Shown here: positions 1 through 45,413 of the stretch, one piece after another
How positions within the stretch are numbered: the stretch's first letter is position 1
Layout of the letters: each line of letters opens with the position of its first letter
NCBI GenBank assembly: GCA_046726415.1
Contig: JBKPAK010000142.1
Location: 1-45,413 of the forward strand
Direction of reading: 5' to 3'
DNA from: Candidatus Methylomirabilota bacterium
GTDB taxonomy: Bacteria; Methylomirabilota; Methylomirabilia; Rokubacteriales; CSP1-6
DNA: 45,413 bases
The notes under the pieces: model-generated
Told to the model about the DNA's origin: nothing
Seen by the model: the letters and a program-made list of their open reading frames with translations, nothing else
Databases searched by the model: none
Position numbers and translations under genes: made by a program

Positions 1-55
1 ATGACAAGTCTCCCAACCTGGTTTGAGGTTCAGGTCGTCGAACGAACGCCGAGTC

Positions 56-1009
56 CTATCCCCCGCCGCCCGCAGCCGCCGCGCGCCGCGCCGGACCCTC
101 TGCGACAGCGTGTCCAGCCGGTTCGGCGGCCGGTGATTCCAGCACCAGCGGGCGCCCGCCGAGTTGCCGCAGCTTGGGGTCGAGGTGGTCGCGCAACCAG
201 TCGCCCATGAGGTTGACCGCCAGCACGGTCAAGAGCATCGCCAGGCCGGGAAAGAGCGAGATCCACCAGGCGGTGGCGAGGAACCCGCGGCCGTCGGCGA
301 TCATCAGCCCCCAGGCCGGGCTGGGTGGCGGCACCCCCACGCCCAGGAAGCTCAGCGTCCCCTCCAGGAGAATCACGTAGCCCACCTGCAGGGTGGCGAT
401 TACCAGCAGGGTAGGTACCACGTTGGGGAAGATGTGGCGCCGGATGATCCAGGCTTTCGAGCGCCCGGCCACCACGGCCAGCGCCACGAAATCGAGCTCC
501 TTGATGGCCAGGGTTTCCCCCCGCATCTGCCGCGCGAAGCGCGGCCAGAGCAAGAGCGCGATGACCAGGACGACGTTGCGGAAGCTGGGCTCGGAGACCG
601 CGACCAGCACCACCGCGATCAGGATCGTCGGCAACGACAGTCCGATGTCGGTCAGCCGCATGAGCACGGTGTCGGTCAGGCCGCCGCGATACCCAGAGAC
701 CAGGCCGAGCACCGTACCCACGGTGCCCGCCACGAAGATGGCGATCAGGGATACGGCGAGGGAAATCTGACTGCCATAGATGATGCGGCTCAACACATCG
801 CGCCCGAAGCGATCCGTCCCCAGCGGATGGGCCCAGTCGCCTCGTTCCATCCAGACGGGCGGGATCAATCTCTGGGTGATGTCGCCCTCCGTCGGGCTGT
901 GTGGGGCAAGGACGGGCGCAAACGCCGCGGTCAGGACCAACGCGGAGAGGATCACGCCCGCGAACCAGGGGAGCTGTCGTCGACCCGCCACCGAGGGCGT
1001 ATCCGTCAT
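56..1009 (-). CDS. Peptide/nickel ABC transporter permease (DppC/OppC type)
   Basis: HPLGTDRFGRDVLSRIIYG motif, EAA-like loop, PPPSPAWG motif, multiple TM segments. Confidence 0.93.
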   Translation of the reverse strand: MTDTPSVAGRRQLPWFAGVILSALVLTAAFAPVLAPHSPTEGDITQRLIPPVWMERGDWAHPLGTDRFGRDVLSRIIYGSQISLAVSLIAIFVAGTVGTVLGLVSGYRGGLTDTVLMRLTDIGLSLPTILIAVVLVAVSEPSFRNVVLVIALLLWPRFARQMRGETLAIKELDFVALAVVAGRSKAWIIRRHIFPNVVPTLLVIATLQVGYVILLEGTLSFLGVGVPPPSPAWGLMIADGRGFLATAWWISLFPGLAMLLTVLAVNLMGDWLRDHLDPKLRQLGGRPLVLESPAAEPAGHAVAEGPARRAAAAGGGG

Positions 1010-1038
1010 GGTCTCGTCTCCTTGGCGGCGTTCGTCAA

Positions 1039-1968
1039 TCAGCCCGCAGCGGTGGAATGGCGGATTCTCGGGTTGAGGTAGCTATACAGCAGGTCTACGA
1101 AGAGATTCCCACCCAGATAGAGGGCACTCAGCACCAGCACCCCCGCCTGTACGATGGGGTAGTCGCGCGTGGTGATGGACTCCAGGATCAGCCGTCCCAG
1201 CCCCGGCCAGGCGAACACCGTCTCGGTGACCACGGCGCCGCCCAGGAATTGCACGAAGAGCATGACGGCGAAGGTGATGACCGGAAGCAGGGCGTTCTTC
1301 AGACCGTGCTTCCAGAGCACCACCTGCTCGTGCAGTCCCTTCAGCCGGGCGAACTTGATGTAGTCGGATCCGAGCACCTCCAGCATGGCCGAGCGGGTCA
1401 ATCTCAGGATGGCGGCGGAGGTGAAGTAACCCAAGGTGAAGGCCGGGAGGATGAGGTGCGGAAGGCCTCCTCGGCCGCCGGCGGGCAGCACTCCCAGCAC
1501 GACGGCGAAGAAGAGGATCAGCATGAGACCCAGCCAGAACGCGGGCATGGATTGTCCGAGCACGGCGAACACCCGCGCCCCGCTGTCCAGGGGCCTGCCT
1601 CGGCGCACGGCGGAGTACATGCCCAGGGGGACACCGATGAGGACGCTGAGAAACATGGCCACGAAGCCCAGCTCGACGGTGGCGGGCAGGCGTTCCCAGA
1701 TGTGCTCCGCAACCGGCCTCCGGGTGAGCACGGACTTCCCGAAATCACCCAGGAGGATGTTCTTCACATAAATCCCGTATTGGACGGGCAGCGGCTGGTC
1801 GAGACCCAGGTGGCGCATCAGGATCTCCTGATCGCGCTCGGTGGCATTCACGTCCAGCAGCAGATGGACGGGGTTGCCCGAGAGGCGGGTCAAGACGAAG
1901 ACGATGCTGATCACCACCAGCATGCTCAGCACCGTCTGCAGCAACCGTCCCGTCAGATATCGCCACAT
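1039..1968 (-). CDS. Peptide/nickel ABC transporter permease (DppB/OppB type)
   Basis: GDFGKS, RLPATVEL, DYIKFARLKGL, ETVFAWPGLG and RDYP motifs. Confidence 0.94.
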   Translation of the reverse strand: MWRYLTGRLLQTVLSMLVVISIVFVLTRLSGNPVHLLLDVNATERDQEILMRHLGLDQPLPVQYGIYVKNILLGDFGKSVLTRRPVAEHIWERLPATVELGFVAMFLSVLIGVPLGMYSAVRRGRPLDSGARVFAVLGQSMPAFWLGLMLILFFAVVLGVLPAGGRGGLPHLILPAFTLGYFTSAAILRLTRSAMLEVLGSDYIKFARLKGLHEQVVLWKHGLKNALLPVITFAVMLFVQFLGGAVVTETVFAWPGLGRLILESITTRDYPIVQAGVLVLSALYLGGNLFVDLLYSYLNPRIRHSTAAG

Positions 1969-1986
1969 ATCGTCACCTGCGGGTCG

Positions 1987-3591
1987 TCACTTGCTGGCCC
2001 GGGTCACGTATTCCCAGTTGTGGATCCCCATGTGACCCGGGATCAAGGGCCATTCCCCCACCTTCGGCCCCACGCCGGCAATCGAGTGCGTCGCCCCGAT
2101 GCTGACCGCCGGCATGTACTCATAGAGCCACGGCCCCATCTCCTCGCGCATGATCCGGGTTCGCTCGGCGGCGTTCGGTTCCGCCCCCAGGCGCTCGATG
2201 AACGCGTCGAGCTTGGGATGCTCCACCAGCAGATGCACCGCCGACTTCGTCTGGGCGATGCGCGCGAACAGCTCCCAGGGCTCCGGGGCGATGATCGGCC
2301 CGGCGTAGGCCAGCGTCACTCCCGCATACGACCGCGCCCGGAAATCCGCCGAGAACACCGCCCGGTCCACGGGCCGCCGTTTGACCTTGAGGCCCACTTT
2401 CTCCCAGTAGGTCGCCACCGCCTCGCCCACATCGGGCAGATATCCTCTGCCCGGCCAGGCGGTCAGGTTCATGGTGACCTCGAAGCCATTGGGATAGCCC
2501 GCCTCCGCGAGCAGCGCCTTCGCTTTCGGGGGGTCGTAGGGAACCGGTTTCAGCAGGGCGTCCGAGATCCAGGGGTCCGAGGGGTAGTAGTTCACCGTCC
2601 CGACGGGCGTTCCCACCCCGCCGAGCACCCGCTCGATGATCGCTTTCTTGTCCACGGCAAGGTTAAGGGCCAGGCGCACCTTCTTCGCACGCTCGGCGTC
2701 GGGCTGCGCCCAGGGCACCTTTGGGTCGTAGCTCGGTTTGGTCGGCCACTGCCCGCCGAGGATCACCCACACGGCGGCGACGTTGGGCATGACGAGCGTC
2801 CGCATTCCGACCTTCTTCAGCTCGTCCAAGTACTCGCCGCCGATCTCGATGACGTCGGCGCTGCCTGCGCGCAACATGGCCATGCGGGTGGCGGGCTCGG
2901 GCACCTTCACGAACACCAGCCGCTTGAAGTGAGGCACCGCTCGCCAGTGGTTGTCCATCGCCTCGTAGACGATGCGATCGCCGCGGACGTGCTCCACGAA
3001 TTTCCAGGGCCCGGTGCCGACGGGCTGACGCTCCGCCCCTTGCTCGCCGGCGGTCTCGATATGTTTCTTGGACTGGATATAGGCGACGGAGGCGAACAAT
3101 CCTTGCGTGACCCGGTTGCCCAAGGTCACGAACGGCTTGTCGAAGCGCAGGGTGATCGTGTACGGCCCCTCGACCTCCATGCTCTTGATCGTGCGGAACT
3201 CGGGCGCCATGGAATTGGCGGAGCCTTCCTTGGCGATTGAGGCGAAGGTGAATTTGACGTCCTCGGCCGTCACTTCCGACCCGTTGTGGAAGCGCACCCC
3301 TTTGCGGAGGTGGAATTTCCAGGTCCGTGCCCCGTCCGCGACCTCCCACCGCTCGGCCAGCATGGGGATCAGGTTGCCCTTGGCGTCGCGAGACAACAGG
3401 TTTTCCCATAGGGGCTTGAGCACGATGTCCTCGGCCCCGACGTAGAGACTGGGCAACCAGCGCTCGTTGCCGAAGGTGGCCACCGCCACCGTCAGCGTCC
3501 CCTCTGGCCGGGCAGCTGCCCAGGGCGCCGCGATGGCAACCCACAGGGAGGCCGCCACGATCAACGCGGTGATCCAGAACCGCTGCCTCAT
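1987..3591 (-). CDS. ABC transporter substrate-binding protein, family 5 (copy 1)
   Basis: Signal peptide MRQRFWITAL..; LRKGVRFHNG..TAEDVKFT; GTGPWKF; start chosen from AAGGAGGGAG SD. Confidence 0.92.
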   Translation of the reverse strand: MRQRFWITALIVAASLWVAIAAPWAAARPEGTLTVAVATFGNERWLPSLYVGAEDIVLKPLWENLLSRDAKGNLIPMLAERWEVADGARTWKFHLRKGVRFHNGSEVTAEDVKFTFASIAKEGSANSMAPEFRTIKSMEVEGPYTITLRFDKPFVTLGNRVTQGLFASVAYIQSKKHIETAGEQGAERQPVGTGPWKFVEHVRGDRIVYEAMDNHWRAVPHFKRLVFVKVPEPATRMAMLRAGSADVIEIGGEYLDELKKVGMRTLVMPNVAAVWVILGGQWPTKPSYDPKVPWAQPDAERAKKVRLALNLAVDKKAIIERVLGGVGTPVGTVNYYPSDPWISDALLKPVPYDPPKAKALLAEAGYPNGFEVTMNLTAWPGRGYLPDVGEAVATYWEKVGLKVKRRPVDRAVFSADFRARSYAGVTLAYAGPIIAPEPWELFARIAQTKSAVHLLVEHPKLDAFIERLGAEPNAAERTRIMREEMGPWLYEYMPAVSIGATHSIAGVGPKVGEWPLIPGHMGIHNWEYVTRASK

Positions 3592-3637
3592 AACTCCCTC
3601 CTTGCGGGCAGGCCCGAGCGGCGCATGCCGCCACAAT

Positions 3638-3685
3638 CCTTCCGGGGGGGACTCGGAAGGGGCCGTCGAAGCCCCTTCGACGGCC
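3638..3685. repeat. Intergenic double hairpin / REP-like palindrome between the two SBP genes
   Basis: CCTTCCG..CGGAAGG followed by GGCCGTCGAAG-CCC-CTTCGACGGCC. Confidence 0.7.
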
Positions 3686-5292
3686 TAGCGGGCGCGCGTC
3701 ACATACTCCCAGTTGTGAAACCCCATGTGGCCGGGGATCAGCGGCCATTCCCCCACCTTCGGCCCCACCCCGGCGATGGCATGGGCGGCCCCGATGGCGA
3801 CGCCGGGGACGTACTCGTAGAGCCAGGGTCCCAGTTCCTCGCGCATGATGCGCACGCGCTCCGCGTGGTTGGGCTGGATGGCGAGACGGTCGATCAACTC
3901 GTCCAGCCTGGGATGCTCCATGAAGAGATTCAGGGCAGCCTTGCTATGGCCCCCTCGGATCATGACCTCCCAGGGTTCGGGAGCGACCAGCGGAGCGGCA
4001 TACGCCAGCGTAACTCCCGCGTAGGCTCGCGCCCGGAAGTCCGCCGAGAACACCGCCCGGTCAACCGGCCGCCGCTTGACCTTGATGCCCACCTTCTCCC
4101 AGTACGTCGCTACCGCCTCGCCGACGTCCGGGAGATAGCCTCGCCCCGGCCACGCGGTGAGGTTCATGGTCACCTCGAAGCCGCTTGGATAGCCGCCGTC
4201 CGCCAGCAGCGCCTTTGCCTTGGCTGGGTCGTAGGGCAACGGTTTCTTCAAGGCTTCAGTGGCCCACGGGTCGTTGGGGTACGTCATCCAGGAGCCCACC
4301 ACGGTTCCCAGCCCGCCGAGCACCCGCTGCATGATGGCCTGCTTGTCCACCGCCAGGTTGAGCGCCAGGCGCACCTTGCGGGCTCGTTCCGCGTCGGGCT
4401 GCGCCCACGGCACCTTGGGATCATAGGTGGGCTTGGTGGGCCATTGCCCGCCCAGGATGACGTAGACCCACGACACGTTGGGCATGAGGAGCGTCCGTAC
4501 GCCGACCTTTTTCAGTTCCTCAACGTATTCGCCGCCGATCTCGATGACGTCGACGCTGCCCGCGCGGAGCATCGCCATGCGGGTGGCCGGCTCGGGCACC
4601 TTCAGCATCACCAGGCGCTTGAAGTTGGGCGTGGCCCGCCAGTGGTTCTCCACCGCCTCGTACACGATGCGATCGCCGCGGACGTGCTCCACGAACTTCC
4701 AGGGACCGGTGGCCACCGGATTCCGCTCCGCGCCTTGCTCGCCTGCGGTCTCGATGTGGTGCTTGGACTGGATAAAGGCCGACGACGCGAACAGCCCCTG
4801 GGTCACCTTGTTGCCGAACACCACCGATGGCTTGTCGAAGCGCACGGTGATGGTGTACCGGTCCTCGACTTCCATGCTCTTGATCTGCCGGAACTCCGGC
4901 GCCAGGGAATTGGCCGAGCCTTCCTTGGCGACGGAGGCGAAGGTGAACTTGACGTCTTCCGCCGTGACTTCACCGCGGCCGCCGTGGAAGTGGACACCCT
5001 TGCGCAAGTAGAACGTCCAGGTGCGGCCGCCGTCAGCGACCTTCCAGCGCTCCGCGAGCATGGGACTCAATTCGCCGGTCTTGGGGTCGCGAGACAGGAG
5101 ATTCTCGTACATGGGCTTGAGGACTACATCCTCGGCCCCGACGTAGAGATAGGGTAACCAGCGCTCGTTGCCGAACGTGGCGACGGCCACCGTCAGCGTC
5201 CCCTCCGGCTTGGCCGCTTCCCCCGAGGCACCGGCGAGAGCCCACAGAGCGGCCGTGGCGATCATCGTGGCGATCCAGAGCGGTCGACTCAT
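3685..5292 (-). CDS. ABC transporter substrate-binding protein, family 5 (copy 2, tandem paralog)
   Basis: Start MSRPLWIAT after AGGAGG SD; long stretches identical to the 1987-3591 protein. Confidence 0.92.
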   Translation of the reverse strand: MSRPLWIATMIATAALWALAGASGEAAKPEGTLTVAVATFGNERWLPYLYVGAEDVVLKPMYENLLSRDPKTGELSPMLAERWKVADGGRTWTFYLRKGVHFHGGRGEVTAEDVKFTFASVAKEGSANSLAPEFRQIKSMEVEDRYTITVRFDKPSVVFGNKVTQGLFASSAFIQSKHHIETAGEQGAERNPVATGPWKFVEHVRGDRIVYEAVENHWRATPNFKRLVMLKVPEPATRMAMLRAGSVDVIEIGGEYVEELKKVGVRTLLMPNVSWVYVILGGQWPTKPTYDPKVPWAQPDAERARKVRLALNLAVDKQAIMQRVLGGLGTVVGSWMTYPNDPWATEALKKPLPYDPAKAKALLADGGYPSGFEVTMNLTAWPGRGYLPDVGEAVATYWEKVGIKVKRRPVDRAVFSADFRARAYAGVTLAYAAPLVAPEPWEVMIRGGHSKAALNLFMEHPRLDELIDRLAIQPNHAERVRIMREELGPWLYEYVPGVAIGAAHAIAGVGPKVGEWPLIPGHMGFHNWEYVTRAR

Positions 5293-5483
5293 GGGTCTCC
5301 TCCTGGTGCGCGATATGCGCGATATGGTAGGGATCCTGCGCAAACGGGGGAGGAATTGCCCAACGATGACCAGGCCGTTTCGCGACCGCGCCCCGAGGTG
5401 GGAACGACGCGCAAGCCGGGGAGGAATCGGAGGGAGCGCGCCGTCCCTTCCAACGCAATCATCCGGAAGCCCTGTGTGCTCAT
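5289..5483 (-). CDS. Possible 64-aa upstream ORF coupled to the SBP start
   Basis: GAGGAG SD before ATG at 5483; its TGA overlaps the SBP ATG (ATGA); no recognisable homology. Confidence 0.25.
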   Translation of the reverse strand: MSTQGFRMIALEGTARSLRFLPGLRVVPTSGRGRETAWSSLGNSSPVCAGSLPYRAYRAPGGDP

Positions 5484-5740
5484 GAGGATCTCCTCTTCGA
5501 GAACCCTCGAAGCTTGGCCGGGGTGCCGATATCCTACTCCAAGAGTTCGCCGGCTTCCCGCGCTTTCCCGGGCGCTTAAGCTCTTGCTTGTCCAGCCCAC
5601 CACGGGCGGCTGGCACCTGCCCGAGACGGTGGCCTCGGCCCGCCGGCCTTCCGCGGCCGCGAGGTAGATGATGGCGCCGAGGGCCAGCGCCGGCCGTGCT
5701 AGCATCCCGAGGATTCTGACGACACGCACGGGAGGCAGGG

Positions 5741-6082
5741 ATGGGGACGTTCCGACTCTACGCAGGCGGCGATGGACAGGCCCACATCGAGCCGATCGAC
5801 GTCGGCGCGATGCCTGACTGGACCAAAGGTCTCGCAGCGACCCAGATCTCGTTCAGCATCTGGCCGGTCGGCCGGTTCCTCGACTGGCACCCGGCCCCTC
5901 GCCGTCAGTTCGTGATCGTCCTCTCGGGCCAGCTCGAGATCGGTCTGGGCGACGGCTCCAAGCACACCTTCGGACCCGGCGACGCTCGGCTCGTCGAGGA
6001 CACCACGGGCAAAGGCCACACGACACGCGTCCTCGGCAACCAGCCCTGCGTGACGGCAACTGTCCCGCTAGCGCAACAGTGA
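5741..6082 (+). CDS. Cupin-domain protein
   Basis: WHPAPRRQF..LSG..EI and GD..LVEDTTGKGH cupin motifs; GGAGG SD. Confidence 0.88.
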   Translation: MGTFRLYAGGDGQAHIEPIDVGAMPDWTKGLAATQISFSIWPVGRFLDWHPAPRRQFVIVLSGQLEIGLGDGSKHTFGPGDARLVEDTTGKGHTTRVLGNQPCVTATVPLAQQ

Positions 6083-6151
6083 GAATCTAGTAGCACCCCG
6101 GCCCAGCGATGTGGGGCCTAGTGGGCCGTCGGGTCCTCAGAACCTGGCGGA

Positions 6152-6225
6152 GATCGAGGAGCGCCCCGGCAAAGCCGTGGCGCTCCGAGTGCTGGGGGCT
6201 TGGGGGGTCATTCGGGGGCCCCCAT
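6152..6225 (-). repeat. ~72-bp REP-like palindromic element, copy A
   Basis: Reverse complement aligns end to end with 12321-12390; begins a few nt after a stop codon. Confidence 0.75.
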
Positions 6226-6229
6226 CTTC

Positions 6230-7279
6230 TTAGTCCACTCGAAACACCAGGTCGGGGGTGAGGTCGGCGATCCTGGTGCGGCCGCAGAGGCCCATCGTGG
6301 TGCGAACTTCCTCTCGGAGGATCTCCATCGCCCGGGCTACACCATCAGCGCCATCGGCAGCGAGTCCCCACAGGGCCGTCCGACCCACGGCAACCACGGT
6401 CGCCCCGCGCGCCAGCGCCTTCACCACGTCGGTCCCACGCGAGAAGCCACCGTCCACCACGATCTCGGCGGCACCGGCGACAGCATCGACGATGAGCGGC
6501 AGAGCCTCAATGGCCGACTGGGTCTGGTCGAGCTGACGGCCTCCGTGGTTGGAGACCCAGATCAGGCGCACCCCCATCGCCACCGCGCGGCGGGCATCGG
6601 GCACCGTCATGATCCCCTTGAGCCCTACCGGCAGCTTCGTGGTCTTCACCAGCCACTCGACGTCGTCCCACGTGAGGCGCGCCTGGTACTCGGGGTTCGG
6701 CCCGCGCGGATTGGGAGCAATCTCCATGGCCTTGCGCGGGCTCCAGCGAGCCAGAATGTCGCGCTCGCGCCGGCTGTAGAGCTGGGTGTCGACGGTGAGC
6801 GCGACCGACTGATACCCGGAGGTCTCCACCCGCGCCAGCAGTTCACTCACCCAGCCGCGGTCGCCGTGATGGTAGAGCTGGAACATCTGAGCCGCCGTGC
6901 CGACCTTGGCGACGTCCTCCACTGGCCATCCGGTGGCGCCGCTCAGCCACTGGAGCGTCCCGCCCTTCCCCGCCCCGCGCGCCATTTCGACGTCGCCCTC
7001 CGGATGAAAGAGGACGAGACCGCCCATGGGCGCGACGGCGACCGGCCACTCGAGCGGCACGCCGAGAAAGGTCGTGCGGAGATCGATCTCGCGAACGTCG
7101 ACGAGCACGTTCTGGTAGATTGCCAGACGGTCGAGGTGGCGGCGGTTGCGACGGAGCGTGGTCTCCGTCTCCGTGCCGCCGGCCCCGAAGTTCCAGGCCT
7201 CGCGAGGCAGGCGCTTTCGGGCAGCGCGGCGAATCTCAGGCAGCGTGACGAAGCGTGGACCGGCAAATGGTTGGCTCAT
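6230..7279 (-). CDS. FMN-dependent alpha-hydroxy-acid oxidase/dehydrogenase
   Basis: APMG, QLY, LTVD, LKGI, SNHGGRQLD and VDGG..RGTD motifs. Confidence 0.93.
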   Translation of the reverse strand: MSQPFAGPRFVTLPEIRRAARKRLPREAWNFGAGGTETETTLRRNRRHLDRLAIYQNVLVDVREIDLRTTFLGVPLEWPVAVAPMGGLVLFHPEGDVEMARGAGKGGTLQWLSGATGWPVEDVAKVGTAAQMFQLYHHGDRGWVSELLARVETSGYQSVALTVDTQLYSRRERDILARWSPRKAMEIAPNPRGPNPEYQARLTWDDVEWLVKTTKLPVGLKGIMTVPDARRAVAMGVRLIWVSNHGGRQLDQTQSAIEALPLIVDAVAGAAEIVVDGGFSRGTDVVKALARGATVVAVGRTALWGLAADGADGVARAMEILREEVRTTMGLCGRTRIADLTPDLVFRVD

Positions 7280-7288
7280 AGCGCCGTA

Positions 7289-8938
7289 CTATAACCCTCC
7301 TTGTTCGTCGACAGAGACGGTGTTCTGGTACGTGCAGCCCATGATTCGCCAGTAGCCGTTGGTTTCGCCACCGACGACCACGATGTGGATATCCTCGCGC
7401 CGGAACATCGGAATCAGCTCGTCTGGGGCGGCACGGAGCTTCGACGCCCACGGCTCCTCGCCGAACGTGGCCCGCGGGTAGATGTAGTTCTGGACGAGCT
7501 GGTAGTCCCAGTACTCGCCGGCCGGCATGCGGGCGGTGTCGTAGAGCCAGTCCACCAGGGCCTCTTTCTTGGTGAAACCGCCCCGGTCGATGAACTGGCG
7601 CGCCGCGATGGGGTCGAGCAGCAGGGTCGGCGGCCCGTGAGGGTCCATGCCGCGCAGGAGATTGCGGACGTGCTCTCGCCAGTGTTTCTCCCGCAGTCCC
7701 AGCGTGAACGCGGTCGAACGGCAGCCGGTGAAAACACTCACCGTGCTGACGTCCGGCCTGAAGCCCCGCTGCACGTGGAAGGGCTCCCACGGGCTCCGCT
7801 CCTCGTTCTCCGCGAAGGTGAGGCTGTTGTACGCGTAGTTGTTGCCCTGGTTGCCCATGTAGCTGAGCCCGGGGACGGACCCGCCCTGGAGGTTCTGGGA
7901 CAGAAGGCCGTAGGCGCGGCCGATGGTGGCGTTGGCGTGGTTGTATGGCCCCATGGCGCCGGTGCCCGAATTCATGCCGATGGCGTGGCGGATCGGACCG
8001 TTCACCACGGCCATGGTGGCCACGGCACTGGAACTGCTACCGCGCGCCGTCACCCCGGTCGCGGCCAAGGCCAGAATCACGGGGAAGTACTCGGGCCGCG
8101 CCCCCGCCATCACCGCATTCACCGCCACCTTCTCGACGGTGTATTGCCAGTATTCGCGGAAGTGGGTCGAGCGCATCCGGCCGACGACCTCGTCGGGCTT
8201 GCGACGCGTCGCTGCCAGCATGGCCGCCACGCGCTCCTCCGTGGGGAGCACGATCGGCAACCCATCCGTCCAGTGATTGTCGAGGAACAGCCGCTCGAGA
8301 TTCTCCGCGGTGTCGGGCACGACGAGCCGCGGCGTCGAGCGGTCGAACTCGAGCGGGCCGAGGTCCGCCTCGGTGAGAGGCCGGGTGAGGCCCCCCACCA
8401 CTTCCTGCATCACCGGCCGCCCCGTGATGGGGTCCTGGCCGTCGACGTAGCTGCGCAGCTCGGCCGGCGTCTTGCCCATGATCGGCTGGGGGACGAACAC
8501 CTGCCGCAGCCCGGGCATCCCACTGACCTCCGCCACCGACCGGACCACGCGGTCGAACTTGTCGGTATGCATGGCCACGGTGGGGACGCCGTACTTCGCC
8601 TCGATTGTCATCGCGTGCGCGGCGACCGCCGGCGCGCAGGTGCTTCAGTGACCGACGCCGAGGATGGCGGCATGCCCCCTCGCCTTGATTTCCTCCCAGG
8701 TCGTCGGATCGTCGTTGAGGTAGACGCTCGAGATCGGCTTCACCACGGTCCGCACGCCTGCCATGTGCTCGGCGAACCACGCCTGCATCTGCCGCAGGAA
8801 GACATCCGAGTCGTCGAACCGGCAATCCACCAGATAGATCGTCTTGCCATCGAGCGCCGACAACCGCGGCGCGAGCGAATTCCGCGTGACCTTCGGCGCA
8901 AACCCCACCGGGTTCAGAACCGTGAGCGTGTCCCCCAT
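7289..8938 (-). CDS. UGSC-type selenoprotein (549 aa; Sec encoded by TGA at 8645-8647, UxxC motif)
   Basis: Continuous 1650-nt frame reading GVGH-TGA-STCAPAVAAHA-MTIE; hairpin just 3' of the TGA; C-terminal part has DGLPIVLPT, EKVAVNAVMAG and ANATIGRA motifs. Confidence 0.85.
8622..8638 (-). promoter_or_regulatory. Putative bacterial SECIS hairpin
   Basis: UGCG-(CGC bulge)-CGGC-[GGUC]-GCCG-CGCA; the stem starts 6 nt after the UGA, the G-led apical loop starts 18 nt after it, and the 3' arm extends to about 8616. Confidence 0.6.
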
Positions 8939-9216
8939 CGCCGAGCCTCCCCTGAAACGATCCGTTCCTTGGAGCTGCCATCGCGCCAGCGCATCGGACC
9001 CAGCTTCTCACGCCTCGCGGACGAGCCCCGGTACGATAGCACGCCGGTCCGCACGAGAGCGGCGACCCGGAGCGTTGCGCTCGCCTGCCGGCGCGACTTC
9101 CCTCTGCCGATGGTCGTTGGCCAATGATCCGCGCTAGACTCGCGGCGCGAAGCCGCCGCCGCGCCGCGCGTGCAGATGCGACGGACGCGAAGGCCGGATG
9201 AAAGGAGAGCACTCCC

Positions 9217-9993
9217 ATGGAGCTGAAAGCACAGGTCGCGATCGTCACCGGCGCGGGCCGCGGCATCGGACGCGCCACGGCCCTCGAGCTGGCGCGCATG
9301 GGCGCCGATGTCGTCATCGCCGAGGTGGACCGCGCCGGCGCGGAGCGCACAGCCGCCGACGTCAAGGCGCTGGGGCAGCGGGTCAGCGTGGTGCCGACGG
9401 ACGTCACGTCGCGCGAGGCCCTTCGGGCGATGGCCGAGCGCACGCGCGCCGAGTTCGGACGCATCGACATCCTCGTCAACAACGCCGGGATCTACCGCGC
9501 GGCGCTGCCCCTCGACATCACCGAGGAGCACTGGGACGCGGTGATGAACGTCAACGCAAGGGCGGTGTTCTTCGCCAGCCAGGCCGTGCTGCCGGCGATG
9601 GTCGCGCAAAAGAGCGGGGCCATCGTCAGTCTCGCCTCCATGGCCGGTAAGATCGGCAGCCGCGGCAATCTGCCCTACAACGCGAGCAAGGCCGCCGTGA
9701 TCAGCATCACCAAGAGTCTGGCCCTCGCCCATGCCGCGGACGGCATCCGGGTGAACTGCGTCTGCCCCGGCTTCGTGGAGACCGACATGTGGTCGGCGGT
9801 CTCCCGTGAGCTGGGTGCGGCGATGGGCCTGTCGCCCGAGGACTTTACCAAGCAGCGCCTCTCCCAGGTGCCGCTTGGACGGATGGAGCGCCCTGAGGAC
9901 GTGGCGAATGTCATTGGCTTTCTCGCCTCGCCCCGGGCGGGTTACATGACCGGCCAGGCCATCAGCGTCGACGGCGGCCTCGTCATGCATTGA
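9217..9993 (+). CDS. Short-chain dehydrogenase/reductase
   Basis: TGAGRGIG, NNAG, YNASK, VDGG; AAGGAG SD. Confidence 0.95.
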   Translation: MELKAQVAIVTGAGRGIGRATALELARMGADVVIAEVDRAGAERTAADVKALGQRVSVVPTDVTSREALRAMAERTRAEFGRIDILVNNAGIYRAALPLDITEEHWDAVMNVNARAVFFASQAVLPAMVAQKSGAIVSLASMAGKIGSRGNLPYNASKAAVISITKSLALAHAADGIRVNCVCPGFVETDMWSAVSRELGAAMGLSPEDFTKQRLSQVPLGRMERPEDVANVIGFLASPRAGYMTGQAISVDGGLVMH

Positions 9994-10186
9994 GCATTCC
10001 CGACGTCCGGGCAAAGTAGCGGCTCGGCGGCGCGCCGAGGGTGCGCTTGAACATCGCGGCGAAGGCAGACGGCGAGTCGTAGCCGACTTCGAGGATGATG
10101 GGATGACCGGCGGCGAGCAAGGCCATCGCGGCGAGCAGCCGCGCCTGCTGTCGCCCATCGGCAAAGGTCAGACCGGTCTCCTCCGC
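9983..10186 (-). pseudogene. AraC-family regulator C-terminal HTH remnant
   Basis: Translates as AEETGLTFADGRQQARLLAAMALLAAGHPIILEVGYDSPSAFAAMFKRTLGAPPSRYF; no start codon or N-terminal domain. Confidence 0.75.
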
Positions 10187-10304
10187 GCAACCGTGGCTTC
10201 CCGATTCGGGGATAAATCCGAAGTCCCGCCGAAGGCGGTGGCACTCCTATTGCGGCAGGGTAGGCTCAATCCTGTCAATCCCACTCTGCCGAGAGGACAC
10301 CAGT

Positions 10305-11234
10305 ATGTCAGACACGTGGCTGCGACCGTTCGAGACCTTGACGCCTTGGCTGACCGCCTTTGCCCTCTCGGTGGGGGCGAGCGCTCTGCGTCTGGTGATC
10401 GTCATCGTGATCGGCCATATCGCCATCAGGTTCGTGCGGATTGGGTTGCAGCGTTTGGAGGGCGTGCTCATCCGGGCCGCCCGGCCCACGGAGGCGACAC
10501 CCGGGGCCACGCAGAAGCGGGTCGTCACGCTCGTCGGGATGATCCAGACCCTTGCCGTCGTGATCGTGTGGTCGATCGTCGTGGTGGTCGGCCTGAGCCA
10601 GGTCGGCCTCGACATCACGCCGATCCTCGCCGGGGCCGGGATCGCCGGGTTGGCGGTGGGCTTCGGCGCTCAAAATCTCGTGCGCGACCTCATCACCGGA
10701 TTCTTCGTGGTCCTCGAGAACCATGTGCGGGTCGGCGACATAGCCGTCATCAACGGGACGGGCGGTCTGGTGGAGATGATCAGCTTCAGGACGATCGTGC
10801 TCCGCGACGAGGCTGGCATCGTCCACGTGTTCCCGCACGGCACCGTCAACACGCTCGCCAACATGACGAAGGACTGGTCGGGTTACGTGCTGGATATCGG
10901 CGTCGCTTACCAGGAGGACACCGACCGCGTGGTCGGCATCATGCGGCAGGTGGCCGATGAGCTGCAGCGGGATGCCGCCCTCGGTCCGGCCATGCTCGGG
11001 CCAATCGAGATCTTCGGCGTCGACAACTTCGGCGACTCCGGCGTGCGGATCAAGGCCAGGCTCAAGACCCACCCCCTCCGCCAGTGGGACGTCGGCCGCG
11101 AATACCGCCGGCGGCTGAAGAGGGTCTTCGATGCCGAGCGGATCCAAATGCCCTTCGCGCACCACTCCCTCTCGTTCAGTGAGGCGAGCCACCCCCTCGC
11201 CTTGCGGATCAGCGAGCCGCCGCCAGCTCGCTGA
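10305..11234 (+). CDS. Small-conductance mechanosensitive channel (MscS family)
   Basis: AGAGIAGLAVGFGAQNLVRD, VGD..I.G..G.V and N.T motifs. Confidence 0.93.
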   Translation: MSDTWLRPFETLTPWLTAFALSVGASALRLVIVIVIGHIAIRFVRIGLQRLEGVLIRAARPTEATPGATQKRVVTLVGMIQTLAVVIVWSIVVVVGLSQVGLDITPILAGAGIAGLAVGFGAQNLVRDLITGFFVVLENHVRVGDIAVINGTGGLVEMISFRTIVLRDEAGIVHVFPHGTVNTLANMTKDWSGYVLDIGVAYQEDTDRVVGIMRQVADELQRDAALGPAMLGPIEIFGVDNFGDSGVRIKARLKTHPLRQWDVGREYRRRLKRVFDAERIQMPFAHHSLSFSEASHPLALRISEPPPAR

Positions 11235-11322
11235 CCGGGAATGTGCCCTTGCCTTGTCCTGCCGTGCGGCCTATGCTGCGTCGGCATCCGGGCCGATCCC
11301 GTACTCGACGACGAGGAGATCT

Positions 11323-12318
11323 ATGCGAAGCATCGATGTCCATGCCCACGTGACGCCCCAGTGCTTCTGGCGAGCCACCGAGAACGGCGGCGACTGGCAC
11401 ACGATCCGACGCGAGCGGGATACGCGCGGTCAGGAGTGCGCTCTCGTCGGCAGCGGCCGGCAGCTCCTCCCGCCGCGCGCCCGCTGGACTCCGGAGGAGC
11501 GCTTGGCCGACATGGACTCGCTCGGGGTCGACGTTCACGTCGCCTCCCCCTACGTGGGGTTCTACAACTATCACCTTCCCCTCGAGGTCGCCCGAGCGAC
11601 GGCGCAGGCCACCAATGACGAGATCGCTGGCATGGTCAAGACTTGGCCGGCGCGCTTCGCGGGGCTCGGGACCCTGCCCATGCAGGACGTGAAGGCGGCC
11701 ATCGCCGAGTTGGAGCGTTGCATGACCCAGCTGGGCCTCAAGGGAGCGGAAATCAACGATCACGTCAACGGCCGCACCCTCGACGAGCCGGAGTTCCGTC
11801 CCTTCTGGAAGGCCGCCGAGCAGATGGGCGCCCTCGTGTTCTTCCACCAGGGCGGCGAGACCTTAGTCAGCCCGCGAACCAAGCGCTATCACCTCCCGAA
11901 CACCATTGGCAACCTCGTCGATCGCGCTGTCACCTTCGCCACCCTGGTATCGGGCGGCGTCATGGACGAGTACCCGAACCTCAAGATCGTGCTCGGTCAT
12001 GGCGGCGGATACACCTGTTACGGGATCGGACGCATGGACCACGGATGGCAGGTGCGCTCGGAGGCGCGTGTCAACATCTCGAAGCCGCCCAGCGCATATC
12101 TTCGTCACTTCTACTACGACTGCATCGTCTACACGGAGTCGGCGCTCCGCTTCCTCATCGATACGGTGGGCGCCGACCGCGTGGTGTTCGGCACCGACTG
12201 GCCGTACGACATGGCGCTCGACTGGCCCGTCTCCTGGATCCTCGGCATGAAATCGCTCGCCCAGGAGGAAAAGGACGCCATCCTCTGGAAGAACCTCGAG
12301 AAGCTCCTGGGTCTTTAG
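11323..12318 (+). CDS. Amidohydrolase_2 family protein (ACMSD-like decarboxylase/hydrolase)
   Basis: IDVHAH, GHGGG, FGTDWPYD; GAGGAG SD. Confidence 0.9.
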   Translation: MRSIDVHAHVTPQCFWRATENGGDWHTIRRERDTRGQECALVGSGRQLLPPRARWTPEERLADMDSLGVDVHVASPYVGFYNYHLPLEVARATAQATNDEIAGMVKTWPARFAGLGTLPMQDVKAAIAELERCMTQLGLKGAEINDHVNGRTLDEPEFRPFWKAAEQMGALVFFHQGGETLVSPRTKRYHLPNTIGNLVDRAVTFATLVSGGVMDEYPNLKIVLGHGGGYTCYGIGRMDHGWQVRSEARVNISKPPSAYLRHFYYDCIVYTESALRFLIDTVGADRVVFGTDWPYDMALDWPVSWILGMKSLAQEEKDAILWKNLEKLLGL

Positions 12319-12320
12319 AC

Positions 12321-12390
12321 ATGGGGGGCCCCGAACTGGCCCTCCATACCCCCCAGCGCTCGGCGCGCCCCGGCGGCCGCCCCCTCGATC
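12321..12390 (+). repeat. ~70-bp REP-like palindromic element, copy B
   Basis: ATGGGGGGCCCCGAACTGGCCC..CTCGATC matches the reverse complement of 6152-6225. Confidence 0.75.
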
Positions 12391-12403
12391 AGGTGCGGAC
12401 GCC

Positions 12404-13453
12404 TCAGTCGTCCAGCAGGAGCGCGGCGCGGCCGACCAGCGCGTTCTTTCGCAGCAGCTCGTGAGCCTCTTCGGCGCCATCGAGAGGGAACGTCCTGCTC
12501 ACGATGGCCCTGATGCGCCTCTGCCGAAGCAGCTCGAGCGTCTGCTGGATCTCGGCCAGGGTAACGTAGCGGGAGCCATGGATCTCCAGCATGTCGGCGA
12601 GCATCCGGCCCGGATCCACCGTGAATTTTGCCTCCACGCCAAACGCCTCGCGCGGCCGGCTGCCGATGATGACGAGTCGCCCGGCCCGGGCGAGCGATGC
12701 CACCGAGCCCTCCAGCGTTTCTCGCGACGCCACGAAGTCGATCGCCGCATCCACGCCTCGACCGTCGGTCAGCGCGCGCACCTGGTCGGCGAGACCGCCG
12801 CGTCGGACGTCGATGAGGGCATCGGCCCCGCAGTCTTTCGCCGCCGCCAGCTTTTCGTCGCCGACGTCGGCCGCCACTACCCAGCCGCCGCTGAGCTTGG
12901 CCATCTGCACGCCGTGAATGCCCACCCCACCCCCGGCGCCGACGATCAGGACCGTATCTCCGGGGCCCACCCGCGCCTCCTCGCGGCAGGCGTGGTAGGG
13001 CGTACAGACCGCATCGGCAGCGATCGCCGCCTCGAGGTCGCTCACTTCGGTCGGGATCGGCGCGACATTGGCGGCCGGGATGGCCATGTACTGAGCGTAC
13101 GCGCCGTCGCAGGCCATCCCCACGTAGCCGCGGAACGCCGTGCAGAGCGTTTCCCGCCCGCTCCGGCAGAACCGGCATGTTCTGCAGGTGAGGTAGAAGT
13201 GGCATGTCACGCGGTCGCCGACCTTCACGTGAGTGACCTCGGACCCCACTTCGGCGATCTCGCCAGCGACCTCGTGTCCGGGGATGCGGGGGAAAGACGT
13301 CACCCGGCCCGGGACGGCGGTCATGATGACCACGGTGAGCCCGACGCCGGCGGCTCGCACGCGGAGCAGCACGTCGGTGGGGCCGATCTTCGGGACGGGC
13401 ACAGTCTCGAGCCGAAGCGGGGCGCGCAATTCGGGGAGGACCATCGCCTTCAT
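12404..13453 (-). CDS. Zinc-binding alcohol dehydrogenase (MDR family)
   Basis: PGHE, CxxCxxCx7C structural Zn site, GAGGGVG; start MKAMVL after AAGGA SD. Confidence 0.92.
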   Translation of the reverse strand: MKAMVLPELRAPLRLETVPVPKIGPTDVLLRVRAAGVGLTVVIMTAVPGRVTSFPRIPGHEVAGEIAEVGSEVTHVKVGDRVTCHFYLTCRTCRFCRSGRETLCTAFRGYVGMACDGAYAQYMAIPAANVAPIPTEVSDLEAAIAADAVCTPYHACREEARVGPGDTVLIVGAGGGVGIHGVQMAKLSGGWVVAADVGDEKLAAAKDCGADALIDVRRGGLADQVRALTDGRGVDAAIDFVASRETLEGSVASLARAGRLVIIGSRPREAFGVEAKFTVDPGRMLADMLEIHGSRYVTLAEIQQTLELLRQRRIRAIVSRTFPLDGAEEAHELLRKNALVGRAALLLDD

Positions 13454-13647
13454 CGTGTCCTTCCGCGCTCTCATCGATCTCCATCCGTCGGCAGCGTTTG
13501 CGGGCGCCTACCCTACCACGAGCAGCTCGCGACCGTCGGCATCTCTGCCCTCCGCCATCGATCGGGGATCGCGGATCACTGGATTCAGCAAGCCGGCCGT
13601 CCAACGTGTCGCGGAGCACGCGGGCCCGGCACTGACGAGGGGGAGCG

Positions 13648-14451
13648 ATGATCTTCCAGCAATATCGCGGTCATCTTCTGGTCGTCAGGCAGCCGGACCA
13701 CGGCGTGCAGACGGGCTTCTTCGCCAGGCACTGGGGCAACGAGGACACGCCGGCCTTCAGCCCCCGTGAGCCGGTGATCGCGGCTGGCACCCGCCACGAC
13801 GATGGCTGGAAAGAGTGGGAGGCGTGCCCCTCGCTGGATCCGTCCACGGGCCAGCCCTGGCAGTTCTACCGGCTGACACCGCATGAGCACGTCCCCCTGT
13901 ACCGACGCGGTATCGAGATGGCGGCCCAGCATGACCCAACCACCGGGGTCCTGGTGAGCATGCACGGGGCCGGGCTCTACAACGACCGCTATGGAACATT
14001 CCGTCTCGCCGAACAGAAGTTCACCGCCTCCGAACGGGAGTTGGTGGATGAATTCCTGGCCGAGCAGGCTCTTTTTCAGCAATCGCTCGCGGAGCGCGTC
14101 CGGGGCCGCATCCTGCACACTCACGTCACCACCGATCCGCAGGTCTGGTACAACTACTTGCTGCTTCAGACCTGGGATCGGCTGTCGCTGCAGTACGTCT
14201 TCCGTCTGGCGGCCGACGGCGAGATCGCACCCCTCCCTCGCCCTGACGGCTCTACCTCGGCCCTTCGATGCAAAAACCGCGGCGACCTGACCCTCAGTCT
14301 CGAACCCTACCCCTTCGACGAGTCCCCGCGCACGCTCCCCGTCGAGGCTCGCCTGTTGCGAGACCAGCCCTATCGGGACGCAGAGGAGTTCCTGGCCGAG
14401 ATGGCGAAGGTCACGGTGACAATCCTAGAGTGTCGTGCGAGTCGCGACTGA
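13648..14451 (+). CDS. DUF3891-family protein
   Basis: QPDH..FARHWGN, HDDGW..WE, LVSMH and DRLSL motifs. Confidence 0.8.
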   Translation: MIFQQYRGHLLVVRQPDHGVQTGFFARHWGNEDTPAFSPREPVIAAGTRHDDGWKEWEACPSLDPSTGQPWQFYRLTPHEHVPLYRRGIEMAAQHDPTTGVLVSMHGAGLYNDRYGTFRLAEQKFTASERELVDEFLAEQALFQQSLAERVRGRILHTHVTTDPQVWYNYLLLQTWDRLSLQYVFRLAADGEIAPLPRPDGSTSALRCKNRGDLTLSLEPYPFDESPRTLPVEARLLRDQPYRDAEEFLAEMAKVTVTILECRASRD

Positions 14452-14468
14452 CGGGTCGTTCCCGGACG

Positions 14469-15266
14469 CTAGCCGGTTTGGCCGCCGCCCTTCATCACGA
14501 CCGGTCCTTCCGGCGAGCGTGCCCCCCCGGTCCGTTCCACGGTCACCGCGAAGGCCTGCGGATGCTCAGGGTCAACGGTGACCACGAGCGCGGCGTGACC
14601 GATGGTGTCCACATCGAAGATGCCGGCCGACATGGGCTCCGCACCCGCTCTCACCCACAGCTGGTACTGCTTGCCGGGGGCCAGCTGCGGTAGATGGTGA
14701 ACGACCAGGTAGCCGCGCTTCCGGGCGGGGCTCCACACGACCCACCCATCGGCGCGCTCGGCCAAACCGATCCCCCGCAAGGCGGCCACGCTCGTATCGG
14801 TGTTCGACACGAGGGACGTCAGCGCCTTCTGCTGAGCAAGCTCCTGCTGGAGCTGTTCGATCGAGGCTTGCTGTCGCTCGACGGTAGATCTCGTGTCGTA
14901 GATGCCCCAGACGACGAGGCCGGCGAGCCCAGCCGCGATGAGTCCGCCCACCAACGGCCTGAGACGGCGCGTGACCCTTGGTGGCGGCGGCGGTGGCGCA
15001 GCAATCGATGGCTGCTGGTCGCGGGCAGCGCGTGCCATGACCCGGCCCCGGAGGCTTGGGGGCACCGGGACGTCGGGGAGCGCCCGTGGCAGGGTAGTCG
15101 CGACCTCCAGATGATCCCGCAGTTCCTCCTCGCATCGCTGGCAACCCGCGGTCAGGTGTGCGTCGAAGCGGGCGCGCTCCTCGTCGTCGAGCGCTCCGAT
15201 GGCGGCGAGCGCCGGCCATTCCTCGAATGGCTCGTGGGACATCGGCCGCGTCGTCTCGCGGCTCAT
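14469..15266 (-). CDS. Anti-sigma factor (zinc-finger ZAS plus RskA-type domain)
   Basis: HLTAGCQRC motif, single TM, YQLW and FAVTVE..GG..SP; ATGA overlap with the sigma gene. Confidence 0.9.
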   Translation of the reverse strand: MSRETTRPMSHEPFEEWPALAAIGALDDEERARFDAHLTAGCQRCEEELRDHLEVATTLPRALPDVPVPPSLRGRVMARAARDQQPSIAAPPPPPPRVTRRLRPLVGGLIAAGLAGLVVWGIYDTRSTVERQQASIEQLQQELAQQKALTSLVSNTDTSVAALRGIGLAERADGWVVWSPARKRGYLVVHHLPQLAPGKQYQLWVRAGAEPMSAGIFDVDTIGHAALVVTVDPEHPQAFAVTVERTGGARSPEGPVVMKGGGQTG

Positions 15267-15823
15267 GGCACGACCCATTCCTTGCCCCGGAGCGCCACTC
15301 TCAGGCGTTCGAGACCGGTCCGGATCCGGGTCTTCACCGTCCCCAGCGGCAGCCCGGTGCGAGCGGCGATCTCTGTCTGTGTCAATCCCTCGTAGTACGC
15401 AAGCTCCAGCATCTCGCGCTGTGCCGACGACAGCTCACCCAGCGCGCCAGTCACTTCCTGTCGCTCGGGCAACCTAGCCGCATCTCCCTTTCCGGGATCG
15501 GCGATCTCGTTGGTCACGCTGCTCTCGATGCGCTGGCCCCCGCGTCGCGCGGCGCGGAGCGCGTCGATGGCCCGGGTTCGCGCGAGGGTGACCAGCCACG
15601 CTTGCGGCGTTCCACGGGAAGGATCGTACCGGTCGGCACCGCGCCATGCCTGGAGAAATACCTCCTGCACGACCTCCTCAGCGTCGGCGCGATTCCTCAC
15701 GATGCGCAGGACCAGGTTGTATACCAGCTGGATGTGCCGGTCGTAAAATCGCTCGAGAGCGGCCAGTTGGCCTTGAGCCATTTCGCGGATCAGCGCGCTG
15801 GCCGGCGGCAAGCTGGATGCCAT
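15263..15823 (-). CDS. ECF sigma-70 factor (SigK-like)
   Basis: DAEEVVQEVF, AWL..ARTRAID, GLTQTEIA..GLPLGTVKTR; start uncertain (15823 or 15916). Confidence 0.92.
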   Translation of the reverse strand: MASSLPPASALIREMAQGQLAALERFYDRHIQLVYNLVLRIVRNRADAEEVVQEVFLQAWRGADRYDPSRGTPQAWLVTLARTRAIDALRAARRGGQRIESSVTNEIADPGKGDAARLPERQEVTGALGELSSAQREMLELAYYEGLTQTEIAARTGLPLGTVKTRIRTGLERLRVALRGKEWVVP

Positions 15824-16134
15824 CTTCAGACCCGGCTGGGCCCGAACTCCGAGCCCAGGTACCGAGGCTTCGCGCCCACCACCAGTGACCGCCTTGTTGC
15901 CATGCACGGAGTACACGCGTCAGCTTACCCCGCCTGTTCGCGGCGCATGACCATCTCGCACCAGGAAGGGCCGAGACCGCCTTATGACGTTAGCATGCCG
16001 GCCATTCGCCCATCTCTTATCTACGCTCCGCCGGCGCCCATCGGATTGAGTCGGCGGAAAGCGCCAACGGAGAGGGCCTGGCCTCCCCTGCCTTTCGGCG
16101 ACGCCCGGCCGGAACATCGTTCAGTCGTTCGGCG

Positions 16135-16959
16135 TTAGAGCCCTGCACCCCTCCGGGTTCGCGGGATGGCGATGATCTCGTTGAGGACCCCGGTGACGCC
16201 GGGAATCTTCGCGACTGCCTCCTGGGCAAGCTTCCGCCCGTCTTCCGCATCGACGGTCCCGCTGAGCGAGACGTAGCCGCCGTTGGCGGAAACGAACACG
16301 CGATGAGGGTCGATCAGAGAGCTCGCCAGGAAGGCGGCCTTCGCCCCGGCCACGATGCTGAGATCGATGAGCAACCGATGGGAGACCGCCGACGTTTGGA
16401 ATCGCGGCTCCTGCAACGCCTCTTGAACGAGCCGGGCGCCCTCGTCCGCCGTCAGTCGTTCTGTGTTGAGCACCACGTCGTAGAGCAGTGGATCTTCGAC
16501 GTTTACGTGATACAGGAACTTCACGCGGGCGGCGCGCTCGTGGTCGGTCTGGCGGACGTAGTCGAGCGCCGCGTCGCGGGTGAGCCCCTGCTGCTGCTCC
16601 ACGCGCTCGGCTCGGGTCCGTTCGGGGGCATTGGATCGAATGCGCACGGCGTGCGCGACAGGGCGTAGGACGATCGTCGAGGCGAGGCCCGCGAGCACGA
16701 CATTGTCGCCGCTGGCCATCTCCAGAATGATCGCCTCCACGTAGGCCTTGTACCGGTGCTGGGTGTCGGTCAGCCGCTCCCACAGCGTCGGTTTCTCCTC
16801 GGCCCCATGCCGCAGATCCTTGACGTTCTCACCGAACTGTTCGGCTGCCTTCGCAATGATCTCTCGATCGGCGAATCGATAGCCCAGGCGCTCGGCCAGC
16901 CGGCGGCCGATCTCGTTGCCCAAGCTTCCTGCCGTCTCGGAAATGGCGACGATGCTCAT
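16135..16959 (-). CDS. Cytidylate-kinase-like protein with C-terminal BON domain
   Basis: ISETAGSLG..IG..LA..LG, D.ER..FLY, YDVVLNT; BON pattern G.VSLSG.V..PGV.GV.NEI; AGGAGG SD. Confidence 0.87.
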   Translation of the reverse strand: MSIVAISETAGSLGNEIGRRLAERLGYRFADREIIAKAAEQFGENVKDLRHGAEEKPTLWERLTDTQHRYKAYVEAIILEMASGDNVVLAGLASTIVLRPVAHAVRIRSNAPERTRAERVEQQQGLTRDAALDYVRQTDHERAARVKFLYHVNVEDPLLYDVVLNTERLTADEGARLVQEALQEPRFQTSAVSHRLLIDLSIVAGAKAAFLASSLIDPHRVFVSANGGYVSLSGTVDAEDGRKLAQEAVAKIPGVTGVLNEIIAIPRTRRGAGL

Positions 16960-17207
16960 CCCGCACCTCCTGTCAGAGCAAGGCACTGCGCCAGGGGCGC
17001 ACGGCCGGCCAGCGGAGAGAAGCACGCGGCTTGCTGCTGCGGTGGGCGGCACCCCTGTGAGTCGAGTGGACACGCGCCGGGGAGTACCCGCCTGCGCGGG
17101 CGCTTCGCGACGTTCCGATCTGGGCGGCGAGGTCCGCCTGGCTCCCGGCACACTGCATACGCGAGCCTCCAACGAGCCGAGCCGGTCTACATGGGGAACG
17201 TAGGGCG

Positions 17208-17237
17208 AGCGTAGCCCCGGGGCTTTGCGCCGGTCAA
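17208..17237 (-). promoter_or_regulatory. Putative sigma-70 promoter for the CMK-BON gene
   Basis: TTGACC-18 nt-TACGCT on the minus strand. Confidence 0.4.
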
Positions 17238-17328
17238 GGGCGACGGCTGGTAGGCCGCTGACGCGCGAACGCCGCTGGTCAGACTATCGAGATGGGCCTC
17301 GACAGGGCCCCATTTCCCCCGCGCTCGC

Positions 17329-17769
17329 TCAGCCACCTGAACTGGGCGGGATGACTGGCAGGAGTAGGTACGCCTCCCGTGGGCCGCCCGCGTGCAAGGT
17401 CACTCGCCCGCCAAACACGACCGGCGGCCGGCTGTCGAGGTCGTTGTGGGTCATGCCACTCGTACCGCGAGTCCCGTAGTGAAACTTTCTTCCGAACTCG
17501 CTCAACGCGCCCTCGTATTCGTAGTCCTTGCCGCGCACAATCAACGCTACCCGCCAACCGGCCGGCACAGCGATGCAGCTCGTCACGATCTCCAGACCCT
17601 TCGCGTAGATGCCGTACGTCAAGACCACCGGGTAGCAACCGTCGTCGATGGGCCGGTACACGTCTGCCCGCAGGACGAGGCCATCGTTCATCGCGATCGG
17701 CTGGTGCCAGGTGACTCGCATGCCGTCCCGGATTTCGGTGCGCGCGTTGACCTCGGGAGCTCTGCTCAT
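17329..17769 (-). pseudogene. CocE/NonD (peptidase S15) hydrolase with a large in-frame internal deletion
   Basis: N-terminus (MNDGLVLRADVYRP..PVVLTYGIYAKGL) joined directly to C-terminus (EIVTSCIAVPAGWRVAL..YLLLPVIP); only 146 aa, no catalytic GxSY motif. Confidence 0.8.
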
Positions 17770-17852
17770 TCCTGGATCTCCTTGTCGATCTCAGTGGCCA
17801 CGGCTCAGGAGACGAAGCCTTGCGCGACGGGATTCTCGGATGTCGCGGTCGG

Positions 17853-19871
17853 CTAGGTGTCGTACAAATGGCAGGCCACCCGATGGCCAGGCGCCTGCTC
17901 CGCTAGCTGCGGCTCGATCTCGGCGCACCGGGGCAGCGCGTGGGGGCAGCGCGGATGGAACCGACACCCCGTCGGGGGATTGAACGCACTGGGCACTTCG
18001 CCGGCGATGACCACCTCTTCTCGCACGTCATCGGGGTGGGCGGGCATGGCATTCGAAAGCAGAATGTGGGTGTAGGGGTGCAGCGGCCGAGCGTAGAGCT
18101 CCTCGCTGGTCGCGGTTTCCACGAGCTTGCCGAGATACATCACGCCGATCCGCGTGCTCACATACTTGACCGCCGCGAGATCGTGCGCGATGAAGAGATA
18201 GCTCACCCCCAGGCGGTCCTGGATTTCGCACAGGAGATTCATGACCTGGGCGCGGATCGACACGTCGAGCGCGGACACCGCCTCGTCGAGCAGGATGCAC
18301 TCGGGCTCGGTGGTCAAGGCCCGGGCCAGCGCCACGCGCTGCCGCTGCCCTCCGGACAGTTCGTGCGGGTAGTCGTTGACCACGCGGGGCCGCAGGCCGA
18401 CGCGCTCCAGCGACGTCGCGATGCGTGCCTCCACTTCCGCCCGGGAGATATCCGGTTGAGTCTGAGCCAGCGGCTCACCGACCGTCGTGCGAATCGGTAG
18501 GCGCGGATTGAGCGAGCTGTAGGGATCCTGGAAGACGGCCTGCACCGCCCGGCGATACCGGCTCAGACCATCGCGGTCCAGGGCATGGACGTCCCGCCCC
18601 CGGAAGAGAATACTCCCGCTGGTCGGACGCTCCAGCAGCAAGACCAGGCGCGCGGTGCTGGTCTTCCCGCACCCGCTCTCCCCCACCAGGCCCAGCGTCT
18701 CCCCACGCCGCAGCGCGAAGTCCACTCCGTCAACGGCCTTGACCGTGCCCACCGTACGGCTGAAAATCGCGCCTCGCGTGACGGGGAAGTGCTTGGTGAG
18801 CGCCCGCGCCTCGAGCACGACATCGCCAGGCGCGATCGCGGAACGCGGCGCGCCCGGTGCGCTCGCGATCGAGATCGACCGGCGCACCGGCGGCCCTGCC
18901 GTCTCCGCGGCGCGGAAGCACGCCACCAGATGCTGGGGCCCGGTGGCCTCCAGCGACGGAGTGGCGTCCTGGCACCTCGATTCGGCCAGGGGACATCGAG
19001 GCGCGAAGCTGCAGCCTGGCGGCAGGGTGGCGAGGTCGGGCGGCTGGCCCTCGATGGCGACCAGCGGTGCACGGCCGCGCGTGAGGGTCGGCAGGCAGCT
19101 CAGGAGCCCCGCGGTGTACGGGTGCCGTGGGCGATCGAAGATGTCCCGCGTCCTCCCCGTCTCCACGATCCGGCCTGCGTACATGACCGCCACGCGGTCG
19201 CAGAGCTTGGCCACGATGCCGAGATCGTGGGTGACGAAAATCATGGCGAGATTCGTCTCGCGCTGGATGTCTTTCAGCAAGCGCAGGTACTGCGCCTGAA
19301 TCGTCACGTCCAGCGAGGTCGTCGGCTCGTCGGCGATCAGGAGGCTCGGCTGGCAGGAGATCGCGATGGCGCCGGCCACCCGCTGGCGGATCCCGCCGCT
19401 CATCTGATGCGGGTAGGCGTGCGCGCGCCGTTGGGGGTCGCTGATCCGCACCTGGCGCAGCAGTTCGACGACGCGCTCGTCAAGAGCGCGCCGCCGCAGC
19501 CCGCGGTGCAGCCGAAGCGTTTCGGCGATCTGCTCTCCGACGGTCAGGGCGGGGTTCAGCGACGCCATGGGGTCCTGCAAGATCATCGCGATCCGCGAGC
19601 CGCGCAGCTCGCGCATCTCTTCCCGGCTCTTGGTCAGCAGATCCTCCCCTTCGAAGGTGAGCTGGCCGCCCACGATGCGCCCGCCCGGCTCGGGGACGAG
19701 CCGCAGGATTGACAGGCACGTCATCGACTTCCCCGATCCCGACTCGCCCACGATCCCCAGCGTCTCGCCGCGGCGCACGGCGAAGCTCGCGCCATCGACG
19801 GCTTTGACGATCCCCCGGCGGGTGTAGATGTACGTGCGCAGGTCGCGGACTTCGAGCAATGCGTCACTCAT
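17853..19871 (-). CDS. Fused DppD/DppF ABC ATP-binding protein
   Basis: Two Walker A motifs ([16 protein letters not shown]), two signature motifs, two C-terminal C-x-F-x-PRC domains. Confidence 0.94.
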
Positions 19872-19911
19872 GGTGGGGGCGATCGCTGCCGTGGGCGTCC
19901 ACTGGCTCAGG

Positions 19912-20020
19912 TCAAAGGGGCCCGGGCAGCGCTTGGGCGACATCCTGGCCGGGCACGACCGGGACGGTTTCGAACTCGAGGTCGGACCACGCGGCGACCC
20001 AGCGCGGCCATGAAGAGCAG
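19912..20020 (-). pseudogene. DUF3303-like remnant
   Basis: AGGAG SD and CTG-LFM start-like segment, then out of frame RWVAAWSDLEFETVPVV..; resembles both ends of DUF3303 proteins as recalled. Confidence 0.55.
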
Positions 20021-20033
20021 CCGACGCTCCTGC

Positions 20034-20933
20034 TCACACCTGGCGGAGCTTCGGGTCGAGCCGATCGCGGACCCAGTCGCCGAGAATGTTCAACGACAGC
20101 ACCGTCACCAGGATCGCGATGCCGGGGAGGATCGAGACCCACCAGGCGCGTTCGATCAGGCCACGGCCGTCCGCCACCATCACGCCCCACGACGGGGTGG
20201 GCGGCGGGATGCCGACACCGAGGAAGCTGAGCGCGGCCTCGAGCACGATGACGTAGCCGACGTGCAAGGTGGCCAGCACGAGGATCGACGGGAGCAGGTT
20301 GGGCACGATGTGGCGGAACATGATGGTCAGGCTGGAGCAACCGGCCACGCGGGCCAGGGCCACGAAATCCTGCTGCTTCAGTCCCAGTGTCTCCCCCCGG
20401 ACGAGCCGCGCGTAGCTGGGCCACAAGAGGAACACGACGACGATGATCACGTTCTGGAACGAGGGCTCGAACACCACCGAGAGCAAGACCGCGATCAGGA
20501 TGCCGGGGAGGGAGAGCGAGATGTCCACCAACCGCATGAGCAGCGTATCCGTCCAGCCCCCGACGAAACCGGCCAGCAGACCGACGAAGCTTCCCATCGT
20601 CCCCGTTAAGAGGATGCCCACGATCGACACCGAGAGGGAGATCCGTGCGCCGTACACCAGCCGGCTCAGCACGTCGCGGCCGTGCCGGTCGGTCCCGAGC
20701 GGGTGGTCGAGCTTCCCACCCTCCATCCCGAGCGGAGGGATGAGCCGCTCGCCGAGCGAGCCCTCCACCGGCGAACGGGGGGCGAGCCAGGGCGCGAACA
20801 CCGCGCAGACTACGAGGGCGATGACGATGGCCAGGGGAACGGTGGGCGGCCAGCGTCGCTCACCTCGCTGCGGAGCGGCGATGGTCACGGGGGGCGCCGC
20901 GGCCGGGGGCGCGACCGCGGTGGGCGTGCTCAT
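20034..20933 (-). CDS. Peptide/nickel ABC transporter permease (DppC type)
   Basis: HPLGTDRHGRDVLSR, PPPTPSWG; ATGA overlap with the upstream permease. Confidence 0.93.
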   Translation of the reverse strand: MSTPTAVAPPAAAPPVTIAAPQRGERRWPPTVPLAIVIALVVCAVFAPWLAPRSPVEGSLGERLIPPLGMEGGKLDHPLGTDRHGRDVLSRLVYGARISLSVSIVGILLTGTMGSFVGLLAGFVGGWTDTLLMRLVDISLSLPGILIAVLLSVVFEPSFQNVIIVVVFLLWPSYARLVRGETLGLKQQDFVALARVAGCSSLTIMFRHIVPNLLPSILVLATLHVGYVIVLEAALSFLGVGIPPPTPSWGVMVADGRGLIERAWWVSILPGIAILVTVLSLNILGDWVRDRLDPKLRQV

Positions 20934-21850
20934 GCCGAATACCTGATCTTCGGGTTGAGATAGGCGTACAGGACGTCGACGAGCAGGTTCACGCCGATGT
21001 ACATCGCGCTGAGGCACAGGACCACCGCCTGCACGATCGGATAGTCCCGCGAGTCGACGGCCTCGATGACGAGCAGTCCCAAGCCCGGCCAGCTGAACAC
21101 CGTCTCCGTGATGATCGAGCCGTTCATGAGCGCCACGAAGAGGAGAGCGGCAAACGTCACCACCGGCAGCGCCGCGTTCTTGAACGCGTGCTTCCAGATC
21201 ACCTGCCGCTCGGGCAACCCCTTGATGCGCGCCAGCTTGACGTATTCGCTGCCGAGCACGTCCAGCATCGAGGAGCGGGTGAGACGCATGAGCCCGGCCA
21301 CCGCGAACCAGCCGAGGGTGATTCCGGGTAGCACGATGTGCAGGGGAGAACCGCGCCCGGAGGTCGGCAAGACATGCAGGAGCACGCCAAAGACGAGGAC
21401 GAGGAGCAGCCCGAGCCAGAAGGGTGGCACGGCCTGGCCCAGCGCCGCGAACGCCCGGGCGACGTAGTCGAGCGGTCGGCCACGTCGGACGGCCGCGTAT
21501 ACCCCCACGGGGATGGCGACCCCGATCACGATGAGGACGGCCAGCCCGCCCAGTTCCAGCGTGGCCCCGTAGCGCTCCAAGACCAAATCCATCGCGGGGC
21601 GCCGGAAGCGGATGGACTGGCCGAAATCACCCTGGACCGCGCGTGACACGAACCACCAGTACTGCACGGGCCACGGGCGATCGAGACCGAGGTGCGCACG
21701 CATGGTCGCGATATCCGCCTGCGATGCCTCCGGGGGCGCCATGATCTGGATGGGGTCCCCGGAAAGCCGGACGAGGGCGAAGACCACAACCGACACCACG
21801 AATAGCGACACGAGCGCCTGCGCGAGCCGACCGACGATATACCGTTGCAC
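20930..21850 (-). CDS. Peptide/nickel ABC transporter permease (DppB type)
   Basis: GDFGQS, EYVKLARIKGL, ETVFSWPGLG, RDYP; GTG start. Confidence 0.93.
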   Translation of the reverse strand: MQRYIVGRLAQALVSLFVVSVVVFALVRLSGDPIQIMAPPEASQADIATMRAHLGLDRPWPVQYWWFVSRAVQGDFGQSIRFRRPAMDLVLERYGATLELGGLAVLIVIGVAIPVGVYAAVRRGRPLDYVARAFAALGQAVPPFWLGLLLVLVFGVLLHVLPTSGRGSPLHIVLPGITLGWFAVAGLMRLTRSSMLDVLGSEYVKLARIKGLPERQVIWKHAFKNAALPVVTFAALLFVALMNGSIITETVFSWPGLGLLVIEAVDSRDYPIVQAVVLCLSAMYIGVNLLVDVLYAYLNPKIRYSA

Positions 21851-22033
21851 GCCTGTCTTACATGGAGGGGCCGGGGGGACCCCTCCGATTGAGCTCCTGA
21901 GATGTATTCGTAGTTCGCCTCTATGCGCGGACGCATTCTAGCCGAGCATCACTCGCCGTCAAAGGCGCCCCTCGCCGCGGCCGGGCTTGCTATTGCAAGC
22001 GAGACACGATACGAAGAGCGGCGGAGGAGAGAC

Positions 22034-22286
22034 ATGACCGGTCGACGACGACTGACCCCCGCGTGTGTCGCGATGAAGCAGGCGCTGGAGACCGACCGCA
22101 AGAAGCGCGAGAGGCGATTTGCACCAGATCCAGCAGCTGCTCTACGAGCGGGTCAGGTTCGGACCCATTTATGAGTACATTTGGCCGAGCGGCCTGGGGC
22201 CGCGGGTAGCCGAGCCGCCGCTGATGCTGATCAATCCCTACCCCTGGTCGGCGCCTTTGGAGGAGGTCCGTCTCAAGAAGAACTGA
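22034..22286 (+). pseudogene. Collapsed, frameshifted family-5 SBP remnant
   Basis: GGAGGAG SD and ATG, then KQALETDRKKRE / frameshift / LHQIQQLLYERVRFGPIYEYIWPSGLGPRVAEPPLMLINPYPWSAPLEEVRLKKN*, an SBP C-terminus. Confidence 0.75.
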
Positions 22287-22391
22287 GGCGCCGGGTGAGA
22301 TGAGGGCCTCGAACCGGCCCTCCGAACCCCGACGCTCGGGCACCCCGGCACAGCCGGGGTACCTCTCGATACTTCGACGAGGAGGTCTGTC

Positions 22392-23327
22392 ATGAGCGAG
22401 CGTTCGACCGGCCGGATCACCTGGTTCAACGGCCGCTTCGTGTCCGAGCGTCAGGTGCTGATTCCGTATCGCGACCGGAGCTTCAATCGCGGGGACGGCT
22501 GCTTCGACATGACCCGGACCTTCGACGGAAGGATCTTCCGGCTCGGCGAGCACATCGAGCGCCTTTACCGCTCGCTCAAATATCTCCGGATCGATCCGGG
22601 CCTCGAGGCCAAGGAGATGATCGCCATCACCGAGCAAGTGGTGGAACGCAACGAGCCGTTGCGGGCGGCGGCCGGGGACTGGTGGGTGGGGCAGCGCATC
22701 AGCCGCGGCGTGGATGCCGTCGGCGACGAGGGGTGGGCGGACACCGGCCCTCAGATCATCGTCGACTGCACGCCGCTGCCGCTGCGGGCGCGGGCCCGGC
22801 TGTTCCGAGACGGCATCGACGTGATCGTGCCGTCCATCCGTCGGACACCGCCCCACATGCAGAGCCCACGGGCCAAGACGCACAACTATCTGAACCTCAT
22901 TCTGGCCGACAAGGAGGTCAAGGCGCGGCAGCCGGAGGCCTGGTCACTGCTGCTCGACGAGCACGGCAACCTGTGCGAGGGCATCGGCAGCAACATCTTC
23001 GTGGTGCGCGAGGGCCGCCTCTTCACTCCCCGAGAACGCTACGTCCTTCCCGGGGTCAGCCGGCAGACCGTGATGGAGCTCGCCGGGGAACTGGGCGTAC
23101 CGTGCGAGGAGTGCGACATCGACCTCTACGACGCGGTGACTGCGGCCGAGGTCTTTCTGACCTCCACCAGCCTCTGCATCTGCCCGGTGCGCTCAGTCAA
23201 TGGACACCTGATCGGCGAGGGGCGCGTACCGGGGCCGATCACACACCGTCTCACCCAGGCCTACATCGCGCATGTCGGGGCGGACTTCGTGGCGCAGTAC
23301 CTGAGGCATCTGCCGGCCTCCGGGTGA
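22392..23327 (+). CDS. Class IV PLP aminotransferase (branched-chain/D-amino-acid type)
   Basis: DRSFNRGDGCFD, AKTHNYLN (PLP lysine), EGIGSNIF, LPGVSR, EVFLTST. Confidence 0.92.
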   Translation: MSERSTGRITWFNGRFVSERQVLIPYRDRSFNRGDGCFDMTRTFDGRIFRLGEHIERLYRSLKYLRIDPGLEAKEMIAITEQVVERNEPLRAAAGDWWVGQRISRGVDAVGDEGWADTGPQIIVDCTPLPLRARARLFRDGIDVIVPSIRRTPPHMQSPRAKTHNYLNLILADKEVKARQPEAWSLLLDEHGNLCEGIGSNIFVVREGRLFTPRERYVLPGVSRQTVMELAGELGVPCEECDIDLYDAVTAAEVFLTSTSLCICPVRSVNGHLIGEGRVPGPITHRLTQAYIAHVGADFVAQYLRHLPASG

Positions 23328-23393
23328 GTGCGGACGCTCTCGGCGGTGAGGTTCGCCACAGCGAGCGTCATCCACTGGTGGCCGAGGGCGATG

Positions 23394-24761
23394 TCAACCG
23401 TCGGGAGGCTCGCTGACGCCCTGGGCGACGAGGTCGTCCAGTTCACGGTAGTCGGGGAGGTGCCGCGCGATGGGTCGGCCGTTCCGCAGCACCACCCGGT
23501 CCGCCTGCGGCCGCGAGAGTAGCTCACTGAAGTCTCGGCCCTTGAAGAGAACGAGGTCAGCGGGCAGGCCAGGCCCGATCCGGCCGGCGTCGGGCAAGCG
23601 CATCAGGTCGGCAGGAGTGGTAGTCACCGCGCGGGGCCAGTCGGCGTACGGTCGATCGAGGTGGCAGATGCGGGTAGCCTCGCGGAAGACCTCGAGCATG
23701 TCGTGATCACCGAAGCCGTAGAATGCATCGCGACAGTTGTCGCTGGCCACGGCGATCGGGATACCCCGCGACTTCATCTCGTGTAGCAGCGTGGCACCTC
23801 GCCAGCGGGGCGTGCGGCCGGGCACCCGATCCTGTAGGTAAAGGTTACACATCGGCAGGCTGACCACGGCGATCCCGGCCTTCACAACCAGGTCCAGGGT
23901 CTCGGCAACGGCGTCGGGCGGCTGGATGGCCAGACTGCAGCAGTGGCCACACACCACGCGACCGGCGAAGCGACGGCGGAGCACCGCCCGCGCGATATGC
24001 GGCAGCGCCCGGGCGCCCACATCACCGCTCTCGTCGCAGTGGAAGTCCACGTCGAGCCGGCGCTGCGCAGCGAGGTCGAGCAACCGCTCGAGAAGGGTGT
24101 CGATGTCCGGCACCATGTAGGCAACCGCGCCGAGGACCCCGCCGGCGGCCGCCACGCGGTCGGCAAGAGCCTCGCCGGCCGCGCTGCCGAACAGATCGAG
24201 GCTGACTAGGGACACGCCTTGCAGTTCGATCCGGCCTGCCCACGCCCGGCGCAGCTCTTCCATCACCCCCCAGCTGATCTCGGCCTGTGGCGAGAACGAG
24301 TCGAGGTGTGTGCGCACCGCCTTCGAGCCGTGCGCGTAGCTGCACGCCAGGCCGAACTCCATGCGACGTCGGACGTCCTCTGCCGACCAGTGCCGCGCGC
24401 GGTCCGCCGCTACCGTCTGCACCGCGGCGGCGAAGGTACCGTCAGGGTTCGGAGCCCGCCGCCAGATGTGCCCCTTGTCGAGATGGGTGTGGACGTCGAT
24501 CAAGCACGGCCACACCAGGCCCCGGCCCAGGTCGAGGCTCGCATCGCAAACGATCCCCGCCGGCCCCTCGACGGGGCGGGCCGAAGGCATCGCCGCCTCC
24601 ACGGCGATGATGCGACCGTCGCCAATGGTCAGGTCGACGAGGGCAAGTCCGTCAGAGGAGACGGCCGAGGGCGCCCGCTCGGTGAGCAGGGCGACCGGGA
24701 CCGTGGCGTTGCGCAGCCGGTACGCGTCACGCTCCGGGACCGCGACGAAGCCGGGGATCAC
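23394..24761 (-). CDS. Cytosine-deaminase-family amidohydrolase
   Basis: DVHTHLDKG, DFHCDE, GHC and ASDN metal/catalytic motifs. Confidence 0.9.
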   Translation of the reverse strand: MIPGFVAVPERDAYRLRNATVPVALLTERAPSAVSSDGLALVDLTIGDGRIIAVEAAMPSARPVEGPAGIVCDASLDLGRGLVWPCLIDVHTHLDKGHIWRRAPNPDGTFAAAVQTVAADRARHWSAEDVRRRMEFGLACSYAHGSKAVRTHLDSFSPQAEISWGVMEELRRAWAGRIELQGVSLVSLDLFGSAAGEALADRVAAAGGVLGAVAYMVPDIDTLLERLLDLAAQRRLDVDFHCDESGDVGARALPHIARAVLRRRFAGRVVCGHCCSLAIQPPDAVAETLDLVVKAGIAVVSLPMCNLYLQDRVPGRTPRWRGATLLHEMKSRGIPIAVASDNCRDAFYGFGDHDMLEVFREATRICHLDRPYADWPRAVTTTPADLMRLPDAGRIGPGLPADLVLFKGRDFSELLSRPQADRVVLRNGRPIARHLPDYRELDDLVAQGVSEPPDG

Positions 24762-24762
24762 G

Positions 24763-25542
24763 TCAGCCCTCGCGCTGGACGGCGCTCTCGTGCCACTTCT
24801 TGAGGATGACGTACGAGAGGCCGGTCAAAGTCAGAAAAATCAGGATGCCGGTGCCGGTGATCATGAGCAGCGCCGCGAACATGCGTGGGATCTGCAGCGT
24901 GTAGCCAGACTCGAGAATGCGATAGGCGAGCCCTGACTGCGAGCCGCCGGTGCCGGCCACGAACTCCGCCACCACCGCGCCGATCAGCGCCAATCCCCCG
25001 CTGATGCGAAGACCCCCGAGGAAATAGGGCATCGCGCTGGGAAGCCGGAGGTACCAGAGAGTCTGGCGGCGTGTCGCACCGTAGAGCTGGAACAGATTGA
25101 GGAGGTTGTGGTCGGTGCTGTTGAGCCCCAACGTCGTGTTGGAGACGATGGGGAAGAACGCCACGATCCAGGCGCAGATCAGGAGCGCGAGGGGGATGTT
25201 CTTGACCCAGATGATGATGAGCGGTGCGATGGCGACGACAGGCGTCACCTGCAAGACGACCGCGTAGGGGAAAAAGCTCATCTCCACCCACCGCGACTGC
25301 GTGAACAGGATCGCGATCAGCACGCCCGCGATGGTGGCCACGAGCAAGGCCGCCCCGGTGATGGCCAAGGTCACCAGCAGGGACGGGAACAGCGTGTCCC
25401 AGTCCCGAACCAGGGTCTGCAGCACGAGCCACGGGCTGGGAAGGATGTAGTAAGGGATCGCGTTCAGCCGTACCACCAGTTCCCAGGCCACGAGGCCGGC
25501 GGCGCCGATGACGACGGGGGGGACGATCCGGCGTGCGTTCAG
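24763..25542 (-). CDS. NitT/TauT-family ABC permease (probable CTG start)
   Basis: W.L.VR..IP.YILPSP, EAA loop, GAVVAEF; frame extends 5' of the GTG at 25491 through TM1 to a CTG overlapping the ATPase TGA. Confidence 0.88.
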
Positions 25543-26360
25543 AACCTGATCGCCTCGGCCAGACGCCCGGACACCTGCCCGCAGTACTGGTTGTAGAGGA
25601 CCGACGTTCGGAACGCGTCGTCGCGCGGGCTGGGCGCTTCGATGGCGATCTCGCTGGCCACCCGGCCCGGCCGCGCCGTCATCACCGCAATCCGCGTGGA
25701 CAGATACACGGACTCGTACACGCTGTGCGTCACGAACACCACCGTCCAGCGCTGGCTGGTCCAGAGCTGGAGCAAATCGTTGTCGAGCTTGAAGCGCGTG
25801 ATCTCATCGAGAGACGCAAAGGGCTCGTCCATCAGGAGGATGCGCGGGTGCGTGACCAGGGCGCGGGCGATGGACACCCGCATCTTCATGCCGCCGGACA
25901 GTTCCCGGGGATACGCGCGCTCGAAGCCCGGGAGCCCGACCATGGCGATGGCTTCCTCCACCCTGGCCGTGGCCTCCCCGGGCGGCGTGCTCCGCAGCGT
26001 CAGCGGGAGGAGCACGTTCTTGAACACGGTGGCCCAGGGCATCAACGTGGGGTCCTGGAACACGAAGCCGATGTCGCGCTGGGGTACGCCTCCGCCGGCC
26101 CCCTGCCAGTCGATGGTGCCGCCGGAGAGATCGCCGAGTCCGGCCACGAGCCGCAGCACCGTGCTCTTGCCGCAGCCGGACGGGCCGAGAAGGCTCAGGA
26201 ACTCCCCCTCGACGACGTCGAGGTTCAGGTCCCGCAGGGCCACGACTCCATTGGAGTACACCTTATCGACGTTCCGGATCCTGACCATCGGCGAGGCCGC
26301 CTCCGGCCGCCCAACCTCGACCCGCCGAGGAGGAACGAGCGAAGTGGTACCGCCACTCAC
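25539..26360 (-). CDS. NitT/TauT-family ABC ATP-binding protein
   Basis: [21 protein letters not shown]. Confidence 0.94.
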
Positions 26361-26394
26361 GACGCGCCAGTCGCCGGCGAGATGGTGTGGCCGG

Positions 26395-27450
26395 TCACGA
26401 CTTGCCGGTCTTCAGCTGCATACCGAATTTCTTGTTCACAAACTGAACAGTGTACGCGCGCTTCAGGTCGAGGTCGGGGGTGTAGAGGCCGGCCTCCACC
26501 ATGACCGCAAGGAAATCCTTCCAGCGAGCGTCGCTCATGGCGCCGATACCGAGCGTCTCGGCCTCACCCGACTCGACGAGTCCGTTCTTCTTCATGGCCG
26601 CCATGCTGTAGGCGATCTGATCGTCGTTCATGTCGGCGTTGTCTTTCTTGATGAGCGCGTTGGCAGGCCCCGGATCGCCGTAGAGGTAGCCGTACCAGCC
26701 CTCGATCGTGGCGTGCACGAACCGCCGGACGACGTCGGGTTTCTCCTGCACGAGCTTCCAAGATGTCTCGATGGTGTTGGAGTAGCTCGAATAGCCACCG
26801 TCGGCGAGGAGCATGACGACGATGTTGGCCCCGGCCTTCTGCAGCTTGTACGGCTCGCTGGTGAGATAGCCCTGCTGGATGGCCGTCTTGTCGGCGAGGA
26901 ACGGCGCCATGTTGAACGTGTAGGTGCGAATCTGCTCGTCCGAGTAGCCGAACTTCACCTTGAGGAACTGCCAGTAGCCGGCCCTGGCCGGCGGCGCGAT
27001 CATGATGGGTTTGCCCTTCAGCGCAGCGAGGTTGTCGTGGCCCTGGCCGGCGTGGGCGATGAGGACCTGAGGATCCTTCTGGAAGATGCTCCCGACGGTG
27101 ACCATGGGGATGCTGCTCTTGACGTAGTTCAGGGCGCTGAAGGAATTGCTTCCCATGTTGAAATCGATCACGCCCGAGGCCAGCAGCTGCGGGTGGTTGA
27201 TCTGCGGACCACCCATCCGGATCGTCACATCCAGGTTGTACTTCTTGTAGGTTCCCGCGCCGACCGCTTGGTAGTAGCCGCCGTGCTCGGCCTGTGCCTT
27301 CCAGTTCGTGCCGAAGGTGAGCTTGTCGACCGTAGACGCCCGCCCCGGGGCCGCTCCCCACGGGCTGAGTGCCCCGGCCGCCACCAGGGCCGAGGTCGTG
27401 AGAAATGACCGACGGGTCGCCGTCCGCGAGGCCTGAGGCATGTCGCTCAT
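26395..27450 (-). CDS. NMT1/THI5-like ABC substrate-binding protein, Tat-exported
   Basis: TRRSFL twin-arginine signal; [23 protein letters not shown]. Confidence 0.92.
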
Positions 27451-27507
27451 GGGTTTCCTCCTGCGTGAGTCACCTTGCGATCGCCACGCGCCGTCAGGCG
27501 CGACGTC

Positions 27508-27523
27508 AGCACGAGCCGTGCCA
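27508..27523 (-). promoter_or_regulatory. Putative sigma-54 promoter for the NMT1-ABC/deaminase operon
   Basis: TGGCAC-GGCTC-GTGCT with correct -24 GG / -12 GC spacing, about 57 nt upstream of the start. Confidence 0.6.
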
Positions 27524-27914
27524 GTCCCATGTGCGGGATGCACAGGCCACGACGCTCGACCGGCTCGCGACTTCGTGCGCACATGACGACGAGCCGTGCG
27601 AACGGAGTCGGAGCTTGCTCAGAAACGAGGCGCAACCGATCGAGGAATGGGCACCTCGACCGATCGCCGCTTGGCCTGACCCGACCTGGGCGTTGGACAA
27701 TGGTGTCCGTGCGAGGGTATCCACGATGGACTCGCTCCCGACTTTCGATCGACGAGGGCATCGACCCCTGCCCGAGAATGTTCCGGTAACGGTACTCTGG
27801 CTGCTGCCCGTGGGCAAGATCACTGGCCGTGGGCGGGGAGTCCGGAGCAGTCGGTATATCCCAAGACGCGTGACCGAATCCCCCCGGCCCTCGTCATCGG
27901 AAAGGAGAGAGCAC

Positions 27915-28304
27915 GTGAAACGAGAACTTCAGAACCCGCCCGGCGTGCACAAGCCTCAGGCCCACTATTCGCACGTGGCGCAGGCCGGGCCGACGCTCTA
28001 CATTGCCGGCCAGCTGGCCATGGATCCCTCGGGTACCGTCGTCGGCGTCGGCGACGCCGCCGCTCAGACGCGCCAGTGCTACCGAAACCTGGCCGCGATC
28101 CTCACCCACTATGGCGGGAACCTGCGCCACCTGGTGAAGACCACCACCTTCATCACTCACTGGGCGTATCGCCCGCTGGTGGCGGTCGCCCGCGACGAGT
28201 TCTTCCCCGCCCCTCCCTATCCGGCCAACACGCTGGTCGTCGTACAAGGTCTCGCCGAGCCCCATTTCCTGGTCGAGATCGAAGGCATCGCCGTCCTCGA
28301 CTGA
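27915..28304 (+). CDS. RidA/YjgF family protein
   Basis: YSH..AG..LYIAGQ, PANTLV.V.GL, VEIEGIA; AAGGAG SD with GTG start. Confidence 0.9.
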   Translation: MKRELQNPPGVHKPQAHYSHVAQAGPTLYIAGQLAMDPSGTVVGVGDAAAQTRQCYRNLAAILTHYGGNLRHLVKTTTFITHWAYRPLVAVARDEFFPAPPYPANTLVVVQGLAEPHFLVEIEGIAVLD

Positions 28305-28334
28305 CCGGCCACGGATGGGGACGCGCAGGGATTC

Positions 28335-28565
28335 CTAGGTCGGCTTCTCGGGGCCATGCTCTGGGACGAACTGGTCGCGTCGTGTGCTGAACGTGCGGAG
28401 CACGCTCCGGTCTCTTTCGAACGGGAGATTGGCGAGGCCGACGCCCGCGACGTCGTCAGGATCCAGGGGGCCGCAGCATCCTACGACGCGGCCCCGGGTC
28501 AGCTCGACCACCCACAATTTTCCGGATACGCGGTCCTTCCAGAGCTCACGCTTCGTCCCGGCCAT
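28335..28565 (-). CDS. Small hypothetical protein (76 aa)
   Basis: Co-oriented 48 bp after metK; protein-like composition; GCCGP motif. Confidence 0.55.
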   Translation of the reverse strand: MAGTKRELWKDRVSGKLWVVELTRGRVVGCCGPLDPDDVAGVGLANLPFERDRSVLRTFSTRRDQFVPEHGPEKPT

Positions 28566-28613
28566 GGCGAGGCCCTCACGTCTTTGCGGCCATGCCTGAC
28601 CCTCGTGCGCCGC

Positions 28614-29828
28614 CTACGTGAGCGCGCGCGCCGCGCGGGCCAGCTCGGCTCGCTGGCCCTCGCTCTCCCAGGGAGCTTCCAGATCGCGCCGGCCGAAGTG
28701 ACCGTACGAGGCCAGACGCCTGTAAAAGAGTCCATCGTGCTGGGCGGGCAGTTCTCGAAGGCGGAATTGCTTGAGGATTGCCGCCGGCCGCAAGTCCATG
28801 GTCTCCTCGACCACCTTGGCCAAGACGTCGTCCGGTGCCATCCCCGTCCCGAACGTCTGCACCGACACGGTGAGCGGCTGGGCCTGGCCGATCGCGTAGG
28901 CCAGGTGCACCTCGCATTCCCCGCACAGGCCCGCCGCCACGAGATTGCTCGCCGCGTGGCGCGCCGCATAGGCGCCCAGCCGATCGATGTGGTCCGGATC
29001 CTTCCCCGACAGCGCGCCGCCACCGTGCCGGCTATAGCCACCATAGGTGTCCACCGTGTTTTTGCGACCGGTGAGCCCGGCGTCACGTCGCGGTCCGCCG
29101 ACGACGAACGGACCGCCCGGATTCACGAAGAGACGCGCGGTCCGTTCGAACTCGATCCCCACCTCGCCGAGGACGGGGGCCAGGACGGCCTGCCGGATGT
29201 CGTCTTCGAGCTGCCGGCCCGCTCCTGCCGGACCCTTGCGCCCCGCACTCGTCTGGACGCTGATCACCACGGTGTGCAGGCGGACCGGTCGCCGGCCTTC
29301 GAACTCCACGGCGACCAGGGTCTTCCCATCGGGTCCGAGATAGGACAGGGCCTTCGTCCGGCGTACCTCGTCGAGCCGGCGGGCGAGCCGGTGGGCCAGG
29401 GCAATGGGCAAAGGCATGCGCTCGGGGGTATGCGTGCAGGCATAGCCGAAGACGGAGGCCTGGTCGGATGCCACCATGGCGTCCAGCTCGTCTTGGGCGT
29501 CGCCGACCACGCTGCGCGCACCGTGGGGGGCGTGATGCGCCAGACTGGTGATGACGCTGGCGTTCTCCGGGTCGAAGCCTTGCGCCTCGGTGTACCCGAT
29601 GTCTCGAATGACTTTTCGCGCCACATCAGCGGGATCCACGCCGCCCGATGACGTGGAGGTCACGGCCAGAAAGACGAGCCCAGTCGCCACGGCGCATTCG
29701 GCTGAGACTTGCGCCTCGGGGTCGAGGTAGAGAAAAGCGTCCACGACGGCGTCCGAGATCTGATCACAGATCTTGTCCGGATGGCCGCGCGTCACCGACT
29801 CCGAGGTGAACACCGTCCGTCTGGTCAC
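28614..29828 (-). CDS. metK: Divergent S-adenosylmethionine synthetase (MetK paralog)
   Basis: FTSESV..GHPDKICDQISD, GLTGRK..DTYGG, GGGALSGKD, YGHFGR; GTGA overlap with the ATPase stop. Confidence 0.9.
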   Translation of the reverse strand: MTRRTVFTSESVTRGHPDKICDQISDAVVDAFLYLDPEAQVSAECAVATGLVFLAVTSTSSGGVDPADVARKVIRDIGYTEAQGFDPENASVITSLAHHAPHGARSVVGDAQDELDAMVASDQASVFGYACTHTPERMPLPIALAHRLARRLDEVRRTKALSYLGPDGKTLVAVEFEGRRPVRLHTVVISVQTSAGRKGPAGAGRQLEDDIRQAVLAPVLGEVGIEFERTARLFVNPGGPFVVGGPRRDAGLTGRKNTVDTYGGYSRHGGGALSGKDPDHIDRLGAYAARHAASNLVAAGLCGECEVHLAYAIGQAQPLTVSVQTFGTGMAPDDVLAKVVEETMDLRPAAILKQFRLRELPAQHDGLFYRRLASYGHFGRRDLEAPWESEGQRAELARAARALT

Positions 29829-32800
29829 GCTCCCTGCCCTCCTTTCACGAGACGCCTCGCGGCCTTCTCGATCTCGCGCACGACCAAGGGGGCCGTGGCG
29901 CCCGCGGCCACGGCGATCCAGTCGCCGAGGCCGAGCGGGGTCGTGCCGAGCAACCTCCGCAGCACGGGTACGGTCACGCTTGCCGTCTGCAAGGCCAACG
30001 TGCCCCCGAGCGCCCCTATCATGAGGGGATTTTGGCCGAGATCCGCGAGTCCGGAGCGGGTCTCCGAACGACAGCTCAAGGCATGGAGCAGTTGCGACGT
30101 CGTCAGTGTGGAAAAGGCCACCGTCGAGGCCTGGGCCCCCAGCCCATGCCGGGCGGCCGCGATCCCGTACGAGGCCAGGGCAGCCGCGGCCAGGAGCGCG
30201 GCATCGCGGCTGACGCCGAGCAGGGCCCGCCCGGACAGAATGGATTCGTCGCGCTCGCGTGGCTCCTGGAGCATGACGTCCCGCTCGGGAGGCTCCACGG
30301 CCAGGGCGAGCGCGGGCACCACGTCGGACAACAGGTTGATCCAGAGGAGCTGCACCGCGCTGAGCGGACGGGCAACGCCCAGCGCGATGGCGCTGACGGT
30401 GACCAGGATCTCGCTGAGGTTTGTGGCGAGGAGGAAGTTCAGCGCCTTGCGGATGTTGGTGTGGGTCGTGCGCCCCTGCTCGATGGCCCCCACCAGGGAT
30501 GTCAAGTCATCGTCGAGCAGCACGACATCGCCGAGGTCCCGCGCCACGTCGGTGCCGCTCGGCCCCATGGCCACGCCGATGTCCGCCGCCCGGAGCGCCG
30601 GGCCATCGTTGATGCCGTCGCCAGTCATGGCCACGACCTCGCCGCTGGTCTGAAGCGCCTTCACGATCTGGTACTTGTGCGCGGGCGACACGCGCGCAAA
30701 GATGTCGACCTCGCCGGCCAGCCCGCGCAGCGCCTCCGGGGTCAGCGCGGAGAGCTGCGTGGCCTCGACCACCCGGAGGCTGCCGTTGCGTTCGAGGCCT
30801 AGCGTGCGCCCCACCGCGATCGCTGTCCCGCTCTGGTCGCCGGTGAGCATCACGACGCGCATACCGGCGCGTTGGCAGGCCGCGATGGCTTTGCGCACAC
30901 CAGGTCGGATCGGATCGGCCATGCCGACCAGCCCCGCCCATATCAGGTCCTCGTGCTCGGCCGCGCCGTCCTCCGGTTCTCGGAACGCGAGCCCAAGCAC
31001 GCGCATCGCCTGGTCGGCCATGCGCGCGTTGGCAGACAGGATCTCTCGTCGCAGCTTGGGCGTCAGACGCCGGGGCGAACCGTTGGAGCCCAAGAGTTGG
31101 GTCGATCGCTGCAGGACTTCCTCTGGCGCCCCTTTGACGGCAACCAGCTCGTGGCCATCGGCGTTCCGGTGTCGGGTGGCCATCCAGTTTTGACCCTCGG
31201 CGCGGGGTCGGACGGCGGCGAGCGGGAACGCGTTGCGGACCTCTCGATAGTCCAGCCCGTGGCGCCGGGCCGCCTCGAGGAGCGCTCCCTCGGTGGCGCT
31301 GCCGCGGATCTGGGGCGCGTCGGCGGCACCCGCCAGCTCCGCCTCATTGCAGAGCACGGCCACCAAGATGGCCCGGGCCAGCCTTGGATCCGTGTCGTTC
31401 GGCGCCGAGTCGCCGGATTCGCCGCCGGCATCGGTCCGCTCCGCCCGTCTGCCTGGGTCGGCGACGAAGACGCCGTTCTCGAGCGCCCATGCCTGGACCG
31501 TCATGCGGTTCGCGGTGACGGTTCCTGTCTTGTCGACGCAGATGACCGTGGTCGCCCCCAGACTCTCGATCACTTCCAAGCGACGCACGAGAGCCTGCCG
31601 CCGCAGCATTCGATGCATACCGAGGGCGAGCGTGGTCGTCGCCACCGCCGGCAGGCCCTCAGGCACCGCAGCCACGCCGAGCGCGATTGCCGTTCGCGCC
31701 ATCTCGACCAATGACACGCCGCGGAGAAGGCCCAGGCCCAGGGCGAGCCCGCACAGCGCGGTGGTCACGCCGACCAGCGTTCGTCCCATCTGGGTGAGGT
31801 GCGCCTCCAGCGGAGTCGGCGGCGACTCCGCCTTGGCGATCAGGGCCTGGATGCGCCCGACCTCCGAGCTCGATCCGGTCTCGGTGACCACAGCCAGGCC
31901 GGTGCCGTCGCTCACCACGGTTTTCGCGAAGACCATGTTGGTGCGGTCAGCCAGCGGCGTGTCATCCGCATGCGCGACCGCGGCGCGCTTCGCCACGGGC
32001 ATGCTTTCGCCGGTCAGCAGCGATTCGTTCACGAGCAGTCCACCGTCCTCGAGGAGGCGACCATCCGCCGACACTTCGTGGCCTGCCCGCAGCAGGACGA
32101 CATCGCCCGGAACGAGCGTTGCAGCCGGGACGAGGCTGTCTTGCCCGTCGCGGCGCACCAGGGCCGTCGGGACGGCCAGCCGCTGGAGCGACGTCAGGAT
32201 CCGCTCCACGCGGCTCTCCGTGATGTACCCGACCGCGGCATTCACGACCACGACGCCGACGATCACAAGGGCGTCGAAGATGCCGCCGCTCAGGAGCGAG
32301 ACGGCTGCCGCTCCCGCGAGAAGCGCCACCGGCAAGGTGGCCACCTGATCCACGAGGATGCTCATCCGCGATTTGGGCTCAGGGGTGGGCAGGAGGTTCG
32401 CTCCATACGCGGCCAAACGCCTCTCGGACTCCATCCCCGACAGCCCACGGTCTGGGCCGACCTCAAGGTGTGCTGTGACGGCCTCGGCGTCCATGGCGTG
32501 CCAGGGTGTCCGCCGCGCAACCCTGGGCGCACGGACCGGCATCCGCCCACGACGATCGCGCCTGGGGGTGGCCCTCGCCGGGCCGCGACAGCGGGCGATC
32601 TCCACGACGAGCTGGTTCACGGTCACCTGCGTGTCGTCGAAGAAGACGAGCACGGAGCCGGTGACGGGATTGACCCGGACGGACCCTACGCAGACGAGGG
32701 CCTCCAGACGCTCGCTGATGAGCGTGGCGAGCGCGGCAGATCGCCGGAGGCCCGCGACGCGCACTCGGAGCCGGCCACGTACGGCCACCGACAAGAGCGT

Positions 32801-32866
32801 GACCTGCAAAGGATCCGCGCGTGCTGTGGCAGTCATAGGCCGGTCAGCCGCCTCCACGGCGCGCAT
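29825..32866 (-). CDS. P2A-type (Ca2+-like) cation-transporting ATPase with N-terminal HMA-like domain
   Basis: TGES, PEGL, DKTGT, KGAPE, TGD and GDGIND motifs; M5 NLSE and M6 WINLLSD; alternative start 32836. Confidence 0.93.
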   Translation of the reverse strand: MRAVEAADRPMTATARADPLQVTLLSVAVRGRLRVRVAGLRRSAALATLISERLEALVCVGSVRVNPVTGSVLVFFDDTQVTVNQLVVEIARCRGPARATPRRDRRGRMPVRAPRVARRTPWHAMDAEAVTAHLEVGPDRGLSGMESERRLAAYGANLLPTPEPKSRMSILVDQVATLPVALLAGAAAVSLLSGGIFDALVIVGVVVVNAAVGYITESRVERILTSLQRLAVPTALVRRDGQDSLVPAATLVPGDVVLLRAGHEVSADGRLLEDGGLLVNESLLTGESMPVAKRAAVAHADDTPLADRTNMVFAKTVVSDGTGLAVVTETGSSSEVGRIQALIAKAESPPTPLEAHLTQMGRTLVGVTTALCGLALGLGLLRGVSLVEMARTAIALGVAAVPEGLPAVATTTLALGMHRMLRRQALVRRLEVIESLGATTVICVDKTGTVTANRMTVQAWALENGVFVADPGRRAERTDAGGESGDSAPNDTDPRLARAILVAVLCNEAELAGAADAPQIRGSATEGALLEAARRHGLDYREVRNAFPLAAVRPRAEGQNWMATRHRNADGHELVAVKGAPEEVLQRSTQLLGSNGSPRRLTPKLRREILSANARMADQAMRVLGLAFREPEDGAAEHEDLIWAGLVGMADPIRPGVRKAIAACQRAGMRVVMLTGDQSGTAIAVGRTLGLERNGSLRVVEATQLSALTPEALRGLAGEVDIFARVSPAHKYQIVKALQTSGEVVAMTGDGINDGPALRAADIGVAMGPSGTDVARDLGDVVLLDDDLTSLVGAIEQGRTTHTNIRKALNFLLATNLSEILVTVSAIALGVARPLSAVQLLWINLLSDVVPALALAVEPPERDVMLQEPRERDESILSGRALLGVSRDAALLAAAALASYGIAAARHGLGAQASTVAFSTLTTSQLLHALSCRSETRSGLADLGQNPLMIGALGGTLALQTASVTVPVLRRLLGTTPLGLGDWIAVAAGATAPLVVREIEKAARRLVKGGQGA

Positions 32867-33072
32867 AGCAACGGGCTCCGATGCGATCCTCGTCGCGCGA
32901 CAACTGGCGTAATCGCGTGTTCAATTTTTGCCCGCGGAGGATAGCGCCGGCATGTGACCGAGCTGCGACGGAAATGTTACGAGTTGTCGACGCGCTGCGC
33001 GCTCATCACCGCCGTCCGCTCAGGGGCTTCACATCGAGCCTCCTTCGCGCTCCGGCGATCAGCCAGCTTCAC

Positions 33073-33759
33073 TTAGCTCGTCGCCGCCGCCTTCGGCGCC
33101 CGCGCGGATCGCTTCGCTCTCTTCGCGCGGGCGAGCGGACGTCGCTCAGCCTTGGGCACTCGGGCCAACGGAGGTCGCCGAACACCCGCCTCGGCGAGGA
33201 CCGTCTTGATCCCGGCGACGGTCAGGGCACCACGCAGACTCCGCCCGGCCGCCGACCCCATGCGGCTGGCAGCGAAAGCGGCACCCTCCACCGCATCGAC
33301 GGCCAGGGATCCGACATCGGTCCCCACCTCTCGAGTCGCCTGGACGGTGGCCTTGGCGGTCCGCCGGGACAGAGCTCCCACATCTCCGCCCACTTCTTCG
33401 ACGGCATCAACCGTCGCCGCCGCCGACTTCTCGACGGCGTCCGAGAGCTGGCCTCCGATCTCCCTGACGGCCTTGATCGAGCCTTGGACCGTGCCTTTGG
33501 CAAATTGGCCAATGTCGCCACCGATGTCGGAGACGGCTCGAGTAACGCTGCGAGCGGTCGCTACGGCCAAGGAGCCTATCCGGCCTCCGACATCCTCGAC
33601 CGTCTCCACCGCCGCGGTCAGGGTGTTGTGAGCCAGCTGTACGACTCCTACCGTCAGGGCTTCGGCCGCGCCTGCGACGTCCTGAACGACCCGCGTCATG
33701 GGGCCACCGTTCAGCGCCTTCATCGTCGTCGGCCTGGCCGGCATTGCCTTTACTGCCAT
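33073..33759 (-). CDS. 22-aa-repeat amphipathic helical protein with basic Ala/Arg/Lys tail
   Basis: AGGAGG SD; five 22-residue units centred on (D/E)(V/I)G(G/T). Confidence 0.8.
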   Translation of the reverse strand: MAVKAMPARPTTMKALNGGPMTRVVQDVAGAAEALTVGVVQLAHNTLTAAVETVEDVGGRIGSLAVATARSVTRAVSDIGGDIGQFAKGTVQGSIKAVREIGGQLSDAVEKSAAATVDAVEEVGGDVGALSRRTAKATVQATREVGTDVGSLAVDAVEGAAFAASRMGSAAGRSLRGALTVAGIKTVLAEAGVRRPPLARVPKAERRPLARAKRAKRSARAPKAAATS

Positions 33760-33821
33760 CGTTTCCTCCTGTGAGGCCGCGAGATCATCGCGCAGCCATG
33801 TCGTCACCATGATGCAATGCA

Positions 33822-33853
33822 GTCACCGTACGGTGACGAGCAGAGCGCGTCAA
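33822..33853 (-). promoter_or_regulatory. Sigma-70 promoter overlapped by a perfect 16-bp palindrome
   Basis: TTGACG-17 nt-TACGGT; GTCACCGTACGGTGAC covers the -10 element. Confidence 0.6.
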
Positions 33854-34524
33854 GTTACGTTTTGCCCGAAACCGATGTCAGAGGTCGGCTACGCGCTCGA
33901 CGTGGCCTTCCATCTGACCGCCTTGGCCGCCGGGGAAGCTGTTTCGCGGTTCTGCGCTCAGCAGGCGCCTGGACGCACCTCGAGTTCCTGCCCAACATCC
34001 AGCGAAGCACGTGGGGCTGAAGCTCGCGGTCCTTGCCGCAGGCGCCAAACTCGCCAAGTCTCGGCCTGTCGGCGCGTCCGAGCCCCCGAATTTTCGGAGA
34101 GCGGCGCGGCGCTGGCCCGGCCGTCGTCAGTCTCGCCCGGAGGGCACTCACCCGCAACACTGCGGCCACCGGATCGTCACGCGACCGTCGAGCGTGCGAG
34201 CCCGCTCCGTTCCGTTCTGGAACACGGGCGTTCGATTCGAAACCGTTGGGAATCGCGAAACTGCGACGGCCGCGCCGTTATCGCAAGAAGGGTGTGGAGC
34301 AGAGAGACCGATGCCCCGCGTTCTCGTGACGGTTCGCGGGGCTTCGCGCAAACGACGCGATCGCCGACGGATGTCGTGGTTCGCGGTCCGCCCATTGCAC
34401 ACCACCCCGAAGGAGCGGCGAGCGACATCGAACAGAGAGAGACGCAAACGACATACAAGAGAAATCTGAACCGGCGGTGCTGCGGGCCAGGCCCGCGGCG
34501 CTCGACCAACAAAGGAAGGAATGC

Positions 34525-35070
34525 ATGCGAGTCTTTGGACTGGCCGTTGCGCTCGGTGTGTTGGCTCTGTCAGGGTACGCCCTACCGTCGTCCGCCGGCA
34601 GTCCCACGTCGCCGGCGAACAGCTCCCGGGCGATCGAAGGTGTCTGGCGGGGAATCATCACAGGGAGGGAGTTGAACACGGGTAGCGGCGCATCAGCCGA
34701 CACCCTCACCCTGGTCGTCGCGGCCGACGGTACGTGGACGGCCACGAGGGGCAGCGAACGCTGGAAGGGTACGGTGCGGCCGGTTGGAAACGGGTTCGAG
34801 TTCGACGGCACGACGAGCGCTGGTGGCCGGCCCGTCTCGTTTATGCTCCATCGATACGGGCGCGATGGTCTGGGTGGAGCGGTGGTGACCGACACTCAGG
34901 GGCGGCGCACGTCATTGACCGCCGACTTGCGCGCTGTTCCCAGCGCTGGCAGCACCGCCGGCGGCAGCGATAGCTCGGAAGGGAGCGCGTCGCCCCCGAG
35001 TGCTCCGGCCCCGTCGAACTTTGGCCGGACGCCGGGACAGTATCCGGAGATGGGAACCCAGGCGCCGTAG
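34525..35070 (+). CDS. Exported hypothetical protein with a beta-rich domain and S/P/G-rich tail
   Basis: Signal peptide MRVFGLAVALGVLAL; IEGVWRG and DGTW motifs; AAGGA SD. Confidence 0.7.
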   Translation: MRVFGLAVALGVLALSGYALPSSAGSPTSPANSSRAIEGVWRGIITGRELNTGSGASADTLTLVVAADGTWTATRGSERWKGTVRPVGNGFEFDGTTSAGGRPVSFMLHRYGRDGLGGAVVTDTQGRRTSLTADLRAVPSAGSTAGGSDSSEGSASPPSAPAPSNFGRTPGQYPEMGTQAP

Positions 35071-35094
35071 TCAGCGCGACCGCGGCGTGAGGTT

Positions 35095-35120
35095 AGGGGG
35101 CCCCTTTCGAGGGGCCCCCT
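35095..35120. terminator. Perfect hairpin between convergent genes
   Basis: AGGGGGCCCCT-TTCG-AGGGGCCCCCT (11-bp stem); no U-tract. Confidence 0.6.
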
Positions 35121-35122
35121 GG

Positions 35123-36094
35123 CTAGTCTTCGCGCAACTCGGGAATCACCCAGCGCGGGCGACCGCCGCTGGCGACCCGTTGAATGTTGTCGAAGCCGTT
35201 GCGAAAGCGCGCCGTCCAGTTTTCCCACGTGGGCCCGGCCGAGTGCGGAGTGAGGGTGACGTTGGGAAGTGAGAAGAGCGGGTGCGCGGGCGCGGGTGGC
35301 TCCTCGACCATCACGTCGAGGCCGGCGCCGGCGATCCTCCCTGCGACGAGCGCGTCGTGAAGCGCCTGCTCGTCCACGACGGGGCCCCGGCAGGTGTTGA
35401 TGAGGGCTGCGCCCGGCCGCATCAGCGCCAGCTCCCGAGCGCCGATCAGCGTGCGCGTGGTGTCGTTGAGCGGGACGTGCAGGCTCACCACGTCCGAGGT
35501 GCGGAGCAGTTCTTCGAAGAGGACGAAGCGGACGCCGAGTCCGTCCTCCTGATCCTCCGTGAGCCGGAGCACATCGTAGTACTGAACCGCCATGTCGAAG
35601 GCCGCCGCCCGTCGCGCAACTTTCTTGCCGATGTTGCCGAGGCCCACGATCCCGAGCGTGCGCCCGGCCAGTTCGTAGATCGGCGTCTGGGCGAAGCCCC
35701 CCACCAGCCACTTGCCGGCCACCACGTTGTTGTGGTGCCAGACGAGCTTCTTGAGCACGGCCAGGATGAGCATGATGGTGTGCTCGGCTACCGCGATGGC
35801 GTTGGCGCCGCCGTTGTTGGCCACGGGGACCTTGGCCTTGCGCGCCGCTTCGATGTCGACCCGGTCATAGCCGGCGCTGGTGAGCTGGACCAGACGCAGC
35901 TTGGGTGCAGCCCGGAAGAACTCGCCGCCCATCGCGCGGGGCGAACCGAGGTAGTACTCGGCGTCCGCGGCGGCCTCGTAGAACTGTGCAGTACCCTGAT
36001 CGGCCACCGCCAATTCGAAGCCGGCGGGCGTCAACGAGCGGGCGATGTCGAGAATCGATTCGGGAAGTTTGGGACCGAGAAGGATCTTGGCCAC
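35123..36094 (-). CDS. D-isomer-specific 2-hydroxyacid dehydrogenase
   Basis: GLGNIG, SLHVPL, INTCRG, GLDV..EP, TPHSAG. Confidence 0.94.
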   Translation of the reverse strand: MAKILLGPKLPESILDIARSLTPAGFELAVADQGTAQFYEAAADAEYYLGSPRAMGGEFFRAAPKLRLVQLTSAGYDRVDIEAARKAKVPVANNGGANAIAVAEHTIMLILAVLKKLVWHHNNVVAGKWLVGGFAQTPIYELAGRTLGIVGLGNIGKKVARRAAAFDMAVQYYDVLRLTEDQEDGLGVRFVLFEELLRTSDVVSLHVPLNDTTRTLIGARELALMRPGAALINTCRGPVVDEQALHDALVAGRIAGAGLDVMVEEPPAPAHPLFSLPNVTLTPHSAGPTWENWTARFRNGFDNIQRVASGGRPRWVIPELRED

Positions 36095-36226
36095 GCTTAC
36101 ACCCCCATCCTTTCTACCTCCACGCTGGGGTTCACCGCTCTCACGACGACGTCTCCATACGCGTCAATACCTGGCGGCAAGATAATGCGCGGCGGGGCCG
36201 GAGCGCAAACCGACGGCATCCGCCGG

Positions 36227-37120
36227 TCAGGGTGGCGACTGCTCCCCGAGGAACTCGGAGACGATTCGGAGGAACTCCTCCAGGCGGTCATGGTGCAGCC
36301 AGTGGCCCGCCCCCTCGAGCCCCACCACCCGCGCGTGGCGAAACAGCGCGGCCCGCCCATCCTCGGCGGGATTGCCAGATCGGCTCTCATTTCCATACAG
36401 GAGGAGCGTCGCGCAGCTGATCCGTGACCAGAGAAGCCGGATGTCCCGGCCGCTCATGTCGTAGGGAGGCCAGGCGCGCACGTAGTTGTCGAACTTCCAG
36501 CTGTAGGTGCCGTCCTCGTTCTGATTGACGCCGTGGGCCGTCAGGTGCCTCGCCTGCTCCGCGGAGAGGTGCGGGTTCTCCTCCTGCATGCGGTGGAACG
36601 CATCCTCGATGGAGGCGTAGCGCCGGGGTAAGCGCCCGGCCAGGGCGCGCTGCTCGCGGATCCATTCGTCCATGCGCTCGACCACGGTGCTGGTGGCCCG
36701 TTCGGCCAGCACATCGGGCGGAGGCCCGATCCCTTCGATGGCGGCCAGCTTCGCCACCGCCTCCGGGTAGAGGCCAGCGTACCGGAGCGCGATCTGCCCG
36801 CCGAGCGAATGGGCGATGATGGCAACGGGCGCGAGCCGCTGCTGGTGGATCAGCTGCGCCAGATCGTAAATGTAGCCGGCCATCGTGTAGCTGCCGTCAG
36901 GCGACCACTGGCTATCGCCATGCCCTCTCAAGTCAGGGGCGATCACGTGCCACGCGTCCCGGAGCGCGGCGGCGGTCCAGTCCCAGTTTCGGCAATGATC
37001 GCGCCCTCCGTGGATCAAGAGCAGAGCCGGTCGATCGGGATTCCCCCAGTCCACGTAGTGGAGCCGCAGGCGCTGGGAGAAATAGGTGTGCGAGGTAGGA
37101 CCCGGCGCCCGATCGATCAT
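36227..37120 (-). CDS. Alpha/beta hydrolase
   Basis: HGG, DLRGHGDS, AHSLGG nucleophile elbow, AGHWLH. Confidence 0.92.
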   Translation of the reverse strand: MIDRAPGPTSHTYFSQRLRLHYVDWGNPDRPALLLIHGGRDHCRNWDWTAAALRDAWHVIAPDLRGHGDSQWSPDGSYTMAGYIYDLAQLIHQQRLAPVAIIAHSLGGQIALRYAGLYPEAVAKLAAIEGIGPPPDVLAERATSTVVERMDEWIREQRALAGRLPRRYASIEDAFHRMQEENPHLSAEQARHLTAHGVNQNEDGTYSWKFDNYVRAWPPYDMSGRDIRLLWSRISCATLLLYGNESRSGNPAEDGRAALFRHARVVGLEGAGHWLHHDRLEEFLRIVSEFLGEQSPP

Positions 37121-37238
37121 CGGCCCGGGCCGATGATACCGCAGGGCATCACCGAGACTCTTGCCCCGCGCCGCCGATGGACCGAACGCGATGCCCGGTC
37201 GCCAGGCGCAATCGCGGCGCGCACCCGCGACGACCGCG

Positions 37239-38000
37239 TCAGGTGCGATACGAGGAATCGATTCGATCGAGCCGGCGGAGCAACCCTGGCCACACCAAGT
37301 CGCCCCGTCCCTTTCGGCGCCGGGCCGAAAACGGGGCCTGGGCGTGAGCCGAATCGATGACGTCTTTCGGCACCGGGATCAGCTCGCCGCCGCCCGACTG
37401 CGCGCGCACCTGGATCGCGCAGGACGTCTCCAAATAGTACATCGCCATGAACGCGTCGGCGACGGTCTCACCCACCGTCAAGAGTCCGTGGTTGCGCAAG
37501 ATCAAGTGGGTGTTGTCGCCGAGGTCCGCAACCAGGCGAGGTTTCTCGTCATCGCGCGTGGCCACGCCTTCGAAGTCGTGGTAGCCCAGGCTCGGCAGCA
37601 CGAAGATCGAGTGCTGCGAGATGGGCTGCAGTCCCGCCCGCTGGGTGGACACGGCCATCCCATTCAAGGTGTGAGTGTGGAAGACACACTTGGCGTCGTG
37701 CCGCGCGGCGTGGATGGCACTGTGGATCACGAATCCGGCCGGGTTGACGGGGAACGGAGAATCGTCCAGCGTGGTGCCGTGCAGATCGATCTTGACCAAG
37801 TTGGAGGCCGTGATCTCGTCGAACAACACTCCGTAGGGATTGATGAGGAACTGGTCATCGGCGCCGGGCACCCGCATGGTGATGTGCGTGAAGACGAGAT
37901 CTTCCCAGCCGTAGTGCGCCACGAGCCGGTAGGAGGCCGCGAGGTTCACGCGCTCATCCCACTCTTCCGGCGCAACCCTGTCGCGCAGTGACGAAATCAT
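37239..38000 (-). CDS. Class II aldolase/adducin family protein
   Basis: FTHIT, GFVIHSAIH, HTHT, LRNHG. Confidence 0.92.
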   Translation of the reverse strand: MISSLRDRVAPEEWDERVNLAASYRLVAHYGWEDLVFTHITMRVPGADDQFLINPYGVLFDEITASNLVKIDLHGTTLDDSPFPVNPAGFVIHSAIHAARHDAKCVFHTHTLNGMAVSTQRAGLQPISQHSIFVLPSLGYHDFEGVATRDDEKPRLVADLGDNTHLILRNHGLLTVGETVADAFMAMYYLETSCAIQVRAQSGGGELIPVPKDVIDSAHAQAPFSARRRKGRGDLVWPGLLRRLDRIDSSYRT

Positions 38001-38110
38001 GGTCGTCCTTTCGCTCGGCGCTCGGGCCACCGCGCGGTCGTCCCTGCATACGACGTGACGATCCCACGCGCCGACAGCAGTCCCGAGCTTTGTCCGTCCG
38101 AGCCAACCGC

Positions 38111-38139
38111 ACGTTAGAAGCCGCCGTCGGAGATGTCAA
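38111..38139 (-). promoter_or_regulatory. Putative sigma-70 promoter of the aldolase gene
   Basis: TTGACA-17 nt-TAACGT. Confidence 0.5.
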
Positions 38140-38295
38140 GCGCGCGCCCCGAGAGGAGCGGCGCCCGACGGTCGTTGTCGTTTCGCCGACGCTGCGGTAT
38201 CCTCGTCCGATCGACAACGCCGTCGGGTCGGTCCGGCCTCGCGCGGCCAATCTGAACGCGTCGTTCATGCGCTCGACATCGCGCCTTCCCTCACC

Positions 38296-38347
38296 GACGA
38301 GTGAAGCGCAGCGCTCCGGACGGAAACGGACGAGTGAGGCGCAGCGC
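38296..38347 (+). repeat. 19-bp direct repeat upstream of the SDR RBS
   Basis: GACGAGTGAAGCGCAGCGC and GACGAGTGAGGCGCAGCGC, starts 33 bp apart. Confidence 0.65.
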
Positions 38348-38367
38348 GAGCAAGGAGGAATCTGCAC

Positions 38368-39126
38368 ATGGCCTCACATGACAAGGTCGCCATCGTCACC
38401 GGCGCGGGCTCGGGCGTGGGTAAGGCCGCCGCCCTCGCCCTCCTGCGCGAGGGCTATGCCGTCGTCTTCTCCGGGCGCCGCAAGGAGATGCTGGAGACGG
38501 CCGCCACCGAAGCCCGGGCCTCGGAGGGGCGCACGCTGATCGTGCCGACCGACGTCGGCGACCCGGCCTCGGTGCGGAATCTCTTCGCCAGGGCGAAGGA
38601 GACCTTTGGACGGCTCGACTTGCTGTTCAACAACGCGGGCATCGGCGCCCCCGGCGTGCCGCTGGAGGACTTGACCTACGAGCAGTGGAAGGCGGTGGTC
38701 GACACCAATCTCACGGGCAGCTTCCTCTGCACCCAGGAAGCCTTCAAGATCATGAAGAGCCAGCAACCCCGCGGCGGGCGCATCATCAACAACGGCTCCA
38801 TCTCCGCGCACGTCCCCCGGCCCAACTCCTCGCCGTACACATCCACCAAACACGCCATCACCGGCCTCACCAAGGCGACCTCGCTCGACGGCCGCAAGTA
38901 CGACATCGCTTGCGGCCAGATCGACATCGGCAACGCCGAGACCCCGATGACCGCCCGCATGAAGAAGGGCGTCCCGCAACCGAACGGATCGATCGAGATC
39001 GAGCCGACTATGGACGTCGACAACGTGGCGCGCGCGGTGGTGTACATGGCGAGCCTCCCCCTGGACGCCAACGTGCAGTTCATGACCGTCATGGCCACGA
39101 AGATGCCCTTCATCGGGCGCGGCTGA
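38368..39126 (+). CDS. Short-chain dehydrogenase/reductase
   Basis: [26 protein letters not shown]. Confidence 0.95.
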
Positions 39127-39360
39127 CGCGGACTTCGACCCGCCCGTCGGCCCACCCAATCATGCGGGGTGGGCCGGGGGACGTGGAGTGGCCACGCTCC
39201 ATGCCAGCGCGGAGAACACGCGTGGTCGGCCGCGAGCCGAACGTGCAGAGCCAGGATGCTCTCAGCAACAGGACGAGGGCCTGGGGAGCATGCGATGCGA
39301 CGCGACGCGGTTGTGGAGACGCGATCGCTCGCTCGGGAGATCGCCCGACGGACTGAGTCG

Positions 39361-39762
39361 CTAGGTCAGCACCATCTGGGTCTGGGTCGTGAGAGACAGC
39401 AGGCGGCCGCTCTCATCAGTGACTCGCGTCTGCCACACCATCGTCCGTTTGCCTCGATGCAGCGGTGTGGCCTCCGCGCGCACCACGCCGGCCCGGCCGG
39501 CGGCGAGGAAGTTGGTCTTCGATTCCAGGGTGGTGGTGCTGGCTCCGGGCGGAAGGTTCAGCACGGTGGCCGCCGCCCCCACCGTGTCAGCGAGTGCCAT
39601 CAGCGCGCCTCCGTGGAGGGCGCCGCCCACGGTGGTCAGCGCGTCTCGGTACGCGAGTTCGGCGATGACTCGGTCACGGCTCAACTCGACGAACCGAATG
39701 TCCAGCAACTCGACCAAGGTCCCCTTGAAGCGCTCCGAGACGACTGCCGGATCGATGGTCAT
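39361..39762 (-). CDS. PaaI-family hotdog thioesterase
   Basis: LHGGALMALADT, TTTLESKTNFL, HRGKRT. Confidence 0.92.
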   Translation of the reverse strand: MTIDPAVVSERFKGTLVELLDIRFVELSRDRVIAELAYRDALTTVGGALHGGALMALADTVGAAATVLNLPPGASTTTLESKTNFLAAGRAGVVRAEATPLHRGKRTMVWQTRVTDESGRLLSLTTQTQMVLT

Positions 39763-39824
39763 CGAGATTCCTCCCGTATGGCGCGGGCGTGGCCAGGATG
39801 ATGCGAATCGGATCGCGCTTCAAT

Positions 39825-39917
39825 TACTTCCCAGATAGCGTCCGTGCGCCGCGGGTACTTCCCAGAGAGTCCCCGTGCTGCGCGGGTACTTCCCAGAGAG
39901 TGCCCGTGCTGGGCGGG
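39825..39917. repeat. 3 x 31-bp tandem repeat
   Basis: Units start at 39825, 39856 and 39887; consensus TACTTCCCAGAGAGTGCCCGTGCTGCGCGGG. Confidence 0.85.
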
Positions 39918-40030
39918 AGGATGTCCAGGCGCGCGAGGTGGAATGTGGCCAAGCCGCCTGGCAGGAGGTGCGCCGCGACGCGCTCCGACCACTTGCCGCA
40001 CGGCGACGACCCCCCTCCGTTTGTCGCCGG

Positions 40031-41260
40031 TCAGACAGGCTGCTGGGCGCGGCGATCGCTCACCAGGTGACCGCCCTTGAACACGAGGTCGAGTTGGCGA
40101 ACGCCGTCGATGTCGTCGAGCGGATTGTCGCGCACGACGATCAGATCGGCCAGCTTCCCGGCCTCGAGGGTCCCGAGGTCGTGCCCCACACCGCTCACTT
40201 CCGCCGCGTGCTTGGTGGCCGCTTGGAGCGTCTGCCACGGCGTGGCGCCACTCTTGACCCAGAGTCCTAGCTCCAACAATGCCCCCTCTCGGACCGGCCG
40301 CACATCCGAGCCGAGCGCCATCTTGACGCCAGACTGGAGCGCGCGACGAAACCACATCCGATGCTCTTCGACCGCATTCTCGGCTCGCGTGATGAGCTCG
40401 GCCGTCAACCCTCTCTGATCGACCCACTGCTTCTCCCACGGCGTGGTGGCCTGGCTCGGCGTCAAGTGAGTGATACCCAGCGTCGGGACGTACCAGACCT
40501 CGCGCTCGCGAAAGAGGGCGAGGCACTCGTCGTCCATGAGGTAGCCGTGCTCCACCGAGTGGGCGCCGAGACGGAGCGCGGTCTTGACGGCATCCGGGCT
40601 GGCCGCGTGCGCCATGACCTTGAGGCCCCGTTGATGGCAGATGGCGAACGCCGCCTCCACCTCGGCCCTCGTGAGGAACGAGTGCGAATGGCGGTCCCAC
40701 GACGGCCCCATGATGCCACCCGTCAGGCTGAGCTTGATGTGATCCACGCCGGCCTGTATGTGCTGGCGAATGGCTCGGACGAACTCCTCGGCGCCGTCGC
40801 ACGGCAGGGCGAATCCGGTACCCAAGGCGTGGCCAGCCGTCGTGGTGATGAACCAGCCAGCGGCGAGCAGCCGCGGGCCGACGTGTTGCCCGGAGTCGAA
40901 GGCGCGCTTGAGCGCCACGTCGATGAAGTGCGGCGTGCCCGCCATGCGCATGCCCGTGATGCCGGAGTCGGTGAGCGCGCGCTGAGCGTTGGCCAGGTAC
41001 TGCGCGGTGAGTTCGGGCACGCCAGCGTGCGGGATGCGCGGCCACTCGAGATGCACGTGCGCATCCCAGAGACCGGGGAGTACGTATCGCCCCTGGACAT
41101 CGATGACCCGCGCGCCCTGGGTACCTGGGGACCGGCCGCCGTCCAGCACCTCGACGATGCGATCCTGCTCGATCGTGAGGCTGGCCCCGGCCCTGACTCC
41201 AGGCGTGACCGCATCGATGAGGCACGCGTTGGTCAGAATCAGGCGGCTCGCGGAGGCCAC
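40031..41260 (-). CDS. Metal-dependent amidohydrolase (Xaa-Pro dipeptidase-like subgroup)
   Basis: PGLWDAHVH, IK, AHA, VEHG, GSD, GKLADL. Confidence 0.9.
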   Translation of the reverse strand: MASASRLILTNACLIDAVTPGVRAGASLTIEQDRIVEVLDGGRSPGTQGARVIDVQGRYVLPGLWDAHVHLEWPRIPHAGVPELTAQYLANAQRALTDSGITGMRMAGTPHFIDVALKRAFDSGQHVGPRLLAAGWFITTTAGHALGTGFALPCDGAEEFVRAIRQHIQAGVDHIKLSLTGGIMGPSWDRHSHSFLTRAEVEAAFAICHQRGLKVMAHAASPDAVKTALRLGAHSVEHGYLMDDECLALFREREVWYVPTLGITHLTPSQATTPWEKQWVDQRGLTAELITRAENAVEEHRMWFRRALQSGVKMALGSDVRPVREGALLELGLWVKSGATPWQTLQAATKHAAEVSGVGHDLGTLEAGKLADLIVVRDNPLDDIDGVRQLDLVFKGGHLVSDRRAQQPV

Positions 41261-41335
41261 CCGTTCTGCTTACCCAGGGATTCCGCTTGGGTCAAGCGAT
41301 GTGGTGTGCGGCCGGCCGTGTATGGTTCGGGCGCG

Positions 41336-41815
41336 TCACTGGGCCGGGAGCGCGATGACGCGAACGCGAACGGGGATGACACCGGGAGCGACGGCGCCCA
41401 GATCACGCGCCGCTGCATAGGAAAGGTCGAGAACACGGCCGTCGACGACGGGTCCCCGATCGTTGACACGTACTTCCACCGATCGGCCATTTCTGAGATT
41501 TGTGACGCGCAGGCGCGTTCCCAAGGGAAGGCTGGGATGCGCGGCGGTCAGCGCATTCATGTTGTAGGCTTCGCCGCTAGCCGTCTCGCGGCCGTGGTGG
41601 CGCTTTCCGTACCACGACGCGTAGCCAGTCTGGACGGACGGCACCTGGCCCGCCGGAGGGCGCTGCTCCGGCACAGGCGCCGTGACGGGGCCACGGGGAG
41701 TCGCACAGCCGGCCAGGACGGCTGTGAGGACCAACGCGGTCGCTGCACCGATTCTGCCGGCATATCCAAGGACGATCTGTGCACCTCGCGGAAGCGGCTC
41801 GAACATCACCGACAT
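41336..41815 (-). CDS. rlpA: RlpA-family lytic transglycosylase lipoprotein (DPBB domain)
   Basis: Lipobox LAGC; GYASWYG..HG.ETASGE, TAAH, VNDRGP, DLS.AAA. Confidence 0.9.
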   Translation of the reverse strand: MSVMFEPLPRGAQIVLGYAGRIGAATALVLTAVLAGCATPRGPVTAPVPEQRPPAGQVPSVQTGYASWYGKRHHGRETASGEAYNMNALTAAHPSLPLGTRLRVTNLRNGRSVEVRVNDRGPVVDGRVLDLSYAAARDLGAVAPGVIPVRVRVIALPAQ

Positions 41816-42102
41816 TGCGATACTCCGCGTGCATCTCACATGCCACGATATCTGACGCTTGACGGAGGCCCATAAACGGCGCTGTAAGATCTGGCCCGCG
41901 TACGTGCAACGGCAGATATTACCCGCGGGGCTTTCTCGTCCTGAAAGTTTGCAACCTCCGGCAACCCACGCAAGGTCGCAGAGTTGCGCTCAGGGCCTGT
42001 TGGGTGGCATTTGGGTGGCATGGCGAATGCGAATCCACTCGATGCGCAATTTCGCGGCGCCGAACGACCCGGTCACCAGTTCTCCAAGAAAGGAGCCGTG
42101 CC

Positions 42103-42312
42103 ATGGAACGTCGGTGTTCGTGCGGGGGGCGTATCGAGCGGCCGACCGACGCGTTGGGGTGCATCGAGTGTGGGTGGGCGTGCTGCCCGGCCTGTGCGGT
42201 GCCGCTCGAATCGGTGGCGTATTGCGCGAGTTGCGCGGGATGGCTTCTCGGCCTCTCTGCGCCTCCGCTGGCCCACCGACGGCGAGTGGACGAAGTTGCC
42301 ACCGTGTTCTGA
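42103..42312 (+). CDS. Small Cys-rich putative zinc-finger protein (69 aa)
   Basis: AAGGAG SD; CSC, CIEC, CCPAC, CASC. Confidence 0.65.
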   Translation: MERRCSCGGRIERPTDALGCIECGWACCPACAVPLESVAYCASCAGWLLGLSAPPLAHRRRVDEVATVF

Positions 42313-42534
42313 AGCGCACACAGCGCCGCGGCGACAGGGTCACGTCGATTCATGGTGGAGGACCTCCGATGAGTGACGTCTTCGCTGTACCTTGGGGCGT
42401 CGCGCCCATAGCCAATGAACCGTCAGCGCCCGCAGGAGGGGCGCTGGGCACTGGGGTGTCCAACAACCGAGCGTCAGGCCCGCCGGTTCTCGCGAACGCG
42501 CTCGTGTTCGAATAGTTCCCAGCTCGGCACGACC

Positions 42535-42963
42535 ATGAAAGTGTTCAACACCTCGCTGGCCCTGGTCAGTCGTGAACGCACCGAGGTCTCGGACGTCACT
42601 GAGCTGGTGCGGGCCGCGGTCCGGCGGGTTCCCGTCGGGGCGGGAATCGCCCTGGTCACGACGCTTCACACCACCTGCGCCCTCTTCGTCAATGAGTTCC
42701 AGAGCGCGCTCATCGACGACTTCAAGGCACTCTTCGAGCGGCTGGTCCCCGAGCGCAACGGCTACCGACACGACGATTGCCGGATCTCGGACTGCGAGCG
42801 CGGCAACGCCCATGCGCACCTGCGCGCCGCGTTCCTTGGCCAGAGCGTCACCCTGGCGGTGAATGACGGCGAGTTGACGCTCGGTCGCTACCAGTCGGTC
42901 ATCTTCGCCGAGCTGGACGGACCCCGGAAGCGGGAGATCAGCATCCAGATCATCGGCGAATAG
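42535..42963 (+). CDS. yjbQ: YjbQ/UPF0047 family protein
   Basis: HTTCAL.VNE, YRHD, NAHAHL, LG.YQ.V.F.ELDGPR.R. Confidence 0.92.
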   Translation: MKVFNTSLALVSRERTEVSDVTELVRAAVRRVPVGAGIALVTTLHTTCALFVNEFQSALIDDFKALFERLVPERNGYRHDDCRISDCERGNAHAHLRAAFLGQSVTLAVNDGELTLGRYQSVIFAELDGPRKREISIQIIGE

Positions 42964-43068
42964 CGCCGGGCGAGCTGACGGGGGACCCGGGCCATCCGCG
43001 TCCCCTTCGGTCAGCCGACCTCCGTGGGCCCGCGTTGGCCGACAGTACCGACCATCCGGGCGTGGATA

Positions 43069-44682
43069 ATGGCGGTCATGGGCGCGGGAACATACGAGGC
43101 CATCGTCGTCGGCGCGGGCCACAATGGTCTGGTGACCGCGTGCTATCTCGCCCGGGCGGGCCTACGCGTCCTCGTCCTCGAGCGCCGCCATCTGGTGGGC
43201 GGAGCCTGCGTGACGGAGGAGACCTTCCCGGGTTTCAAGGTGTCGACCGCCGCCTATGTCAGCAGCCTGTTCCACAAGGAGATCGTCCGCGACCTGCGCC
43301 TCCCCGCCTATGGTTTCGAGGTGCTCCCGCGGCAACCTTCGTCGTTCACCCCCTATCCCGACGGGCGCTCTCTGCTCCTGGGTTCCGATCCTGCCCTCAA
43401 CCACGCGGAGATCTCGAAGTTCAGCGCGCGCGACGCCGAGCGCTATCCCCAGTACGAAGCCATGCTCGAGCGGGTGGCGGCCTTCGTCGAGCCCACGCTG
43501 ACCAGGACACCCCCTGATGTGCTGCGCCCTGGTCTCCGCGGCCTGCTGCACTTCCTGGCCCTCGGCCGATCATTTGGGCGCCTCGGCGCGGCGGCCTCGG
43601 AAGCCGTCGAAGTGCTCACCGGGCCGGCCCGTCGTGTCCTCGACCACTGGTTTGAGTCAGTCGAACTGAAGTCGACGCTCGCCACCGACGCCGTCATCGG
43701 CGCCATGGCCAGTCCATCCACTCCAGGCACCGCCTATGTGCTGTTTCACCATGTGATGGGCGAGACCGATGGCAAGCGCGGCGCGTGGGGTTATGTGCGG
43801 GGTGGCATGGGAGGTCTCACCCAGGCGCTGGCCCAGGCCGCGCAGGCCCTCGGCGTGGAGATCCGCTGCCAGGCCGAGGTCGCTCGCATCGCGGTACAGG
43901 ATGGTCGCGTCTCCGGCGTCGCCCTCGCGGGCGGCGAGGAATATCGCGCACCGATCGTGGCCAGCAACGCCGATGCCCGCGTGACCTTCACGCACTTGAT
44001 CGACCGGCGAGCGCTTCCCCCCGACTTCGCGGCGGCGGTGGACCGGATCAGCTACGAGAGCGCGTCGCTCAAGATCAACGTGGCCCTGGGCGAGCTGCCG
44101 AACTTCCGAGCCTGTCCCGGCCTCATGGCCGGTGCTCAGCATCGAGGGACGATTCACATCTGCCCCGACCTCGACTACATCGAGCGCGCCTACGACGACG
44201 CCAAGTACGGCTGGCCCTCCGGGCGCCCCGTGCTGGAATGCACAATCCCCTCGGTGGTCGATTCGACCGTTGCTCCACGGGGCCAACATCTCATGTCGAT
44301 CTTCGTGCAGTACGCGCCCTATGCGCTGCGCGAATCGAACTGGGACGAGCTTGGTGAGCGCTTCGCCGACCGGTGCTTCGCCATCCTGGATGAATATGCG
44401 CCGAACTTTCGGAGGGCCGTGCTGGCGCGTCAGATCCTGACACCGCTCGACCTCGAGCGGACATTCAACCTGACCGGTGGCAACATCTTCCAGGGGGCGA
44501 TGATCCCGAGTCAGCTCTTCTCCCTGCGGCCCGTTCCCGGTTGGGCTGGCTACCGCACACCGGTCAAGGGCCTCTACCTCTGCGGCGCGGCCGCACATCC
44601 CGGCGGTGGCGTGATGGGCACGCCCGGTCTGAACGCCGCACGCGAGATTCTCCGCGCGCGGCGTCTGCGGTTCATCACCTGA
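43069..44682 (+). CDS. Phytoene-dehydrogenase-like FAD-dependent oxidoreductase
   Basis: GAGHNGL, GGMG, TPLDLE, LYLCG..HPGGGV; start 43069 or 43078. Confidence 0.9.
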   Translation: MAVMGAGTYEAIVVGAGHNGLVTACYLARAGLRVLVLERRHLVGGACVTEETFPGFKVSTAAYVSSLFHKEIVRDLRLPAYGFEVLPRQPSSFTPYPDGRSLLLGSDPALNHAEISKFSARDAERYPQYEAMLERVAAFVEPTLTRTPPDVLRPGLRGLLHFLALGRSFGRLGAAASEAVEVLTGPARRVLDHWFESVELKSTLATDAVIGAMASPSTPGTAYVLFHHVMGETDGKRGAWGYVRGGMGGLTQALAQAAQALGVEIRCQAEVARIAVQDGRVSGVALAGGEEYRAPIVASNADARVTFTHLIDRRALPPDFAAAVDRISYESASLKINVALGELPNFRACPGLMAGAQHRGTIHICPDLDYIERAYDDAKYGWPSGRPVLECTIPSVVDSTVAPRGQHLMSIFVQYAPYALRESNWDELGERFADRCFAILDEYAPNFRRAVLARQILTPLDLERTFNLTGGNIFQGAMIPSQLFSLRPVPGWAGYRTPVKGLYLCGAAAHPGGGVMGTPGLNAAREILRARRLRFIT

Positions 44683-44759
44683 GGTGGGACCTCGACAGGT
44701 CGCCCAGCCCTCGGCGCTCTTCACGCCACAACTCCGCCGGGGCGGGTCGGGTGTGGTCG

Positions 44760-45302
44760 TCAGCCGGACCGGCGAAGCCGAGGCTTGGCAGGTGGGTGGG
44801 CGCGGCGATGCGCTCGCCACCACGCCCTGAGTTCGCTCACATGATCTCGCTCATGAGTCCAGCCTGGCGCAGGGAGCCACTGGACAAGGGTGTATTCGTG
44901 AGAGGGATCGCGGAGGGACTCGATTGGCAGACGCTCCAGCATGGCGACGAGAGTCGCGCGGACGTGCGTCATCCGCCGAAGGATGGACCGAAGCCCGAGG
45001 CGGCGCGCTCGGGCGACGGACCTCGCGTTGAAGCGATCCGCGTCGGCCATGTCGCGGAACCAACGAATGCGGTCGCCGTGGCCGCGGGCGATGAGCCGGA
45101 GTCGGCGCACGGTCTCCTCGTCACAGGTCAGCAGATGGCCCAGGACGTCCTTGACCGACCAGCGGTCCTGCGTGTGGGGCCGCAGGATCTCGCGAGCGGG
45201 CAGCCGCGCGACGAACGCCAGCGTGGATTCGCGGGACGCCACGATGCGCCGCACTGCCCCGCGCCGCCACCTCGTGAGCGACGCGGACCGCCGCGTAGTC
45301 AT
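44760..45302 (-). CDS. DinB-family protein
   Basis: WSVKDVLGHL and HERDH His-triad motifs. Confidence 0.82.
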   Translation of the reverse strand: MTTRRSASLTRWRRGAVRRIVASRESTLAFVARLPAREILRPHTQDRWSVKDVLGHLLTCDEETVRRLRLIARGHGDRIRWFRDMADADRFNARSVARARRLGLRSILRRMTHVRATLVAMLERLPIESLRDPSHEYTLVQWLPAPGWTHERDHVSELRAWWRAHRRAHPPAKPRLRRSG

Positions 45303-45413
45303 GACGGCTCGACGTTAGACGAGAACCCGGCGGTCGGTCAACCCCCCGGCGACAACCCACTGCCCTCCTCGGACACGTGAAAGCGTGGATGGATGAGCAC
45401 CATCATCCCGATG

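Follow-up and report, generated by a model that had tools for sequence, protein, structure and literature searches.

The locus examined here raises a simple question: does the in-frame TGA between two minus-strand open reading frames of a Candidatus Methylomirabilota contig end one gene ahead of another, or does it lie inside a single gene and encode selenocysteine (Sec)? In the window, by which we mean the whole analysed stretch of 45,413 nucleotides (GCA_046726415.1 JBKPAK010000142.1:1-45413), a standard listing separates a 97-aa ORF (8645-8938) from a 440-aa ORF (7289-8611). Program translation of 7289-8938 on the minus strand joins them as halves of the same frame, a single run of 549 codons plus a terminal TAG in which codon 98, a TGA, is the sole departure from translation table 11. 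The junction reads GVGH-U-STCAPAVAAHAM, in full G-V-G-H-U-S-T-C-A-P-A-V-A-A-H-A-M, and the shared frame, the junction and the coordinates all stand as the original prediction, made without database searches, had given them. From the comparisons set out below we conclude that both ORFs almost certainly form one gene whose internal UGA codes for Sec, and the explanation that we consider best, and highly probable, is one gene for a 549-residue Sec98 protein composed of a UGSC domain and a large second domain, here termed domain X (Table 1).

Table 1. Features of the locus and its downstream flank; positions are counted from the first letter of the window.
Feature	Position	Strand	Basis or remark
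Whole gene, very probably for a two-domain UGSC-X selenoprotein	7289..8938	-	One open frame; full-length Cys homologues (546-558 aa) align end to end
Shine-Dalgarno-like GGGGAGG, predicted	8946..8952	-	7 nt upstream of the ATG (8936-8938); read from the sequence
UGSC-family redox domain, residues 6-165	8444..8923	-	PF24696
In-frame UGA codon 98, first residue of U-S-T-C, almost certainly read as Sec	8645..8647	-	Cys/TGA comparison
SECIS-like hairpin, UGCG / 3-nt bulge / CGGC - GGUC loop - GCCG / CGCA	8616..8638	-	Extendable to 8612-8640
Domain X, residues ~195-549 (~350 residues)	7292..8356	-	Large unannotated family, constant UGSC partner
FMN-dependent alpha-hydroxy-acid dehydrogenase family gene	6230..7279	-	PF01070, 371.5 bits; 9 nt after the stop
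Two SBP_bac_5 (family-5) binding proteins and two ABC permeases	56..5616	-	Pfam; further downstream

Cysteine or TGA at codon 98

The homologue search scored 8000 candidates and returned 7926 matches at E<=0.001. Among the 120 homologues listed, those 546-558 aa long span 98-99% of the query and are 69-75% identical to it, and those of 434-443 aa span 79-80% at 84-93% identity, the latter being the length that is expected of gene calls starting after the TGA. Most public calls are of this shorter kind, just as had been foreseen in the claim that standard annotation would split the gene, and the locus is another selenoprotein cut at its UGA by automatic gene calling. The word 'hidden', applied to it by the original prediction, suits such automatic calls and does not extend to every public record, in that the name 'UGSC family (seleno)protein' is already given at NCBI to an orthologue of 553 aa and to another truncated to 438 aa. 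Across the aligned full-length homologues the Sec column is Cys without exception (28/28) and sits within an invariant G94-V-G-H-C-S-T-C-A-P103; the U/C-S-T-C motif is likewise invariant in 29/29 aligned members of the window's branch, where the UxxC spacing is kept and the residues are not those of U-G-S-C.

The same column was followed at the nucleotide level in two collections. A survey of 121 genomes of the same phylum, the source genome included, yielded a match at E<=1e-100 in 41, all of them in the window's taxonomic family (40/72 there, 0/48 in eight other families). Exactly one TGA is found in each of the 40 match rows that span residue 98, the remaining two of the 42 rows starting at residues 243 and 345 and hence not spanning it, and in all 30 loci fetched from these related genomes the TGA sits at the motif. 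Among named genome contigs a relative is encoded in 566 of 585 stretches, and the best 80 of these were analysed, giving 55 loci with TGA, 22 with TGC and three partial ones lacking the region. The two collections overlap, and their 85 TGA loci correspond to 68 distinct genes, with the TGA kept in relatives at 74-91% protein identity. TGA forms come mostly from metagenome-assembled genomes (MAGs) of Rokubacteria/Methylomirabilota, with a more distant TGA group in Chloroflexota and in one MAG labelled Gammaproteobacteria, and TGC forms are found mainly in Alphaproteobacteria, together with single records labelled Thiobacillus, Vulcanimicrobiota, Lustribacter and Chloroflexia. The check originally proposed, that the column should hold Cys or TGA among homologues, thus came out in favour of Sec, with Cys in every aligned full-length homologue and in the 22 TGC loci.

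These counts also bear on whether the true codon is TGC, turned into TGA by a mistake of sequencing or assembly. The two codons differ by one base and TGC is the codon in 22 relatives, but the same TGA stands in 30/30 related-genome loci and in 55 named-contig loci and recurs in 68 distinct assemblies; moreover, the site is covered by contigs from three soil metagenome runs, for which a variant is listed at 8651 and none at 8645-8647, with no other letter given at the TGA. We regard sequencing error as excluded. One metatranscriptome run gave three short contigs at 90-95% likeness, all lying outside the UGA, and is uninformative as to expression of this gene.

The remaining challenge to a Sec codon is that the TGA is a true stop, whether between two genes of 97 and 440 aa or within a gene broken by a nonsense mutation. 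Standard gene callers do split the locus, as the prevalence of 434-443 aa calls attests, and it is on this behaviour that such a reading draws. Against it stand the retention of the TGA over 68 distinct genes at the identities given above, the stretch from the TGA to the following ATG, whose codons specify the same amino acids as in the Cys forms, and the end of the 97-aa piece itself, which would fall one residue short of the only conserved redox motif.

A quick tree of the branch drew on 16 Sec forms, out of 68 distinct ones, and on 20 Cys forms, the other two of the 22 having been left out with a captured frame of <500 aa, and used one long-branched paralogue as outgroup. On this tree, whose root is not secure, two changes suffice for the Sec/Cys label, and the main Cys clade (19 forms) and the Chloroflexota Sec clade are sisters.

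The SECIS-like hairpin and the selenocysteine machinery

A hairpin after the UGA with UGCG/CGCA and CGGC/GCCG stems and a GGUC loop had been described in the original prediction; it is present as drawn and is kept where the codon is TGA. It begins 6 nt past the UGA and its GGUC loop begins 17 nt past it, and the spacing rule of bSECISearch is reportedly 16-37 nt, with a G early in the apical loop. The four apical pairs are able to form in 85/85 TGA loci vs. 1/22 TGC loci, the apical loop of the former being GGUC in 84 cases and GGUU in one, and the mean minimum free energy (MFE) is -16.2 kcal/mol for TGA loci as against -8.2 kcal/mol for TGC loci. In 26 distinct TGA sequences all 208 cells of this hairpin (100%) are paired, the sole changes in its pairs being C-G to U-G and G-C to G-U; an alternative, longer hairpin of 12 pairs also fits but has 86% of its cells paired, and the fully paired short form was preferred to it.

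Constraint on synonymous positions points the same way. At columns with an invariant amino acid, codon entropy in 30 orthologues averages 0.74 bits and drops to 0.08 bits over residues 97-108, the lowest 12-codon window in the gene. When the two forms are taken separately, codons +1 to +11 of the TGA forms (84 sequences) stand at 0.18 bits, the lowest value in 44 windows, vs. an average of 0.82 over the gene, whereas those of the TGC forms (20 sequences) stand at 0.85 vs. 0.96 bits and are not among the lowest of 215 windows. Taken together, the comparative support for the hairpin lies far beyond chance.

Three other results stand on the opposite side. Covariation is not significant in either the short or the 12-pair hairpin, with 250-500 of 500 shuffles reaching the observed values, because the hairpin stretch is nearly invariant. 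Shuffled sequences fold as well, by MFE, as the 81 nt that follow the UGA (z -0.13), and in DNA so rich in G+C fold energy alone is uninformative. Rfam, searched at E<=10 over 8450-8750, gave three chance-level matches and no SECIS family.

The source genome, which is 98% complete, carries the machinery that Sec insertion would call upon. The scores for selD (335.6 bits), selA (591.9), selB (374.2) and tRNA-Sec (71 bits) are all above cut-offs; selA, selB and tRNA-Sec are grouped on a single contig, the tRNA-Sec anticodon is TCA according to ARAGORN, and selD itself contains an in-frame TGA. All four of selA, selB, selC and selD, for which the original prediction had advised looking, were therefore found. 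A conserved hairpin and a full set of Sec machinery weigh further against a terminating TGA, and we consider a simple stop very unlikely. With Sec98 as the preferred reading, tRNA-Sec and SelB, recruited by the hairpin after the UGA, would decode codon 98 as Sec.

A divergent UGSC domain and its partner, domain X

The N-terminal part of the protein was predicted to be the small redox domain of a UxxC selenoprotein, and Pfam assigns it to the UGSC family: PF24696 matches residues 6-165 with 88.5 bits (cut-off 25; profile positions 1-159 of 172), or 84.5 bits in a six-frame search of the genome. The NCBIfam equivalog model NF041046 reaches 63.7 bits, under its cut-off of 125, and by these scores the protein is a divergent branch and not an equivalog of the ~150-aa stand-alone UGSC protein. 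Zhang and Gladyshev reported a UGSC-containing protein in 2007 as a selenoprotein of unknown function (PMC1976440), and the 2008 study of the Global Ocean Sampling (GOS) selenoproteome presents UGSC as a major family with a UxxC motif, comprising 255 Sec and 21 Cys sequences and ranking with the most numerous selenoproteins predicted from aquatic metagenomes (PMC2398784). UGSC still figures as a prokaryotic selenoprotein in reviews of 2022 and 2026 (PMC9312934, PMC13188914), the latter stating that biological functions are largely uncharacterised (PMC13188914), and the characterisation of the family as described and without an assigned function is borne out.

The window protein shares with the UGSC family (PF24696, NF041046) the UxxC centre, the alternation of Sec and Cys and a SECIS-like hairpin after the UGA, but its motif is U-S-T-C rather than U-G-S-C and its predicted fold appears to differ from the thioredoxin-like one suggested for the UxxC domain in 2008 (PMC2398784). 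Residues 27-192 of the structural model, of medium confidence (pLDDT 73.8), resemble flavodoxin/CheY/Rossmann/B12-binding-like alpha/beta proteins, with the top 50 VIA matches at Z 7.7-9.8 and none of these 50 named thioredoxin; in this model Sec98 is placed between a strand and a helix, at the helix start. The N-terminal domain gave 0 matches to PDB sequences, and Foldseek found nothing in the PDB for the full-length model at E<=0.001.

The claim that this UxxC domain, in a USTC variant, is fused to a large domain of unknown function also held, in that no Pfam or NCBIfam family matched domain X. When the window's X was combined with six paralogues of the same genome in a profile, this retrieved 7834 cluster representatives at E<=0.001, of which 2517 reached E<=1e-30, yet it had 0 matches to PDB sequences at E<=10, and the Atlas neighbours of X are unnamed clusters only. 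Modelled alone from 76 sequences, X reaches a pLDDT of 85.9 and a pTM of 0.89. The best Foldseek match of this domain is a class I fumarate hydratase, a weak one (E 1.8e-4, TM 0.26, rmsd 16.8 A), and a wide VIA search with X peaked at Z 4.0, with none at Z>=5; matches of this strength were judged too weak, and no family was drawn from them for X. Class I fumarate hydratase is no disulfide reductase, an observation that counts against a reductase reading of X.

Fusions of this kind are not new. The 2008 GOS paper contains a 'UGSC/Unknown_1 fusion' in which UGSC is joined to an unnamed domain (PMC2398784, Fig. S1A), and Unknown_1 is likely to be domain X. Since the family and the UGSC fusion are thus already in print (PMC2398784), the window adds no new family; what it adds is a clean, well-supported UGSC example in a soil phylum and a divergent branch whose partner domain has lost its conserved cysteines. 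By the 2008 account, fused domains of this sort generally bear conserved Cys residues (PMC2398784), and it is in the absence of two conserved cysteines from its X that the window protein differs from the fusion described there. The literature on Rokubacteria and selenocysteine, judged by titles and the opening of abstracts, held nothing on this protein. On the sequence evidence, the gene that annotation splits here is a true selenoprotein gene and belongs to a divergent USTC branch of the described UGSC family.

The source genome itself provides the closest comparison, with seven UGSC-domain copies that each contain one TGA. Besides the window's copy, five adjoin or are fused to X (C54, C120, C80, C200 and C8): C54 is a second UGSC-X fusion, with the motif GDUGSC; three gene pairs are ordered X then UGSC (C120, C80 and C20/C200); and in C8 the UGSC copy is immediately upstream of an X copy. 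Two further X copies, those of C224 and C38, stand without a UGSC match. These canonical pairs and fusions resemble the window gene in having both domains and a Sec codon in each UGSC copy, but they carry GDUGSC or ADUGSC and keep both X cysteines, are 33-39% identical to the window's X, and in C120, C80 and C200 encode X and UGSC as two genes, X first. Of six near-full-length UGSC matches in the genome, the window's has the lowest score (84.5 vs. 153-189 bits), the seventh, on C186, being partial at 59.3 bits.

Where the branch departs from the remainder of the X family was determined by comparing the window protein with 75 other X sequences, and several of the departures fall on positions that are among the best conserved in X. 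At position 280 it has Ala where 74/75 have Cys, and at position 374 Thr where 70/75 have Cys; further departures are His at 334 (Arg in 67/75), Gly at 344 (Arg in 64/75) and Ala at 445 (His in 64/75). Within the branch A280 is invariant and T374 nearly so. The window's X does retain D225, N274, N336, G340-R341, E377 and W384, and Cys406 is nearly invariant.

A possible selenol-driven reductase and its neighbourhood

What X does together with UGSC was approached through the company that it keeps elsewhere. From 150 listed X representatives, 34 of unusual length were chosen and scanned against Pfam. A whole N-terminal UGSC domain is present in seven of them, another two start within UGSC, i.e. 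are truncated after the Sec codon, and four carry a C-terminal UGSC that ends at profile position 92, which is the Sec codon. An AhpC-TSA/Redoxin N-terminus scored above cut-off in five of the 34, with one more below it, FeThRed_B (the ferredoxin:thioredoxin reductase catalytic chain) is found in two and a C-terminal, thioredoxin-reductase-like Pyr_redox_2 domain in one; a NifU-like tail, below threshold at 16.7 bits, is seen in a single representative. No extra family was found in 12/34, which include ~710-aa proteins with two profile-matched stretches.

The fusions of X to UGSC and other redox modules, together with a thioredoxin-reductase-like gene that lies within 6 kb of 10/22 Cys-form orthologues of the window's branch, suggest X as the substrate part of a reductase fed by selenol or thiol. 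In the mechanism that we propose, the protein would be a Sec-dependent reductase with UxxC as the electron donor and X as the substrate-binding part: the U-x-x-C pair would cycle between selenol/thiol and selenenyl-sulfide, would hand two electrons on to the substrate that X binds, and would be re-reduced by a thioredoxin-reductase-like flavoprotein or by the cell's thioredoxin system. To this mechanism we give about an even chance. The loss of the X cysteines, together with that of R334, R344 and H445, weakens it for the window's copy, since an X without both family-typical cysteines cannot take part in a relay from U-x-x-C to an X cysteine pair. In this branch Sec98 and Cys101 would have to act directly, or Cys406 would take part; in the former case the Sec centre would act on the substrate itself and not via a cysteine pair in X.

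The same features can be read in another way, namely that the protein is a real selenoprotein whose UGSC centre is no catalytic donor of electrons and serves instead to regulate or mature X, either as a redox switch or by binding selenium or a metal, X itself being a non-redox and for example hydro-lyase-like enzyme. The sole structural hints for X, the fumarate hydratase match and the VIA match at Z 4.0, do point to Fe-S hydro-lyases, both conserved cysteines are lost in the branch's X, and a NifU-like tail, albeit sub-threshold, would fit; however, these structural hints are weak, fusion of X to modules that deliver electrons (peroxiredoxin-like, FTR-beta-like and thioredoxin-reductase-like) is recurrent, and a thioredoxin-reductase-like gene adjoins nearly half of the Cys-form orthologues. 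We consider a switch or binding site unlikely.

Returning to the reductase, a bolder extension can be voiced tentatively. Glycine and D-proline reductase furnish a precedent in GrdB/PrdB (PF07355), a UxxC selenoprotein that has a substrate-binding partner and is recycled by the thioredoxin system. By analogy with this protein B, UGSC and X could form an undescribed class of selenol- or thiol-driven reductases, widespread in aerobic soil and water bacteria, within which Sec98 of the USTC branch would attack the substrate directly; we hold this to be possible and rather improbable. The likeness of GrdB/PrdB to the window protein is by analogy only. PF07355 had no match to the whole protein in the Pfam scan at E<=1, a search in which HMMER filters may drop matches weaker than about E 0.1, and the host lineage differs as well, being a soil Rokubacterium and not an amino-acid-fermenting anaerobe. 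If true, direct attack by Sec98 would explain why Sec is kept in this lineage without a dedicated thioredoxin-reductase neighbour while Cys-form orthologues, in which Sec was replaced, keep one.

The genes next to the window's copy were also considered as a source of function. An FMN_dh neighbour like the one in Table 1 is found at 2/84 Sec-form loci and 0/22 Cys-form loci, and SBP_bac_5/ABC permease neighbours at 4-8 of the 84 Sec loci, 29 of which had flanks of 1.5 kb only. Pfam assignment of 68 neighbour ORFs, chosen from 118 listed at 12 diverse loci, revealed variable contexts. As the FMN dehydrogenase and ABC transporter genes are not conserved beside orthologues, a function drawn from these neighbours was rejected, and the neighbourhood gives no clue to the substrate.

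Thioredoxin-reductase-like genes lie near 10 of the 22 Cys-form orthologues, as described above, and near none of 55 Sec-form loci, the latter counting against the reductase mechanism in the window's copy. In the source genome the nearest homologues of these thioredoxin-reductase-like proteins are encoded on other contigs, at 33-40% identity. Some of the Cys-form orthologues that adjoin such a gene occur in non-MAG, strain-named records (Methylocella sp. and Terripilifer ovatus), which offers a practical experimental route.

Probable selenocysteine genes in the source genome

Seven copies of the UGSC redox domain (PF24696) are present in the source genome (G000), each with one in-frame TGA, and in three pairs of separate X and UGSC genes the order is X followed by UGSC, opposite to the domain order of the window's fusion. 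The match to selD likewise contains a single in-frame TGA, from which the selenophosphate synthetase is itself probably a selenoprotein.

Loci and features discussed in the text
Feature	Location	Detail
selD match (L001)	G000:C223:11994-12938	
UGSC/X loci L025-L035	G000 contigs C54, C120, C80, C200/C20, C8, C186	
Lustribacter orthologue	L087:5947-7626	two abutting ORFs, 205 + 353 aa
Cys-form loci with thioredoxin-reductase-like neighbour	L073, L078, L081, L086, L096, L099, L116, L118, L133, L142	
Long ORFs on both strands	window 12315-13651	434 aa (-), 396 aa (+)
DUF3891 gene	window 13648-14451	follows these ORFs

Orthologues and their neighbours

A thioredoxin-reductase-like gene of ~305 aa lies at most 6 kb from 10 of the 22 orthologues with TGC at the motif (Cys-form), and no such gene lies that close to any of the 55 Sec-form loci, which carry TGA there; one Cys-form locus, L133, has two such genes, with an HTH-glutaredoxin gene downstream. 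Seven Sec-form genes (L075, L077, L094, L123, L129, L132, L136), 81-85% identical to those of Rokubacteria, come from MAGs labelled as Gemmatimonadaceae, Deferrimicrobiaceae, Limnocylindria, Binatia, Nitrosocosmicus (an archaeon), Dormiibacterota and Verrucomicrobiia, and their contigs are probably mis-binned. The two-ORF arrangement in the Lustribacter record may come from a break in the reading frame, or the UGSC and X parts may be naturally separate there.

Metagenome depth and flanking ORFs

In each of three soil metagenome runs, summed contig depth is maximal in bin 8609-8663 of the window, which holds both the UGA and the hairpin, reaching 209, 440 and 74 in the three runs vs. mostly <100 elsewhere; this peak fits an ultra-conserved stretch common to many strains. 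Farther along the window, no Pfam family was found for either of the long ORFs preceding the DUF3891 gene.

Follow-up and report, generated by a model that had tools for sequence, protein, structure and literature searches.

The locus described here raises the question of why a gene for a homologue of SAM synthetase (MetK) should be joined to that of a cation-transporting ATPase, and whether these and their neighbours belong to one system. It lies within a window of 45,413 nucleotides, by which we mean the whole stretch of DNA analysed, from a metagenome-assembled genome (MAG; G000). The initial annotation had proposed four co-oriented genes behind a palindrome-overlapped promoter, and their layout was found to be as listed. 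All four are on the minus strand: a gene for a repeat protein (33073-33810 as listed, 245 aa, in an ORF open to 33810), a P2A-like ATPase gene recognised from the ORF list, Pfam and motifs (29825-32866, 1013 aa), a MetK-like gene with a GTG start recognised from the ORF list and its MAT domains (28614-29828, 404 aa), and an ORF of 76 aa (28335-28565). The repeat gene is separated from the ATPase gene by 206 nt, the MetK-like start and the ATPase stop share 4 nt (GTGA) and a further 48 nt separate the MetK-like gene from the 76-aa ORF. The family assignments stood as well, with HMA_2, Cation_ATPase_N and Cation_ATPase_C in the ATPase, three MAT domains in the MetK-like protein and an amphipathic repeat protein.

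Whether these genes travel together had been left to a comparison of genomes, and here the answer is clear. In all 13 informative records, which come from at least five labelled phyla, a CoBaHMA-P2A ATPase gene is immediately followed by the MetK-like gene (the window, G001, G002, G050, L107, L108, L109, L112, G059, L007, L129, L130 and L142, the last being counted although only an ATPase remnant is present there). A pump was found beside MetK in none of 71 metagenome loci that have Lys at the Lys289-equivalent position, and in none of the remaining MetK loci compared. The start and stop overlap by 4-8 nt in all seven intact junctions. Among 61 related genomes the MetK-like gene occurs in five, all with a cassette-type pump, which itself occurs in eight; in a phylum-wide sample, four of 201 genomes carry the MetK-like gene. 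The repeat protein, the CoBaHMA-P2A-like ATPase and the divergent second MetK are a real trio that belongs together.

Judged by gene order in relatives, the window holds a rearranged portion of an accessory membrane cassette that is conserved and larger than the initial annotation saw. In its full order this comprises DUF5132 (a membrane protein), a CoBaHMA-hairpin protein (a CoBaHMA domain followed by a C-terminal hydrophobic hairpin), a cysteine-free P1B-like ATPase, a small ORF, the CoBaHMA-P2A ATPase, an optional MetK-like protein and the repeat protein. The P1B-like ATPase also has an N-terminal CoBaHMA domain, and [AS]-D-[YS]-G replaces the Cys-Pro-Cys of P1B pumps. The cassette was found in MAGs labelled Methylomirabilota/Rokubacteria, Terriglobia, Gemmatimonadales, Binatia and Actinomycetota, and dN/dS values of 0.08-0.17 indicate purifying selection. 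In the source genome the cassette is split: its first half is on a different contig, C283, with the CoBaHMA-hairpin gene at the contig end, and the repeat gene, P2A pump and MetK-like gene lie in the window; no DUF5132 match was found in this assembly, a MAG that is 98% complete and in which C283 ends at that point. Since the assembly is in 352 contigs, the split may partly be an assembly effect. Seven cassette copies have no MetK-like gene (L114, which is partial, L115, L116, the first copy of L118, L225, L226 and L227), and the MetK-like protein must therefore be dispensable for the core function. The literature covered on CoBaHMA, DUF5132, SAM synthetase with ATPase, Pho and polyphosphate yielded no description of the cassette, a coverage that leaves out the paper that defines CoBaHMA (Gaschignard et al. 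2024, Proteins).

The claim of a four-gene system does not extend to its smallest member. The 76-aa ORF matched no family in Pfam or NCBIfam profile searches and had no homologue in 40 other related genomes; relatives hold a second repeat-protein gene at this position, and DNA homology with same-genus genomes stops at about 28607-28627, next to the MetK-like stop. It is therefore not a supported member, and on these comparisons it is probably outside the system and possibly no gene at all.

The ATPase has the catalytic motifs DKTGT, TGES and GDGIND (GDGxNDxP), which are invariant across 10 cassette pumps, as well as PEGL. Its closest solved structures are LMCA1 (6zhf, E 1.5e-141) and SPCA1 (8iwp, E 5.4e-141), and it falls under the curated Ca-ATPase cut-offs (TIGR01522, 597.0 vs 798.3; TIGR01116, 536.7 vs 703.4). 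For the cation site we used the Ca2+ ligands in TM4, TM5, TM6 and TM8 of SERCA (E309, N768, E771, N796, T799, D800 and E908). Through the LMCA1 alignment six of these seven positions match (E403, N816, E819, N844, S847 and D848), with Q925 at E908; all of these except S847 are invariant across the 10 cassette pumps. It is reasonable to suggest that this ATPase pumps a cation, because LMCA1 and SPCA1 are its closest solved relatives and six of the seven site positions match; given the Gln at E908 and the scores under the curated cut-offs, Ca2+ is only a candidate for the ion.

At its N-terminus the ATPase passes the HMA_2 profile (34.2 bits vs a cut-off of 30 in Pfam; 36.9 bits in the genome scan) at aa 28-88 (nt 32603-32785, minus strand). 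One preprint equates HMA_2 (PF19991) with the CoBaHMA domain (bioRxiv 10.1101/2024.07.07.602159), and by this match the HMA domain of the ATPase is a CoBaHMA domain, a point absent from the initial annotation. A structure model of the domain (mean pLDDT 82) gives the order b0-b1-a1-b2-b3-a2, with strands at 12-16, 22-27, 50-56 and 61-66, and so predicts the extra N-terminal strand b0. In fold comparisons the model matched HMA domains best, with target-normalised TM-scores of 0.67-0.79 and E-values of only 1.6e-3 and weaker. A basic signature, Gly-Arg-x-Arg, is invariant in 14 cassette CoBaHMA domains, and CxxC is absent from aa 1-120 of the ATPase. The His upstream of b1 that is strictly conserved in calcyanin-type CoBaHMA (PMC8890360) is absent from the ATPase domain, where Ser/Val stands instead (LSVAVRGR); the stand-alone and P1B-linked cassette CoBaHMA domains do have it.

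The MetK-like protein scores 389.9 bits against TIGR01034 (cut-off 309.4) and is approximately 48-52% identical to canonical MetKs. The separate canonical metK whose presence the initial annotation had wished to see confirmed lies elsewhere in the genome (G000:C125:1399-2517, 589.9 bits), and every carrier genome retains a canonical MetK; the MetK-like protein is a second copy and not the genome's housekeeping SAM synthetase. That this MetK is altered was borne out: of 133 alignment columns with at least 93% conservation among canonical MetKs, 39 differ in its clade. The methionine-contact Glu is replaced by N/T/H/S in 119 of 119 clade rows and the catalytic Lys (MAT2A Lys289 equivalent) by His in 118 of 119, the gating-loop Gln-Ser is lost with shortening of the loop, and the GAGDQG motif is altered; in the window copy the residues at replaced positions are T57, H99, A100, H280, L273 and N257, the mapping to MAT2A being by alignment motif and not by structure. 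The residues for ATP, triphosphate and metal (H16, D18, K19, E44, K169, D249, R255, K256, K276 and D282) are invariant in 27 clade members, Asp249 being the equivalent of MAT2A Asp258. As described in PMC6850014, MAT2A Glu70 contacts methionine, Gln113 and Ser114 belong to the gating loop and Lys289 is catalytic; gating-loop mutants and K289N of MAT2A lose SAM synthesis with phosphatase activity kept, S114A and K289N strongly lower SAM synthesis in MAT enzymes, and Q113A alone retains 76% activity. Given that TIGR01034 is passed, that the window copy retains Asp122 and that Q113A is only mild, the MetK-like protein may retain some SAM synthesis.

The tree places 21 MetK-like rows on one side of a single branch with a long stem (support 100/99) and groups them with cyanobacterial-type MetKs (support 98/96). 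A 7-residue insertion is common to the clade, which comprises at least 120 clusters at 90% identity, and the window copy has a dN/dS of 0.08 against its orthologue in G002.

The repeat protein contains about six amphipathic units of 22 residues (V-x-x-[VI]-G-G-D-[VIL]-G...) and then a basic tail rich in Arg, Lys and Pro. Its periodicity is strong (z 8.8 at offset 22) and its helical hydrophobic moment is 1.26, compared with 0.55 +/- 0.08 in shuffles. The ATG at 33759 (MAVKAMP...), giving a frame of 33073-33759 and 228 aa, is more likely to be the start than 33810, because AGGAGG lies upstream of it and homologues begin there. The family comprises 852 cluster representatives at 50% identity (E<=1e-3), and the window member has a dN/dS of 0.14 against its G001 orthologue. 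No Pfam family was matched at cut-off; a match to Phasin_2 (PF09361) reached 19.6 bits vs the gathering cut-off of 24.9, and assignment as a phasin was rejected on this score. A second member of the repeat family gave 17.3 bits, also under the cut-off. The structure model, at low confidence (pLDDT 59), is all-helical.

Upstream of the repeat gene the 16-bp palindrome GTCACCGTACGGTGAC is indeed present (33822-33837, minus strand), together with a TTGACG (33848-33853) 17 nt upstream of a TACGGT (33825-33830) that overlaps the palindrome region. It can alternatively be read as an 11-bp-spaced pair, GTCAC-N6-GTGAC. The palindrome occurs in no other locus compared, and a same-genus genome keeps TTGAC and CGTACGGT but not the palindrome arms. 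A consensus scan of 27800-34600 returned no sigma-70-like promoters and did not flag the palindrome region. The ATPase gene has its own regulatory-looking repeat upstream, and so the single promoter for four genes that had been proposed is unsupported.

This second element approximates a motif that marks the cassette promoters, an 11-bp-spaced direct repeat of the form CGT[AC]A[CT]-N5-CGT[AC]A[CT]. The initial annotation had not mentioned such Pho-box-like sites. The window site (32954-32981, minus strand, approximately 100 nt upstream of the ATPase ATG) has three 11-bp-spaced units, CGTAAC, CGTCGC and GGTCAC, with one mismatch to CGTMAY-N5-CGTMAY; in relatives the region ahead of the cassette carries exact copies. 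The exact motif occurs seven times in 260 kb of cassette loci, where the shuffle mean is 0.3, and not at all in 1.89 Mb of other loci. Three held-out cassette loci hold five copies in 44 kb (shuffle mean 0.04; none of 1000 shuffles reaches five). In the source genome, contig C289 (7.6 kb, ppa-ppx-pstS) has four sites with at most one mismatch, compared with about 0.3 expected, and one site lies 220 nt upstream of a second pstS-like gene; the motif is absent at one of the four pstS-like loci (C24). One-mismatch matches are not rare in the window (five vs 2.4 expected, with 10 of 100 shuffles reaching five), and the exact motif is not enriched across the source genome (10 vs 6-10 in shuffles). 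The genes found next to cassettes include ppx-ppk1, PhoX, Phosphodiest, Porin_O_P and Metallophos genes, and those that flank the copy in the window are not phosphate genes. We infer that the 11-bp-spaced repeat is a PhoB site, and Pho control of the cassette, which would be switched on under phosphate scarcity, is likely because the repeat of the cassette promoters also occurs at pstS-like and ppx genes.

The initial proposal is borne out in part, neither of the two outcomes named as refuting it, a lack of conserved synteny or a sole metK, having been observed. On balance we favour, with somewhat more belief than doubt, a Pho-controlled CoBaHMA membrane cassette with a Ca2+-type pump and a repurposed MetK-like protein. 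A PhoB-type regulator would turn the cassette on at low phosphate, and the P2A pump would then export Ca2+ or a similar divalent cation from the cytoplasm across a membrane patch that the CoBaHMA, DUF5132 and repeat proteins arrange. The MetK-like protein would have given up the housekeeping role of a SAM synthetase; next to the pump, it may handle ATP or tripolyphosphate as an enzyme, or sense nucleotides as a subunit. A bolder version, which we would rate as improbable, is that soil bacteria build a membrane-bounded calcium store, of carbonate or calcium-polyphosphate, at low phosphate, and that the MetK-like protein is a MAT fold without methionine which processes tri- or polyphosphate, or transfers adenosyl to another substrate, while docked to the calcium pump. 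If true, this would be a new enzyme activity within one of the most conserved enzyme families, and it would offer a handle outside cyanobacteria on the CoBaHMA and DUF5132 proteins of carbonate-granule loci.

These data can also be read in other ways. The cassette might build a storage body, that is, a membrane-bounded intracellular Ca-rich inclusion made of carbonate, as in cyanobacterial iACC, or of Ca-(poly)phosphate, as in acidocalcisomes; the pump would load Ca2+, CoBaHMA and DUF5132 would mark the membrane, the repeat protein would coat it and the MetK-like protein would process tri- or polyphosphate at its surface. This makes specific the compartment proposed in the initial annotation. 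We consider it unlikely while giving it appreciable weight: the DUF5132 and CoBaHMA-hairpin pair of the Microcystis ccyA region also heads the cassette, the strong amphipathicity of the repeat protein is accompanied by weak phasin-like matches, ppx-ppk1 and other phosphate genes adjoin cassettes and the MetK-like clade groups with cyanobacterial-type MetKs, but the repeat protein does not belong to the GlyZip type, was modelled with low confidence and matches phasins only under the cut-off.

A plainer reading, in which an ordinary Ca2+ (or Mn2+) efflux ATPase is paired with a working SAM synthetase isozyme that meets extra SAM demand at low phosphate, for example for phosphorus-free lipids or methylation, seems to us quite unlikely. 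The TIGR01034 score, retention of Asp249 and all triphosphate and metal residues, the strong purifying selection on the MetK-like gene and a SAM-dependent methyltransferase gene adjoining the Terriglobia cassette are all in keeping with it; set against these are the replaced methionine-contact Glu, the lost Gln-Ser and shortened loop, the His at the Lys289 equivalent, the strong effects of S114A and K289N in MAT enzymes and the canonical MetK that all carriers also hold. Finally, there may be no system, the genes being chance neighbours or a MAG mis-assembly and the MetK copy a decaying duplicate. The source genome is indeed fragmented with 4.66% contamination, same-genus homology is interrupted at the stop of the MetK-like gene as well as between repeat gene and pump, and frameshifts divide the G001 and G002 copies. 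This reading is nevertheless already contradicted because the synteny is conserved, and we regard it as very improbable: the adjacency recurs in the 13 records, the start/stop overlap is kept in every intact junction, the dN/dS values are low and a 4444-base contig of run X1, possibly the MAG's own sample, spans 28506-32950.

The favoured reading, of a Pho-controlled membrane cassette with a repurposed MetK-like protein, matters because MetK is nearly universal with an almost invariant active site, and this clade has rewritten the methionine side and kept the ATP side. Its constant coupling to a calcium-type pump suggests that the MAT fold has here an activity, or a regulatory use, that has yet to be described. 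The cassette ties CoBaHMA and DUF5132 to P-type pumps and phosphate limitation in uncultured soil phyla, representing a second, independent context in which to learn their function and, if the Pho link holds, it is also relevant to the way in which calcium handling is tied to phosphorus scarcity in soil bacteria.

Compared with MATs such as bacterial MetK and human MAT2A, the MetK-like protein shares three MAT domains and the residues for ATP, triphosphate and metal, but forms a separate clade with the methionine-contact Glu, gating-loop Gln-Ser and Lys289 equivalent replaced, and is always a second copy whose start overlaps the pump stop, suggesting translational coupling. The pump keeps the TM5 Asn/Glu and TM6 Asn/Ser-Thr/Asp ligands of P2A Ca2+-ATPases (LMCA1, SPCA1/PMR1, SERCA), and differs from them in the Gln at the SERCA E908/LMCA1 R795 position, in an N-terminal CoBaHMA domain of approximately 120 residues and in always lying inside the cassette. 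The repeat protein resembles phasins and the apolipoprotein- or perilipin-like 11/22-mer coats in its 22-residue period, high helical moment and predicted all-helical fold, and phasins in the weak Phasin_2 matches of two family members, but has Gly-Gly-Asp in each unit and a basic tail, in a family without a Pfam model.

Ferrosome (fez) loci, the precedent named in the initial annotation, and other organelle loci centred on a P-type ATPase group the pump gene, of P1B type in ferrosomes, with uncharacterised small membrane proteins. By analogy the cassette is similar, but its main pump is P2A-like and the companion P1B-like pump is without Cys-Pro-Cys. The papers found tie CoBaHMA and DUF5132 proteins to the cyanobacterial intracellular carbonate-granule gene, and one account places two DUF5132 genes, a CoBaHMA with a DUF454-like C-terminal hairpin, another CoBaHMA and a Ca2+/H+ exchanger in the ccyA region of Microcystis aeruginosa PCC 7806 (bioRxiv 10.1101/2024.07.07.602159). 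Relatives' cassettes likewise have DUF5132 and CoBaHMA-hairpin genes beside a Ca2+-type transporter gene, and the pump domain passes HMA_2, is without CxxC and has Gly-Arg-x-Arg and the predicted extra N-terminal strand. Calcyanin, the GlyZip protein, is not among the cassette genes recognised, the repeat units are 22-mers and not the roughly 50-residue GlyZip motif (PMC8890360), and the pump domain has no calcyanin-type His upstream of b1. The cassette transporters are two P-type ATPases and not a CAX exchanger, the 22-mer repeat protein and MetK-like protein are additions, and the hosts are soil Methylomirabilota, Acidobacteriota, Gemmatimonadota and Binatota and not cyanobacteria. It is this likeness to the ccyA neighbourhood, taken together with the amphipathic repeat protein, which suggests by analogy that the module may coat or build an intracellular compartment.

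The four open reading frames that the initial annotation had placed together were recovered on the reverse strand with the spacing it described, and its observations were correct for the most part. They comprise a repeat-protein ORF (33073-33810, 245 aa), a P2A-like ATPase ORF (29825-32866, 1013 aa), a MetK-like ORF (28614-29828, 404 aa, GTG start) and a 76-aa ORF (28335-28565). The GTG start of the MetK-like gene overlaps the TGA of the ATPase gene (GTGA), 48 nt separate the MetK-like gene from the 76-aa ORF and 206 nt lie between the repeat gene and the ATPase gene. The repeat gene itself more likely spans 33073-33759, because its homologues begin at an internal Met (MAVKAMP...) preceded by AGGAGG. 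Base composition around the locus (GC 0.67-0.705) carries no genomic-island signature. The 76-aa protein had been counted as a member of the system and should be removed from it, given that it has no Pfam or NCBIfam match at all and a search of 40 other related genomes returned no homologue. Its place is held by a second repeat gene in same-genus genomes, which are MAGs titled uncultured Candidatus Rokubacteria. DNA homology between the window and these genomes covers 28607-32863 and 33086-33863 only, ending at the MetK-like stop codon.

The cassette is larger than the part of it that lies in the window. Loci were found by MetK search, by repeat-family search and in related genomes, and were mapped with tblastn and Pfam. 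In conserved order, the cassette encodes a DUF5132 protein (~95-130 aa, N-terminal hydrophobic segment), a stand-alone HMA_2 protein (~170-200 aa, C-terminal hydrophobic hairpin), a P1B-like ATPase (~710-790 aa, N-terminal HMA_2 domain, TIGR01525 at 428-446 bits), a small ORF (~73 aa), the HMA_2-P2A ATPase, in some copies only the MetK-like protein, and the repeat protein. At the place of the Cys-Pro-Cys of P1B pumps, the P1B-like pump has [AS]-D-[YS]-G in seven of seven sequences. Conserved synteny, which the initial annotation had named as a check on its grouping, was borne out across these loci. The MetK-like gene is present in five Rokubacteria genomes (G000, to which the window belongs, G001, G002, G050 and G059), in Gemmatimonadales (L108), Terriglobia (L006/L109), Methylomirabilota (L112, same contig as G108) and Binatia (L007) MAGs, in a possibly mis-binned MAG labelled Actinomycetota (L107) with a repeat protein that matches the G050 one at 98% identity, and on metagenome contigs L129, L130 and L142, the last with a C-terminal pump remnant only. 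It is absent, with the repeat gene immediately after the pump, from L115, L116, the first copy in L118, L114 (partial), and G019, G012 and G035 (L225-L227).

The MetK-like gene is specifically associated with the pump. It was found in 5 of 61 related genomes, all five among the eight with a cassette-type pump (at least 55% identity with the N-terminus covered), and in 4 of 201 genomes sampled evenly from the phylum; these denominators count the unpublished genomes G011 and G025, which have neither gene and enter no further result. A single metagenome scan used generic MetK patterns, and therefore only 5 of its 80 MetK loci were of the cassette type, with His or Arg at the catalytic-Lys position. 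Three of these extend far enough for the upstream side to be assessed, and each has pump sequence immediately before the MetK-like gene (the C-terminal remnant in L142); none of the 71 loci with Lys does. Where the junction is intact, the MetK-like start overlaps the pump stop in seven of seven cases (GTGA, ATGA, GTGGCTAG or ATGGCTAG) and is preceded by a purine-rich stretch. The Binatia-type cassette (L007 9624-11160, L129 3524-5126) has Arg rather than His at the Lys position of its MetK-like protein; next come a gene for an ArsA/GET3-like ATPase bearing an HSP20-like domain and, on the opposite strand, a further stand-alone CoBaHMA gene. The single locus L118 (G059:C30) contains the cassette twice, on either side of a 747-aa Phosphodiest gene, and just one of the two copies includes the MetK-like gene.

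The G000 assembly (7.6 Mb, 352 contigs, 98% complete, 4.66% contamination), of which the window is contig C142, carries its stand-alone CoBaHMA gene, P1B-like pump and small ORF at the end of contig C283; no DUF5132 match was found in it, and in the window the repeat gene lies directly 5' of the P2A pump. Contigs of four soil sequencing runs were examined, and one run (X1), possibly the MAG's own source sample, yielded a 4444-base contig which spans 28506-32950 and agrees with the window arrangement. Short pieces from X1 tile 32921-33042 and a further piece corresponds to 33013-34423; no single X1 piece bridges 28503-28506. The 21 sequencing runs listed included no RNA run. A short repeat element (~60-80 bp; 6147-6225 and 12318-12376) has matches at several intergenic positions of L101/L110, the same-genus cassette locus, including those just 3' of the MetK-like gene and 5' of the DUF5132 gene. 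Because its sites fall where the window arrangement differs, this element may have driven rearrangement or caused assembly breaks. In two long-contig MAGs, several ORFs stand in place of the pump (G002, L098/L113) or of both the pump and the MetK-like gene (G001, L101/L110), reflecting either assembly frameshift errors or real decay. Elsewhere in the window, a UGSC-family (PF24696) gene at 7289-8938 on the reverse strand is interrupted by an in-frame TGA (8645-8647) and reads as the ORFs 8645-8938 and 7289-8611; the context of this TGA, GVGH-TGA-STC, resembles a U-x-x-C motif and makes this a candidate selenocysteine codon.

Pfam recognises Cation_ATPase_N, E1-E2_ATPase, Cation_ATPase, Hydrolase and Cation_ATPase_C in the pump, as well as HMA_2 (PF19991) at residues 28-88 (34.2 bits, cut-off 30). 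Its nearest NCBIfam models are Ca-ATPases of PMR1 type (597 bits) and SERCA type (537 bits), both scoring under their curated cut-offs, and among solved structures it comes closest to Listeria LMCA1 and human SPCA1. Invariant in 10 cassette pumps are E403 (PEGL), N816 and E819 (TM5), N844 and D848 (TM6) and Q925 (TM8). In SERCA numbering, Gln stands at position E908 and the other six of the seven Ca-site ligands are present. The solved relatives and these ligands make the cation pump originally proposed a reasonable one, and our best guess for its substrate is a Ca2+-type divalent cation. The model of the N-terminal domain (mean pLDDT 82) has the order b0-b1-a1-b2-b3-a2; in a fold search it matched HMA domains best, at weak E-values. 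A Gly-Arg-x-Arg signature is invariant in 14 cassette CoBaHMA domains, and the pump's own domain has no CxxC. CoBaHMA was first named in PMC8890360, and PF19991 is equated with it in bioRxiv 10.1101/2024.07.07.602159.

A separate canonical metK, the existence of which the initial annotation had wished to see confirmed, lies on contig C125 of the same genome (589.9 bits). The window's MetK-like protein scores 389.5 bits in that scan and is ~50% identical to the canonical copy; it has all three MAT domains and passes TIGR01034 (389.9 against a cut-off of 309.4). We aligned 119 members of its clade with 83 canonical MetKs, and 39 of the 133 columns conserved to at least 93% in the latter differ in the clade. 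Gly56-Glu57 of the GEIT motif (window numbering) become Val and then Asn/Thr/His/Ser, with Glu in 0 of 119 rows; Gln99-Ser100, at the start of a gating loop that is mostly shortened, become Arg/His and a variable residue; and GAGDQG becomes [QVP][RA][ST][QHD]QA. Phe273 is replaced by Leu, Ile257 by Asn, and Lys280 by His (118 of 119) or, in the Binatia type, Arg. His16, Asp18, Lys19, Glu44, Lys169, Phe241, Asp249, Arg255, Lys256, Lys276 and Asp282 are invariant in 27 clade members. The net change on the methionine side of the pocket is the loss of two acidic side chains (positions 14 and 57) and the gain of basic ones (Arg14; Arg or His99).

Human MAT2A residues were mapped onto the MetK-like protein by conserved motif in the alignment. 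According to PMC6850014, Glu70 and Gln113 of MAT2A, together with Asp258, bind the methionine main chain, Lys289 is among the catalytic residues and S114A leaves 2.5% activity; SAM synthesis is lost, and phosphatase activity kept, in gating-loop mutants and in the patient variant K289N. No single change in the MetK-like protein is decisive, because Q113A alone keeps 76% activity (PMC6850014). In a tree of 67 MetKs, which is unrooted and takes in only lineages returned by the searches, 21 cassette proteins lie on one side of a branch (support 100/99), and these with four cyanobacterial-type MetKs on one side of another (98/96), the host's own MetKs being placed elsewhere. A 7-residue C-terminal insertion is common to the cassette and cyanobacterial-type proteins. 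Compared with its G002 and G050 counterparts, the MetK-like gene has dN/dS values of 0.08 and 0.17, respectively; dS is close to saturation. Prediction of a complex between two MetK-like chains and ATPase residues 1-125 gave no answer (score 0.00, mark 0.32) and weighs neither way.

The repeat protein resembles itself at offsets of 22, 44 and 66 residues (z 8.8, 7.3 and 6.3), its mean helical hydrophobic moment is 1.26 compared with 0.55 ± 0.08 for shuffles, and its AlphaFold model is all-helical at low confidence (mean pLDDT 59). Family members vary in length by indels of whole 22- or 44-residue units and terminate in a basic tail. A profile search of 1.84 billion representatives returned 852 family proteins at E<=1e-3, the weak end of which is possibly inflated by composition bias, 341 at E<=1e-10 and 38 at E<=1e-30; the 14 relatives from a word-based search have no Pfam domain. 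A Pfam scan of the protein itself gave nothing above a cut-off, phasin identity being rejected (Phasin_2 at 19.6 bits, cut-off 24.9), and a protein-atlas comparison gave unnamed clusters only, DUF6781 (0.76) being the nearest cluster that carries a name. G000 has three more profile matches, two on C37 and one on C9. On C37 (1-3779, L126) the paralogues at 4-213 (reverse strand, cut by the contig end) and 616-1305 (forward strand) adjoin a pstS-like gene at 2917-3779.

A palindrome-overlapped promoter had been proposed upstream of the repeat gene. The 16-bp palindrome at 33822-33837 exists and can be read as GTCAC-N6-GTGAC; it is not conserved in other loci, a consensus scan found 0 sigma-70-like sites, and terminator-like sites were as frequent as chance (2 found, 2.2 expected). 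A comparison of the regions upstream of the first cassette gene revealed a direct repeat of 11-bp period, CGT[AC]A[CT]-N5-CGT[AC]A[CT]. Seven exact copies occur in 15 non-redundant cassette loci totalling 260 kb (shuffle mean 0.3, maximum 3 in 200), five of them ~75-145 nt upstream of the DUF5132 gene, compared with 0 in 1.89 Mb of 176 other loci, the 482 kb of high-GC loci included. Three cassette loci (44 kb) fetched after the motif was defined hold five exact copies (shuffle mean 0.04; 0 of 1000 shuffles reach 5), one being 75 nt upstream of DUF5132. In the window, a copy with one mismatch (32965-32981) and a third unit after it lie ~100 nt upstream of the pump ATG. Across G000, exact copies show no enrichment (10, compared with 6-10 in shuffles), and the density of copies with no more than one mismatch is about one per 24 kb. 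The 7.6-kb contig C289 (L210, L222) has four of the latter where ~0.3 are expected; its genes encode inorganic pyrophosphatase, Ppx/GppA, a PHP_C fragment, three tandem Amphi-Trp proteins (PF20068), a 263-aa ORF and a pstS-like protein. A second pstS-like gene (C245) has one copy 220 nt upstream, and a third (C24) has none. Phosphate genes also lie beside other cassettes: ppx and ppk1 directly upstream, a Phosphodiest gene and downstream Porin_O_P in G059 (L118), PhoX in L112, Metallophos genes in L108 and L109, and a PP_kinase_N fragment in G002. None flanks the window cassette, whose neighbours encode an NMT1-type ABC transporter, a RidA-like protein, a 2-hydroxyacid dehydrogenase and a hydrolase. 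We infer that the direct repeat is probably the lineage's Pho box.

We lean, by a modest measure, towards a Pho-linked membrane cassette in which a Ca-type pump would work with the CoBaHMA, DUF5132 and repeat proteins; the MetK-like partner would have acquired a new function, handling ATP or triphosphate instead of making SAM. The initial annotation had envisaged a module that coats or builds an intracellular compartment, pumps a cation and uses a repurposed MetK fold. This interpretation is borne out in part: the synteny is conserved, the pump reads as a cation pump and the replaced Glu, gating loop and Lys, among the 39 changed columns, argue for repurposing of the fold, the compartment standing as a hypothesis. 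A builder of storage bodies, for which the amphipathic repeat protein might be enlisted, we regard as rather unlikely. An ordinary efflux pump beside a still-working SAM synthetase isozyme seems more doubtful again: the MetK-like protein keeps its MAT domains and many invariant residues, and it is the methionine side of its pocket that has changed. That there is no system here at all is barely credible, and the synteny, the start/stop overlap and the dN/dS lead us to reject chance adjacency or a decaying MetK duplicate.

No published description of the cassette was found in the literature searched, and the paper defining CoBaHMA may list pump fusions. Among the literature examined, the ccyA neighbourhood of Microcystis is the nearest published context. 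As set out in bioRxiv 10.1101/2024.07.07.602159, it contains two DUF5132 genes, calcyanin, a Ca2+/H+ exchanger, a CoBaHMA protein with a DUF454-like C-terminal hairpin and a second CoBaHMA protein. The two share the pairing of DUF5132 with a CoBaHMA-hairpin protein and the presence of a Ca-type transporter, whereas the cassette, with P-type pumps as its transporters, appears to lack calcyanin and has the repeat protein and the MetK-like enzyme in addition.

Follow-up and report, generated by a model that had tools for sequence, protein, structure and literature searches.

A MetK look-alike with a replaced methionine pocket is encoded directly behind a CoBaHMA-headed P2-type ATPase in a Candidatus Methylomirabilota bacterium

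The window, that is, the whole stretch of 45,413 nt from a Candidatus Methylomirabilota bacterium that was analyzed here, carries a three-gene unit in which the gene of a helical repeat protein comes first, followed by that of a P2-type ion pump and by that of a look-alike of the S-adenosylmethionine (SAM) synthetase MetK. The positions of the genes, and of the features that lie within and before them, are given in Table 1. The runs that contain the window stretch are soil DNA only, with no RNA run listed.

Table 1. Features of the three-gene unit in the window
Feature	Position	Strand	Description and basis
MetK look-alike	28614..29828	(-)	404 aa, GTG start; ORF call, Pfam, TIGR01034, alignment
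Overlap GTGA	29825..29828	(-)	look-alike GTG start and pump TGA stop; sequence and ORF coordinates
P2-type (calcium-type) P-type ATPase	29825..32866	(-)	1013 aa, N-terminal CoBaHMA/HMA_2 head; Pfam
Shine-Dalgarno-like AAGGAGGG	29837..29844	(-)	within the last part of the pump gene, ~9 nt upstream of the look-alike start codon; sequence
CoBaHMA domain of the pump (Pfam HMA_2, PF19991)	32603..32785	(-)	residues ~28-88; 34.2 bits against a cut-off of 30
Helical repeat protein	33073..33759	(-)	~228 aa from the conserved ATG; ORF open up to 33810
Conserved upstream element AAAACGTAACTTGACGC	33847..33863	(-)	TTGACG -35-like hexamer inside; ~90 nt before the repeat-protein start; alignment

The look-alike contains all three Pfam domains of MetK, PF00438, PF02772 and PF02773 (E = 1.8e-53, 3.2e-33 and 1.2e-31, respectively), and is 44% identical to E. 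coli MetK in the alignment. Its score against the metK profile TIGR01034, a curated equivalog, was 389.9 bits with a cut-off of 309.4, which explains the automatic name but does not address the substrate pocket. The AlphaFold2 model (pLDDT 88) superimposed on solved MetK structures with TM scores of 0.84-0.95, the gating loop (residues 101-110) being modeled with a pLDDT of 46, and an Atlas search with the look-alike returned SAM synthase clusters only. The protein is acidic (pI 6.2). Since the reading frame is intact and the dN/dS against the same-genus orthologue is 0.08 (0.085/1.03), a pseudogene was rejected; a metK copy belonging to a biosynthetic cluster was likewise rejected because no such cluster lies near the gene.

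Based on the Pfam analysis, the pump comprises the E1-E2_ATPase, Cation_ATPase_N, Cation_ATPase_C and Hydrolase domains together with HMA_2, and it scored under every NCBIfam equivalog cut-off, the calcium-pump ones included. The HMA_2 family PF19991 is given as CoBaHMA in the available text of bioRxiv 10.1101/2024.07.07.602159. In the pump, the strand RGRLRVRV of this domain is rich in arginine; the pI of residues 1-125 is 11.96, an arginine-rich motif, (V)xGRxRxRV, was common to 12 of the 13 aligned pump N-termini, and no CxxC metal site was visible in the pump N-terminal sequence. The best solved relatives were Listeria LMCA1 (6ZHF, E = 1.5e-141) and human SPCA1 (E = 5.4e-141), with which the PEGL, N and D residues of the ion site align; unlike both, the pump has an extra basic CoBaHMA head of 120 residues, which is covered by no solved structure. 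By family the pump is of the calcium type, a term that names its class and not the transported ion.

The repeat protein is built of repeats of ∼22 residues, marked by the motif E(I/V)GGD(V/L)G, and ends in a very basic tail rich in R, K and P. It matched no Pfam family above the cut-off, its nearest Atlas clusters are unnamed, and its AlphaFold2 model was all-helical but of low confidence (pLDDT 52), too weak for a fold search. In other loci, homologues of this protein are encoded next to the pump or next to the look-alike. Upstream of the unit, the AAAACGTAACTTGACGC element was found by alignment to be common to the window and two same-genus genomes; it resembles a -35/-10 promoter, with a possible palindrome, and is a candidate promoter. 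A consensus promoter/terminator scan called no promoter, this element included, and two terminator-like sites, which is the level of shuffled sequence. No Pho-box-like array was found upstream in the window, an Rfam search over positions 28000-35200 at E <= 1 gave no match, and PADLOC assigned no defence family to the look-alike, the pump, the repeat protein or a 76-aa ORF.

The start codon of the look-alike overlaps the stop codon of the pump, and the AAGGAGGG sequence within the end of the pump gene is the putative ribosome-binding site of the look-alike. That the look-alike is translationally coupled to the CoBaHMA-headed P2 ATPase is well supported by this gene arrangement. The order recurred elsewhere: in 12 of 12 genome loci, the pump lay directly upstream of the look-alike and on the same strand, and in 5 of 5 assessable metagenome loci it was also directly upstream (three more metagenome loci start at a contig end and are hence outside these five). 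The order thus holds in 17 of 17 assessable loci, which come from several phyla. An adjacent P2 pump was seen at none of the 150 canonical metK control loci (0/72 in metagenomes and 0/78 in genomes); the genome control was a whole-protein search of genome contigs, in which 78 of the 80 loci returned were canonical MetK. Two fused pump-MetK proteins appeared among the 120 longer matches listed, both as singletons, and neither was counted as a natural fusion. One of them (P0280, with pump and MetK domains) runs out of frame and looks like a read-through of overlapping genes; in the other (P0281), a truncated pump is joined to a look-alike of the type B described below.

To compare individual residues, the look-alike was aligned with the MetK of E. 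coli K-12 (from NC_000913.3) and with the canonical MetK of the window's own genome. The GHPDK motif (H14 and D16), E42, D118, D163, K165, F230, D238, R244, K245, K265 and D271 are kept. The replacements are GGEITT to AVTSTS (E55T), KQSPDI to HHAPHG (Q98H, S99A and I102G), GAGDQG to VASDQA, PSKVDRS to PDHIDRL (K269H and S273L) and TGRF to GGPF (R229P). An initial annotation of this DNA, made by eye, had described a MetK paralog that had lost its methionine-binding residues and kept the ATP/metal site; all of the substitutions it listed, at E55, Q98, K269, GAGDQG and GRF, were reproduced in the formal alignment with none restored, and the residues it gave as retained (H14, D16, E42, D238, K245 and K265) were all confirmed. 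Further differences, which were absent from it, are F262L, GGPRRD in place of GGPMGD, TRGHPDK in place of SEGHPDK, and an insert of 6 residues close to the C-terminus.

According to the available text of PMC3853416 and PMC1282579, E55 contacts the amino group of methionine, Q98 and K269 contact its carboxylate and I102 its side chain, whereas the ribose is contacted by D163 and D238, and F230 stacks on the adenine. The description of E55, Q98 and K269 as L-methionine contacts in the initial annotation agrees with these sources. It is well supported that every residue holding L-methionine (E55, Q98, S99, I102 and K269) has been replaced in the look-alike and that the gating loop and the GAGDQG motif have been remodeled. 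In the 120 nearest database relatives, K269H was found in all 120, and E55 in none of the 119 that cover that position; K165, F230, D238, R244, K245, K265 and D271 were kept in all 120, and H14, D16 and E42 in all of the 118 that cover them. The substitutions are not due to chance, because they are fixed throughout the 120 nearest relatives. The loss of E55, Q98 and K269 would nevertheless be no proof against methionine binding, by analogy with the archaeal MATs, which in the available text of PMC3853416 hold the methionine carboxylate by His and Asn and not by Gln and Lys; the look-alikes have H269 and N/T55.

A tree of 78 rows, consisting of 36 canonical MetKs, 24 look-alikes of type A and 18 of type B, was calculated by a quick IQ-TREE search and left unrooted; both type labels were coined in this analysis. 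The 36 canonical MetKs stood alone on one side of a branch with an SH-aLRT support of 100, and all look-alikes, including the window gene, were placed on the opposite side. The type A rows formed a clade with a support of 100, and type B, characterized by K269R and D238H, was its sister group, with a Binatia locus and four others from the same phylum as the window among its members. The window gene belongs to type A and has all of its marks, namely K269H, the absence of E55, G120A, F262L, G237R and a kept triphosphate site; within that type it shows E55T and Q98H and retains the residues that serve metal, triphosphate and adenosine. The initial annotation had proposed looking for a separate ATPase-linked clade, and the look-alikes do occupy their own side of the tree, with a P2 ATPase in 17 of 17 assessable loci. 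Its residue reading and the clade therefore stand; the "ATPase", however, is the neighboring ion pump and not an activity of the look-alike itself.

Along the rows of the tree, E55, Q98, I102 and K269, each present in 35-36 of the 36 canonical sequences, were absent from every look-alike row (24 of type A and 18 of type B). G115, G117 and G120 of the GAGDQG motif, which occur in 36 of 36 canonical rows, are replaced in type A. All 24 type A rows kept H14, D163, K165, F230 and D238 as well as all triphosphate ligands, and the new residues in this type were nearly invariant too (H269 and R237 in 24/24, L262 in 23/24). D118, found in 36 of 36 canonical MetKs, is D in only 8 of the 24 type A rows. 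Among the type B rows, D238H was present in 17 of 18, while F230 was kept in only 6 and K165 in 8. The ligands of Mg, K and triphosphate (H14, D16, K17, E42, R244, K245, K265, D271 and R272) were kept in nearly all rows of both types. The active-site and gating-loop positions of type A are more basic than those of MetK, with E12R, E55N/T, Q98R and, in all 24 rows, G237R, and with D101 and D107 lost; K269H and R229A/P partly offset this shift, which amounts to a net charge of about +4. Residues 12, 236 and 237 presumably line the pocket.

The window's genome also carries a normal MetK on another contig (C125), and a normal MetK was present in 10 of 10 other carrier genomes examined. That the look-alike is not the SAM synthetase of the cell is well supported. 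Compared with canonical MetK (EC 2.5.1.6; E. coli 1FUG/7LL3 and M. avium 3S82), it has the same three-domain fold, identical metal, triphosphate and adenosine ligands and the catalytic His14; it differs in the replacement of E55, Q98, S99, I102, K269, GAGDQG, F262 and S273, in forming a separate clade, in never being the sole MetK (11 of 11 carriers, the window's own genome included) and in always standing behind a P2 pump. It is likewise well supported that the look-alikes constitute a distinct and widespread MetK-fold family under purifying selection, which databases name "S-adenosylmethionine synthetase". A separate family with a rebuilt methionine pocket that always follows an ion pump indicates that this name is probably wrong. 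More than 100 public sequence clusters bear it without the methionine contacts of MetK, and metabolic reconstructions that count look-alikes as a second SAM synthase are probably wrong as well. MetK is among the most conserved enzymes known, and a large clade under selection that rebuilt only the acceptor pocket and kept the ATP-Mg-K machinery is a natural experiment on the range of the fold. No paper describing a pump-linked MetK look-alike was found.

The pump module as a whole, when full, consists of a CoBaHMA membrane protein, a P1B pump, the P2 pump and the helical repeat protein. In 8 of 8 further module loci, the P2 pump was followed directly by the repeat protein without a look-alike; because the same pump module occurs in this form, the look-alike is an optional accessory of the module. 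The module resembles the ferrosome (fez) clusters, in which, according to the available text of bioRxiv 10.1101/2020.01.10.902569, the P1B-6 ATPase FezB, with an arginine-rich RxRxR N-terminus, occurs with FezA and FezC, the layout comprising a protein with an HMA domain plus a membrane hairpin and small partners, and some clusters having a second P1B pump. The RGRLRVRV strand of the window pump matches the RxR/RxRxR N-terminal motif given there for the pump and its partner proteins, and in the clusters of relatives HMA_2 occurs as a protein of its own, along with a P1B pump. Unlike in the ferrosome clusters, the neighbor of the look-alike is a calcium-type P2 ATPase and not a P1B-6 ATPase, the window has the P2 pump only, and the P1B pumps in the clusters of two relatives are without the D[Y/F]SCA and HNxxT motifs of FezB. 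No MetK-like gene appears in the available text of the preprint, and the word "adenosylmethionine" does not occur in its main text. The ferrosome-like module is known here from its genes.

A second likeness is to the neighborhood of ccyA (calcyanin) in Microcystis, where, in the available text of bioRxiv 10.1101/2024.07.07.602159, HMA_2 and DUF5132-like families lie beside the gene; stand-alone HMA_2 and DUF5132-like proteins are also found in the clusters of relatives, but the window module has no calcyanin or GlyZip protein. The head of the pump matches HMA_2 and thereby the CoBaHMA family (PF19991; Benzerara et al. 2022, PMC8890360), for which binding of anionic partners or lipids has been proposed (10.64898/2025.12.07.689555). 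In the three available CoBaHMA and ccyA texts, "adenosylmethionine" and "MetK" do not occur and no MetK-like partner is described; the founding paper (Gaschignard et al. 2024) is outside this comparison.

With regard to function, we hold with about even confidence that the look-alike acts as an ATP- or triphosphate-handling accessory enzyme of the ferrosome-like pump module and not as a SAM synthetase. The soluble protein, probably a dimer like MetK, would bind ATP-Mg or tripolyphosphate at the conserved site. It might then transfer the adenosyl group to water or to an acceptor other than methionine, which would probably be anionic, with the release of PPPi or of PPi + Pi, or it might simply hydrolyze tri- or polyphosphate; either activity would link the pump module, at its cytosolic face, to the nucleotide or phosphate status. 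A true adenosyltransferase, in which the C5' of ATP is attacked by a new acceptor (such as an inorganic anion or an acidic thio- or selenoether) and the product is used by the module, appears rather unlikely. It would account for the adenosine and triphosphate residues being kept in all type A rows, and in all of the nearest 120 relatives that cover each position, and for the more basic pocket region; the replaced pocket residues are themselves fixed, which suggests a defined new ligand. However, type B, which has the same pump linkage, carries D238H and has mostly lost F230 and K165, so that it could not bind adenosine in the same way; D118 varies even within type A, and no enzyme that uses an adenosylated product is conserved in the cluster.

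The variable D118 in type A and the frequent loss of K165 and F230 in type B suggest that the function may not be catalysis at all, if the two types share one. A non-catalytic pseudo-enzyme, acting as a regulatory or structural subunit docked to the pump or to the CoBaHMA head and perhaps sensing ATP, SAM or PPPi, would fit this variability, the translational coupling and constant adjacency to the pump, the pairing of a very basic pump head (pI ∼12) with an acidic look-alike, and an accessory that the module can do without, as it might a regulator. We regard it as distinctly unlikely, given that a full set of Mg/K-triphosphate ligands in nearly all rows of both types is unusual for a pure scaffold and that no trustworthy natural fusion with the pump was found. 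A second SAM synthetase isozyme with an unconventional methionine site, supplying SAM locally or under special conditions, is very unlikely in our view. The adenosine and catalytic residues kept in type A leave room for SAM synthesis, since H269, N/T55 and R/H98 could hold methionine otherwise; all ATP, metal and catalytic residues are present, the TIGR01034 cut-off is exceeded, D238, a further contact of the amino group, is retained, and the archaeal MATs offer a precedent for His and Asn. The human MAT2A mutant K289L (equivalent to E. coli K269) is reportedly active on methionine analogues, which counts on the same side; a literature search for data on K269M and K289L mutants found none. Against such an isozyme stand the joint change of E55, Q98, I102, K269, the gating loop and GAGDQG, the canonical MetK kept in all 11 carrier genomes examined, the clade apart from the 36 canonical MetKs, the loss of D238 in type B and the lack of any conserved SAM-using enzyme in the module.

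Genes related to phosphate were found near the module in other loci, whereas the window's own flanks contain none. They encode PhoX (L005 and L128), a phosphate porin (L127), metallophosphoesterases (L004 and L130) and an N-terminal fragment of polyphosphate kinase (L114), and the phosphate link thus rests on 6 of 13 module loci. In six tblastn queries of these neighbors against control loci, each matched its own locus only; as this control is not a family-level background, no enrichment is claimed. A more far-reaching form of the preferred reading, to which we give little credence, is that the MetK fold was recruited for an undescribed reaction in which water or an anionic acceptor is used to cleave ATP at C5', and tripolyphosphate or pyrophosphate is released at the cytosolic face of a membrane-bounded storage body for calcium (and metal). 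In this scenario, the CoBaHMA pump module would assemble the body and the repeat protein would coat it; the polyanion set free would either be bound by the basic CoBaHMA head as its ligand or feed mineral formation, and would switch the store on or off in phosphate starvation. The coupling to the pump raises the question of whether ferrosome-like or calcium-storing compartments linked to phosphate starvation occur in non-cyanobacterial soil bacteria.

The MetK paralog of the window (hereafter the look-alike) contains the three S-adenosylmethionine synthetase domains of Pfam and passes the NCBI metK equivalog model (389.9 bits; cut-off 309.4), and the solved structures nearest to it are the mycobacterial and E. 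coli MetKs (E 1.6e-105 to about 3e-93). An AlphaFold2 model computed with 80 relatives had a pLDDT of 88 and TM values of 0.84-0.95 against solved MetKs, with the lowest confidence in the gating loop (residues 101-110). The look-alike was aligned with E. coli K-12 MetK (from NC_000913.3; its residue numbers are used throughout) and with the second MetK of the window's genome, from contig C125. H14, D16, E42, D118, D163, K165, F230, D238, R244, K245, K265 and D271 were retained, and the substitutions were E55T, Q98H, S99A, I102G, GAGDQG to VASDQA, R229P, K269H and S273L. All residues that the initial annotation had listed by eye as kept or substituted were reproduced, and the formal alignment did not restore the substituted ones. 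Beyond these, the alignment showed F262L, SEGHPDK to TRGHPDK, GGPMGD to GGPRRD and, close to the C-terminus, an insert of six residues. Two MetK papers (PMC3853416, PMC1282579) confirmed that E55, Q98 and K269 contact L-methionine: its amino group is held by E55 together with D238, its carboxylate by Q98 and K269, and its side chain by I102. The ribose contacts are D163 and D238, and F230 forms a stack with the adenine. All of these residues are intact in the C125 MetK.

A word-indexed protein search with the look-alike returned 7998 relatives, the best 120 of which (57-100% identity) were aligned. Among these, position 269 was His in 120/120, Glu was found at position 55 in none of the 119 covering it (N, T, S or H instead), K165, F230, D238, R244, K245, K265 and D271 were present in 120/120, and H14, D16 and E42 in all 118 covering those positions. 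Comparison with a same-genus orthologue gave a dN/dS of 0.085/1.03, about 0.08. When cluster representatives were searched exhaustively, 1985 proteins were obtained at E ≤ 1e-30; of the best 150, 111 had the canonical E55/K269 pair and about fifteen belonged to a second look-alike group (K269R, D238H, E55R/H), here called type B, the window protein being of type A. A quick IQ-TREE analysis (LG+C20) covered 78 rows, 24 of type A, 18 of type B and 36 canonical MetKs drawn from many phyla; being unrooted, the tree does not show the order of events. In it, a branch of length 0.46 (SH-aLRT 100) separated 36/36 canonical MetKs from the look-alikes, and the type A look-alikes formed a clade with a support of 100.

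Positions conserved in canonical MetK and replaced in both types were G54, E55, Q98, S99, I102, G115, G117, G120, I246, F262, K269 and S273, and those retained in both were H14, D16, K17, E42, D163, R244, K245, D249, Y251, G252, A261, S263, G264, K265, D271 and R272. K165, F230 and D238 were present in 24/24 type A rows; type B had D238H in 17/18, F230 in 6/18 and K165 in 8/18. Position 118 was D in only 8/24 type A rows, the window protein having D118. The active-site and gating-loop positions of type A are about four charges more basic than in canonical MetK, owing to E12R, E55N/T, Q98R, the loss of D101 and D107, and G237R (24/24 rows), with K269H and R229A/P as offsetting changes; residues 12, 236 and 237 would face the pocket. 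At the level of sequence, these comparisons establish the look-alike as a separate MetK-fold family under selection, with the triphosphate-metal site retained and the methionine contacts exchanged for other residues.

A P2-type ATPase gene (the pump) was directly upstream of the look-alike on the same strand in 12/12 genome loci, namely those of the window, of nine further genomes from its phylum, and of one Terriglobia and one Binatia genome; together with the split in the tree, this bears out the separate ATPase-linked clade that the initial annotation had suggested looking for. Five of the 12 loci carry type B, four being placed by the tree and the fifth (genome G108) having 52% identity to the query, as do its two genus-mates. 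When metagenomes were scanned with a 58-residue segment, 80 loci were obtained, of which eight were look-alikes (six H269, two R269); the pump was present in 5/5 of those having upstream sequence, and the other three start at the contig end. An adjacent P2 pump was found in none of the 72 canonical metK loci of the metagenome scan and in none of the 78 from the genome scan. Look-alike and pump identities drop in parallel across genomes (86/83% in G002, 69/62% in G038, 65/59% in the Terriglobia genome and 51/44% in the Binatia genome), and the pattern fits inheritance as a unit. The look-alike is invariably coupled to a single kind of pump, and a canonical MetK is always also present, being encoded elsewhere in the genome in 11/11 carriers examined (including the window's genome; G108 is not among them). 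The look-alike was detected at E ≤ 1e-110 in 10/251 species genomes of the window's phylum, in 4/41 of the nearest genomes (a tally that includes unpublished G011 among those without it) and, in a 401-genome sample of the Terriglobia carrier's phylum, in that carrier alone, so the gene is sparse and patchy.

Features of the pump region in the window
Feature	Position	Strand	Description
Look-alike (MetK paralog)	28614-29828	-	ORF, 404 residues
P2-type ATPase (pump)	29825-32866	-	1013 residues; directly upstream of look-alike
Repeat protein	33073-33759	-	228 residues; ahead of pump
Intergenic stretch	33811-34476		~0.7 kb; between three-gene unit and divergent gene
Secreted or lipoprotein-like gene	34477-35070	+	divergent from three-gene unit

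In the window, the look-alike and pump genes overlap in the sequence GTGA, where the GTG start of the look-alike shares bases with the TGA stop of the pump; AAGGAGGG is found nine bases before this start. Among solved structures, LMCA1, a calcium pump of Listeria, and human SPCA1 are closest to the pump, and its ion-site residues PEGL, N and D align with theirs; the pump scores under every NCBIfam equivalog cut-off. Its N-terminus matches Pfam HMA_2 (34.2 bits; cut-off 30), which is the domain described as CoBaHMA by Benzerara et al. (PMC8890360; equated in bioRxiv 10.1101/2024.07.07.602159), and its residues 1-125, with a pI of about 12, include the stretch RGRLRVRV. The repeat protein, for which no family was found, consists of ~22-residue repeats and a strongly basic tail, and is predicted, with low confidence, to be all-helical. 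The three-gene unit is flanked by unrelated metabolic and transport genes. A promoter-like element containing TTGACG (near 33847-33863, about 90 nt upstream of the unit) is conserved in two same-genus genomes and is the only part of the intergenic stretch conserved within the genus; no convincing ORF or Rfam match was found in that stretch. Just downstream of the look-alike, a 76-aa ORF (28335-28565, -) with a gene-like third-position GC of 0.81 occupies the position of a second repeat-protein gene in relatives; neither Pfam nor PADLOC matched it, and none of the loci fetched contained a homologue. In the 299-aa ORF at 27405-28304 (+), the RidA/L-PSP domain is confined to the last 115 residues and the N-terminal 180 residues look non-coding in composition, so the true gene probably spans far less of the ORF and converges on the look-alike.

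Fuller clusters elsewhere comprise a stand-alone HMA_2 membrane protein, a DUF5132-like protein, a P1B pump with an HMA_2 head, a small ORF, the P2 pump, the look-alike and the repeat protein. A search with the pump recovered P2 pumps in 112/251 genomes of the phylum, and at least 13 of these had pump orthologues covering the CoBaHMA head with no look-alike found at E ≤ 1e-110. In all eight such loci fetched, the HMA_2 protein and the P1B pump were accompanied by the P2 pump, and the repeat protein came immediately after this pump; genome G243 has the module in both forms. The look-alike therefore requires the pump module, and is itself optional for it. In a locus on contig C30 of G243, a genome of the window's order, two CoBaHMA-headed P2 pumps (within locus positions 1585-5097 and 7675-12274) lie about 5 kb apart, one followed by the look-alike and then the repeat protein, the other by the repeat protein directly. 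In the Binatia locus, which opens with a PhoX gene, an ArsA/Get3-like ATPase carrying an HSP20-like domain and another small HMA_2 protein come after the look-alike (locus region 8624-10160). The pump is split into several frames in the assemblies of two genomes of the window's genus (G001 and G002), as is the look-alike in G001, and database protein P0280 joins pump and look-alike before going out of frame. Assembly frameshifts seem a likelier source of these breaks than biology.

The layout of the module resembles that of ferrosome (fez) clusters as described in 10.1101/2020.01.10.902569, where FezB pumps and partner proteins have an arginine-rich RxRxR N-terminus, FezC is an HMA domain with two membrane helices, and some clusters have a second P1B pump. 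However, the look-alike stands next to a P2-type pump, and the P1B pumps of relatives are without the FezB motifs D[Y/F]SCA and HNxxT. The CoBaHMA and DUF5132 families are also common to the module clusters and the calcyanin neighbourhood of Microcystis, where proteins of both flank the calcyanin gene (bioRxiv 10.1101/2024.07.07.602159). Binding of CoBaHMA to lipids or anionic partners is proposed in 10.64898/2025.12.07.689555. Phosphate-related genes stood beside the module in 6/13 loci with flanks (PhoX in two, metallophosphoesterases in two, a phosphate-selective porin fragment in one and a polyphosphate-kinase N-terminal fragment in one), and none did in the window; as 6/13 is a raw count with no family-level background, the phosphate link is a lead, not a finding.

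Judging from the residues retained and replaced, we infer that the look-alike would still bind ATP-Mg or tripolyphosphate and would either process the phosphate chain or adenosylate a non-methionine acceptor, probably an anion, and that this chemistry would serve the pump module. Alternatively, methionine could be bound in another way, by analogy with archaeal MATs, which bind it via His and Asn (PMC3853416), or the look-alike could be purely regulatory. No paper describing the look-alike family or its pump link was found, Gaschignard et al. 2024 and its supplements lying outside the comparison, and 'adenosylmethionine' and 'MetK' were absent from the CoBaHMA and ferrosome texts compared.

Elsewhere in the window, two adjacent ORFs at 7289-8938 (-) both matched Pfam UGSC (PF24696; profile positions 1-92 and 109-159), separated solely by an in-frame TGA at 8645-8647 (context GVGH-TGA-STC). 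The arrangement suggests a UGSC-family protein containing selenocysteine, which a standard gene call would split.
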